Source: Cenococcum geophilum (Eukaryota). Taken from it: 64,000 nt of DNA. The stretch lies in assembly GCA_050273025.1 (NCBI GenBank), contig CP158635.1:8556001-8620000 (forward strand), in the 5' to 3' direction. Made by a program: the position numbers and the translations under genes. Below, in pieces: positions 1 through 64,000 of this stretch. The notes under the pieces were generated by a model. The model did no database searches. It was not told where the DNA came from and saw only the letters and a program-made list of their open reading frames with translations. The stretch's first letter is position 1. Each line of letters begins with the position of its first letter.

Positions 1-539
1 CGGTGGTGAAGATGCAATGTAGATGACAATTTATGAACGTATAAGTAGTTGGTAGAGGCTTTGGAAAGACACGAGCGTAAAGAGGAGCAAGTCATTCTGA
101 TGTCCGCCATGAGGCCAGCGTCTAAGAGATTCCGATGTCAGAATTTTGCAGTGCAACGGTTCGTCCTTGCAGCAGATCAGAACTAACGGCTACAAGATAT
201 CATCCTATTCATGATCAGCTCGGGCATGCTAAACCGCTATCGAAAAAGGTATCACGAAGGGGTTAAGGCAAGCATGGACTACGGAGCAGGGGTTTATTGG
301 TAGACTATACTATTTCCTCTATTTCATGCATTTAAGCTTGAATCGCCTAAACACGGTCTCGGACCCTTCACCAAGCAAATTTTGAGAATTTCTTATATTC
401 CGCAGCCAGTCTTCATCTCCCTTCAACACCGCTCCTTCGATTCATCACCTTAAGCTGCGCAGAAGACATCATCTGAGAGCCCTTGAGATTCCATTCATCA
501 TTTAATCTCCCTTACAAGCTTTCTCGCCTTCACCTTCAA

Positions 540-925
540 ACGTGTCAATATCGCTCCTACGCCTTCGCCTGCGACCACTACCGCCAAGCCCGTCTGTCGA
601 CCTGTCGTGGCACGATTCAGCACCCGCATTTCAGCAACATGTCTTGGTGCTGATCCCGCACATCAAGTATCAACATTTTCCTCAAAACCAACTGTAAGGC
701 CTGTCGTCGGGCAGAGCTCATTGAGGAATGGAACAAACAGGATAACGAGATTGCGGATATTGCTGAGCTGACACACCGAGTACGTAGATCTCTCAGCCCC
801 TTCTAGTAGAACTCCTGAAGCTAACTCTACTATCTTTATTTCAGATGCAAAACCGCGAAGGCCGCCTGCAGCGAGCCAGAATCGCCGCTAGAAAGAGCCG
901 AGAGCTTCCAGGAGCCACTAGATAG
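540..925 (+). pseudogene. Small two-exon Cys-rich protein pseudogene (~106 codons); ACG where the start codon is expected, internal TGA at 651-653
   Basis: Frame from 540 reads (T)CQYRSYAFACDHYRQARLSTCRG...SWC*SRTSSINIFLKTNCKACRRAELIEEWNKQ...THR. A canonical intron follows at 780-844 (GTACGT, branch GCTAAC, TTTCAG), and the frame continues MQNREGRLQRAR...GATR* to 925. Confidence 0.55.
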
Positions 926-1495
926 ATATTGCGTGCCACGAGACGCCCGTGATCGATTCATCAAAGACCGTCGAAATGCGGTGGAGTGGCTCGAAGAAGA
1001 ATTTCCGCGACCGAGCGTGGGAGCTGCAAGGCCCGGAAAGATTTGTGAGAGTGCGTCGCCACTGCGCTTTTAGCTGAAGCCCGTGGGGGACTCAGACCTC
1101 GCAAGCTCGGCCTTCCGTGGAACCTCACTGCTCTGAAGGTGGGTGCGTGGGACTTGGAAAAGGGACTGGCGATACGGGCGCATTTAACGAGATAGGCTGG
1201 AGAGAATGAAAGGGTGCAGCAAAGGAGAGTCTGGATAGCTCTACGTTTTTGAGTGCTCTTATACTGTTTCATTATTCTAACATAGTCTCGTAGCATAATT
1301 TCAGTAAGAATTGGATTTCACGGAAGAAATACTGAAAATATCGTAAAAAGTATTTCGATACCATGTTAAAGCCCATATTTCAAGCACGTTCTAATACCTT
1401 ACTATCTCTGTACAGCTTCCAGTAACTTTCAAGATCTTCCTCAAGTATCGAGGTATAAAACTAAGTAAAAAGCCTTCCTGGTTTTCACTATCCTT

Positions 1496-2508
1496 CTATC
1501 CCTTAACCCGTCGAGGCGCAACGATGCCAGCTTGGCAGGCCCGTGCAGGAACACCGTGCCGAGCTGTACTCGAGGCATCGCAGAGCATGAATTAGCTAGC
1601 AATTTACACCTAAATCAATGCCAGAAAATGCCCAGAACATCTAATGAAATCGACTATGTGAAATGGAAGGATCCTCGTACCAAAACCTCGAAGAAGCCAC
1701 CACCAGAGCCATAGGTTCTACCTATATTTACTCCCTTTCGAATTAACAACTATTGGGACCGCGACAAGCCCTCTATACCCTAGTCTTAACTAGCATAACC
1801 CCCTAGCTAGCTTTAAGCTATTTTATATTAATAAGATAATAGATAAAATAGTAGTTTAGATAAATAAGTATATAGCAGCGCATAAATACTATAAAATAAA
1901 GCCTTAAATAGTAGGCTTAGAAAGTGGTTTCTAATATCTAGGTAGAAGTTATATATATACTTTAGGGTAACAATTTATACGGGAATAATAATAGAGCCTT
2001 AAGTAGAGGACTATTCAGGTCTAATTAAGAAGTGCGCTGTCTATAAGGTAACTAACTATATATTAAAGAATTGGTTTAAGTAGCTTAAGTAATATATTTA
2101 GTATAGTTCTATACCTTCTAATAGTTTCTAGTTAATATTTAACCGCGTAAATAAGCTCTCTAAATATCTTTAAGTACTCTATCGTACCTACTAGACCCTA
2201 GGGCCTTATTTATCTATTAATAAAACTATTTGGCGCTTTATAGGTAGGGTACCTAAGATTATTAATATATCGTTAAAGCCCACGCCTAAAGGCTTTAAAA
2301 TTTAGTTCCTAGCTAATTAGGGCTATATTTTAGATTAGCTATAGTACGCTAAAGGCCATAAGAAGAGGCCGGTAGATCTTAATAAATACTTCCTTAATAA
2401 GGATTTTATAAAGACTTAAACTATTATTCTTAACCTCCTTATATAGCATTATCCTAATACTAATAAGCGCCTATATCTATTAGGTAAGTATATAGTTTAG
2501 CTAAATAA
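1496..2508 (+). mobile_element. piggyBac-like DNA transposon, left end plus RIP-inactivated, 3'-truncated transposase
   Basis: Terminal motif CTATCCCTTAACCCGTCG (1496-1513) is identical to the ends at 61743 and 62049. De-RIPped translation gives FKLF-TD---DK-V-WTN-YA, SVDETI-RF-GR and KPTP-GFKIW-LANQGY-LDW, typical of piggyBac/DDE_Tnp_1_7 transposases. It breaks into Gypsy sequence near 2509. Confidence 0.75.
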
Positions 2509-3569
2509 GAATATTTAATTAAAAGTTTCGCGTTTTACTATAATAACGCATATTAAGTTTATAAGGACGCTAAGTATAGCGTAAGCTATTAGCTATAGGA
2601 GCCTAAGTTAAGAGGACTCTAAAGTATATAAGAGTTAGGTAAAGAATAGGATTAACTCTATAAACTAGATAAAGAACTAAAAGGCACGTTTAGCTAAAGA
2701 TTAGTAGAGAAAGTTCTTGTATACTAGTTCTACTATAGAGAAATAATATCTAAAGATTAAAATAATTGGACTATTAGTAGTAACAATAAGGTAATAAGAG
2801 CGACTTACTAGGAGTACGTAGACCTTAAGGACGTAATAATAGAGGTAAAGACTAAGACGGCTTTGGAAACTAAAACGGTAACGGGAATTAAGACTCCGTT
2901 AGATACGATGTCTATCGCTTTATAAGACGCAAGAGGAGTAGGATAGTAAACCACTTTGGCATTTAATAAATGTAAAAAGCCATAGGACTAAGATTCTTAA
3001 AAAGAAATAAGGAAGATAACTTAAGATTTTAAGAAATAAATAAGAGTAGAAGCTAGTTATTTATTAGGATAGATTAAGATAGGGACCGATATATAGGACA
3101 AGCCTAATAAGTGGACCACTCTAGGCGAACAAAGTGTTTAGCTAAAAGGTTAAAGAGTTAATACTATAATTAAGAAGTAAGAAGACTTTAAAGATTTATT
3201 AGCTAGACGTAGACTAAAAGAAAGGTAGAAAGAATTTAGAGAAAGAATCTATATATAGTAAGAATAGAACTAGAATTATAAGTTACATCGGCAAAATATG
3301 GTACCCTTTCAATGGCCTCAATGGTTGGTGGTTGACGCAATTGGCGCGCAGTTGAGTAGCCTATGTCGTGTTTTTTTGACACGCAGCCTGCGCGCAGCCT
3401 GCGCGCAACCTGCCAGTAATCTGCGCATTTGGCAACCATAATTATATTTACCTCTTTTATACTAATAATATATTTTAAATAAATAAAAGCTATTTTAAAG
3501 CTATTTATAAGGCTAGCAAAATAAATATTATTATTTTAGATAATTTAATATAATACAGCGATGGTTCTC

Positions 3570-3960
3570 TTCTACCTATCTACCTATTGACTTACCTACC
3601 TGCCTGCATCGCCTACCTGTCTGCATCGCCTACCTATCTACATCTGCCTACCTATCTATATTTACCTACCCGTTAGCATCTACCTACCTATCTGTATCTG
3701 CTTACCTGTCTGCATCTACCTACCTGTTTACATCTACTTATCTACATCTACCTACCTATCTGCATCTGCCTACCTATCTATATCTGCCTACCCGTCAGCA
3801 TCTACCTACCTATCTGCATCTGCTTGCCTATCTGCATCTACTTACCTATCTGCATCTGCCTGCCTATCTATATCTGCTTACCTGTCTGCATCTGCCTACC
3901 TGTCTACATCTACCTACCCGTCAGCATCTACCTGTTTGTGCCTACCTGTCTGTGCTACCT
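3570..3960. repeat. Degenerate tandem array of CTGCATCTRCCTACCTRT-type units
   Basis: Directly visible iterations of CATCTACCTACCTATCTG variants. Confidence 0.85.
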
Positions 3961-4004
3961 TAATTCGATCGATCGATCGAATCGTTTATAGTGTTGGCTG
4001 GCTA

Positions 4005-4330
4005 GTCGTTGTCGTCTGGCTCTGGCGACGGTCGTCTGGTTCTGGCGACGGTCGTCTGGCTCTGGCAACGGTCGTCTAGTTCTGGTAACGGTCGTCTGGC
4101 TGGCGACGGTCGTCTGGTTCTGGCGACAGTCGTCTGGTTCTGGCGACGGTCGTCTGGTTCTGGTAACGGTCGTCTGGCTGGCGACGGTCGTCTGGTTCTG
4201 GCGACGATCGTCTGGCTCTGGCAACGGTCGTCTGGTTCTGGCGACGGTCGTCTGGCTCTGGCAACGGTCGTCTGGTTCTGGTAACGGTCATCTGGTTCTG
4301 GCGACGGTCGTCTAGTTCTAGCAACGGTCC
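4005..4330. repeat. 18-bp minisatellite TCTGGCGACGGTCGTCTGG-type
   Basis: Direct tandem iterations, which explain the repetitive ORFs on both strands here. Confidence 0.9.
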
Positions 4331-4459
4331 TCTGCTGGCTGCCGTTCTGGTGCCTCCCTAGGTAGGGAGGATATAAAGAAGGAAGGAAGGGTAAAAAATA
4401 AGGTGGCTACATAGGGTAGAGGCACGTGTAGAGGCTATCGGGAATATAGCGGGGACCCG

Positions 4460-4892
4460 ATGCAGAGCTTCGTGTAGAGCCTCTGTACGCAGAGCTTCGC
4501 GCAGAGCCTCGTGCAGAGCCTCTGTACGCAGAGCTTCTCGCAGAGCCTCGTGCAGAGCCTCTGTACGCAGAGCTTCGCGCAGAGCCTCGCGCAGAGCCTC
4601 GCGCAGAGCCTCGTGCAGAGCTTCGTGCAGAGCTTCGCGCAGAGCCTCGTGCAGAGCTTCGTGCAGAGCTTCGTGCAGAGCCTCTGTACGCAGAGCTTCG
4701 TGTAGAGCCTCGTGTAGAGCCTTATGCGAAGCTTCGTGCAGAGCTTTGTGCAGAGCCTCTATGCGCAGAGCTTCGTGCAGAGCCTCTGTACGCAGAGCTT
4801 CGTGTAGAGCTTCGTGTAGAGCCTCTATGCGCAGAGCTTCGTGCAGAGCCTCTGTACGCAGAGCTTCGTGTAGAGCCTCGTGCAGAGCCTCC
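4460..4892. repeat. 12/15-bp minisatellite GCAGAGCYTCGY
   Basis: Direct tandem iterations. The reverse complement ACGARGCTCTGC matches arrays at 48180-49060. Confidence 0.9.
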
Positions 4893-5009
4893 AAGTAATA
4901 AGACTATAAGATTGTATGAGATTGTATAAGATTGTATAAGATTATATATAATAGTTAAATATATAGTATATAACTTTACCTTAATCGCACGTTAAGAAAT
5001 ATACAGTTA

Positions 5010-5660
5010 GCTTTTAAAGTTGTTAAGTAGGTTAACTGCGTATTATTTAACTTTTAAGTAGGTTAACTGCGTGTTAAAGGATATGCAGTTAGCTTTTAAA
5101 GTTGTTAAATAGGTTAACTGTATATTGAGTTAGTTAAATTGTATGTTAAGTAGGTCAACTGCGTGTTAAGTTAGTTAAATTGCATGTTAAGTAGGTCAAC
5201 TGCGTGTTGAGTTAGTTAAATTGCATATCAAGTAGGTCAACTGCGTGTTGAGTTAGTTAAATTGCATATTAAGTAGGTCAACTGCGTATTAAGTTAGTTA
5301 AATTGCATATCAAGTAGGTCAACTGCGTGTTGAGTTAGTTAAATTACATGTTAAGTAGGTCAACTGCGTGTTAAGTTAGTTAAATTACATGTTAAGTAGG
5401 TCAACTACGTGTCAAGTTAGTTAAATTGCATGTTAAGTAGGTCAACTGCGTATTAAGTTAGTTAAATTGCATATTAAGTAGGTCAACTGCGTGTTAAGTT
5501 AGTTAAATTACATATTAAGTAGGTCAACTGCGTATTAAGTTAGTTAAATTGCATGTTAAGTAGGTCAACTGCGTGTCAAGTTGGTTAAATTGCATGTTAA
5601 GTAGGTCAACTGCGTATTAAGTTAGTTAATTGCGTGTCGAGTTAGTTAAATTGCATGTCA
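5010..5660. repeat. 38-bp (2x19) tandem repeat GTTAAGTAGGTCAACTGCGT-GTTAAGTTAGTTAAATTGCAT
   Basis: More than a dozen directly visible iterations with transition-type variants. Confidence 0.9.
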
Positions 5661-6386
5661 ATTACGCGAAACGCGAAAACCAAAGTCTACTTGAATCTCA
5701 TCCTGCGAATATTTTCCCGATGTAAGAATGCTAAAATAGTTAACAGATAGAGTACTTATAAGGAGAATTACTTATAGGCTAAAGATAGATATACTAAGGG
5801 CAAAGTGGTTATAAGAAATTAAATAGGAAGAGGATTTTAGAATCTCTATTAGGTTTAAAGAATAATATATAAAAGGTTATAATAATATAGTAATAAAAAG
5901 ATACTTCTTTATAAATAGATTGTATATACTTATAGACCTATACTAAAAGTGGTATAGATAGCAATATAACAATAATTAGGAAGATTTCTATATATAGCTA
6001 GACAAACAAGTTGTTATAGACTAAGCCATATTGGAATAATATATAAATTATATTAGATAAGTATTAATTATAACGTTAAGAGACTTAGAAGGATAGTTAA
6101 AGGACTAGAGAAGTAAATAATAAATTTTAGTACCTACTAATAGTAGACTAGTAGCTAGGTTAATTAAATAAAGGTTTTAACTTAAGAATAAAAAAAAGCT
6201 AAGAGTTAACCTAAGACACCTAACGTATTATATACTAGTATAGATTATATATAGAGATAACTAATAAAAAATGTATAAAACGCTAAAGGCGAGAAACTAG
6301 AAGTACTCTATAAGGATATATTAGGCGCTAGATAAGCAATAATATAGGAATACTAAAAGTATATATAGCTGGCATCTAGTAAAAAT

Positions 6387-6542
6387 TGTTAGGGCACTGA
6401 GTAGGCTGATGGAATGATATATATAATACTCTATAAGGAAGAATCTCAAGACCCCAAGAGGATATCTACACGATGGCCCGCGCGCTGTCACGTGACACGT
6501 CGCTGAGCTCAAAGAGACTGCCTAAGTACCCCCCTACCAACA
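6387..6542. mobile_element. Solo LTR (156 bp) in A1
   Basis: TGTT...AACA ends; 5-bp TSD AAAAT/GAAAT; absent from the homologous position in A2 (about 45250). Confidence 0.75.
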
Positions 6543-7680
6543 GAAATCTAGGAGTTAGATAACTTAATACTTTAACTAAAAAGATTCCTTATTAAAAAAA
6601 TACCTAGATAGAAGATAGTAGTAGAAATGCCTAGAGAATATATGTCTATAGTATATTAAGGAAAAATAAATAAAGTATTAGCTAAAAGCGGACCAAGTAT
6701 AAACGGAATTTAGTAGCTAATAGTTAGAAAAATAGGAGGCCTATAAAACTAGAGGAAGCTAGTAGTAAAGCCTTAGACCCTTAAAGGAATTTAAGGACAA
6801 TACCTAAATTTATAAGTTAATTGGTAAGATTAGTAGTTTAAAGCATTAATAGATAGTAGAGTAATAAAGAACTATATACTACTAATAGTAGTTAAATAGA
6901 TAGGGCTACTATATAGATAGAAGGAGTACTTTTATTTATTGGTTATAATTTTAGGAGATCTAATAGCCTATAGAGGAGGTATTATTAATTTAAAATAGAA
7001 CCTATTTAGATAATTATTAAAGGAAAACTAGTTAAAATATTTTTTAATATCTTACTATTAAGACGGGACGAGGTATATATAGTATTCGAAATACCTTAAT
7101 TATAGGAATATAATCTAAAGACTAATAGGGTTATAGGTTAGGTTAATATTAAAAATACTTAATGCTATAAGATATAATAACAGACTAAGTTAGTATAGTG
7201 CTAAATTAGAGCAATATATAAAGAGACTAAGTAAGGCTTAAGTTATATACTAAAGAGATATTATAAGTATAGTAAAAAGCTATAGAGCCTAGAAAGTAAA
7301 AAGTTATTAAAATATCTAGTATAGGACTATAAAATAGAATTAGAACTAGGAATAAACTTAAGGTTTTTAATTTATAAGCTAATTAAGGAGGAGTTAAAAG
7401 CACTTAAAGAGTTTATCTAGGAAAACCTATAGAAGGGATATATTAGACTATTATAGTTATTAGCGGGATATCTAGTAATATTTGTACTAAAGAGGAATAG
7501 AAAACTTAGGCTATGTATTAACTATAGATAGTTAAACAGCATTACTAGAAAGGATAGGTATTTTTTACCCTTAATTAGCGAAATTTAAGATAGGATAGGT
7601 AATACGCAAATCTTTATAAAGATAGATCTAAGATAGGCATACTATTAGATTAAGATTAAAGAAGGCAATAAGTAAAAGGT

Positions 7681-7925
7681 TATAAGGCACATTACTAGGG
7701 TATACGGTAGGGAGTAGGTAAGCCGAGAATGAGTCACAAGGAGAGTCGATAGAAGAGGATGATATGGTAATAAGGGTAGGTAATAGCCTAGTACAGAGAG
7801 AGACGAAGGAGGCTGTAAGCCCGAGGAGCTTATAAGGGGTGGCCAAGGCCTAGCCGAAGGCTAGCCTTAGTAGCCCCTAAGAGCTCCCGGGATGTAGCCG
7901 AGTAAGGGACCAAAAGACCCTTATA
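7681..7925. mobile_element. Solo LTR (245 bp) interrupting the A1 reverse transcriptase
   Basis: TATAAGG...CCTTATA (RIPped TGTAAGG...CCTTACA); perfect TSD AAGGT; splits the EGDEWK-AF motif. Confidence 0.8.
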
Positions 7926-10207
7926 AAGGTAGCCTTTAGGTTAAAGGGAGAACTATATAAACTATTAGTTATATAATTCTGGCTTATAAATGTACTAATA
8001 ACGTTCTAAAAGCGGATTAATAATGTATTAGGAAAATATCTTAATAGATTTGTTATAGTATACTTTAATAACATTATTATCTACTTTATAAGTAAGGAAG
8101 AGTATAGAGAATATATTAAATAAGTTTTAAAGAGACTATAGGAGGAATAGATGCTAGTATTAATTAAGAAATATAAGTTCTTTATAAGAAAGACCGATTT
8201 TATTAGATTTATTATTAAATTAGGTTATATTAACATAGACCTAAAGAAAATTAAAACTATAGTAAGTTAGTAAAAACTAGAGAATATTATATAGTTAAGA
8301 TTATATTTAAGGGTTTGTAACTACTATATAGGGTTTATTATATAATTGTTAAAGAATATTAAGCTATTTATAAGGCTAATAAAGAAAGAGGAACTATAGA
8401 TATAGAAAAGTGAGTTAAAATTTTTTATTTTAAAACCCTAAGAAGTTATTTACCTAGGAACTAATTCTTAAAATCTACTAACTAAAGCTAGAAATGGTTA
8501 TAGAGACAGACGTATTAGACTTTATACTAGGAGTATATTTACTATAAAAATATTAGAACACATAGTACCTAGTAGTATACTATAGTTCGAAATAATAATA
8601 CTATTAGAATTAAACTATAACATCTATAATAAGGAGTTATTAGGTATAATTATAATACTTAAAAAATAGAGAGCATTCTTATAAGGTATAGAAAACCCAT
8701 TTATAGTTAAGTTAAATTATAAGAACTTAATTATAGATAGGTTAGATAGGCAGAAATGCTTACAGAATACTATTTTAAGATTTAGTATTCTAAAGGTATA
8801 GAGAACATAAGAGTAAATGCGCTAGGTAGAAAGGCTAAATTATATAATAATAAAAAACTATTAGGAGCAATATTGTGAAAAGATAAAGATAGATTAATTA
8901 AATATAACTATTTAAAGATTATAGTAATATAAGAAGAATAAACTTATAAGGCACTAGAGGGTATATAGTCTTAAAAGATCTAAAGAAGTATAAAGCGAGG
9001 ATCTAGACTTAGAGTAGGATAAAAATAAAAAAGCGATATATATACTAAAGAGCATTATAAAAAGGTTTATTAAAGGTTTCTATAGAGGAATAATATAAGG
9101 ACACAACGGAGCTATAGGCTTAGTGTTAAGACTCTAAGAGAAATCTATTATTTAAGGAATTTAGGGCTTAGTAAGGCAAGTTATAAGAGAATATTTAGAT
9201 TATTAAAGGAATAAACTAATGGGGTATAAGCTATATAGAGGGCTATAATCTATTAAAATGCTAAAACGTTTATAGAAGATAATATTATAAGACCTTATTA
9301 TAAAGTTACCAAAGTTAAAGGACCCTATTACTAGATAGGATTATAATATAATCCTAGTAATAGTAGATAAGTTAACTAAATAGGGCTACTTTATAGTAAG
9401 TATAGAGGAAATCTTAGTAGAAGATATAGCTAGAATCTATATTAAAGAAGTGTTTGTAAGATATAGAGTATTAAGTAAAATTATATTAAATAGAGATTTA
9501 AGATTCGTAGTAATATTTTAGAAGGTATTCTTATCGGAATAAGGGGTTTGCGTAGTAATATTAATAGTATATTATCTATAAACGGATAGCTAGACGGAAA
9601 GACTAAACTAGATACTAGAATAGTATCTAAAATATTATATTAATTACGCGTAGAATAATTAGATATTATTATTACCAGTTATATAGTTTATATATAATAT
9701 AATACTATAAAAAGAAATTAGGATATTACTATTTAAGGCAAACTACGGATATATACTAAGAATATTATTATTACTATAATAAGTAAAGAATAGAAATATT
9801 AATAAATCTTTATACAGACCTTAAAGAATTAGCGAAAATGGTATAAAAAAGGATAAAAGGCACTATAATGCTAGGAGATCTAAGGGACTAGATCTTAAGG
9901 AGGGGGATAAAGTATAGCTACTATATAAAATTTTCAAGAGTTAATGACTAAGTAAGAAGTTAGAATATATTAGATTAGGACTATTTAGGATTATAGTAAA
10001 AATCTTAAAAGTTATATATAAGCTAGACTTACTAGAGAAAATAAAGATCTATTCTATATAGTATATAAAGATATTAAACTACTAGTTTATAAAACAGACA
10101 TATATAAAGAATAAGAAGAAGATAAATAGTAAGTTTTAAAGATCGTTAGTTATAATAACATAGACAATAAAATATAGTATAAAGTAAAGTGTATAGGCTA
10201 TAATAAG

Positions 10208-11954
10208 TGTAACCGACTACCGACACTGCGTTGAGACACAAGATCACCGCTTGGAAGGCTCCGAGATGGCGTTAACGCCACCCAATATAGTGGTTGCAGA
10301 TCAATATTGGTGGCAGATTACCGTTCCCATTTCAGCTATCTATTACCCCATCACTTCTACCTTCTTCGTGTATATATAGAGCCTCTAGAGCTACATTCAC
10401 AATCAAGTCGTTCATTCAATCCTTCACACTGCAAAGCTTACAGTTATGAGCCCGGCCTGCCTACCGTACTGCATCTGATCTGTACATTCAGCGCTTACTA
10501 AGCAATTAATTGCTACCTCGTTTAAGAAGTCACTACTTCTTCCACCTTTGCAAGTGTTTCGAGCTTCTTCCGGGTACCTCTCTTGTACTCGTGATTACCT
10601 TTATTTACCAAACGGACGATCGAACATCGAACATCGATTATATCGAACATCGATCGAGCCGAACCCGACCGACCGTACGACCTACGACCGTACGAACCCA
10701 ACCTCCTTCAACCCAGATACACAACCATTCGACAGAGTCGACCTATCCACCACAGCGTAACGACCTCATATGGCGTCCAAGTGAGAGCCTAGCCAGCGCG
10801 ATAGCCCGAGCACAGAGCCAGAGCGAGATGCCAGAGCACGGAGCCAGAGCAGAAGCTAGCTTGGATATACTGATGGTGAGAGACAAAGATACTGGGTAGA
10901 CACAAGGAAGGCACCAGATCGACGGCAGCCAAAGGACCGTCGCAAACCAGACAACCGTTCGAACGACCAGCTAGCGAACACCAGAGCCTCAATATAGGCC
11001 TGTCACCAAATCAAATCAAGGCCTCCTGGGGAGGCACCAACACTACAATCAGTCGCAGCTATTACGCTGTAGACGCCTTCCGCTACAACCAGTTGCAGCC
11101 ATCACGCTGTAGACGCCCTTCCGAAACGCCAGCCTACATTGGCACCAGCCTTATCGGCACCAGTTGCGACGACCGCAACGTCACCAGATACGACGTCTTA
11201 ACGTCACCAGAGTCACCAAGTGACTACCTCCAGATCTACCTCGATTACAGCTCATATGGCTACAGCCCAAATGACTACCTCGAACACAGATCGAACATCT
11301 ACCTCGAGTACAGATCGAACGTCTACCTCGAGCACGGATTGATTGACTGCCTCGAATGCAGATCAAAACACCACACCTAGATCAAACGATTCAGTAGAGC
11401 CTCCTACAAAGGATGCTAAAACATCTACCTCGACTATAGATCAAAAGGATCTACCGCGAGCACAGATTAATTGACTGCCTCGAATGCAGATCAAATTACT
11501 ACACCTCTTTGAATACAGTCTCCTAAGAGGCTGGAGAGGACATATCTTTGAACCTAGTCTCCTGAGAGGCTGGACACCTTTTCGAATATAGTCTCCTGAG
11601 AGGCTATGGAGGACATCTCTTTGAATACAGCTCTATATCCAGAGATATAAAGTTAGGGAGATATATTCTAAAACGACCCTTTTTTTACTCCTGTTTGATA
11701 CAGTTTCTACCTTCATTTTGTCTTCTACAGCTTTGACTACACCGTCAAATCTGGGGGGGTGTGTAACCGACTACCGGACCTTGCATATTACCCTGTTTCA
11801 CCTGCGTCAGCACTACCCTCGTATGTCTCAGATACGTTGGAAATGAGTTATGGGCTTCGGAGTTCGGGGTCTACTTTCATGTATTTATACCACTTGATTT
11901 CCATAGATTTACAATCAAGTCGTTCATTCAATTCTTCGCACTGCAAAGCTTACA
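10208..11954 (+). mobile_element. Non-autonomous TRIM-like LTR element (1747 bp), not RIPped, with dissimilar LTRs (10208-10442 and 11762-11954)
   Basis: Perfect TSD ATAAG (10203-10207 / 11955-11959). Both LTRs start TGTAACCGACTACCG and end CACTGCAAAGCTTACA. PBS follows the 5' LTR and a G-run PPT precedes the 3' LTR. No gag/pol motifs seen inside. Confidence 0.85.
10443..10453 (+). promoter_or_regulatory. Primer-binding site GTTATGAGCCC, complementary to the anticodon arm of initiator tRNA-Met (half-tRNA priming as in Ty5 and Drosophila copia)
   Basis: Immediately 3' of the LTR terminal CA. It is the reverse complement of GGGCUCAUAAC. Confidence 0.75.
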
Positions 11955-12196
11955 ATAAGACTACCTAGGAGCTACTATAGAACCTAAAGAATGCTATAAA
12001 AAAGATATAGAAGTATTAGAAGAAAATAGGTTAGGTAATATTAAGAAGGAACAAAAGATAAAAAGATTAGTTAAAGGTAATAGAAGAGCCGCTAGACTAA
12101 AGGGATCTACTACTAGTATATAAGCTATTTCCGCCTCTTCCTAATTAAAATTCTTTTTAGTCTCTTTAGCCTTAAGCTTAGCTAAACTTTACTTAG

Positions 12197-15100
12197 TGTT
12201 ACGGGACGGAGGTAGTGGCTATAGAACGTATGTATTTAAGGAGTCTATAAGACGTTACGCGATTAATTGTAAGGGTTAAGGGCGTAAGGAGGTAATATAC
12301 CTGCGCGTAGCTAGTATAAGCTATACGCGAGGTATACATAAAAGTACGGGGCTCTTCTTTAGAGGCCCCTGCGGTGGGGTTCCATAATACTACCCCCCCT
12401 CCTATAGGGGCGGAGCTCCGGCAACGCTATGGTTACTATATATATATAAAAGAGACACTTAAGGTATAGAGAAGAAGAAAGGGGTATTGTTAAAGGCTTA
12501 TAACAACGTTATATAATAAGGCTTAGCACCTAAGGATCCAACTAATTAGATAACTTTAATCGCTAGTTAAAGTTCCTAGACATCTTAACAATTTTCCGGT
12601 TACGTAATCGCACTTTGCTATCGCGTAACGGCAATCTACGGCAATCTAACGGTAATTTGCCCTTACGTAGTAATATATAATGGTTTAACTCTATAAGGGC
12701 TCCTATAGAGGATTAGGCATAAAATCTCTACTTAGGCCCAGTTTCTATAGATTCCCGTAGTAAAAATCGCTAATTAGATCCTTTGTATTTTTAAAGTCTT
12801 TTTATAACCAACTACTAGACCCTGTTTTACTAGCGCCAGCACTACGCTTATATGTCTTGGATATGGTTAAAATAAGTTATAAACTTCGGAGTTCAGGGGT
12901 CTACCTTTATGTATTTATATTACTTAATTTCTATAAATTTACAATTAAGTCGCTCGTTTAATACCCACACTGTAAAGCTTATACTTTCTATAGTTATTAT
13001 TCTGGCTAATCTATATCAAATCCTATATAGATAGCTCTGTAGTAGAGCCGCCGTCCTCTACCTTTACCAAAGTATTTAGAGTTAATAATTCGTTTAATGG
13101 TCCACTCCTTATAGTTCTTATCTTTGTTCTTATCTTAAATTAGTACTAATAGGGGTTTAGGCTATATCTGTCCTGGTAAGGGGTTAGGCTAGTAAAGGTA
13201 TAGTAGCTATAGGTAAAATATAGGCTATATCCTACGGGTAGCTAAAGTAGGTAGGACCTCTAGCTTATATACGGCCCCCTTATTAATAACTTATTTAATC
13301 TAATAGGGGCCGAGATTCTTATAGTTAAGTGACTTTATAGGCCTCTATATAGAGATATTGCGTATATTTAGCTATACCTAGTTACCAACACGCATCTCCG
13401 GTGGTAGTGTTCTATAATAGTTAGCAAAGTAGGCCTACTTTACTTAAGCCTAGGCCATTTCTCCCTTGCAGTAGTTAAGTAGATTTTTTATATAGTCTGC
13501 ATACTAGTTAGCAAGTAGTATCTTAAGGCATTTTCTATATAGTAGTTTCTTATTAATAGGTTCTAGTGGCTTTATACTAGATTAGAGGTAATAACCCTTA
13601 TTTATAAAGAATAGGGTAAGTCCTATAGTAGTTAATATGTAGTTATTTACTACAAATTTACTTAGTAAAAGGTAATCTACCCAATTATCTTAACTATAGG
13701 CGACTACTTATTGTAAATACGCTTTTATGCTAGTGTTCGCGTTTTCTAGTTACTTAGTAGTTTTATAGTAGAAGGATATAAACATCTTAATAAAGATACT
13801 AAGGCGTTAGCAGATTCGTCTCTATATATTAGAGTTAAACTATATACCTTAGTCGGATGTAATTAAGTTAGGTAACCTATATAGTTAGTAAACTTTGCGA
13901 AGGAAGGTGTTAGTAACGTTGCTAATAACTACGCCTTTAGTTAGGACGTAGTGGCGCTCTTTTATAAGTCGGCATATTATTATAAGGATATTCTTATAGG
14001 TACGGCCATATTATTTATAAGGTGGTAGGTTAATAATAAAATCTATAGTAATATCTGCCTATCGTTATATGGGTACTAGTAAGGGGTATAGTAGTCCTTA
14101 TTACTTTATATTAAAGGCCTTAACGTGCTTATAACCGTAGCAGGCACCTATAAAGCGTTTAACTAAGTCTATTATCTTAGGCCAAAAGTGATATTAGCTA
14201 AGGAGCTTATAGGTTCCTCTTTTACCTAGGTAGCCGCTTAACCGGAGGTTATAGGCTATTTAGATTAGTTGCCGTTATAGGTTTTCTAAATTAGGGATAA
14301 ATAGACGGCCTTTATAATAGAAACTGTTTTCTTTTACTTTTAAGGCTACTATATTAATCTAGTCTAGGCTTTAGAGTTTAGTAGGTAGCGTATAAGCGCT
14401 AATAGTCTTTACGGCAATAAGTTAATATAGTAATAGGTTAACAGAGGTATTATATACTGTGGTAATAAGCTTATTAATTTTAAAAGGTAACTCTAGTTCT
14501 ATAATATAAAGCTAAGGTACTATTAGCTCTATCGTAGGTAGTATACCTAGGGCTAAATTCCGTGCTTTTAAGATCGTTTATTATTAGAACTAATTTTAGG
14601 AGTCTTTTTTTTAACTAAGGGAGGTCTTATAAGCGGTATGTTAGGCTATTAGGCTTAGTACCTTATACTCCTTATCTATATATAATTTTAAAGTTAAAAC
14701 TAGAGAGAAACTCGTTCTAGCGTACTTAGCATTAGTTTAGCTACTTTATAGTTATAAAGTACTTAAGGTTGCAATAGTCCGTAAGAACTTTAGTAGGTTA
14801 ATTAGGTTCTACTAAGGAGAGTTCTAATTAGAATTCCTTAAATACTTATACAATTATAAGAAGTTCCTTATTATAGATCTTATAGTTATACTCTTATAGT
14901 ATAAGCTTAGACGAGTAGAATATAACTAGGTAAAGGAAACCGTTATTACCTATTTAGAAAAGAACGCCTACGTTAACATAGTCTAAGGAGTTAATTTTAA
15001 GGTAAAGTTATTATTCTAGTGTAAAGTAAGCTAAGATAGGTGCTTTAGTAAAAGCATTTTTAAGGTCTTAGAACCCCTTCTTATATTTAGGTATTTAGGT

Positions 15101-18100
15101 AAAGCGTAAATACGTTTTTCTTCCTTTTGCAAAAAGGCCCTTCGTCTATATTACTGCTATAAGTAGTACTACTACGCCTAAGAAGTTATATATAAATTTT
15201 TAATAGAAGTTAGCGAAGCTAAGGAAAGCTTATACATCCTTAATGCAGTTAGGGGCTTACTATTTAGTAATTATATATACCTTCTTAGAGTCTATACGAA
15301 CACCCTTAGTAGTAATAATTAGTTTAAGGTATTTTACTTCTATAACTAAAAATTCGCACTTCTTTAAATTAATATAAATTCCTACGTCCCTAAGGCGCTC
15401 TAAGACCTTTTAAACGTGCTTAGTATACTTAAAAGGGTTATTATTATAAATAAGTATATTATCTAAGTACGCAGAGCAGAAGCTGTTAAAGTAGTCCTAT
15501 AAGGCGTTATTAATATAGCTTTAAAAGGCGCCTAGGCCGTTATATACACTAAAGGGCATAATAGTATATTTAAATTAGCCGAAGTATAATACGAATACGG
15601 TTTTCCATTTATTACCTTTCCATATTTAAAGATAGTTAAAAGCAGCGATAATATTAAGCTTAGTATAGATTTTAGCTTAACTAAGTCACTTAAGAGTCTC
15701 GCGTATAAGTAGTATAGGGTATTAGTTCTTAACTATAATAGCGTTAAGTCCTTTATAATTAATATAAAATTAAATACCTCCTTTTAGCTTCTTAGTAAGA
15801 AGAATAGGGGTGGCTACTGGGGATATACTAGGATAAATAAACCCTTTATTAAGGTGTTTGTTAATATACTTTTTTATAACTAGAAGTTCGTTTTTAGATA
15901 TTAAGTAAAGTCTCTTATAAGGTAGCATTTTTCCTTATTTAATATTAATAGCGTAGTTATTAGGTTAATATAGGGAGAGTATATCTGCGCCCTTTTATAA
16001 GCATATATTAATAAAGTTGTAATACCTTTTAAAGAGGAGCTTACGGAGTTCCTCATTAATAAGTCCTTTTTTAAGCTTTATAAACTTCTTAAAGTCTAAA
16101 GGTGAAAGTCCGTAAAGTTCTATAAGGGAGTCGTTTTTTTAGAAGGTCAACTATATCTATCCTATTACTATAAAGGACGTAGTTTTATTTTTTTGTTAAG
16201 CTTATATAGTTATAATTAGGAAGCTACAGTAACGGTCTAGCCTTTTCTACCTACTATATAGTAGAAGGCCGTAGCACTTATATAGTAGTAGTTGGTTATA
16301 AGTAGGGTAATAAGGAGTTCCTTAGGTTAACGTCCTAGGGAGTAAATAGAGGCGGCTAGGCTATACCCTAGGTAAGTTTCTTTATAGTATTAAGAGTTAA
16401 AGGTTACCTCTTTCTTTTCCTAGTTAATAGCGGGGTTATATTATTTAAGCTAGCTTATTTTAAGGATAATAGGGTAGTTGGTAAGTAGTATAATATAGGC
16501 CTAGAGCTCTTTCTAGTGCCTATTTATATCTAGGTAGAGTTATACTATATAGGTAATCTTCTATATAGTATAACTACTGTTAGCAAGTTATAGGGCGCGG
16601 GCTTTAGTAAAGGGTAAGATAGGTAGGTTATAAGTACGCATAAATTAGATATTTATAAATTTATTAATAGCTTCGCAATTAATTATAGAACGGCTTTTAT
16701 ATTATTTTTTAGTAGTAGTTCCTATTATAGGTAAAACTATCTATTTCCGTCCGTTTATCTTTACTAAATTATTTATTAAATAGGCTAATATATAGATCCC
16801 TCCGTTATTAGGGCGTCCTAACCTATAACTTAGGCTAGGACTTAGCGTTTTCCGCTTCCATATCTAACCTACTACTATTACTATATCTTTGTCTTATATA
16901 GTAGTGGCGCGTAGTAATATATTTAGTGTTTAGGGCATTAGGTTAAATATTAGGCGGCGGCTACTAAACCTAGCTATTAAGTAGTTTAGGTTATCGTAAT
17001 AATAGCCTTCTTAATAACATCTATAGTAGTATCCTAATTTCTAAAATAGCTCGCGCTCTCCATCTAGGAGTTTTTACGGAAAGGTTAGTATAGAAAAGTT
17101 AATATTAGCTCTAGTGGTACTTAAGGTAGTAGGCATTAGTAGCTTAGTATATATAGGTTTAGTAGGCCCAAAGGGCTTCTATAGAGAGGTCTTTAGGTAA
17201 AGATTAGCAGTAGTAATCTAATTTAGTTGTCGTTTAATTTTCTATAGAGATGCTACCATATTATAAATATTATTATAGTTATGGCTAGCGGCTGTGTAAC
17301 TAGGGTAATAAGTAACTTTTTTAAGGAGATCCTTTTAGTCTTTAGTATCGTCTTAGGTAAGGGCTCTAGTGTATTCCTAGAATTTAATATAGAACTTATT
17401 AAACAATTTAGTAAGGCTTATTTTTAGGGTATATAGTTTAGCTCGGCTAGTGGCTAATAGGTTATAGTCGCGGTATATTAGGTTAAAATTATTAAAAACT
17501 TCCTAGTAGGACTACCACTTTTAGGGGCTATTAGTCTCCTATTAGGCGAAGAGTATATTAAATAGTATACCCTTTATTCGCCTAATAATATAGCTAATTT
17601 TAGTATCTTCTATAGGAAAAAGGTGGACGCTTTAAGTTAGTTTCTCGCGGATTTATATCTTCTAATAGCTATATTCCTTACGGTCTCCCTAAAAAACTAA
17701 GGGGTTAGGGTAATATATATTAGACCCTACGGTAGCGGTTTAGATTTAATTATTATAGCTTTTATTATTACCGCTCTAGTAGGGGTTCCCGTTAGGCAAA
17801 GCTGCTTGGCACTAATCCTCTATTAAGCGTTAAGTAGGTAAGTTTACTAGGGGCGTAAAAACTTAGGTAGCGTTATATACAGTAAAGAGGTATCTAGCAT
17901 TATTACAAATATGCTTATTAAGCTAAGATTATAGGTATTTAATTATGCCCTCTTTTTTAGTAACTATAGCAATAAGTAAAATCTTAGCCTTTTTTAACCG
18001 TTAAACGTCACGTTTAGATACACGGAGATTATCTTTAGTCTTTTAGTGCGTATTATTAGTAAGCGCCTTATAAGCTTATAGGTCTTAGATAATATTACAA

Positions 18101-18791
18101 TCTTAAATAGTACGCATCTTAGCTTGTATAAGCTTTAGGTAGTAATTCTATAAAAGGCGGTAGTATTTATTAGGTTCTTATACTACCATTTTTATAAACG
18201 TCTTAGCGTCTCGTATTTTAATCTTAATAGGTAGTAGCCCTTTTACTTACTCACCCGTAGTTATATAGTTAGTAAAAGATAAAACATTATTAATGTTTAC
18301 TTTATTAAGGTTATTATAATCTCTTAAGCTACTAGGCTTTCCCTTAGGGGTTAAGGCTAGGGCTAATAAATTAAATTCTCCTAGGATTGATTGGCGGCGT
18401 AGGTTAAGTATAGGTATTAGATTGTTCTTTAGGTTTAATATAATAGCTAGTACAAAGTATCGTCTTACTATTATAGGTTCCTTAGAAGCATAAAGTAAGG
18501 TAACTTATAAATACGCTATTTCTAACAGCGTCTATAGTATTATAAAGACGTAGAATTAGTTGTAGGCTAAGCGTCGGTAATAAAAAGGCGCAACGTAATG
18601 TTATAGGACGGAGGTAGTGGCTACAGAACGTATGTATTCGAGGAGTCTACAAGACGTTACGCGATTGATCGTAAGGGTCGAGGGCGTAAGGAGGTAATAT
18701 ACCTGCGCGTAGCTGACATAAGCTGTACGCGAGGTGTACGCGAGAGCACGGGGCTCTCTCTTAGAGGCCCCTGCGGTGGGGTTCCGTGACA
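12197..18791 (-). mobile_element. Full-length RIPped Ty3/Gypsy chromovirus B
   Basis: 193-bp LTRs at 12197-12389 and 18599-18791; TSD CTTAG/CTTAA; minus-strand PPT at 12390-12403; RT FCSAYLD(N)ILIY near 15460; chromodomain EWTI-RII-SK near 13100. Confidence 0.88.
12803..12983 (+). mobile_element. RIPped solo LTR related to the 3' LTR of the TRIM at 11762-11954
   Basis: TATAACC...AAGCTTATA ends; shares CTTCGGAGTTC-GGGGTCTAC-TT-ATGTATTTATA and TTTACAAT-AAGTCG with that LTR; TSD CTTTT/CTTTC. Confidence 0.8.
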
Positions 18792-19402
18792 CTTAATAAG
18801 CTTTAACCCCTTTAAATAAACCTTCTTATAAACTTTCTTAAGATAGGTTAACTAAGCGTAAGCAGCTAGTCCAGTATTAAGTATTTACAACTATTTATTA
18901 TAAAGATATTAAAACTTAACCTAGGCACGATTCTACTTATTACGTAATAATTAAAGTTTACTATAGGTAGTAGAGAGTTAGTCTTTTAACTTCTTAGCAG
19001 TAGATTAAATCTAAGACCCTATAATAAATTAAATAAGGTTTTAGACGCTTATAGAGAATAATAAGACGTATATACTTAGCATTAGAGATAGATTAAATAT
19101 TATAGGACGATTATATATTTAATTTTATACACTTAGTATAGGAAGAAGGTTAGCAACTAGACGGAGCTGTAATTATAATATATACTAACTTCTTCTCTAT
19201 ATAATAAGAATAGGATAATATAACTTTACTAAGTAAAAGAATAACAGTTACTAGCTGGTTAAAATAATTAGACAAAGAGGATTTAATAAGAGGTATTAGG
19301 AATAATGAAGGTTATTAAATTAAAGACGGAAATACTATATCTGTAATAAATAACTTAAAATAGAAGAAATCTTTAAGGACGAAATAAAGAGAAAGGGGAT
19401 AG

Positions 19403-19747
19403 TGTTACGGGCCTTAATAGTAGTACGACTATTAAGAAGAGATATAAATAGGTTAGTTAAAATAGTATATAAGGTACTAGAATTAATTAACCTATAAAAT
19501 AAGGAGTAACTAAGTTATATAGCTAGATATGTTATAAGTTTAGAACGTAAAACCGTGGAAATGTAAGGACGAATAGGATATATTTAAAGGACCATAGTCC
19601 CTATCTAAATAGTTCTCTTCTTTATAGTAAATCTTAGAATATAATTAGAGTTAATCTATTAGGCGACCTACTCTACTAGTTATATTTACTTATATACCTA
19701 GCCTATTAATAAGTCCACCGTAGTATCTTCTATAAGGCTTCGTTATA
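19403..19747 (+). repeat. 3' LTR of A1
   Basis: TGTTACGG...CTTCGTTATA; homologous to the LTRs at 34433 and 59691. Confidence 0.8.
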
Positions 19748-20028
19748 TTATAGGCACCCTATAGGGAGAAGACTGCTAGCTCCGTCCTCTATACGCCTAC
19801 TTTCTCCCCTTTACCAATAGTGTTAAAAATAAAGATAATTTAAAATCCTTAATTTCTTAAATTCTAGAAGATATATTATACAATATTATATAGATAGAAG
19901 ATAACCTTTAGATGTAGTATAATTTTAATGTGCTAAGAAATATTGCAATGTTATCGGAATATCTGCAATATTGGCAATACCGATATTTTATCAAGTTGTA
20001 TCAAATAAAATTTTATCGGTGTCCACTG
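19748..20028. mobile_element. Probable terminal fragment of a hAT-like DNA transposon
   Basis: Ends in ...GTCCACTG (CAGTG terminus on the opposite strand) with clustered GCAATATT/ATATTGGC subterminal motifs like those of the MITE at 47759. The partner end was not found. Confidence 0.45.
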
Positions 20029-20109
20029 CAGAGTTGCTACACGTGATGTGCACGGGCCACAAACGAGGGCTACGCGCAGGAAGGGATAATGTTAACATTG
20101 AAACTAGAT

Positions 20110-21717
20110 CTACTGAAGTAACTTCTTCACCTCGGGTACGACATTCTGGCGAGCCACCAGCCGACCATCTTTCTCTGGGTCATCATCAGCTAGTCCGAGG
20201 ATCTTCAATCTCACTTTTCCGCTCTTCAGTTCCTCCTCTCCAATAATGAGGACAGCACGGGCGCCGCCCACCTCTGCGGATTTAAACTGCTGTGGAAGCT
20301 TCGGTTTTACTTTCAGCGAATATTCAGCACTGATACCAGCAGCCCATAGTTCCCGTGCAAGCGCCATTCTTTCAGTCAAGAGACCGGACCCAAATGCCAT
20401 AACGTAGACGTCGAATCTGCGCGCCACAGACTGGGCCTTTCCGTTTTCGCCGCGCGCTTTGAGAATTGTGAAGATTCGGTCAATACCGAAGGAGACTCCA
20501 ACGCAAGGAATGCTGTTACCAAACATGCCCGATAGGTTGTCGTACCGACCACCCGCGGCAACGCTACCAATGGGAGGATCATTTGACTTGGTGTGGAGGT
20601 CCGGAAACTTGGTAGTAGCCTCGAATATGAGTGCAGTATAGTAATCGAGGCCGCGGGCCAAAGAGAGGTCGAAAGATACCTTATCAGAGAGCTGAAAAGC
20701 CTCCAAATAGGCACGAAGAAGATCCATATCTTCCAGGCCCGCTTTAAAGTCCTTATTCGCCGTAAGCCGGGAATCGCACCGGAGCTGATCGAGAACACTC
20801 GATATTCCGCGACCGTTGATTTGCACGTATCGACCAATATCATCCGCTACAGCAGAGTCGAGGCCCTTCTCTTCCATTTCCTTTTTGACTTCAGCCCAAG
20901 GAGATTTATCAAGCTTGTCTGGAAGCAGTCAGTAGACCGATAAAAAGCTCGATGCGATTGAAATACCAACGGCCGAGCTAATCGCGCGGATCTTGTTGTT
21001 TGGAACGCCGACCACAGTGAAGATCCCGTCGAGTATTTGGCGATGATTTACTTTAATGGTAATGTCGTCCGCTAGTCCCAACATTTCGAACACTTCGACA
21101 ATTACCGAGATGATTTCTGCATCTGGTACCATTGGATCGAACGTGCCAGCAAAGTCCACGTCGCATTGATAGAACTCTCTTAAGCGTCCACGAGAAATTG
21201 CCTGGGGGGTTAGCAGCTACAATGCATGTGGATACCCAGCTTACCGGTTGATCCCGTCTGTAAACTTTTCCAATAGAGTAACGCTTCACTTGCTGAATCT
21301 TATTCATGGCTAGCCACCGTGCGAATGGCACAGTGAGATCGTAACGTAGTGAACATAATTCACCACCCTGGTCTTGTAGATCATAGATCAAACGGGCATC
21401 TTCGCCGTATTTGCCTAAACAGTAAGCTGGAGAATCGGGCATCTAGATTCAACTTTACCTGCAAGGATTTCTTTGAGCTCAAAAACCGGTGTGTCCAAAG
21501 CCACCGCAGCATGACGCCTAAATACTTCAGTTGCCGACGCAAAAATGCGATCTCTCATGCCAATATCAGGCCCAGTCCAGTCTCTCGTTCCCTTCGGAGT
21601 CTTTAGCTGCATGCGCGCAGTCTTCTCTCTAACGGCCAAGTTGGTTGCCATGTTCGGAGTATTGCGAATGGCGCAGAGAAGTGATTTGGCTGATAGAGAA
21701 GAAGAAATCGGGCGCAT
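20110..21717 (-). CDS. HTS1: Histidyl-tRNA synthetase (class II), intact, 490 aa; exons 21717-21459, 21414-21245, 21201-20967, 20918-20110; second in-frame ATG at 21651
   Basis: Motifs [59 protein letters not shown] and [10 protein letters not shown], plus a C-terminal anticodon-binding domain. Three GT-AG introns of 44, 43 and 48 nt give a spliced length of 1473 nt with no internal stop. Confidence 0.95.
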
Positions 21718-21845
21718 GAAAGGTCGTTGGGTGAGGGTTAACGAAGTGTTTATTTTTTGACTCACTCTCAGATATTGACGTGTACGCGTATCACGTGATC
21801 GATAGCCGACGCTTCATCCCTCCAAGTTATCTCATAAATCCGACG

Positions 21846-24800
21846 AAACAGACCCGGACTTTTGAACCTTATCTTTAAATAATACCCCCCTAGCACGCAA
21901 TACCCAAGTTGAGAAAAAAGATGGAGACGGCAGAGGCGGAAGGAGGCTTAACGCGTCAATCGCGTCAAGAACGCGCTAAGACAACTAAGGCCCTTAAAAA
22001 CGATAGTTATAAGAGTAATACAGAAGATACGGTTCATGTGGCAGTAGTGGCCCCTAGTACACCACAATTAAAGCATATGGGGAAAAAACTACGCCCTAAG
22101 GATCAAATAGTGTTAACAAGAAACTATATAATGGCTAAAAAGAGAGTAGAGTAGCCAGTAATAATAGCCATTATGGTAAACCAATTAATAACTAAGAAGA
22201 TAAATATAACAATAAATATGCAGATTAAGGTGCTAACTAACCTAGTTATATCACTACTAGGGGCGTTAGAGGAGTAGAAAGAGGCACAAGCGAACTAAAT
22301 TAAAGTTATTACTGAAATGTTTATAGTGCAGATTAACACGCTTAGAGTAGAGGTTATAAAAAAGATAGAGGTAATCCAGACCTAATTATCTAACATTTAA
22401 GCACCACTAAGCGCGGCTCCATTATATATGGATATTGCCTGTACGCCGCTAAGCAGTTAACTAAGCAACCTAACGTCCTTCCCTTTAAGAAATACTATGC
22501 CATCAACTATTACTAACACGCTATACTATATAGTTAATATATCTAGAGTTAAAAAGGAAAATAAGAACAAAGTATAACTGGGGGTAATTAGGCAAATAAT
22601 TAAAAATAGTATGCGTATAATAAAAGGCCATAAAAGCTAGCGCTATATAGCAGTAATTAAAGACCCTAGGAACCCTACACATATTAAGATAACTTATAGA
22701 AATAAAGCCGAGCTCTAACGTATAAAAGAAGCGGCCTAGAAGACCTTAGCACCTAGTATTTAGGTACTATAAGACCAGCTTTACCTAGTAAAAATTAACA
22801 ACGCTAATTAAATAGCAGTTCTTAACTAGGAAGGAAAGATTTAAGATAAAGTAGTAGAGGTGCTAGGAAAAGAGAACAATGTATATATAGCCTAGATAGG
22901 GTGGCTTAGTAAAAAAGATATAGGAAAGGCATATAGATTAATAGTGGTATATGTTACTAAAAGTAGTAAGGCAGTACGGTTGCTATAGAACCAATACTTT
23001 TACATTATAGGGGAATTAGCCTATATTAGAACCTATAAACCTAAAAGCGGCCTAACATAATGCTACTAGTATTAGATACTAGGATATAAAGCATTCATAT
23101 ATATAAGACCGTAAGTATATACTAGATGCGCTTAAGAAGGACATTATTATAATAACTGCTAAGGATAGATCCTAAAATGTATACTATGCGGAGGACCATA
23201 TAAATTATTTAGTAAAAATTATTAAGTGCTTTATCCTACCCGCTATATATAAGACACTTTAGGTACTTTAACTAAATATCTAAAAGCAGAGTATAGTATA
23301 GCAGAGCCTAATAAATAATAAATAACTAAAAAACTTTAGAGTGTTAGCAATATTAGAGCTATATGTATAGAAAACGGATGATATAGTTATAACAGTCCCT
23401 ATAGGACACTTAAATTAGACTAAGGTAATACCTACGGTCTAGTGCGAAGAGAGGTAGGCGGTATAGAGTATGCTATAGATTTAAAAAGACTTTAAGGCCA
23501 AATAGGTGCTAGTTTAATTAGTAGATCTTACCGCAGCAGTGCTGCGCCTTCCCAACCGATTAGTACTAGTAGTATTAGTATACATTAAGGGAAAGAATAT
23601 AGAGGTACTATAGGATATAACTAGTAAACCATACTAACTAATCTAGGAAATATAGAACAAGATAGGTATATAAACCGATATAATACTCACAGGAGACTTT
23701 AATCAGCACGATTAGCTATAGGGAGGAAATAATATCTTGCTAGTAAGATAGGGAGAAGCTAACCTAATTATTAATCTTATAGGAGATTACTCCCTACATA
23801 GCCTGCTGCCTAGGGGTATAAAAATATGGCAAAATGGTGACTGCGAGATAACAATTAACCTAATCCTAGTATTAGATGAGCTAGCATTTATAATAGTAAA
23901 GTATATAGTATATAGGACAGAACACGGATCTAATTATAGGGCAATTAAGACGATATTTAATATTATAGTCCCTAAACGCGCTATAGAATAGAGAATACTC
24001 TTTAAGAACGCACTATAGAATAAAATTAGGAATAGGATTGCTATTACCCTCTATATTATTCTAGTAGGCGGTAGAGTATAGCAGCAAACAGACCGGCTTA
24101 TAGATGTAGTGCTAGAGGTAGTCCACGCATTAACTCTAAAAGCTAGACCTTTACTATATATAAAAAGGTGGTAGATAATAGACCTTATAAAGCTCCGCCG
24201 GGTATATACCTACTAAAGAAACCGGGCAAAGAACTAATGCTAAGTAGGCTAGATATTACCAGAACTAGAGCAATAAGTAAAGGAGGCCTTAAAGGAATAT
24301 TATAATACAATATAGAAACAGAAAAGGATATATTAGAACAACTTCCTAGCCAATAACGTAAATATTTAGTAAGTAGTAAAATACCTTAACCCAAGCGGCA
24401 ACTCAGCGTTTAATAAGATACCACTGTTAGTAAGGACAAATGGATTTACTATAGGAGGTAAAAATAAATAAGCAGCGGAGCTGTTAACCACATTCTTTCC
24501 CCTGCTGCTAATAGGAATAGAGGATAAGGGCCCGCGGCCTTAATAAACGCTAATACTAATGCCGCGTTTTATAATGGAAGAGGTAGAACAAAAGATATTT
24601 ACGGCAAAGCTATAGAAAGCGCTAGGGGACAACGGCCTACTAGCGATAGTGTAGAGGCAGATATAGCCGGTAATAAAAGATAGGGTCCTACTTCTCTTTT
24701 AGACCTTACTAGATAAGGGCAACCTTCCTAACTAATAGAGAAATGCTAAGATTATACCGCTTAAGAAGCTAAATAAAGGAGATTATATAAAGGCAAGGGC

Positions 24801-27338
24801 ATAGAGGCCTATCTCTCTACTATCTATACTAGGTAAGATATTAGAGTCCATAGTTACCAAGAGAATATTATACGCGGTAGAGACCTTTAGACTACTACCT
24901 ATAAATTACTTTAAGGTAAGAAAGAAGCGCTCCACTAAATAGGCGCTGCTGCTACTATAAGAATATATCTATAACGCATAGAGGTCTAAAAAGGTACTTA
25001 GCCTTATTAGCTTTAATATAAAGGGTGTATACAACGGAGTATATAAAGAGAGGCTACTATAGAGGCTTACAGTAAGAGGTATACCGCCAGTGCTAGTACG
25101 GTAGATTAATGCATTCTGCTCTAATTAGACGGCGACTATCTTAGTTAACGGCCATACCTCTAATTAGCAACAGTTACTATAAGTAGGACTACCGTAAGAA
25201 TTACCGCTCTTACTAATACTATTCCTCTTTTTTAATACTAACCTAGTTTAGCACCGGCTTAATATAAATAGAGGCTTAATAACGTTTATAGACAACTATA
25301 ATATATAGGTTATAGGACCATCAGCAGCAGTAAACCGCAAAGGCATTTAGGCTATTATTAATAGAGTAATAAACTAGGAGAAATGAAGCGGCGCAACATT
25401 TAAAGGTAAAAAGACTATGTTAGTGCACTTTATAAGAAATGCGGACCGGACTAATACTACCCCATTTATAATTAAGGGAAAAACAGTTACACTAGGGCAT
25501 ATAGCTAAGATCCTAGGGGTAGTTATAAATGCAAAGCTTCGGTATAAGCAATATATTATAAAAGCAGCCACTAAGGGCCTTATCGCAGCTATAGCACTAA
25601 AGAGACTCTAGATGGTATCCCCTTCGACTATAAGACAGCTATTTAGGGCAACGGTAGCGCTAGTAGTGGATTACGCCTTAAATATCTAGATACATGCCTG
25701 CGGGGGTTCTGCTATAGCTATAATAAATAGGGTATAAAGAATTAGAGCATAGGTAATTATAGGAACTTTCCGTATAGTAGCTATAGTTATTAGGGAGACT
25801 AAAGTAAGTATACGGTTAGTACGCGAGCGGCACTTAAAGAGGGCTACTAAGCTATAGGTTAACCTCCACACGCTATATAAGACAAACCCACTATTAAGGC
25901 TCCGCACTAAGGTGCTCTAGAGGTTTACGTCCCTATTATAGAAGATAGCCTATATACACTAATATATACTAACAGATAAGATAGAGGTTATTTAACCCTA
26001 TATAGTACCACTATAGGAAGACCAACTGCCTATAAGTATTAACCTAGATAAAGATAAGGTAACTAAAACAGCTAACGCCACCTAAGGGATATAGATCGCA
26101 ACGAGCTCATCTAGGAGGAGAGGCATAGTAGAGATAGGAGGTATTATCTATAACACCCTTAGCAATACGCTAAATAGGGAAGCGGTTATATACTTAATTA
26201 TACTAGAATTAAGAGTAGAATAGAACCTATATATGGCTGAACTGGCGGCAATATTAATAGCAATAAGATACTTACCGTCAGATCTATAGGGGAGACAGAT
26301 TACTGTATTTACTAGTAATTAGGTAGCACTACTAGCGCTTAGCTAACCTAAGCAACAGTCTAGCTAAATAAGTATTACATAGATCTATAATATAGCCCGC
26401 ACGCTAAGGTAAAGAAATAACCGCTTTCTTATTATATAGGTCCTATAAGGGGAGTTCAAACTAGGTAAGAAGGTAAAAAAAGTAGCACAGCGAGCTACTA
26501 TATAAGGACGCCTACCGCAAGAATAATAACACTAGGCTAAGGCTATAATAATAAACACCGTAAAAATAAAACAGTAGGGTAGGAAAACACTGCCGGAAGA
26601 AGTAGGAAGGTACTTAAGAAAAATGGACATAGCGCTACTAGGTAAATATACCCATAGGCTATATAACTCCCTTAAGTAAGGAGAGGTAAACATATTGGCC
26701 TAGTTACGGATAGGAATGATATAACTTAATAGGTATCTACACCACATTAGAGCGGCAGAATTAAATCAATATAATTACAGACAGGTAAGAGAAATAGTTA
26801 AATACTTCCTCTTTAGGTGTATAAAATAGACAGTATATTAAGAGCAAATGCTGCAGCAAACAGACATAAGAAGAGGCAGCTTATCCTTCTATCTTAGGGG
26901 GAAGGCGCTAACCGACCCTAGACAGTAGATACTAAACATAGACGCGGTCTGAGTAATAGTAAAATATGCAATAGCTACTAGACGACTTAAGGCAGAATTA
27001 GATTAATAACCCGTCCACCACAGTTAGAAACTCCTCCCCCCCCTTTTACGCTTTAATTAACCCATATTACGTACCCTCGTGCCACTAGTAAATCTTGCTT
27101 TAATTGCCGAAGATAGGACACTAAACACTTAGAGGAATAGCCCCCTAAGACTACCTGCTACTAACCACCTATAAGATCTCGCAGAATAAGGTATAAGTAA
27201 CACTAGGGAGTACTAAATAAGGCATATATACGGGCTTGTACAAGAATATAGCGAGACTAAAGGAAGTAGAATTATGTAATATAGTACTAGTGCCCTTTAG
27301 GCTTAGTACCTCCGGGCGGAATAAACTTCATCATCATT
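21846..27338 (+). mobile_element. Full-length RIPped Tad-like LINE (ORF1 with CCHC knuckles; ORF2 endonuclease-RT-RNase H-zinc finger)
   Basis: TSD ATAAATCCGACG (21834-21845) / ATAAATCCAACG (27339-27350); AATAAA plus (CAT)n tail; knuckles about 23060-23220; KAPG-DG and WRPISLL-TLGK motifs; F-DD(N)Y near 25285; ET--HFLF-C near 26790. Confidence 0.88.
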
Positions 27339-27858
27339 ATAAATCCAACGCTCCGTAGTAGGATTTTAACCAAACCCAGTTAGATTAGCAGGTGCTTGGT
27401 TACCGGGTAGGCACACTAGAAAATCGCTCATATCTGCTCCTATATTTTAAAATTCTTTCACGGAGCACCTAAGAGCTTATAGGCGTTGTTTTAGTGAAAC
27501 TTAAATATTTAAGAATTGATTTTTATTATAGCCTAACCATTATAGTTATAGTAGATTTATTTAATGTATTAGATTCTTTAAGTAATTGTTTCCTTCCTTA
27601 GATATATTAGAGCCCTATGTTAATTATATTAAGATATAAAATTCGGTATTAGAAAGAGAAAGTTAGATTTTAAATAGAATCTTTATAAATTTTAATTTAA
27701 TATAGATATAATATATCTACTATATAGAGTAGATAGAGGAAACAGAGAGCTTATACCTTATATTAATTTTAAAGTAATTAGACAATAGAAAGGTAGTAAA
27801 GTTTAGCAGTAATTTAAGAATCTATTAGTTAAATTACACCTATAAGCTCTTAGGATAT

Positions 27859-28083
27859 AAAACCTTTTACTACATCTATAACCTTACTAAAAGGTAGCGC
27901 CGTACTTTAAAACTTACGCATACCTATCTTGCTATTTAAAACTATTACTTTTCCAACTCCTAAGACTTAATTCCGCCTACTTAGTAAGCTGGAGGTAGAT
28001 ATATTCTCCTTATTACCTCCTTTCTCTATAATAAAAGACTTAGTAAAAAGGGGTCTTAGCTTATAAGCGACGTATAGATAGAA
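27859..28083 (+). mobile_element. 5' fragment of the ORF1-only retroposon family, interrupted by Gypsy C
   Basis: Aligns by eye with 45790-46015 (AACCTTAC-AAAAGGTAGCGCC, TTACGCATACC-ATCTT, TTTTCCAACT, TAGCTTATAAGCGA). Confidence 0.7.
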
Positions 28084-31000
28084 TATAAGGGATATTATTG
28101 CGGTTACCTCGGGTTGCCCTTAGGACAACCCCTAGATACTCCTTAGACGTCTATTAGTTACGTACTAAAGGCACGTATCCGTAGTATATAGTCTCTATAA
28201 TCCTAGAGGCCTTACCTCCTTAAGGATTTATCTCTCTTATTAATATATTCTATTCTATAATCGTGTCCTTATAGCCCCCTATTTATAAAGTCCCCTTATA
28301 TTTAAATCCTTCTTACTCTATTAAAAAGGACAGCTGGCTTAAGGACTAGATTATTTATTTATATTTTTTATTTATAACCACTATTCTTTCTTAAAAATCT
28401 CGCGACAACCTAAATAGAAACTCTATAAATACCTTATAGAAAGCTATCACGCTAAGGTAGAAAGGTCCCTTTAATAGTAAGAGATTGCGATAATATAAAC
28501 CTCTGGGTAAGATAGCTAAACAAGCCTTAATATCTAAATGCGCTAGAAGCTTAAAGACTTTTATATATCTATAGTTACCGCTAAGGAAAATATAAACACC
28601 CTCTATAATAGTTATAACGCTATTAAAAAGTAATTAGAGTTCCTTTAGCCCCATATAGGCTAATTAAAAGATTAAGCGCTAGAGGTAACTTTAAGATCTT
28701 CTTCTAAGTTAGAAATGCTAGAGGAATATACTAATATATTTAACTAAGGAAATAACTAGAACCCTCCTAGAAGACTGCAGGCCTATAATTAGTATAGTAG
28801 TAGTATATAGACTGCTTATAAGCTAAGTGGGCCTACCCTATTAGGTAATTTAACCTAACTACTAACTTAAACCTAAGCCTTATTAGGAAATCTATACTAG
28901 TTATTAGTAGTAATACTACCTTTATAGCTAGAGCTTCTTTAAGGCCAAGGTTAGAAAGTTAAAAACCCTAAACCAATTGTCTTTAAGATAGATATTAGAA
29001 AGTTGCTATAAGGCTCTTAGAAGCTATATAGGAAGGAACTACTAATAAATATATTAGAAACCTTTAGGGGTAGGTCTAAATCTAGTAGAGCTTAATTTAG
29101 GCTAAATAAAATCCTTTATAACTTAGCTAAGGCTAAAGGCTTTCTAAAAGCTACCTAATACCTACCTAAGAAGGTATAGAAGACTTAGAGAGGCATTAAC
29201 GCTATAAATAGAAAAAGGATATAGACTAACTATTTAAGGCCTTTAGTAGTTTAGAACTCCGCTATAGACCTAACGCCTAGTAGTTAGACAATTGGGTTTA
29301 TAAGGTAGATAACTTCTTTAAAATACTAATAATATAAGATAATACTAAAGAGCGTATATAATAGATTATTAGCAAGATTAAGATTAATCCCTAAACTAGA
29401 TTGCACTTAATTAGCTTAATAAAGAGTAAATTAGTATATAGCCGTAGCTATAAACCTTTCTAAAGAAGTTGACTTAAGATCTATATATTGTATAATATAA
29501 TAATATAGAGCAATTCTAGAATAGGATATAGCTTAACCGCTATAACTTCTGCTAGTTTATAAACTTTATAGAAACTTATACTTAATAAATAGATCTAAAA
29601 CCCTTTAAAAATAAGGATAGTAGCATCTATAAGAAGGAAAAAAAATTAGGTTTATCTAGGCTAAAATTAAGCTAGTAATTTATAATAAAATAAAGTACGT
29701 AGGAGCCCTATTGCGGATTACTATATATATAGATTTTAAACAAGTGGTTCTAAATGCTAAAAATATAGTAAGGAACTAGACCCCTTTTAGCAGGAGGCTA
29801 GGGGGTTATTAAAAGCGTAGGCACTTTAATAGTAATATAGGGCAGACCTAACCTTTAAAGAAGCCGTTCTTAAAGAGAACTTTAAAAGGGTTAAAGTTAG
29901 GGGCCTTAAGTAATTGGAAAGACTTCTAGGGCTAACCTAATACCCGTTTAGTACCTTTATAGAAATACTTTAAAAAGTTAAGAGAAAACTCCAAAGGTAG
30001 ATTCTATTAGAAAAATAAGTAGGGTAATAACCGTACTAATAATCTGAAAAAAGAAAAGCCCTAGTTGTGGATTTTTCCTAGCTGTAACTAGGGTAAGATA
30101 TAAAAGAAAAGACGCTTTATATTGCTATTAAGCTAGAAATAGTACTTCTTATAGGTAAGGTATAATAGTTTTAAGTACTATATAATAGCGGCGCCGAAAT
30201 TAATCTTATATAATATAATTTGGTAAAAGAGTATAAGCTTATTCTATTACTAAGGTAGCGGAAACCTATTATAGGCTTTTTAGATAAGTATTATATTAAA
30301 CTATATAGTGCCTATAAGCTTATAGTATGAATAGCCGATATATATAACCGTACTAAGGTGGTTAGCCTATAACCCTTCTAAGTAGCTAACTTTATAAGTT
30401 ATAACCTTATTCTTAAATACCCTTAGCTTATAAAAGTAGATTTTAAAATACGCTTTAAAACAGGAGCCTTTAAATAATAGAATAATAAAGAATTGGAGGG
30501 GCGTATATTACTAATAAGCTTAAAAGATATACTAAAAGATATAGCTCTAAGTAAAATAATATACGCTTTATATCTAAAGGAGTATTAGATCTAACCCCAA
30601 TTTAATAGTAAGATAGGTATAAAGCCTAGTATAGGTAATAACCCCTTTATAATAGAGACCCTATAAAAAAAACCACTAAATAGGTCGCGGAGATATTATA
30701 AAGAGGTGGCGATCTTAAGGATTTTATAAGATACTTTAGCCGTTATAGGTTACTCTAGCTTAAGTAATACGCGGAGAGTATACTATAGTACTTTAAACGC
30801 TATATTAAAGATTTTTCTACCCTCTACTGGCTACTATATAAAACGATTTAATATATAGTAGTAACTATATATAAACAACTACTATAGCGCATAATGCTGC
30901 CCATAAATATTCTAAAGAAGCTTTAGGATTTACCTAATAATAATATAGAGGATAAACGCAACCCTAATTTATTAAATATTCTATTAGGCTTAAGAAACTT

Positions 31001-34000
31001 ACTAAGGGTATTTTTAGGTAGATGAGCTAAAGTCCTACTATAAAACTTGGAATATAATTATATAATTAATTTAAAAGAAGGCAAATAACTACTAAACCTT
31101 TTTATCTATAACCTCTCTTATAAAGAGCTTAAGATTCTATAGGAGTACCTTAATAGGTTATTAGAAAAGGGGTAGATCTAGTTTAGTAAGTCGCTAGTAG
31201 GCGCTATAATCTTCTTTATCCTAAAACTATAAGGCTATATATAGACTATCGCGGTTTTAATAAGATTATAATTAAAACCTATTACCCACTACTACTGGTT
31301 AGTAAAATGCTAGATTAACTATTTAGGGTAAAGATTTTTACGAAGCTAAATCTATAAGATGCCTATTATAGGCTTTTAATTAAGAAAGGGGATAAGTAGA
31401 AAACCCCTTTTAAGACCTAATACGGCCACTTTAAGTATATGGTAATGCCTTTTAGGCTAGCTAATACGCCTATAATATTCTAATTGTATATTTATAGAGC
31501 CTTAGGAGGACTAGTTAACTATATATACGTTATCTATTTAAATAATATTGTAATCTACTTAGAAGATAAGGATTAGTATAAGTAATACGTCTGCAAAGTA
31601 CTAGAACGTTTAGATAATTTAGGCCTCTATACTAAGGCGTTAAAGTATATCTTTAATACTAAGTAGGTTAAGTTCCTAGGTTATATTATAATACCTATAG
31701 GTATAGTTATAGACCTAGTATAGGTATAGATAATATAAAAGTGGCTAGAGCTAGAGAGCTATTAGAATATTTAAGTGTTTTTAAGCTTTGCTAATTTCTA
31801 TAAGTGCTTTATTTATAACTATTCGGACGTTACCTAATACCTATTTAACTATATTGTGGAAGCTTCCTAAGACCTAGCCTAAGGAGTAAAAAGCTTTAAG
31901 GCAGGAAGAAAGAAAACTAAGAAGGGACTAACTAAATAGTATAAACTATAGTTATGGCCTAAAAATGGTTAGAAGGCCTTTTAGGAACTATATATAAAGT
32001 TTATAAAAGCTTTATTACTACGGCATTTTAACCTAGATTAGTTACTAATAATAGTTACTAATATATTAAATTTTACCCTTATTAGTATTTTACTATAACC
32101 TAATAGGTATCTAGATACTACCTAGCTCTACTAAAGACTAATAATATTTTATAGTAGAAAATTCTAGGGACCTAAAGTTAGGTATTATACCCATAATAAG
32201 GAACTGCTAGCTATAGTTAACTACTTTAAATAGTGGCGATATTACCTTAAGCATGTAAGCCATACTACTTATATACTCTACTTTATAACTATAAAAAAGC
32301 TTATACCTTAATAAGCTAGATAGGCAGAGGAGCTTATATAATTTAATTTTAAGATTAAATATAAGCTAGGGGAGAATAACCCTGTTAATAGACCGTTATA
32401 ATAGCTAGACTATGCTAAAGGCTTTAAAACAGGAGAAGGAAAATAGATAATATATATCTTACTCCCTATATTATAGAATAAGCTCTGGGTATAGAATGCT
32501 TAAGTGCCTATAACTCTATATACTAAGTCTTAGGCGGTGTAAACCCTATTAGTCTCTACTAATATTCTAGCTAGTACCTAGTCCGTTACTATTAAGGGTC
32601 TAAATATACCTAAATAGGATGTCCCTAATATATTCTTAGAACCTAGTAATATATTACCCCTAATTACTAAGCTATCCCCTTAAACTAATAGTAAAGCTAT
32701 AAAGCAATTAGAACTTAGAGCCCTATAATAACTAAAGGACTTTAACCTTATAGCGACCTTCCTAATATACGCGTATTAAAGAGTTATAAGATCTATAGTA
32801 CTATCTAGTTTTATACTTAGAGTAGTATAAAATAAAATAGCTTTTATCTAGGAAATATCTATAAGGTGTAATAGAGGGACGCTTCCAATACTATCTTTAA
32901 TATAAAAGTAGACCAAAAATATAATAGAAAGAAAGCTGCTAAGCGCTACTATTAAGAACTAGACTTAGTGGGCCTATTATATAAATATAGTAAGGTTTAG
33001 GTGCTATAAGAAGTAAATCTATAATAAGAGATCCTTATAAAGAATTATAACAATCCTTTAGGCGGCTACTATGGTTAAGCTAAAATAGTAGAATTACTTT
33101 AGCGTAAATACTATTGGCTAAAGCTTAAGTAGGAAGTAAAGAAGTATATTATCTATTATAAGAAGTATTAAGTATATAATATCTATAGGTATAAGCTATA
33201 GGGTCTACTTAAATTAATTCCTCATACTAGTAAGCTATAGCAATATTACGCTATAGACTTTATTACGAATCTCCTACTATTTAAAGATAGTTAAGGACGA
33301 ATATATAATTCGGTCCTTATACTTATTAATAGGTTTTTAAAATACGTCTAATACCTTTTTGTTAATAAGATAATTAATATATAAGCGCTTGCTAACCTAA
33401 TTAAGGAAAAATGCTTCCTTAAAGTAGAGTAGCTATACTTTATTATTACTAATAGAGGCAGCGTCTTTATAAGCTAGTACTAGTTAGACCTATACTTCCA
33501 TTTAAAGATAGACTGCTATTATAGTATAGCTTTCTATTTATAAATAGATGGGTAAATAGAACGCTAGAACTAGGAACTAGGGTCTTAGTTATAAATATAT
33601 TTAAACTACTAGTAAGATAATTAGTATAAGCTACTTCTAAACGCGGAGTACGTCTATAATTTAAAGTAATATATATTATATAAGTATGTACTAATCCAGA
33701 TTGCCTATAGCGTCTAATTATTTGAGTTTAATAGTATATCTAGTAATTACTAGCTAAGGCCCTATAATTAATTATAGGATCTTACTAGGAAGTTTAAGGA
33801 CATTTACTAAAGAATATAAGGGTACCCCTAGAAATAGGAGGAGTAATAAAAGTATGTGGAGTAGAGCCTATAAGATGCCTAAAAGTAGTAAAGACTTTAG
33901 TATAACCGTAAACACTAGAATAAGTATTTTAGAGTAGGTAATAAGGTTCTATTATGTTTAATAAATATTAAGACCTGTTAACTATTAAAGAAGCTTAACA

Positions 34001-34432
34001 TAAGATACCTAGGTCCCTTTTAAGTTAAGGAATAAATTAGTAAGCTAGCCTACTATCTTTAGCTACCTCTATTTATAGCCTATATATATTTAGTGTTTTA
34101 TATAAACCTACTAGAGCTATAGTATAGACTACTACTAGAAAAGAACTTCTATCTAGGCCCAATTGAATACCCTAAAGTAGTAGGCGAGCAGTATAAGGTT
34201 AAAGCTATACTACGCTATAAGTTTATTAAGAATAAGCTTTAATATAAAGTTAGATAGCTAGGCTAGCCCACTAAGGACTCTATATAGAAACTAGAGGATT
34301 ACCTTAGTTACTATAAAGATATTCTAAAAGAATATTAGGACTAAGGTCTACACAATCTACAATCGCAGAAAGCGCTCTAATACTATAATGTTATCGCGAC
34401 CTATATAAAAAGCTTATAGTAGGCTATAAGAG
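28084..34432 (+). mobile_element. RIPped Ty3/Gypsy chromovirus C; putative 5' LTR 28084-28273; 3' LTR not found
   Basis: Protease LY(D)SGAEINLI near 30180; RT YL(DD)IVIY near 31535; integrase about 33050-33700; chromodomain EQY(E)V(E)AIL near 34190. Confidence 0.75.
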
Positions 34433-36063
34433 GGTTACGAACCTTATAAGAACAGTAGTATAACTACTAAGGAGAGACATATATGGGTTGGTTAAGATAG
34501 TATAAAAGGCACTAGAACTGATTAAGCTATAGGATAAGGGTTATATAGGTAGTTACGTTATAAGTTTAGAACGTGGGAACGTGGGAATATAGGAACGTAA
34601 CGTACTAACGTACTAATATACCAATATACTTAGTATATTTCTTAGGCACAGTATTGTATGTTTAAAGGACCTTAGTCTTTAGTATAGATAGTTCTTTTCT
34701 TTATAGTAAATCTTAGAATATAATTAGAGCTAATCTATTAGGCAACCTACTCTACTAGTTATTTACGTTGTTAACTATTCTATACCTATATACCTAGCCT
34801 ATTAACAAGTCCATTGTAGTATTTCCTATAAGGCTTTATTATATATTTACTACTGCGGTTATAGTAAAGGAAGTTAAATAATATGCCACCTAAGTAAGCA
34901 ACTATAACGCTATCTATAATAGCAACTTCTTTAAGATCGGAAGGAGACACTAATATGCATAATAATAACTTATAAGTAGTTATAATAAACTAGTTAAGAA
35001 GTATTATTAAGCAGAATAATACTAATAATTAGGCACTGCTTTAACAAATCTTAGACATAAAAAAAGAAAAGATTAAGATGTCATTAATTAAAAGGTTTGT
35101 AGGAGAAAATTATAAGCTAAAGGGATTCCTTATATAAATAAGATTAAAGATCTAATATAAAGGAAGTAAGTTAGAATAGGTAGCGGATTAGGTAGCGTAT
35201 GTAGGGTTATTCTTAACGGGTAGGGTACTTAAGTAGTTTAAACCTTATCTTATGGAGATATAGGCTAATAGATTAGCAACCACTAACTTAAAAGCGTGGT
35301 ACATATTCTTAAGCTAGAAGAGATTTACTAGCAGGCTAATGCAGATATACGAAGATCTAGAATTAATAGCAACGACTAAAGAAAAGCTATATTAGCTTAC
35401 GCAAAAGGGATCGGCGATAGACTATATAACGTAGTTTTAGATACTAGTGGCGTAGACTAAGTAAAACTAAGGGCGTTAATAGCTCAGTATAGAAGGGGAC
35501 TAAAGGCTAAAGTTTAAGCGACTATAATACCGATGGACGATTTAAGCGATATAAGAGAGCTAATTAAATAAGCTATTAAAGTAGATAACCGGCTATACTA
35601 AAGCGGGAAATTAAATAGAATATAGCAGGGACTGGCATATACGAAAAAGAGATAGCAAATATTTAGACTATAGTATGGCGTAGAGCTAATAGATCTAAGT
35701 AGTACTTAAGAATATAAGAATAGATGACTATAAAAACCTAAAAGGTAAAAACTAAATAATTAAAGACCTAAGGAGTAGAGGCCAAACTAGGGATCTTATT
35801 AGTAGAAGACGTTTAGGCGGACTTTATAATAAAAAAAGTAGTATAAAGAAGAAGCTTATATAAACTATAAGAAGTAAGGTTATTTTGCTAGAGACTATAG
35901 GAGTAGTTAGTATAACCATATAGTAAAGAGAACTAGATTAGTAGACTATATATATAAAGGGATAATAATATACTATAAGGAATAAAAGAATATTTAATTA
36001 AAAGCTTTGCGTTTTATTATAATAACGAATGCTAAGTTTATAAGGACGCTAAGTATAGCATAA

Positions 36064-39000
36064 TGTAACGGAACCTTGTAGCAAGAACTACGATGGGTTC
36101 GTCAATGGGCTAGGTATATAGGAAATGCAAGTACAAAAGTCAACAACGTAATAACAACTGGTGGAGTGGTTGCCCAACAGATTAACTCTAATTGTATTCT
36201 AAGAATCACTATAAGGAAGGAACTATCTAGGTAGGGACTAAGGGTCCTTAAATACACAACCGTACTTCTATGAAATCCTTCTTGTACGTAATGTACGTAT
36301 TATCTATATTAGACGTAACGTCCCTTACATTTAACACAGCTAACGCGTCTAACTATTATGTAACTTGCTTACTATTCTTTATTATATAGTTCTATCGGCT
36401 CTATTCTAGACCATGCCTAAATTAACTAACTAGCTTCCTCCGACTCCTCTCTAAGTAGTTATAATATTGTACTTAAAGTGTCCGTAACACTATTTCCCTC
36501 CTTTTTATCTTCGTCCTTAAAGATACCTAGCATCTTTAAGTCGTTTACTAGAGGTATAATATCCGTCTAATTAATTTGGTTAATATCGTTACTTATTATA
36601 CCTAAAGCACCTTCTTCCCTTTCCTGGGTTAAGCGTCGTCTTCGTACCATTTCTTTGATATTGTCGCTAGGTAAAGTGATAGCAATTCCTTACTCTTATT
36701 GTGCAAAAGAGGGGTTAAGTTGCGTTGCGATCGCGAGTCCTTCCGGTCGCTAACCTTCCTCTTATTTAGAATACACTCGCGCCAATATACGTTTATTATA
36801 TGATATTTATTCCGCATCTAATGCCAAATATACGCGTTCTATTACTCTTAATAGTTGTCTAGTTCCCTAATTGATTTATCTTAGGGTTTTATATTTAATC
36901 TGCTGCTACAAAGCTTAATAGTAAGCTAGCGTCTATATTACTTAAGGTTTAACGTGCCTTAGAAGAGTCTACGCGCGTCCTTAAAGCCTAACGTTTGGCT
37001 TATACTCGTCTTTAGCGTCTTAAGAAAGTTTATAAGAAGGTTTATTCTAAGGAGTAGAAACTTATAGAACAAGGTTTATAGGAACTAGGTAATGAAAGAA
37101 CGGATTCTCTTCTAATAGAGAAAGAAATAGATCTAAGTAGTTCGGCAACTGCTCTTCTTAGGTCCCCCTTAGGTGACTTATTCTTTGGCGATCCTTTTTT
37201 ATTAATGCTGCCCGACCTAATCTCTTCCGATACTCCTATACCTTTCCTATAGCATTCTTTAGGTTCTCTAGTAGCTCCTAGGTAGTCTTAGTATAGCCTA
37301 TCCACTTAACCTTGTACTATATTTCGTCATCGATGTCCTTATAATTAACGATCTTTAATACTTACCATTCGTCTTCTTCTTGTCCTCTGTACGTGTCTGC
37401 TTTATAGACTAGTAGCTTAATATCTCTATATGCTGGCTCTAGTATCGCGATATGCTGTATAGGGTAAATCTTCATTTTGGCTGGTAGGTTTAACTTAAAT
37501 GTGACTAATGAAATTCTTTTCTTAATTTCGAAAGGTCCTAGTCTAACATAGTCCAATTTCTTGCTTAGTCGTCGACTCTTGAAATTTTTATATAGTAGCC
37601 ACACTTTATCTCCCTCCTTAAGATCTGGTCCCTTAGATCTCTTAGCATTATAGTACTTTTTTATTCTTTCTTGTACTTTCCTTGCTAATTCTATAAGGTC
37701 TGCATAAAGATTCATCAACGTCTTTATTCTTTCTTTAGCTGTACTACTCGTTTTCTTCGCTTACTATAGTAACAACAATGTTCTCAGCTTATATCCGTAA
37801 TTTGCCTTAAATAGTAATATGCCTATTCCTTCTTAAGGTGTTATATTATATATAAACTATATAACTGGTAACAGTAATACCTAATTATTCTATGCATAAT
37901 TAATATAATGCCTTAGATACTATTCTAGCGTCTAATTTAATCTTTCTATTTAACCGTCTGTCTACGGATAATATGCGGTGGAAGTTACTGCTTAAACTCC
38001 TTACTCCGCTAAAAACACTTCCTAGAATACTACTATAAATCTTAGATCTCTATCTAATATAATTTTGCTTAGTGCTCTATATCTTACAAACACTTCTTTA
38101 ATATAAATTCTAGCAACATCTTCCGCTAAGATTTCTTCTATGCATGCTATAAAGTATCCCTACTTTATAAGCTTATCTACTATTACTAAGATTGCGTTAT
38201 AATCTTATCCGGTAATAGGATCTTTTAATTTTAGCAACTTAATAATAAAGTTCTATAATATAACCTCCTATAGTCTTTCTGGTATTTTAACAGGTTATAG
38301 CCCCCCATATAGCTTATGCCTTATCGGTTTATTCCTTTAGCAATTTAGATATTCCTTTATAACCTTTCTAGCTATCCTCTAGATTCTATTAATAATGTAC
38401 TCCTTCTAAAGTCTTAACACTAAGCCTATAGCTCTATTATATCCTTAGGTTAGTCCCTTATAAAAGTCCTCTACAAACTGCTCTGCTATGCTTCTTAGGA
38501 TATACTTTACTTCTTAATTTTCGTATATATCCGTCTGTAGATCTTCTAGCTATACTTCTAGAATTCTTTATACCTAAAAGCTTTCCGGTATCTCGTAGAC
38601 CTTTTTTAGTTTATTATCTTCTTAAGTTGCTATAATTCTTAGATAATTGTACCTAATTAATCTATCTATATCTTTTCGCAATAAAGCCCCTAATGGCTTT
38701 TCCTTATTTTGTAGTTTAGCTTTACGGCTTAGAGCATCTGCCCGCGTATTGTCTATACCCTTAGTATACTAAATCTCGAAATAGTATTTCGTAAGCATCT
38801 CTGCCCATCTAACCTATCTTTAGTTAAGTTCCTTTGTTGTTAGGAATCCTGTTAGGTTCTTATAATCTGTCTTAACCACAAATAGTTTCTCTATGCCTTG
38901 TAAGAATGCTCTCTATTCCTTTAATACTACAACTATACCTAATAACTCCTTGTTATAGATATCATAGTTTAACTCTAGTAGTGTTATCTTTTAACTATAG

Positions 39001-42000
39001 TATGCCACTAGGTGCCATCTATCTTAATGCCTTTATATAAAGTATGCCCCTAGTGCATAGTTTAATATATCCATCTCTATAACCATCTCTAGTCCTAGTT
39101 AATAGATCTTAAGAACTGGCTCCTAGGTAAACAACTCTTTAACTTTTTTAAAGAGTTCCCTTTGCTCCTCTCTCTATACCCATAGTTCTTCTTTCTTTGT
39201 TAACCTTGTAAATGGCTTAATATCCTTTAACCACTATGCTATAAACCTTCTATAGTAATTATAAAACCCTAGAAACAATCTTAACTATATAACGTTCTCT
39301 AGTTCCTACCAATTCACTATAGCCTCGATCTTTTTTGGATCTATGCTAAGTTGGCCTAGTTTAATAATAAATCTAATAAAATCGGTCTTCCTAGTAAAGA
39401 ACTCGTATTTCTTAATTACTACTAGCATCTGTTCTTCTTATAGTCTCTCTAAAACCTATTTAACGTGTTCTCCGTATTCTTCCTTAGTTATTAAGTAGAT
39501 AATAATATCGTTAAAATATACTATAATAAATTTATCTAAGTGTTCTCCTAATACGTTATTAATACGCTTTTAGAACGTTACTAGTATGTTTATAAGCCCA
39601 AATTGTATAACTAATAGTTTATATAGTCCTTCCTTTAACCTAAAGGCTGCCTTTTATTTGTCGCCTTCCTTAATCCTAATCTAATGGTACGCCCATCTTA
39701 GATCTATCTTCGTGAAGATTTGCGCATTGCCTATCCTGTCTTAGATTTCGCTAATTAAGGGTAAAGGATACCTATCCTTCCTAGTGATACTATTTAACTG
39801 TCTATAGTTAATATATAGCCTTAGTTTGCTATTCTTCTTTAGTACAAACAGTACTGGATAACCCGCTAATAACTGCGATAGTCTAATATATCCCTTTCGT
39901 AGATTTTCCTAAACAACCTCTTTTAACGCTCTACCTTTTTCTTTAGTAAGCTTATAGATTGGAAAGAACCTTAGACTTATTCCTGGTTCCAACTCTATTT
40001 TATAGTCCCATACTATATATTTTAACAACTTTTTACTTTCTAGTGACTATAGTTTCTTACCATACTTATAGTATCTCTTTAGTACATAACTTAGTCCTTT
40101 TTCTGTTTCTTTATAGGTTGCTCCTACTTAGTACTATACTAACTTGGCTTATTATTACATCTTATAGCGTTAAGTATCTCTAATATCGACCTAACCTGTA
40201 ATCTAATTAATCCTTAGATTATATTCCTATAACTAAGGCATACCTAATACTGCCTCATCCCGTCCTAATGGTAGGATATTAAAAGACATCTTAATTTGTC
40301 TCCCTTTAATAGTTATCCAAATAGGTCCTGTTTTAAGATTAATGATCCCTCCTCTATAGGTTATTAGATCTCCTAAAATCGTAACTAATGGGTAAGGTTA
40401 CTCCTTTTATCTATAAGGTAGTCCTATTCTCTTAACTACTGCTAGTAAGATGTAGTTTCGCGTTACTCCACTATCTATTAGCGCTTCGAACTGCTGATCT
40501 TGCCAATTAACTTATAAATTTAGGTATTGTCCTTAAATTCCTTTAAGGGTCTAAGGCTCTACCACTAGCTCCCTCTGGTCCCGTAGGCCTCTACTTTTCC
40601 TAACTATTAGCTGCTTAATCCTAGTATACTTAGCTCGCTCTTTAGCCAATGCCTAGTTTGTTTTTTATCTTTAATATACCATAGACACGTGTTTTCTAGG
40701 TATTCCCACTACTGTTATCTATCTAAGCATTCTTCCGTAAGGAATCTTCCTAGTTAAAGTACTAAGCTTCCTTCCTCTTAGACCTCTACTAGATGCCATC
40801 TATGTATATATTTAGCATTTCTATACTATTACTCGTCCGTTATCTAGTATATCCTTATAGAGTATTTCCGATTCTTTTCCTTTGGATTTTTATATATTTT
40901 ATATATATTGTCCACGCACGCAATCTATAATAACGTATAGTATGCTAGGTGCTTTAGGTCAACTCTTAGCTTATCTTTATCCTTAAGTTTAAACCTTTAT
41001 TATACTAATCTAAACGTTATAACTTTATTTATAGGTACTAAGATACATCTCTCGCTTCTCTAGTCCTCTAAACGTTCCTCTAGATCCTTTGACGTTATAA
41101 TTAAGGCTCCTTTAATATGCGTTATGGCCTTCTCTATAATTAGGTAGTCCTAGATAACTTTTTCATCCAACTATATATAGAAATCTTCCCACTTATTATT
41201 ATGCCTTTGCCTATACCACTTTTGGTATAGCTGCTGGAGTATATACGGTCTATCTATAAGGAAGCATCTTCTTATTACTGCATTGTAATAGCCCTTTATA
41301 TATCGTTCTTCGAACCTAGTTAGAATCCCTAGATCCTCTTCATCTTCTAGTTCGGTAAGCTACTTGGCTCTTAGTATGCCTGCTCTTAGTTTATTGGTGA
41401 TTCTTTATATTAGTGCTCTATCCTTTATATGTCCTAATATACTAGATCTTCTATCTAGTTTCTATTTTTGCTACGCGATAATTCTTTATCTAAATTCTTC
41501 TATAGTTTCTTTTAGTTTGCGCCTTACGCTCTAATCTTTAAAGTCGTCTTACTTCTTAATCCTAGTATTAACTTTTTAATCTTTAGTCCGAACACTTCGT
41601 TTAACTAGTAAATCCTCTAAGTCTATATATTTGTTTCCTAGTCTAATTGCTGTTTATGCCGCAGATTCTCTAATCTATAAAGAAGCCTCTTACCTCTTAT
41701 CTGTGGGTGTCCTAATTCGCACTTTAAATTCTTAACCCTTTAGATCTTTTAATCCTAAGCTTGCTTTTAACTTAAGCTTAGCTCCAGCCTTAGTTTAACT
41801 AGGCTTACTTGGTGTTCTCATCTCGTCTTAAGAGTCTTAAATCTTACTCATCTCGTCTTAAGAATCTTGTGTCTGTAGGAACTTCTATCCCAAGCTCATT
41901 CATATGTTTCTAAACTGAGCTGCTACTCTGCTCCATCGGTTATCGTCTATTATAGGTCCTTAAGCTTACCTCATCTCGTTTTAAAAATCTTAGTTATCTC

Positions 42001-44019
42001 TCATCTTACTATAAGAATCTTAAGCCTTTGGCCTTTTGCCTTTATTAAGTGCCGAAGTGGTTCGCTGTCCTACTTCTCTTACGTCTTATAAAGCGATAGA
42101 CATCATATCTAGTGGGGTTTTAATCCCTACTAATGTTCCCTATTCTATAGTGGAATTATCCTCTACCTCTAGTATGACATCTCTAAGGTCTGCTCACTTT
42201 TAGTAAGCGGCCCTTATTACCTTATTGTCACGGAATATTTCGCCTAGGTTAAATTTATCGTCCTTAATATCCGATCTGCGAACTAGTTTGTTAGTTCCTC
42301 TACATCCTATAGATACTGGCTCTTATAGCCAATAGCTTGCGCTGTACTTAGCGTCCTTATAAATTTGGTATGCGTTATTATAACAAAACGCAAAACTTCT
42401 AATTAAATATTCTTTTGTTCCTTACAGCACATTATCGTCCCTTTATACATATATATCGTCTACTAGTCTTATACCCTTTACTATATAGTGACTCTGCCTA
42501 CTTCTACAGTCTCTAACATAATGACCCTATTTTCTATAATTTATGCAAGCTCCTTCTTTAAACCATTTCTCTTGTTATAGAGTCCGCCTAAATGTCTTCT
42601 ACTATTAAGATCCCTAATTCGGCCTCTGCTTTTTAGACCTTTAATTACTTAATCCTTATCCTCTAGGTTTCTATAGTTTGCTCCATCTCTTATAGGCTTC
42701 TTTAATACCACTTAGGTCTATTAGCTCTGCGCTATACCATAGTTTCTAACTTAGCTTTTGTCGTTACATACTCTGCGCCTTATACAACTATAGAACTCTA
42801 TCCTAGCCTCTCTTAGCCTATTCCCTTTAGTAGATCTAATTGTTAATCTTAATCGCCTAATCTATTAGTTTCCTTAGGGTGTCCGCATCTTCCATTAGGA
42901 TAATCGCGTCCTAGACTTTAGCCTTAAGTCCCTATTTATACTATGCTATAAGCGCCCTATTATTCCACTCTACTTATATTGCTAGTGTCTAGAACTATAT
43001 TATGTACTTAATTACTAAAGTTTGTTGCACGAGGTTCTGGAGTTTTCTTTCTACTATAGTTGTCCCTTCTGGGTCTCTAAATATCTACGTAAGTTATTCT
43101 ACGAATTCTTTCCAACTTAAGAACATAAATCGCACGTCTTGGTTAGTGGTCGTCATTCCGTTTACCTATATCTTCGTGAGGTAAGGTTTAAACTACTTAA
43201 GTGCTTTTCCTAATAAGAATAGTCCTGCGTAGGCTATCCGATCCATAGGTATAGGTAACTTTACTCCCTCCTATAAGACCTTAAAGTGCATCTATATAAG
43301 GAATCCTTTAAGCTTTAACCTTTCTCCTATAAATCTCTTAATTAATAGTAGCTTAATCTTTACTACTCCTATTCCGTTAAGTCTTTCTTCTAATACTATA
43401 TTATTAGCTATTAGCTAGTTAACTATTTCCTATAGCTATCCGACCGTCATAGGTTGCTATAAGTTAGTATCTGCCATACTAGTATCATCTTTTGTCCCTA
43501 AAGTAGTTGCTGCCGTTAATGGCATCGTAGTAGCTACTTTTAGTAGCATGTTGTTCGACTTCTTATATTAATACTATAACTAGGTAGTGATTGTATAACG
43601 GAACCTTGTAGTAAGAACTACAATGGGTTCGTTAATAGGCTAGGTGTATAGGAAATGCAAGTATAAAAGTTAACAACGTAATAATAACTGGTGGAGTGGT
43701 TGCCTAACAGATTAACTCTAATTATATTCTAAGAATCACTATAAGAAAGAAACTATCTAGGTAGGGACTAAGGGTCCTTAAATACACAACCGTACTCCTA
43801 TAAAATCCTTCTTGTACATAATATACGTATTATCTATATTAGACGTAATATCCCTTACGTTTAACACAGCCAACGCGTCCAACTATTATGTGACTCACTT
43901 ACTATTCTTCGTTACATGGTTCTATCGGCTCTATCCTAAACCGTGCCTGAATCAACCAACTAGCTTCCTCCGACTCCTCTCTAAGTAGTCGTAACATCGT
44001 ACTTAAAGCGTCCGTAACA
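36064..44019 (-). mobile_element. Full-length Gypsy family A relative A3 (7956 bp), inserted in opposite orientation into A2
   Basis: 426-bp LTRs at 36064-36489 and 43594-44019; TSD CATAA/CGTAA; PPT at 36490-36507. The residual ORF 37362-37718 has the integrase C-terminal KKLD---GPF motif followed by EEDEW (chromodomain start). Confidence 0.9.
36598..37252 (+). pseudogene. Antisense accessory gene of A3: Zn2Cys6-like domain plus coiled coil, two exons (36598-36829, 36885-37252), 199 aa after de-RIPping
   Basis: Spliced length is 600 nt. TGY/TAY codons are spaced C-x2-C-x6-C-x13-C-x2-C-x8-C. The 55-nt intron reads (G>A)TACGC...CTAAT...CTTAG. All internal stops are TAA/TAG derivable from CAA/CAG. 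Confidence 0.72.
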
Positions 44020-46177
44020 CGTAAGCTATTAGCTATAAAAGCCTAAGTTAAAAGGACTCTAGGGTATAAGAGAGTTAGATAAAAAACTAAACTAACTCTA
44101 TAAACTAGATTAGGACTAGGACGGTATAGCTAGCCAGTAGTTAGCGGAGAAGTTTCTTGCGTACTAGTTCTACTAAGCTATAGAACCTAGGGATTAAGAA
44201 GATTAGACTATAAGCAGTAATAATAGGGTAAAAAGGCAGCTTATTAGGAGTATATAGACCTTAAGGACGCAATAATAGAGGTATAGATTAAATCTACTAT
44301 AGAGAATGGATTAGTAATAGGGATTAAGACTCTATTAGATATAAGATCTATCGCTTTATAAGATGTAAGAGAAGTAGGATAATAAGCTACTTTAGCACTT
44401 AATAGAGGCAAAAGGCTATAAACTTAAGATTCTTAAGAAGAGATAAAAGATAATATAGGACCTATAACGGAGAGCAACTAATAGGGAAGAGCAGCGGCTT
44501 AATTTAAAGCTTACTATATAAATATAGGATGGAGATTTCTAAAGGCATAAGATTTTTAAAAAGAGATAAGTAAAACCTAAGATTCTTAGTATAAGATAAG
44601 GATAGTAGGTAAACCTAGTTAGACTAAGGCTAGAGCATAGCTTAAAAAGAAAGTAAAGTAAAAACTTATAAAGTTTAAGGATCTAGAGAATTCTATAGCT
44701 AGGCATAAGCTGGAAAAAGATTAGAAAAATTTAAGAATTGGATTAAAGTATAGTAGAAGCAAAAAGATTACTAGGGACTAAAGATGTTAAGTAGACCTAG
44801 GGATAGAGCACCTTTATAAAGAATTACTAATAGGCCTAATGTAGGCATGCTAAAAGTAAAATAGCTTAAAGAACTGGAATAGGAAGAGGACCTAAGAGTC
44901 TTAACTAGATTTTTAAAACAGTATATAAAAGGCTATTATAATATAGTAATATTAAGATACTTCCTTATAGATAAGTTATATACACTTATAGAGCTGTACT
45001 AAAAATGGTATAAATAAAGAAATAATAATAACTAGGAAGATTTCTATCTATAACTAGACTAAAGAGTTGTCTAAAATTACGTAATTACAGAATGACGTAT
45101 AAGGGAGCATTAATTATAACGTCTAGGAATCTAGAAGAAAGATTAGAAGACTAGAGATATAATAGATAAATCTTAGTACCTTATAAGGATATATTAGGCA
45201 CTAGAAGAGTAATAGTATAGAAATGCTAAGTATATATATAGTTAGTATCTAGTAAAAGTTTAGGAGTTGGGAAACTTAATACTTTAACTAAAAAAATCCT
45301 TATGGAAGAATACTTAGATAAATAATAGTAGTGGGAATGCTTAGAAAATACGTGTTTATAGTATATAGACAATAAAAAACAAACTAGGTATTAGCTAAAA
45401 GGCAAGCTAAGTATAATAGAATTAAGCAGCTAATAGTTAGGAAAAGGTAAGGCCTATAAAACCTAAGGGAGCTAGTAGTAGAGCCTTAGACCCTTAAAGG
45501 AATTTAAAGACAACACCTAAATTTATAAGTTAATTGGTAAGATTAGCAGTTTAAAGTACTAATAGATAGTAGAGTAATAAGGAACTATATTTTACTAATA
45601 GTAGTAAAAAGGATAGGGCTACTATATACGTAAAAGAAGCACTTTTACCCATTAATTGTAATTTTAGGAGATCTAATAGCGTATAGAGGAGGCATTATTA
45701 ATTTTAAAATAGGACCTATTTAGATAACTATTAAAGGAAGGCTAATTAAGATGTCTTTTAATATCTTACCATTAGGAAGAGATAAAGTAAAAAACCTTCA
45801 CCGCATATGCAACCTTACCAAAAGGTAGCGCCACACTCCAAAAATTACGCATACCCATCTTACCATCAAAAACAATCGATTTTCCAACTTTCAAGACCTA
45901 ATTCCTACCGCCTAGCGAGCTAGAGGTGGATTTATTTGTCGTTTTACCCCCTTTTCTTAACAGAAAATTTTCTCTAGAGGTGGCCCTAGCTTATAAGCGA
46001 GGCACGGACAGGAACACCAAAACCACTACTACTACCACCAATACCAAAAATACAAGATAGGAGCTAGCTTTTCTACTACCTTTTAGCCTAATCTCCCCAG
46101 AAATCTTCTAGTAGGATTAGTAAGGAGAAAGGGTATAAGGATAGTAAAAACTAGGAAACCCCCCTATAAGATACAAA

Positions 46178-47535
46178 ATGCCAAGGCCTAATAGGTCTAA
46201 AAAAAAACCTCCTATAGAAATAAGTGATGAAGATTCTACATCTACTTTTTCTCCCCCTTCTGCTTCTCCTGGCCTTAGGACAGGAGAAAAAAGAGGATAT
46301 CCTTAGTCTTCTCCTGAAAAAGAAACCAAAAACCTACAAAAAAGATAATAAAACTAACGACTACTACGGCTAGTACGCCTAGTATACCTTTCTATTCTCG
46401 TTCTCCAGAACAATATTTAAGCGAGGCTTTAGAGAACCTAATTGAGGCCTATAAAGGGATACAAGACGAAGAAAAAGAAAAACAAGTTGGACGTCTAATA
46501 GACTATACAGAAAGTATCCTAATAGGAGAAAACCCCTTTGCAAAAGAAGAAGAAGAAAAGGCAAAAGATGTCCTAAAAGGACTAGTTGAAGAAGTAAGAG
46601 CTCTCCGTAAGGAGGTAGCCCCTACTAAAGAAACCTACGCAGAGAGGCTAAAGAAGAACCTCCCTACTTCGTCCCCTCTACCCTCGCCACTACCGTCTCC
46701 TACCCCTTCTACTTCTACTAGAAGTAAGAAAAAGCAACTATAAGAAAGGAAGCTAGTCCTAATTACAGACGAAAAGGACCAACCTTTAGATACCTTCTCT
46801 ATACGAAACAAAGTCAACCAACTATTTGCATCAAAACTGCAAGTAAAAAAGCCAGTACTAGCGTCTATAGCTAGAACTAAAGGAAAACAAAACATTCTCC
46901 TTACGACTACAGAAGAGTATAATGCAGATTTCCTAGTTAAATATAAGAAGATCTGGCATAACTGCTTTACCTTTCAAAGAGAATAAAAATTAGAACCATG
47001 GGTTCAAATTATAGCCCATAGGGTTCCTACCCTACCTTTCCTAGGAGAAGGAGGCTCTAAGCTCCTAAAGGAAGAAATCGAGACCTTTAATCCTATAAGG
47101 ATACAAGGACTACCTAGATGGATCTTATCTAGTAAAAAAAGACACAATCCACAGACCAGATTTGGCTCTATAGTTTTTACTATAGAGAACGAAGAAAAAA
47201 GACAAGAAATCCTTAAGCAAAAAGAGATATTAATTGCAGGTACAGCTACTAAGGTAGTAAAATACCTCAAAGTCTCTCCTACTACGCAGTGTACGAGCTG
47301 CTAAAAATTTGGCCATATAGGAGACAGGTGCTCTACTAGGGCCTGCAGATACTATGCAGCTGCACATTTATCTAAAGACCATTTCTGTTCTACCCGTATA
47401 ATAATAGGCAGGCCTTACCAGCATACCACCCCTCTTTGCATTAATTGTAAAGAAAAACACTTTGCTAATAGTAAAGACTGCGAGACTCTTAAAGCTGCTA
47501 AACTAGTACGCGAAGAAGATTCTATGGAAGAATAA
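46178..47535 (+). pseudogene. LINE ORF1-like nucleic-acid-binding protein with C-terminal CCHC knuckles; few stops, one frameshift near 46340
   Basis: Reads ...FGSIVF...QCTSC-KFGHIGDRC...AC---AAAHLSKDH-C...CINCKEKHFANSKDC...MEE*. Confidence 0.7.
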
Positions 47536-47758
47536 AACAGATAGGATTCTAGAAGGGGGTAACTCCTACTAGGCTCTTAAAATGATATTAGAGAGCAAAA
47601 GAATAGAAATAAATTACAAAAGGACAGGGACAGGGGTTAGGATTTCTTATAGTTTTTCTTACCATTTTCTCATTCCCTAGTAGTTGTAGTATCTTGGTAT
47701 TTTACTAGGAAACTATAAACTCCTAATTTAGGGGTTTATAAACTACTAGGACATAGCT

Positions 47759-49391
47759 CAGTGAGGTTTTCAATAAGCGAAATTCCAGCCAATAAAATAT
47801 TGGCATTTGTCAATATTTGCAGTGTCAATATTAAAATATTGGCAATAATTTAAATAAAATTATTATAATAGAAATATACTATTTAGAAATAAATATTATC
47901 TAAATTATTGGCATAGATTGGCAGTTTTATAATATATTCTTGCGTGTAGAAGTATTTACATACTATAAAATGTCTTGGCACGCGCTGCCTTACTAAAATC
48001 AATTAATTTAAATATTAACTACCCCTTACTATACCACAACCATATATAATTAAAGCTCTATATCTCTAATATAGCCTCTTTGCTCTGCTGTCTACGTTAT
48101 TTATAAGTAGCTAGTTATATAATAACTTTATGGTGGCGCAGTTGAAGGGTAGTTAGACTTTTTGCGACCGTACGCGTCCTACCAAAGCTCTGCAAAAGCC
48201 CTGCACGAAGCTCTGCTTAAAGCTCTACTCGGAGCTCTGCTCGAAGCTCTACTCGAAGCCCTATATAGAGCTCTAAAGCTCTACTAACACGCAGCACTAA
48301 TATACTAGGAAGGTTCTACAATCGGCCGTACGAACGCCCATACGACTAGTCGCCATATGATCGTCTCTACGAACGGCTCTATAAATGTCGCACGATTGCC
48401 CGTACGAACGCCTATACGATTAATCGATCGATTAATTAATTACCTATCCTAACGCCTGTACGAACACCCATACAATCGATTAATTAAACGTCTCTATAAA
48501 TGTCTACACAAACGCCTGCACGAACGCCTATACAAAGCCCTTTACAAGGCCTTCAAAAATAAGCCTAAATGCAAGGTCTATATGGAGAAGCTCTATCAAA
48601 GCTCTGCTCGAAGCTCTGCTCGAAGCTCTGCTCGAAGCTTTGCTCAAAGCTCTGCTCAAGGCTCTGCTCAAAGCTCTGCTCAAAGCTCTGCTCAAAGCTC
48701 TGTACGAGGCTCTACTTAAAGCTCTGCTCGAAGCTCTATCAAGGCTCTGCACGAAGCTCTTCTCAAGCTCTGCTCAAAAACTCTACGCGAGGCTCTGCTC
48801 GAAGCTCTACACGACACTCCACTCCAAGCTCTACTAACATGCAGCACTAATATACTAGAAGACCCTATAATCGTCTATACGAACGGCTCTACAATTAATT
48901 AATTTATCAATTAATTGCCTACACGAACGCCTATACGAACGTCTGCACGTCTACACATCTATACGTCTACACGCCTGCACGCCGCACGTGGCTCTGCATA
49001 AGGCTCTGCGCGAACCTCTGCACGAAGCTCTACTAAAGCTCTACACGAGGCTCTGCCTGAAGCTTACCCCCTGCTACAAAGCACGACGGAGGGATAGGAT
49101 TTGCGAAGTAAATCCCTACCAACTAGTATCTATAGGTTAAAAGTCTTCTTTTACTGGCAGTTTAATAACTCTTCTATATTAAGGGAGTCTAATATAGGTA
49201 TAAAAAGTAATAAGTCTGCTTTAGAAGCTATAATATTTAATAATTTATCCGTACGATATTAAGTAAAAAAAATTTGATGGGGTGCTAAGAAGATCTGCAA
49301 ATATTACAAATATCGCCAATACTCGCCAATATTGATTAGTGCCAATATTGATCAATCTGATTGGCCAATATTGATATTGAAACCCTCACTA
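47759..49391. mobile_element. hAT-like MITE (1633 bp) with internal minisatellites
   Basis: TIRs CAGTGAGGTTTTCAATA / TATTGAAACCCTCACTA; perfect 8-bp TSD ACATAGCT; multiple GCCAATATT-type subterminal motifs at both ends. Confidence 0.88.
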
Positions 49392-50054
49392 ACATAGCTA
49401 CTAGTATATATTAAGCTGCCTTGAAAGGATTTATGTATATAGAACTATAGCGCCATAGCCCAAGGCTGCATGCGCAGTATTGTACGTAGTATAATACAAT
49501 GGATTTAATAAAATAAAAAAAAGAGATAAAGTAGTACTAGAAATGCCTTATTTATAGGAATATAATCTAAAAATTAATTAGGTTATAGGTTAAGTTAATA
49601 TTAGAGATACTTAATAATGTAAAAGGCATACGGTAACTAAGTTGGTATAGTATTAAGTTAGAGTAATATATAAAGAAACCAAGAAAAGGTTAAGTTATAT
49701 ACTAAAAAGATACTATAAATATAGCAAGAAATTATAGAGCCTAGAGGGTAAAAAGCTATTAAAGTATATAGTATAGGACTATAAAATAAAATTAGAACTA
49801 GGAATAAGCCTAAAGTTCTTTCTAATTTATAAGCTAACTAAAGAAGAGTTAAGAGCACTTAAAGAGTTTATTTAGAAAAATTTACAAAAGGGATATATTA
49901 GACTATTATAGTTATTAGTAGGATACCTAGTACTATTTATACTAAAGAAGAATGGGAAACTTAGACAATATATTAATTATAGATAATTGAATAGCATTAC
50001 TAGAAAGGATAGGTATCCTTTACCCTTAATTAGCGAAATTTAGGATAAGATAGG

Positions 50055-53000
50055 TGTAATGGCGATATTGCATATTACCTGCCAAATTCTGCCAAATTCT
50101 ACCAACCTATAATTGGCTCGCCTAAAGCTAGCGCCTTGGCGGCTCACCTTATATATTTATTTACATTAGTCCTAGTAAACCCTTTTTCCTTCTCCTTAGC
50201 TTAGTATCTTTATAATACAGCATTCGTTTAAACTTCGGTTTAAAGGCATTTATTTAAGCCGTGATATTATACTAAGCTTACCCTACCCTGCCTAGGAAGG
50301 CCTTAATAATATCCTATCTTAAAAGAAACTTCGTCTACAACAACGCATTAACGCGCTATACTTAGACACTAAAATAACTCTATATTACCTAGGAAGGCCT
50401 AGATAATATCCTACCTTATAAGCTAGATAGGACTAGACCTATACCCCCAGAATTAAAACTAAAGCGTATAATACTAATAAACCTTAGGAAGCTAACGATG
50501 GCACCTAAAGTAAGCTTATTTAAGAGAGCTGCCTTTACCTAAGAGGAACCTAAGATCTAATTAGGATTAGAAATCGAAGATAATAATAACATTATAGACG
50601 TATATAAGTAGATTCGCGCCCTTATAGCTAGCTAGAAAGCTAATTATCTTAAAGTGAAAAATATATAAAAGACCCTATAAGAGATCCTAGAAAGCCTTAC
50701 GACCCTATAAAATAGCCTAGCTTTCCCTTCTTAAAGCCCTAGCCGACCTATTTACTCTACTAAATACAATATACTAGGGAGTACGGGTGTGGTAATAAAG
50801 TAATTAAAGTCCGTTAAGCTCCCTAACCCCCTACCACTATCTAATAAAATAGACCCTACCTTTAAGAATTAGAGGATTTAAGTATAAGAAAAGCTCCGCG
50901 TTAACTATAACTATTTCCTTTCTAAAGAAGCTAAAATACTCTACCTCTTTAGTTAAACCACTAGGGACGCCTAACGGCACCTTTAAGCTAAGTTTAAGGA
51001 CAAGTCCCCTATCTAATTTATATCTGTTAATAAGATAATACAGCACCTAGCGGCTATTTATATTAATCTAAATAAAGTATAGGACGTCTAATATAACTAT
51101 AATTGCCTAATAATAAAACCGGACTAACCCTTTGCTAAATTTTAGACTTAATTCCTATACCTTGCGGGAGAAGGCCAGGTTCCCCTTAAGAACTACTAAT
51201 TAGACCTATATAATAAGCTAATAATTCGGCTATAAGAGAAGATTATTATAACCTTAAACAACCTACTAACTTATAATAAACTCGCAGCTTATTACCTATT
51301 ATTAGACTCAGAACTAAAGCGGATTAAAGCCTATCTTAATTAGCAAAAGCAACTCCGTGGTAATTAGAACTCGCTAGCTATACCTATAAAAGCTAAAGCA
51401 GGAAGATAAGCTATAACTACTTTTATACTAAAAGCGGTTATAACTACGTACTAGTAAGTAACGCCCGACTAGCTACATACTACGCTATTAACTAGTATTT
51501 ACCGCAATACTCTAATTAACCCTACCTTGGCTATGTGCTATAACTATAATAAGGAGGGTTACTTTACCTCGTCTTACCCGGAGCTAAAGGATATAGGCGA
51601 TATTAAGGAGATAGAGTAAGGAGAAATATCTAATAAGTTAAGAAAAAAAGAACCCTAGGGAAAAACTCCCCCCTAGGGTACCCTATCAATCTTAAAGAGA
51701 TTAATCTTAATTAGTTAATAGGTGGAAAGTATTTTATAGTTTTATATATAGTATCTTAAAATAGATATAGAGTTAATATAACCGCCCTTATTAACACTAG
51801 AGTAAATAGCTTTACCTTTATAAATACTGCCTATATAAATAATGTTGCTAAGTTTCTAAATATAGAAGCTATCTAACTAGAGAAGCCTATCTAGGTAAAA
51901 GGCTATAACGGCTAAGCCGGTTAGCCCGTTACCTATATCTTAAAGTTATATATTACTCTTAATAGACGACGCTAATATAGTATCCCCTTTTACATCCTAG
52001 ACCTAAAATCCTACGATATAATCCTTAGACGAAAATAGATATCCTATTTTAATATTTGGTTAAATATATAATAAAGATAGTTTATCTAGCTAGAGGATAG
52101 ACTAAGGTTACCCTCCTTTATTAGGGAGATCTAAACTAACCGTAAGATACTAGCTATAAGGGCTAACCCTACCTACTAGCAGGATATCCTAGCCCGTAAT
52201 CTAGCCTTTACCTAAGAAAATACCTGCCGCGAAGCTGGAAAGAACTCCGTACTAATAAAGATACTCTCCTAAAGCGCTATATTTAAAGAGGACTCTACAT
52301 ATAAAAGCAGGATAGATAGTAATATAGATAATATCTAAATTACGTAAATCTAACCAGTATGGAAAAGAACGTATTAATAGGATATAAGGGATAACCTCTA
52401 AAAAATATAATAGGAGTTAAAAGGAGTAATAATAACGCTAGTGCCTTAGAAGTCTATAAAGTTATATACGCCCCTATTATTATATAACCCCCCTACTGTA
52501 AATATTACCGTAATTAGTACTATAGTATTCCACTTTAATATATACCAGAAGGATAATAAGGTCTTTATAATAAGCCTATATAAAATTAACTAAATTATTA
52601 ATAATAGGGAGGAAGAGCTAACTAAGGAGACTAATAAGAAATTAGTTAAACGCCTCCTTCCTACTATTTATATAAATTATAAGGATATATTTTTAAAGGC
52701 GGCTTTAGATAAGTTACCCCCTTATCAGACGTATGATTATAAGATTTAATTAGAAGCTAATAACTCACTAAGTTATAGCCCCCTCTACTAATAATTAATA
52801 AATAAGCTAAAAGTAATAAATTAGTACTTAATTAATAACCTAGATAAAGGGTTTATTAAGCTAAGTTAAGCCCCTTTTACTTCCCCTATTCTATTTATAA
52901 AAAAAGCCTAATAAAGGCCTCCGCTTTTATATTAACTATTAAAAGCTAAACGCTATTACCTAAAAGAATTAGTATCTTATTCCTTTAATTAATAAAACCC

Positions 53001-56000
53001 TTATATAGCTAAGCTGGGTAAAAATCTTTACCAAACTTAATATTTATTAAGCTTTCTACCGAATTAGAATAGACCCTATATCTAAAGATTTAACTATATT
53101 CCGTACCAATTATAGCTTCTATAAATATAAAGTTTTTTTCTTTAAACTAATAAACGGACTAGCTACGTACCAAAGGTATATAAATAATATTCTTTTTAAT
53201 TACCTAAATGAATTCTGTATAGTATACCTAGACGACATTCTTATATACTTAGATAACGAACTTAAGTATTAAGTTTATATTAAGAAGGTTTTAGAGAGAC
53301 TACGGAACGCGGGCTTATAAGTTAATATTAAGAAATATAAGTTTAGGGTAAAATGTATAAAGTACCTTAGGTTTATTATAACTATAGAAGGAATTAAGGT
53401 TAACTTTAAAAAGGTAAAAGTAATCTGTAACTAGAAGCCCCCTTATATAGTAAAAGGGATCTAGTCCTTCCTTAGTTTTTATAACTTCTACTACTAGTTT
53501 ATCTATAATTATAGAATTATAGCGAAACCTCTTATTTAACTAACTAAGAAGGATACGCCTTTTATCTTTAATAATAACTATATAAAGGCCTTTAAAGAAA
53601 TAAAAGATCGGCTTATCTCTTCCCTAATCCTTTATTACTATAACCCGGACCTTAAATTAATGCTAAAAACGGACACTTCTAATAGGGTCGTAGTAGGAAT
53701 CCTATTATAGCTACATCTGGACGGCGAATAGTACCCTATTATTTTTTTCTTAAAAATAATAGACCTAGCTAAGTATAACTATAAAGTATACAATAAAGAA
53801 ATACTAGCTATTATTTAATTACTATTTTAATAGTGCGCAGAGCTTAAAGGTATAAACTTTAGGATTAAGATATATATAGATTATAAAGCCCTAAAGTACT
53901 TTATAACTATAAAGCAGCTTATTAAACGGCAAGCCTAATAGGCCGAAATACTCTTATAATTCTTCTTTATAATTATATATCGTTTTAGTAAGCAAAACTT
54001 TAAGGCTAATGCCTTAACCTAAATAAAATAAAATATAGGACCCTAAAATAAGCTAAAGACTCTATACTAGACGCGCGCCCTTCTTTACCCCAAATAGCTT
54101 AACCCGCGGATCCTTAGGGAGCTAGACTCTTAGTAAAACTAGCTAGCACTAATAGAGGAGTCTTTAAATAAACTAATAGGGCTAATTAACCGCCTTTTAA
54201 CTATAAACCGCATAGCTAATACCCTAAAGGCCCTCTGTAACTAAGCCGTAAAAAGAGACTCTAATTTTAAAACGGAGGAAGGATTACTCCTATACTAGGA
54301 GCGGCTTATAGTCCCTAACGTTAATAACCTATAGACTAAACTAATCCGCGAAGCTTATTGCTAAATTTCTATAGCATACCCTAGCAAGAATAAGACACGT
54401 AAAATTATTAACTACCGCTACTACTAGCTAAGAATAATTATAAATATTAACCAATATATACGGAACTGCGAAGACTACTAGAGAGCTATAACCCCATAGG
54501 ATAAAACCCTAAGACTACTTAAGCCACTCCTAATACTAGAGCGCCCTTAGTAGTATATCTCTATAGACTTTTATAAGCTACCTATAGACCATAACGGATA
54601 CGATATAGTTATAGTTATAGTTAACCGCTTTAGGAAACGCCCGTTCTCCCTTCCCTATTATAAGAATATTAATACTAAAGAAGTAGCCCGGCTATATATC
54701 TACTACGTTTGCTAAATTTATAAACTACCAGATACTATTATATCTAATTATAGGCTATAGTTTATATCGGCCTTCTAGAATAAGTTTACCGATATCCTAA
54801 GCGTTAAGCTAAAGCTTTTTATAGCTTACTACCCCCAGATAGATGGTTAGACGGAGATTATAAATTAATACCTAGACTAGAGGCTTAGGCCCTTTATTAA
54901 CTACTTCTAGAACAACTAGTTTAAACTACTACCTTTAATAGACTACGCCTAAGTAACTTTACCCTATAACTCCACAGAGTTTGCCCTAATTTAGCTAGAA
55001 ATGGGATACTTACCCTATATAAGCTTTAACTAGAAAAGGTTAGAAGAACCCTAGACTATATAAGAGAAGCTATCCTATAGTAAGGCTTAACAGCACATTA
55101 AATGCTTAAAGGAAGCCTAGATGGTAGCCTATAAAACCCTAGAAAAAGCCTAGAGGTTAATAAAATAGTAGGCGAATAAACACTATTAAGAGCCCGACTT
55201 TACCCCTAGTAATATAGTCTAGGTTATAATAAAGAATTAGAAAACCAAACGACCTAGCTATAAGTTAGACTATTAGATAGTAGGACTATATAAGATTCTT
55301 AAGAAGTTAGGCAACTTATATAAGGTAAAGCTCCCAGATTTAATTAGGGTGCACCCTATTTTCTTACTAGATAAGTTATAAAAAGCTATAAAAAACCTAT
55401 TACCCAAATAAAAGAACGAGCCTCCCCTACTAATTTAAGTAAACGGTAATAATAAATAGGAAGTTAATAAAATACTGGCCTGTAAGATAGTACGGGGAAT
55501 ATTAAAATACTATATTTAATAGAAGGGCTACGACCTGGACCTAACCTAGTACCCTATATAGAACTTTATAGGCTGCCCCTAGAAGCTTAAAGGGTTTTAT
55601 AACTAATACCCTAACATACCTAGACCTCTAAAGTACTTAAATAAGTAGATAGAATACTAGTATAATAAAGATAATAAGTTACTAGAGGAGTATAGGAACA
55701 AAAACGCCCTAAAGCCCTAATACAGCTATCTACCAAATTCTACCAGGTTCTGCCATTTTCTGCTAGTACCGTAAAACTTTAGATATTTAGGAACTTTAAC
55801 CACCAGTTAAAGTTATCTAATTAGTTAGATCCTTACTAAGACTTTTAGCGGCTACTCTTTCTAGCCTAGCGCGTCCACTTAACCTACGGTTACCTCTTAG
55901 TACTTAGTCCAGACGCGCTTATATCTTCTTTCTTTCCTTATCTTATATTTTATAATCTTATGTTTTAGAAGCCTAGTGCTATCTTATTTCTAACCAAGCC

Positions 56001-56245
56001 TAAGGGCAGGCTTTCTTTTAAAGAGGGGGGTAATATAACGGCGCTATTGCACGTTACTTACTAAATTCTGCCAAATTCTGCTAACCTATAATTGATTCGC
56101 CTAAAGCTAGCGCCTTAGCGGCTTACCCTATATATTTATTTACATCGGTCCTAGCGACCCCTTTTTCCTTCTCCTTAGCTTAGTATCTTTGTAATACAGC
56201 ATTCGTTTAAGCTTTAGTTTAGAGGCATTTGTTTAAGCCGTAATA
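50055..56245 (+). mobile_element. Full-length RIPped Ty3/Gypsy chromovirus D inserted in the RT of A2
   Basis: 212-bp LTRs at 50055-50266 and 56034-56245; perfect TSD ATAGG; PPT AAGAGGGGGG; gag knuckle near 51535; intact YLDDILIY near 53225; chromodomain near 55450. Confidence 0.9.
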
Positions 56246-58696
56246 ATAGGTAGTATATAGATCTTTATAAAGATAGATCTAAGATAGGCGTACTATTAGA
56301 TTATAATTAAAGAAGGCAATAAATAAAAGGCAGCCTTTAGGTTAGAGGAAGGACTGTATAATCTATTAGTTATATAATTTAGACTTATAAATATACTAGC
56401 AATATTTTAGAAACGAACTAATAATATATTAAAAGAATACTTAGATAAGTTTATTATGGTACATTTTAATAACATTATTATCTATTTAATAACTAAGGAA
56501 GAATATAGAGAACACGTTAAATAGGTCTTAAAGAGACTATAAAAGGAGTAGATACTAGTAGTAATTAAGAAATATAAGTTCTTTATAAAAAGAACAATTT
56601 TGTTAAATTTATTATTAAACTAGGTTATATTAGTATAGACCTAAAAAAATAGAAGCTATAGTAAGCTAGTAGAAACTAGAGAATATAATATAGTTAAGGT
56701 TTTTTTTAGGGTTTTATAACTACTATAGAAGGCTTATAGCGTAGTAGTTAAAGAATATTAAACTATTTACTAAGCTTACTAAAAAAGAGAAACTATAAAT
56801 ATAAGGAGACAAATAAAGGAAGTTATTTATAAAACTTAAAGAATTATTTACCTAAGAACTAATCCTTAAAATCTACTAACTAGGGTTAGAGATAGTTATA
56901 GAAATAAATATATTAGACTTTATACTAGGAGCATATTTACTATAAAAGTATAGGAACGCATAGCACCTAGCAGTATAATATAGTCGGAAAATAACATCAC
57001 TAGAGTTAAACTATAACATCTATAATAAGGAGTTATTATATATAGTTATAGTAATTAAGAAATAGAGAGTATTCTTATAAGGTATAAAGAAACTATTTAT
57101 AGTTAAAACGGATTATAAGAACCTAATAGTGTTTTTAATAATAAAAGAACTTATTTAGAGATAAGTTAGATAGGCAGAGATGTTTATAAAATACTACTTT
57201 AAGATTTAGTATACTAAAGGGACAGAAAATATAAGAGCTAATGCGCTAAGTAGGAAAGCTAAACTATAAGATAATAAGAAACTATTAGGGACAATATTAC
57301 GGAAAGACAAAGACGGATTAATTACGTATAACTATCTAAAAATTATACTAAGTTAGGAAATATAGATCTATAAATTACTTAAAAGTAATTAGACGTAAAG
57401 AATCGAAAAAGCACAGCTTAAGGATCTAGACTTAGAATAATATAAAAATAGAGAAGTAACTTACGTTTTAAGAGTAATCGTAGAGTAATATATGAGAGAA
57501 TTCTATAAGGGACTAATATAGGGATATAAGGGAGCGTAAGGACTAGTATTAAGACTCTAAAAGAAGTATATTATTAACGGAATTTAGAATTTAGTAAAAT
57601 AAATCATAAGGGAATATCTAGATTGCTAGAGAAATAAACTAATAAGGTATAAGCCATATGGAGAACTATAACTTATTAAAGTACTAAAAAGACTATAGGA
57701 AGTTATATTATAGGACTTTATTATAAAATTGCTAAAATTAAAAGATTCTATTACTGGATAAAAGCATAATGTAATTCTTATAATAGTGGATAAGTTAACT
57801 AAATAGGGCTACTTTATAGTATGTATAAAAGAAATCCTAGTAAAAGATATCGCTAGAATCTATATTAAAGAAATATTTATAAAATATTAAGTACTAATAA
57901 AGATTATATTAGATAGAGACCTAAGATTTATAGCAGTATTCTAGGAGGTATTTTAGCGAAATAAGGGGTTTGTGTAGTAACGTTAATAGTATACTATTTA
58001 CAGATAGGCGGGCAAATAGAAAGACTAAATTAGACACTAGAGTAGTATTTATAGCACTATATTAATTATATATAGAATAATTGGGCATTATTATTATTAG
58101 CTATATAATTTATATATAATATAACACCATAAAAGGGAATAGGAATATTGCTATTTAAGGCGAATTATGGATATAAGCTAAGAATACTATTATCGCCATA
58201 TTAAGTAAAAAAGATAAGTAATGTAGCTAGAGAAAGAATAGAGACACTAATAAATCTTTATATAAACCTTATTAAACTAGCTAAATTAGTATAGATAAGA
58301 ATAAAAAAAGTACTGTAATATTAAGAGATTTAAGAGACTAGATCTAAAGGAGGGAGATAAAGTATAGCTACTATATAAAAATTTTAAGAGTAGATAACTA
58401 AATATGAAATTGGACTATATTAGACTAGGACCTTTTAAAATTGTTTATAAAATTTAATAGTTATATTTAAGTTAAACTCACTAGCTAAAATAAAGATCTA
58501 CCCTATATAGTATATCGCAATACTAGAGCTAGTATATAAAGATATAAAGCAGATACGTATAAAGGGTAAAAAGAAGGTAAATAGTAAGTTTTAAAGATTA
58601 TTAGTTATAAGGATATTAATAATAAAACATAGTACGAGGTTAAGTGGGTAGGCTATAATAAGACTATTTAGAAACTATTATAGAACCTAAAAAACG

Positions 58697-59582
58697 CTAT
58701 AGGAAAGGTATAGGAGTATTAAAAAAACAGGTTAGGTAATATTGTAGTAGTGTACGCGGTCCCTCTCGGATAGGAAGTTATAATGCTATCTATCTGTCTG
58801 TCTGTCTGTTGGTTAGTCAGTCGGTTATTAGTCGTAATCAATTAGTAGGAAAGCAGTCAGTAAGAAGAAAGGAAAGAATATATTCTGGTAGGTCGTGATA
58901 GAGAGAAGGAGGGAAGCCGAAGGCTTAATATATATAGGAAAATGCTAAGGCACTAAGCAGTGGCCTATTTTACCTCACTACAATATTAAGAAGGAGCTAA
59001 AGATAAAGGGATTAGTTAAAGGTAATAGATAAGCCGGATTATTTAAGGGATCTACTACTAGCGTATATTCCACCTTAACTTAATTAGAATCCTTTTTAGC
59101 CTCCTTAGCCTTAAGATTAGCTAAACCTTACTTAGCAAGCTAAAACTTCTTTAAGCGCACCTTTAAAAGATAGGTTAACTAAGTATAAGTATCTAGTTAA
59201 GCTTTTAGAGCCTAGGACACTTTATTAGAGTAATATTAAAGTTTAGCTAGAGCCTTAACTAGTTTACTTTCTAGTCTTTTAGCTGCTACTAATATATAAG
59301 ACCCTAAGACAAATTAAATAAGGAACCAGAATGTTATAGAAAATAATTAAAACGCGTATACTTAGCGTTAGAGATAAACTAGATATTATAGGACGACCGT
59401 ATATTCGCTTATATATATTTAGTATAAAAAGAAGGTTGGCGACTAGATAGAGCCGCAATTATAATATATACTAACTTTTACTCCATATAATAAGAATAGT
59501 ATAGCATAACTTCGCTTAATAAAGGAATTATAGTTACTAGCTAATTATAACAATTAGATATAGAGAATATAATAGGAGGTAT
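58697..59582 (-). pseudogene. A2 copy of the antisense Zn2Cys6-like/coiled-coil gene; intron 59304-59359; interrupted by a solo LTR
   Basis: Same start context, Cys spacing and splice position as 36598-37252. Confidence 0.68.
58743..58982. mobile_element. Solo LTR (240 bp) with 4-bp TSD
   Basis: TGTAGT...ACTACA ends, flanked by ATAT/ATAT. The empty site GGTAATATTAAGAAGG is present in A1 near 12035. Confidence 0.78.
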
Positions 59583-61742
59583 TAAAAATAATAAAGGTTA
59601 CTAAATTAAAGATAGGAATGCTATACCTTTAGTAAACGACTTAAAGATAGAAGATATCTTTAAGGATAAAGATAAAGAGGAGGGAGATGGTATTACGGAC
59701 CTTATAAGGACAGTAATACGGCTACTAAGGAGAGATATGCATAGGTTAGTTAAGATAGTATAAAAGGTACTAAAACTAAGTAAGCTATAGGATAAGGGGT
59801 AGCTAAGTTACGTAACTAGTTACGTTATAAGTTTAGAACGTAGGAACGTAGGAATATAGAAACGCAATATACTAACGTACTAACGTACTAATGTACTTAG
59901 TATATTTCTTAGGCGCAGTACTATATATTTAAAGGACCTTAGTCTTTACCGTAGATAGTTCTCTTCTTTATAGTAAATCTTAAGATATAATTAAAGTTAA
60001 TCCGTTAGGCAACCTACTCTACTAGTTGTTTACGTTATTAACTATTCTATACCTATATACCTAGCCCATTAATAAGTCTACCGTAGTATTTCCTATAAGG
60101 CTTCGTTATAAAGAAGCCCTAAAGAGTAAATAGGTTAAATTAAATATAGAATAGATAGGCTCTAAAAACTATAAGGATAGGGCTACGGCCTAAGGTAGAA
60201 TAGGTCTATAGTCTTTTTATATATATAGTATAGAGTTAATAGGGCATTTTACTAGAATTGCATTTTTATTTATTTATCTATATTAGGAATCTTATTTTTA
60301 GGGCTTTTAAGCTCTTTTTAAAAGCCTTTTAAGGCCTCCTTAAGCACCTAATTAAGGTCCTTAATTGCTACTATATATAAGAATAAATCTTAAATGCCTA
60401 ATTTTAAAAGCCACTATGCCATATTCTTAGGATTAGGATTAGTATCTATCGGCCCTTTAAAAGACAGCTAATAGGAATAAGATCCCTTTATAAATATATA
60501 AGTAGGTATAAAAATAGGGGTAGGATAATAAAGTATAGCAGGAGTAGGGATTCTTAAACGCTTAATACTAATATTAGGTCCAAACTAATACTAATAAAGC
60601 TCTTAGGGCGTTAGCTTATAGTTAATAAAGACACGCTTAAGCCTAAAATAAATAGAGATATTAGCTGGCTAGTTTAGTCTAAAGCCACTAAGACCTTACT
60701 ATAGTAACTATTAGTTACCTATCCGCTAGGTATTTAAAGAGTAACCTACCTAGTAACGCATTATATTATACTCTTTTAAAACTTAACGTATATACGCAAA
60801 CTCCTTTATATAGTAAACGGTAACCTTCTTCTTATTACCCCTATTCTCTACCTATTCTTAGTATACTAACCTTACTCTTATATTAGGTGTTACTAGCTAG
60901 CTTACTAAAAATTATAGGCGATATAAATAGCTATAGTATAGTCTTAAATTTAACTAAGTTATTTAATATTTGCGCTAGAATAAGAGAGAGCCCAGGCAAT
61001 ATAGTAGTTAAGGATATTAAAGAAACGTTGATACTTAGGCCCAAGCTATTAAAGCTTAAAGTTAGTAATAGAAATCTATTAAGAATAGAAAAGCTTACCT
61101 TAACGCAACTGCCGCTTTTAGTACATATGTATTAATTATAAGGACTAAAGGTATTAGATCTAATATAGTGCGTCTTATTATAAGACTCTAAAATCCTTTT
61201 ATTAGATTTCTGGTCTTTTAAAGACGTATAGGCAAAATTATTTAAGTAGGACTAGCACTAGTTATAGGTTAGTGAAGCTTAGGGTTCTATATATAAAGGT
61301 AGGGCTAGGATATATTACAGAATTTACTTAAAAGAGCAGTTAGTAGGAGATTAAAGAGATATGTTAAATTAATAATAAAAAAGGAGAAAATCTTAATAAT
61401 ATATTAAAGATACGTCTAAATTAGACGAAGGTTAATAATGGGAAGTAAGGTATTAAGGAAAAGAAATAGCTTAATAAGCAAGGTTTCTTTATACTTTACT
61501 ATCTAATACCCTTTTAGTAAATAGCCGTAACCTTGCCAATATAACTCCATTATAATAGTGTTATTTAGAAGAAAGGAAATATAAGTATATGTTATCTAAC
61601 TATTACTTATAAAAACTAATTACGCCACTAGGGGAAGGCAATTAAGACGCCAATTAAAGGCGTATATAGGTTAAATTATACCTAAATAATACTATGGTAT
61701 TAAAGAATAACGTTATAAATGTTCTTAATAATCGTATAATAG

Positions 61743-62049
61743 CTATCCCTTAACCCGTCGATTTGGGTCCGTAGCTTATCGATAAGCGCCAGCCAATTAG
61801 ATTAACTAGATTCGATAGTCGTGCTCAGATATTTAAAGCCTTTGGATATTGCTTATTTCTTATACAAAATCTCTATACAAGCTTATTCTTTAGAGTTGAG
61901 CCGCTTAATATAAGGCTGCTAGCAGGTGTCGTTCCCGCATAATTGCAGGGCATAATGGTGGTGTAATTAATGGTTGAATTCTACAGTCTTGATTCTGGTG
62001 TTCGCGCACAGACCACGTACTCTACGGACCCCGACGGGTTAAGGGATAG
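61743..62049. mobile_element. 307-bp MITE with the same termini as the piggyBac-like relic at 1496
   Basis: Perfect 18-bp inverted repeat CTATCCCTTAACCCGTCG / CGACGGGTTAAGGGATAG plus inner GGGTCCGTAG / CTACGGACCC. Confidence 0.85.
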
Positions 62050-62243
62050 GTGCTATTGCGAAGTATCCTTCTTCTCGGATGGTAACCGTCCAGGCGCGGA
62101 CGGTCGGGGCGCCAGGCCCGAAACGGCCTAGTTTACACCGTCGTCGGCCGTGCAGATATGGCCTATGCGCGACCTCAAGAACATCAAAACCTCCAGCACC
62201 AAAATGTAAACAATACTATCAACACCCTATATATATTAACACT

Positions 62244-64000
62244 ATGGTAAAAAATAGGCTTTTAATAACGAGGACTTAATTCTACTAACTATATATCTAA
62301 ACTAGCTAGCTAGTTTAAAGAAAAAAGCCCCCCCTTAGCCTAGGCCTCTACTTAATTTCATACCTCTATATATTAATAATAATAACGAATATAAACGCCT
62401 AAATCTTCTATATAACGTTAATCTAGGCAATGCATATAGTATATTTAAGCTATTCTTTACTAATAAGCTACTTAATAAACTAGTAAACTTTACTAAACTA
62501 TATATAGAGCTGTATTTAACACTAGAGGATAAATAGCTAAAGGGACGCCTATATATATAGAAGTTAATATATAAGCTAGAGCTTTATGCATACTTTATAG
62601 TGCTAATCTATATAGGAATTTATATTAAACTAACTATTAAAGACTATTAGCAATAGAACTTTCGGCGTAGAACGATATATATATATATATCGCGAATATA
62701 TTTTCTATACGAGATAGCAGCAGATTAACCGCTATTTCTACTATACTATATCTTAAAAAGATCGTAATAAGGCCTTCTATAGTACCTTTAAACGTATTTA
62801 GGACCTTAGTAAGTATATTTAAACTTACTATTATCAATATTATTACCCTAGAGTCTATCTTACTATTAATAAGACAACTAACCGGTTTACTAGCTAAGTA
62901 TTTAAAATAGTTAATATTCTAATAAAGCTAATAATAGAAGGTTATAAGATATAGGTCCTAGTAAATTAAGGCTACCTTCTTAATTAATATCTTATACGGT
63001 CCTAAACCTAGTCTATATAGATAAATACCAATAATTTAGGTATAAAAAACCTTTAAGGGAGACGTAAGTAGTAATACAGCATATACCCCTCTAAGTATTA
63101 CGCATATACTATATTAATAGGAGGAAAAATACTATTAGGTTAACTGCTTTAAGACTAATAGTCCCTAATAGCCTATCTTACCCTATCTACCCTTTATACT
63201 ATACTTCTATATTATTATAGATTGCTATTAGATATCGTTTACCTATCCCTAGCCTCTTACTACCCTATATACGTATATACGCCTACCTACTGTCCTCCTA
63301 TAACCCTCCCTAAGGTATTTAACCTACCTCCTATCTCTCTATATCTAATAGCGTACTTAATCTAGTATTATACTAGCAATAGAAGTATACTAAGCCCCTA
63401 TAACTAAGTACCTATACTACTAATGTAATAGAATAAAGTTAGGGGGGTTAAAGTAGAGGAAGACACAATAAGAAGGTAGATAGACTCTACCTACGAGGTA
63501 TATATAGTTTAACCGCGTATAGGTGCCGTATAGTATATCGTTATACCATATAAGAGGAAGGGGGACGCCATAAGTAGATGCCGTGGTTTAAGTATACTAG
63601 ACGTATACGTAAAGACGTAATAGTTATATTCGTAAGCCTCCGTTAGGGCTTACCCTCCTAGTAAGAAAATTCTACGCACTACTACCACGTCGCAGCACTA
63701 GCGCTGCGCTGCTATACGTATGTCTCTACGTTTACTCTAGTAGTCTATTAGTATAATCCTAATAAAATACTAATAGTAGCTGCTAGGTTCCTGGGCTCTA
63801 CCGCGTAGAGGTATAGAGGCTAATTTTATACAGCTCTAATTAGATATATTATATAAAGGGTAAGAAGAAGAGTTCCTTTAAGCTAGATAAGTATTAATAG
63901 AAAGAGGAAGGATTTACTAAAATGGAATTAGTAGTACTTAATTTACTAATATAGGTAGAGAAGAATTTTAAAAAGCGCCTTTACTCTCTAAATAAGTATA
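62244..64000 (+). pseudogene. Second RIPped piggyBac-like transposase, interrupted at 62986-63836, runs off the window; 5' boundary approximate
   Basis: De-RIPped IFKLFFTD-LLD-L--FT--YA, LTVDET--RF-G and GYKIWVLANQGYLLD, resuming after the insert as W-YH-KG-KK---LDEY----GF-KT--VVLDLL, parallel to the copy at 1800-2500. Confidence 0.75.
62986..63836. other. Unclassified 851-bp insertion within the transposase
   Basis: Flanked by TAATT on both sides, and the transposase frame resumes exactly afterwards. No TG..CA ends or TIRs recognised. Confidence 0.55.

Follow-up and report, generated by a model that had tools for sequence, protein, structure and literature searches.

LTR retrotransposons are usually taken to need gag and pol only. 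A 64,000-nt stretch of the Cenococcum geophilum genome (contig CP158635.1, positions 8,556,001 to 8,620,000; hereafter the window) raises the question of whether a Ty3/Gypsy family might carry a further gene. The original prediction, made from the letters of the window, was that three copies of such a family, A1, A2 and A3, share a RIP-degraded, intron-containing gene on the strand opposite gag-pol, and that this gene encodes a protein with a Zn2Cys6-like cluster and a coiled coil. Is there a gene at all, to which protein family does its product belong and what might it do for the element?

An antisense frame in three RIPped copies

A3 (36598-37252, + strand), A2 (58697-59582, - strand) and A1 (11994-19296, - strand), the last interrupted by a nested element, have in common an antisense frame that is located in the spacer from pol to the 3' LTR. 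Coordinates, frames and cysteine pattern, when re-read from the sequence, were as predicted. From the ATA at 36598 the A3 frame reads Y-x2-C-x6-C-x13-Y-x2-Y-x8-Y, with the second and third cysteines still in place; the Y/C spacing in A2 and A1 is identical, and A1 retains the fifth. Exon 1 of A3 (36598..36829, +) consists of the RIPped start codon, about 30 N-terminal codons and then the six-Cys motif (codons at 36691, 36700, 36721, 36763, 36772 and 36799, +). It is followed by a phase 1 intron of 55 nt (36830..36884, +) that splits a Trp codon T/GG, with a donor that RIP has turned from GT to AT and a TAG acceptor, and by exon 2 (36885..37252, +), which holds the long helix region, a conserved basic motif and an acidic-hydrophobic tail before the stop codon at 37250-37252 (+). 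Spliced, the frame measures 600 nt, or exactly the 200 codons foreseen, stop included.

A2 and A1 have the same organization. A2 comprises exon 1 (59360..59582, -; 78.8 bits in hmmsearch with profile A4), a 56-nt intron (59304..59359, -) and an exon 2 (58697..59303, -) that is broken by an insertion of ~190 nt with a CAGA/TAGA microsatellite and is matched by profile A5 at 59301-58981. In A1, exon 1 (19074..19296, -; 80.1 bits with profile A4) and a 55-nt intron (19019..19073, -) precede a first part of exon 2 (18794..19018, -), which is ended by the nested LTR element at 12191-18793; the last part (11994..12190, -) contains the profile A5 match at 12098-11997 and the stop codon at 11994-11996. 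Intron phase is the same in all three copies, as is the split Trp codon. All three are dead through RIP. A Pfam search of nine RIPped antisense frames in the window gave no match at E<=10, and a profile search showed the gene to be absent from the other Gypsy families of the window.

The 3' LTR (36066..36490, -) and 5' LTR (43596-44020) of A3 are 90.8% identical over 425 bp. Between the 3' LTR and the antisense start codon lies a leader (36491..36597, +), the complement of the polypurine tract region, in which a pyrimidine-rich + strand stretch adjoins the LTR edge. The RIPped gag-pol (37206..43414, -; span from tblastn) matches RVT_1, RT_RNaseH, SH3_Tf2-1, protease and Retrotrans_gag when Pfam is run on the sense frames; Chromo was not matched on these frames at E<=0.01, and the chromodomain of the original prediction is a by-eye reading. 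The C-terminal tail of pol (37020..37252, -) overlaps the 3' part of antisense exon 2, as had been proposed.

Recovery of the gene from many dead copies

If RIP has erased the signals of a gene from each copy, they should be recoverable in part from a larger sample. We therefore aligned A3 with 71 further copies of the family from metagenome contigs (loci L001-L080), keeping only blast rows in which at least 780 of the 810 bases of the query were covered. These 71 copies are near-full-length in blastn against the A3 region, and exon 1 is in frame in 70 and exon 2 in 68 of them. The gene sits between pol and the 3' LTR, opposite gag-pol, in 3/3 window copies and 71/71 fetched copies. Across the 72 rows the start codon is ATG in 12, which supports the reading of ATA as a RIPped ATG, and TGY is found at each of the six cysteine sites (Cys1 30, Cys2 44, Cys3 20, Cys4 19, Cys5 51 and Cys6 23 of 72). 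The donor is GT (G at 36830) in 14 rows and the acceptor AG in 64. Start, cysteines and donor can thus each be seen in unmutated form in part of the sample, and the claim that RIP hides the gene stands.

The alignment also contains the signature of selection on the antisense frame that had been named as a check. Intron length is 55 nt in 71/72 rows, gap runs in the exons are nearly all 3, 6, 12, 21, 33 or 45 nt long, and splicing leaves a length divisible by 3 in 68/72 rows. Columns with transversions are unevenly distributed over antisense codon positions both in exon 1 (17/77, 3/76 and 29/76; p=1.8e-6) and in exon 2 (26/129, 21/130 and 48/130; p=1.9e-4). As controls, the IN region of pol showed periodicity (3/200, 1/200 and 18/200; p=5e-6) and the LTR showed none (17, 25 and 24 of 127; p=0.35). 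Note that the codon phase moves by one base across the intron, so that a continuous sense ORF cannot account for the periodicity.

One element of the original prediction is contradicted by these data, namely that the intron is more diverged than the exons. Identity between the window copies is 0.67-0.75 in the intron, compared to 0.53/0.54/0.81 in exon 1 and 0.51-0.63 in exon 2, and over the 72 rows only 7/55 intron columns are polymorphic for transversions, against 49/229 in exon 1 and 95/389 in exon 2. The leader is likewise very conserved, with transversion polymorphism in 6/107 columns.

Intact relatives and splicing

Intact, un-RIPped relatives are numerous in protein databases: a profile of exon 1 retrieved 242 representatives at E<=1e-3, of which 144 reach E<=1e-10. 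An NCBI name is absent from all 116, 37 and 16 homologues found. All six cysteines, whose presence in un-RIPped homologues had been put forward as a check, are intact in 6 of 291 fetched proteins, P0181 and P0188 among them.

Ten of the 291 (P0152, P0153, P0169, P0181, P0188, P0193 and P0197-P0200) join the end of exon 1, W and the start of exon 2 directly across the predicted T/GG junction, where these intronless relatives read ...EW|SRV.... They are encoded on contigs of 921-1629 nt. P0195 and P0196 read from the intron into exon 2, P0195 on a contig of 120,785 nt. The exon 2 of P0197-P0200, which is joined to exon 1, is identical to that of P0196 or 1-2 residues apart, and P0195-P0200 fall into one 90% cluster; the same exon 2 therefore exists with and without the intron. 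The intronless forms are best read as spliced mRNA, a reading drawn from sequence comparison, the records themselves being silent on RNA.

We also looked for RNA evidence in the window organism by aligning X21, X19, X17 and X1 to 36066-38000 at 85% likeness. X21 consists of raw RNA reads, ~12% of the run having been read, and the tables of X17 and X19 are near identical and perhaps represent one data set. Only 43 partial reads of X21 aligned, all less than 95% alike and mostly on the LTR. A 541-nt contig (X17/X19) spans 36817-36928 with the intron retained. The window copy showed no sign of expression in 3 RNA-labelled runs, and none of the runs contained a splice joint at 36829/36885; these data lend no support to expression of the window copy, and they do not count against the gene.

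The codon periodicity, the frame-preserving indels, the fixed intron and the occurrence of un-RIPped forms with and without that intron lead us to conclude that the family possesses a genuine antisense, selected, spliced accessory protein gene that RIP has hidden. This Ty3/Gypsy family has, besides gag and pol, a third gene on the opposite strand with one 55-nt spliceosomal intron. As it runs antisense to the genomic RNA, this intron is passed on in every round of retrotransposition.

A six-cysteine module and a long helix

The encoded protein has ~200-205 residues. It appears to be built from a short N-terminal helix, the six-Cys module, a helix of ~100 residues that would carry the family's most conserved, strongly basic motif, and an acidic-hydrophobic C-terminal tail. 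AlphaFold models of P0188 and P0181 contain the helix (residues 98-199 with pLDDT >90 and residues 77-151 with pLDDT 95-98, respectively), and the tail of P0188 is disordered. In P0188, 7 K/R stand against 2 D/E in residues 53-96 and 1 K/R against 6 D/E in the tail. In the best heptad register, L/I/V/M occupy 31% of a/d positions, so that the coiled coil assigned to exon 2 is not supported in its classical form, although a long helix is modelled. Nor did structure prediction, suggested as a check on the zinc cluster, give a confident fold for the Cys module, where pLDDT is ~47-65 in both models.

Does the module belong to a known family? The spacing C-x2-C-x6-C-x13-C-x2-C-x8-C, common to the window copies and to intact P0181 and P0188, is most simply viewed as a predicted zinc-binding module with two C-x2-C-x6/8-C halves, like the binuclear Zn2Cys6 cluster. 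The classical Zn2Cys6 consensus is C-x2-C-x6-C-x5-12-C-x2-C-x6-8-C, and the linker exceeds its range by one residue. The spacing fits the Zn2Cys6 assignment of the original prediction in all but the 13-residue linker, and the Pfam score falls short of it: the best match to Zn_clus (PF00172) reaches 17.2 bits (E=0.0058, locus L060), the cut-off being 21 bits. Zn_clus is nevertheless the most frequent Pfam family among 73 RIPped copies (6/73 at E<=10), with alignments confined to model positions ~17-36 of 39, about half of the model. Un-RIPped P0181 scores 13.6 bits, below the cut-off, and 12 database homologues, six-Cys P0038 included, have no Zn_clus match at E<=1. The top match of P0181 in a phmmer search of the PDB is PPR1 (1pyi), which is not significant (E=0.56), and searching PDB sequences with profiles A4 (RIPped) and A7 (un-RIPped) returned no related or Zn2Cys6 chain. 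In the ESM Atlas, one of the nearest clusters, from Ascomycota with 204 aa and a score of 0.91, bears the automatic name Zn(2)-C6 fungal-type domain protein; a query restricted to the Cys part returned no Zn_clus cluster and scored at best 0.85, to unnamed clusters. CGG-pair motifs occur 1, 0 and 3 times in the de-RIPped consensus of the LTR and 1.8, 1.7 and 3.5 times in shuffles, which is no enrichment.

The antisense protein resembles Gal4-type proteins in that its six cysteines form two C-x2-C-x6/8-C halves ahead of a long helix, and it shows local similarity to PPR1 and to the latter half of the PF00172 model. It differs from them in its 13-residue linker, in a score below cut-off in every sequence tested and in the partial alignment; moreover, typical PF00172 members have a large regulatory domain, whereas the ~200 aa antisense protein is without one.

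Matches to a second family, DUF3716 (PF12511), are weak as well. Of 73 copies, 3 match it, over the N-terminal helix plus the first three cysteines, with at most 14.1 bits (E=0.046; cut-off 22 bits). P0181 has no match to DUF3716 at E<=10. An Atlas cluster with DUF3716 in 28% of its members was found with the Cys part as query (score 0.77). DUF3716 is described as a Cys-rich fungal domain that occurs in two accessory proteins of REP9, a class II transposon of Zymoseptoria (PMC8232023), and is in that description, like the module here, transposon-borne in ascomycetes. If the protein is a regulator of the kind discussed below, element-borne six-Cys and DUF3716-like modules would form an unclassified sister of the fungal Zn2Cys6 domain.

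What might the protein do?

Having established that the gene is real, we consider the best explanation as a whole to be that this third gene encodes a self-regulator with a predicted zinc module that binds nucleic acid, to which we would give a probability of roughly 0.55. The product would be nuclear and probably oligomeric. Translated from a spliced antisense mRNA for the element's own use, it would tune transcription of the element via the LTR or chromatin, where activation and restraint are both conceivable. By analogy, such a logic would resemble that of HBZ of HTLV-1 or of the accessory transactivators of complex retroviruses. A narrower version makes the protein the element's own miniature Gal4-like transactivator, in which a predicted zinc-cluster head would bind DNA, the helix would oligomerise and contain a nuclear signal, and the acidic tail would activate; it would be produced from the spliced antisense mRNA and act on the LTR. 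We regard this version as doubtful; if true, the protein would be the first transcription factor known on a retrotransposon of fungi and would correspond in function to the transactivators of retroviruses.

Might there be no gene after all? A Cys/Tyr pattern could arise by chance in Tyr-rich RIPped DNA, and Tyr does make up 7.2% of codons across all six frames of the window. A relaxed [CY] pattern occurs 7 times in these frames (~128,000 codon positions), three times in the A copies and four times at unrelated places. Yet only ~0.05 occurrences are expected by chance in a 750-bp spacer, and TGY is recovered at all six sites, so that we reject a chance pattern. Alternatively, the frame might be no more than the complement of a sense extension of pol, a possibility that the original prediction had itself raised: once de-RIPped, the sense frame is open for ~90 codons beyond the chromodomain-like part, down to a TAA at 37022-37020 that is present in 70/72 rows. 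However, the periodicity is antisense and shifts across the intron, and in the overlap (37022-37139) variation by antisense codon position is 4/40, 4/39 and 12/39, which places it at antisense third positions, that is at sense second positions. This, together with the many intact homologues, rules out the sense complement and leaves the absence of a gene most improbable. Unlikely, too, is a model in which the functional product is an antisense RNA that pairs with genomic RNA and feeds small-RNA control of copy number, the frame being incidental. The transcript would be able to pair with the 3' end of pol and with the polypurine-tract region, the leader (6/107 transversion columns) and the intron (7/55) are more conserved than the exons, and one review considers regulation by antisense RNA in such elements (PMC7264820). 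The codon periodicity, the frame-preserving indels and the conservation of Cys, start and stop codons nonetheless signify selection at the protein level; an RNA role may exist in addition and cannot be the sole one.

The alternative with the greatest claim to attention, less probable than self-regulation though quite possible, is a real protein with another role: nuclear import or chromatin targeting of the pre-integration complex, packaging or chaperoning of RNA, or the blocking of host silencing (quelling, RIP-linked methylation). All evidence for the reality of the gene applies to it equally. No DNA-binding family reaches threshold, and 21-24% of exon columns have transversions compared to 22/600 (3.7%) in IN, which would fit an arms race with the host. 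In its treatment of plant antisense ORFs, the same review leaves such roles open (PMC7264820). Against this alternative, the only named pointers, weak as they are, lead towards Zn2Cys6 proteins, and the protein shares its layout of six-Cys module, long helix and acidic-hydrophobic tail with small fungal activators. On either view, a third, antisense, intron-bearing gene that is under protein-level selection throughout a large family and widespread in environmental fungal sequence would point to an element-borne regulator or counter-defence factor, and such elements would thereby resemble complex retroviruses. The role of such genes can be approached through P0188 and P0181, intact and apparently expressed relatives that provide concrete proteins for testing. 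More generally, many dead copies taken together allow a rigorous recovery of genes that RIP has wrecked and that gene annotation of fungal repeats overlooks.

Antisense genes in other LTR elements

HBZ, a bZIP protein of HTLV-1 with a long helix, is encoded antisense near the 3' LTR and translated from a spliced mRNA. The gene described here resembles it in outline, by encoding a candidate regulator with a long helix, by its antisense position close to the 3' LTR and by a spliced mRNA, which is an analogy rather than a homology: HBZ has no Cys cluster, its intron lies near the mRNA start, and its bearer is a retrovirus of people. To our knowledge, plant antisense ORFs have no sequence relation to the window gene either. 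They comprise the aORF-3R group, with gene23 of maize Grande and its counterparts in rice RIRE2, Silene Retand and Phaseolus PvRetro13, and are covered by a review that also places an antisense promoter in the 3' LTR of HTLV-1 (PMC7264820). As described there, they share with our gene the position between pol and the 3' LTR, the orientation, the presence in most copies of a family and a suspected nuclear role; they differ in belonging to plants and mostly to non-chromovirus lineages and in having much longer spacers, and the available text reports no Cys6 module (PMC7264820).

Antisense passenger genes are therefore a kind already known, and the present gene is less new than the original prediction assumed. 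Our literature search found no paper that joins an antisense LTR-retrotransposon gene with Zn2Cys6 and, among the papers listed for antisense genes in Gypsy elements of Ascomycota, none with a zinc cluster, and the text of Muszewska 2011 (PMC3248453) contains neither "antisense" nor "zinc". The closest precedent is brtn, an antisense gene reported in 2011 from Boty-like fungal Gypsy elements of grey mould (Virology 417:248; cited in PMC8365987 and PMC7264820), of which a "brtn-106" is mentioned in PMC4227169. As the citing papers portray it, brtn is likewise an extra gene of a filamentous ascomycete Gypsy element that occupies the interval from pol to the 3' LTR and runs antisense to gag-pol, so that its likeness to the window gene concerns position and orientation. 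For Monilinia, one transcript reportedly corresponds to a truncated Pol as well as to BRTN (PMC5987419), which is what an overlap with the end of pol would produce.

The antisense gene and the elements that carry it

The window is AT-rich fungal DNA that bears the signature of repeat-induced point mutation (RIP; TpA/ApT 1.64, (CpA+TpG)/(ApC+GpT) 0.50, judged against the usual thresholds for both dinucleotide indices; a GC-richer island gives 0.76 and 1.14), and it is made up of nested Ty3/Gypsy elements. A1, A2 and A3 are RIPped copies of one family. A3 (36066-44020, minus strand) is flanked by LTRs at 36066-36490 and 43596-44020 that are 90.8% alike over 425 bp, and is inserted within gag of A2 (34435-60110, plus strand), which holds further nested inserts; A1, also on the plus strand, has its 3' end at the LTR 19416-19748 and is split by the LTR element nested at 12191-18793. 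Read through stops, the sense frames of A3 match the Pfam families RVT_1, RT_RNaseH, SH3_Tf2-1, aspartyl protease and Retrotrans_gag.

Antisense to pol, an ATA at 36598 in A3 opens a frame with the pattern Y-x2-C-x6-C-x13-Y-x2-Y-x8-Y. The reading continues for 232 nt, skips 55 nt (36830-36884), shifts by one base and ends with the stop codon 37250-37252; spliced together, the parts amount to 600 nt. The same layout is found in A2 and A1, their introns measuring 56 and 55 nt, so that the original prediction of a shared Cys spacing, 55-56 nt introns and a spliced length of 600 nt in A3 holds for the sequence as read. Of seven occurrences of the relaxed [CY] motif in a six-frame reading of the window, three are the A1, A2 and A3 copies; by itself, the spacing is suggestive, not decisive. 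In A2, the 3' part of exon 2 is broken at 58740-58980 by about 190 nt of inserted DNA that includes a CAGA/TAGA microsatellite. Profiles of exons 1 and 2 find no match in the other Gypsy families nested in or adjoining these copies (12191-18793, 50057-56248 and 31229-32380; pol 30-35% identical to A3), so that the antisense gene is confined to a single lineage.

Selection on the antisense frame

Scanning metagenome contigs with an alignment of the A3 and A1 integrase regions yielded 611 matching stretches, 520 of them confirmed; the best 80 loci show 69-79% amino-acid identity and come from two metagenomes only. A blastn search with the A3 tail returned 82 rows, and the 71 that covered at least 780 of 810 bases form, along with A3, an alignment of 72 rows. 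RIP is present in every row, with four stops in the spliced frame of the best row (the terminal one included) and eight in A3. Since RIP makes C-to-T and G-to-A changes only, a C or G kept in any copy represents the older state. The start codon reads ATG in 12 of 72 rows, Cys codons 1-6 read TGY in 30, 44, 20, 19, 51 and 23, and the splice sites retain a GT donor in 14 and an AG acceptor in 64; in one copy (L041) none of the six Cys has been lost. The unmutated states that RIP was proposed to have masked at the ATG and the Cys codons thus survive in subsets of rows, as does the GT donor.

Because RIP cannot produce transversions, we considered columns where purines and pyrimidines each occur in at least three copies. 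Tallied in this way, as columns rather than independent events, transversions fall at the three antisense codon positions in 17/77, 3/76 and 29/76 columns of exon 1 (p=1.8e-6) and 26/129, 21/130 and 48/130 columns of exon 2 (p=1.9e-4). The integrase region of pol, a positive control read in its sense frame, gives 3/200, 1/200 and 18/200 (p=5e-6), and the LTR, a negative control, 17, 25 and 24 of 127 (p=0.35). Counted as copies and not as separate events, indels behave accordingly: gap runs within exons are 3, 6, 12, 21, 33 or 45 nt long, save for five exceptions (four singleton lengths); the intron measures 55 nt in 71/72 rows, and splicing leaves a length divisible by three in 68/72.

Might the frame be no more than the complement of a conserved sense-strand ORF? 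The de-RIPped sense frame of pol does stay open past a chromodomain-like stretch to a TAA at 37022-37020, present in 70/72 rows, each earlier stop having CAG, CAA, CGG or TGG versions in at least two copies, so that exon 2 and the pol tail share about 230 nt. Two observations rule this explanation out. The third-position peak holds in both exons only when the 55 nt are taken out, with the attendant frame shift, which is not what a continuous ORF on either strand would give. Moreover, variation across 37022-37139 concentrates on third positions of the antisense frame, the second positions of sense codons (4/40, 4/39, 12/39), so that the antisense frame is the one selected there. The last 113 nt of the overlap hardly vary at all (6/113).

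The intron had been described as more diverged than the exons. The 72 rows point the other way: transversion columns make up 7/55 of the intron (36830-36884) and 6/107 of the leader (36491-36597), compared with 21-24% in exons, a pattern that suggests cis-acting roles for leader and intron, for example as opposite-strand polypurine tract, promoter/5' UTR or splice signals.

Intact and spliced relatives

Among 1.84 billion proteins, the exon-1 profile (73 rows) finds 242 representatives at E<=1e-3; the 29 examined among the best 150 are short ORFs, mostly of RIPped DNA. The exon-2 profile finds 37 proteins, the intact relative P0181 16 and a profile of the un-RIPped form 116, all from JGI or ENA assemblies and all lacking a Pfam domain or an informative name. 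Of 291 proteins fetched, 10 (P0152, P0153, P0169, P0181, P0188, P0193 and P0197-P0200, whose contigs are 921-1629 nt long) join the end of exon 1 via Trp to the first residues of exon 2, precisely where the T/GG junction was predicted, and eight run from intron sequence into exon 2. Both forms occur in one 90% cluster, where P0195 (contig of 120,785 nt) and P0196 read through the intron and P0197-P0200 lack it; P0197 and P0196 share an identical exon 2, from which P0198-P0200 depart at one or two residues. As an antisense intron cannot be lost via the element's own RNA, the intronless relatives are most simply regarded as putative assembled mRNAs. Another protein, P0049, joins the two exons via only five residues in place of the 55-nt intron and could be a shortened-intron copy or an alternative splice product.

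Codon periodicity, in-frame indels, a fixed intron and the coexistence of intronless and intron-bearing relatives establish that the element carries a gene which is under selection and, in relatives, spliced. The antisense gene is real, and the initial observation is confirmed and sharpened.

RNA from the organism itself adds little. A splice junction at the A3 intron had been proposed as a check; across 36066-38000, three RNA-labelled runs and one DNA run reveal none and contain next to no RNA, and one contig retains the intron. This is expected of dead copies and has no bearing on the family. Two of the runs, X17 (labelled a metatranscriptome) and X19 (labelled 'organism A'), have near-identical contig tables on this region and may be one data set filed twice, not to be counted as two.

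The predicted protein

The six Cys of P0188 (239 aa, including upstream read-through) are residues 55, 58, 65, 79, 82 and 91, and Trp 101 marks the junction. AlphaFold leaves the Cys part at low confidence (pLDDT about 53-64) between a short N-terminal helix and a single long helix (98-199, pLDDT above 90) followed by a disordered tail; P0181, with a deeper alignment, gives a matching picture. Conservation in the family is strongest in a basic motif within the helix, and next in the acidic, hydrophobic stretch formed by the last ~25 residues.

Among Pfam families the RIPped copies match Zn_clus most often, below threshold throughout and each time with one Cys triplet placed on the model's second half. 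For intact P0181 the Zn_clus score is 13.6 bits and the best PDB sequence match is PPR1 (E=0.56). DUF3716, the one further family with weak matches here, scores lower still than Zn_clus; a neighbouring Atlas cluster of ascomycete proteins 204 aa long carries the automatic name Zn(2)-C6 domain protein. With Zn_clus, PPR1, DUF3716 and AlphaFold all short of confidence, the likeness originally drawn to Zn2Cys6 proteins stands for the six-Cys spacing but not for family membership: the module appears Zn2Cys6-like by spacing and is not assigned to a family.

Known counterparts and a possible role

Features of this kind have been described before. According to four citing papers, the Boty-like Gypsy elements found in Botrytis and Sclerotinia carry an extra gene, brtn, which like ours is antisense and occupies the interval from pol to the 3' LTR (Zhao et al. 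2011, via PMC8365987, PMC7264820, PMC4227169, PMC5987419). For the plant cases Grande, RIRE2, Retand and PvRetro13, also antisense, a review gives functions as unknown (PMC7264820). Literature tying a zinc cluster to such an antisense retrotransposon gene was not found. The class II transposon REP9 of Zymoseptoria is described as having two accessory proteins with DUF3716 (PMC8232023), and accessory proteins rich in Cys may recur more widely in transposons of ascomycetes.

The product would be a zinc-binding, nuclear, probably oligomeric regulator that might act on transcription of its own element. We offer both the Zn2Cys6 identity and the LTR-activator role as hypotheses; a search of the LTR for a CGG-pair signal found none.

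Other features of the window

A 255-aa ORF (20110-20877, minus strand), located in a GC-richer island (GC 0.49) without RIP signature, matches the C-terminal part of histidyl-tRNA synthetase with its anticodon-binding domain (PF13393, E=4e-14; PF03129, E=8e-12) and, from these matches, looks like a host gene wedged between RIPped elements. Four or five neighbouring tandem-repeat arrays (3595-5637; units of 18, 20/78, 12/27/39 and 41 nt) separate the 5' LTR region of A1 from its gag and reach at most 19 copies with 77-91% matches. A 178-aa ORF (4358-4894) sits within one of them, and its Pfam matches look like repeat artefacts.
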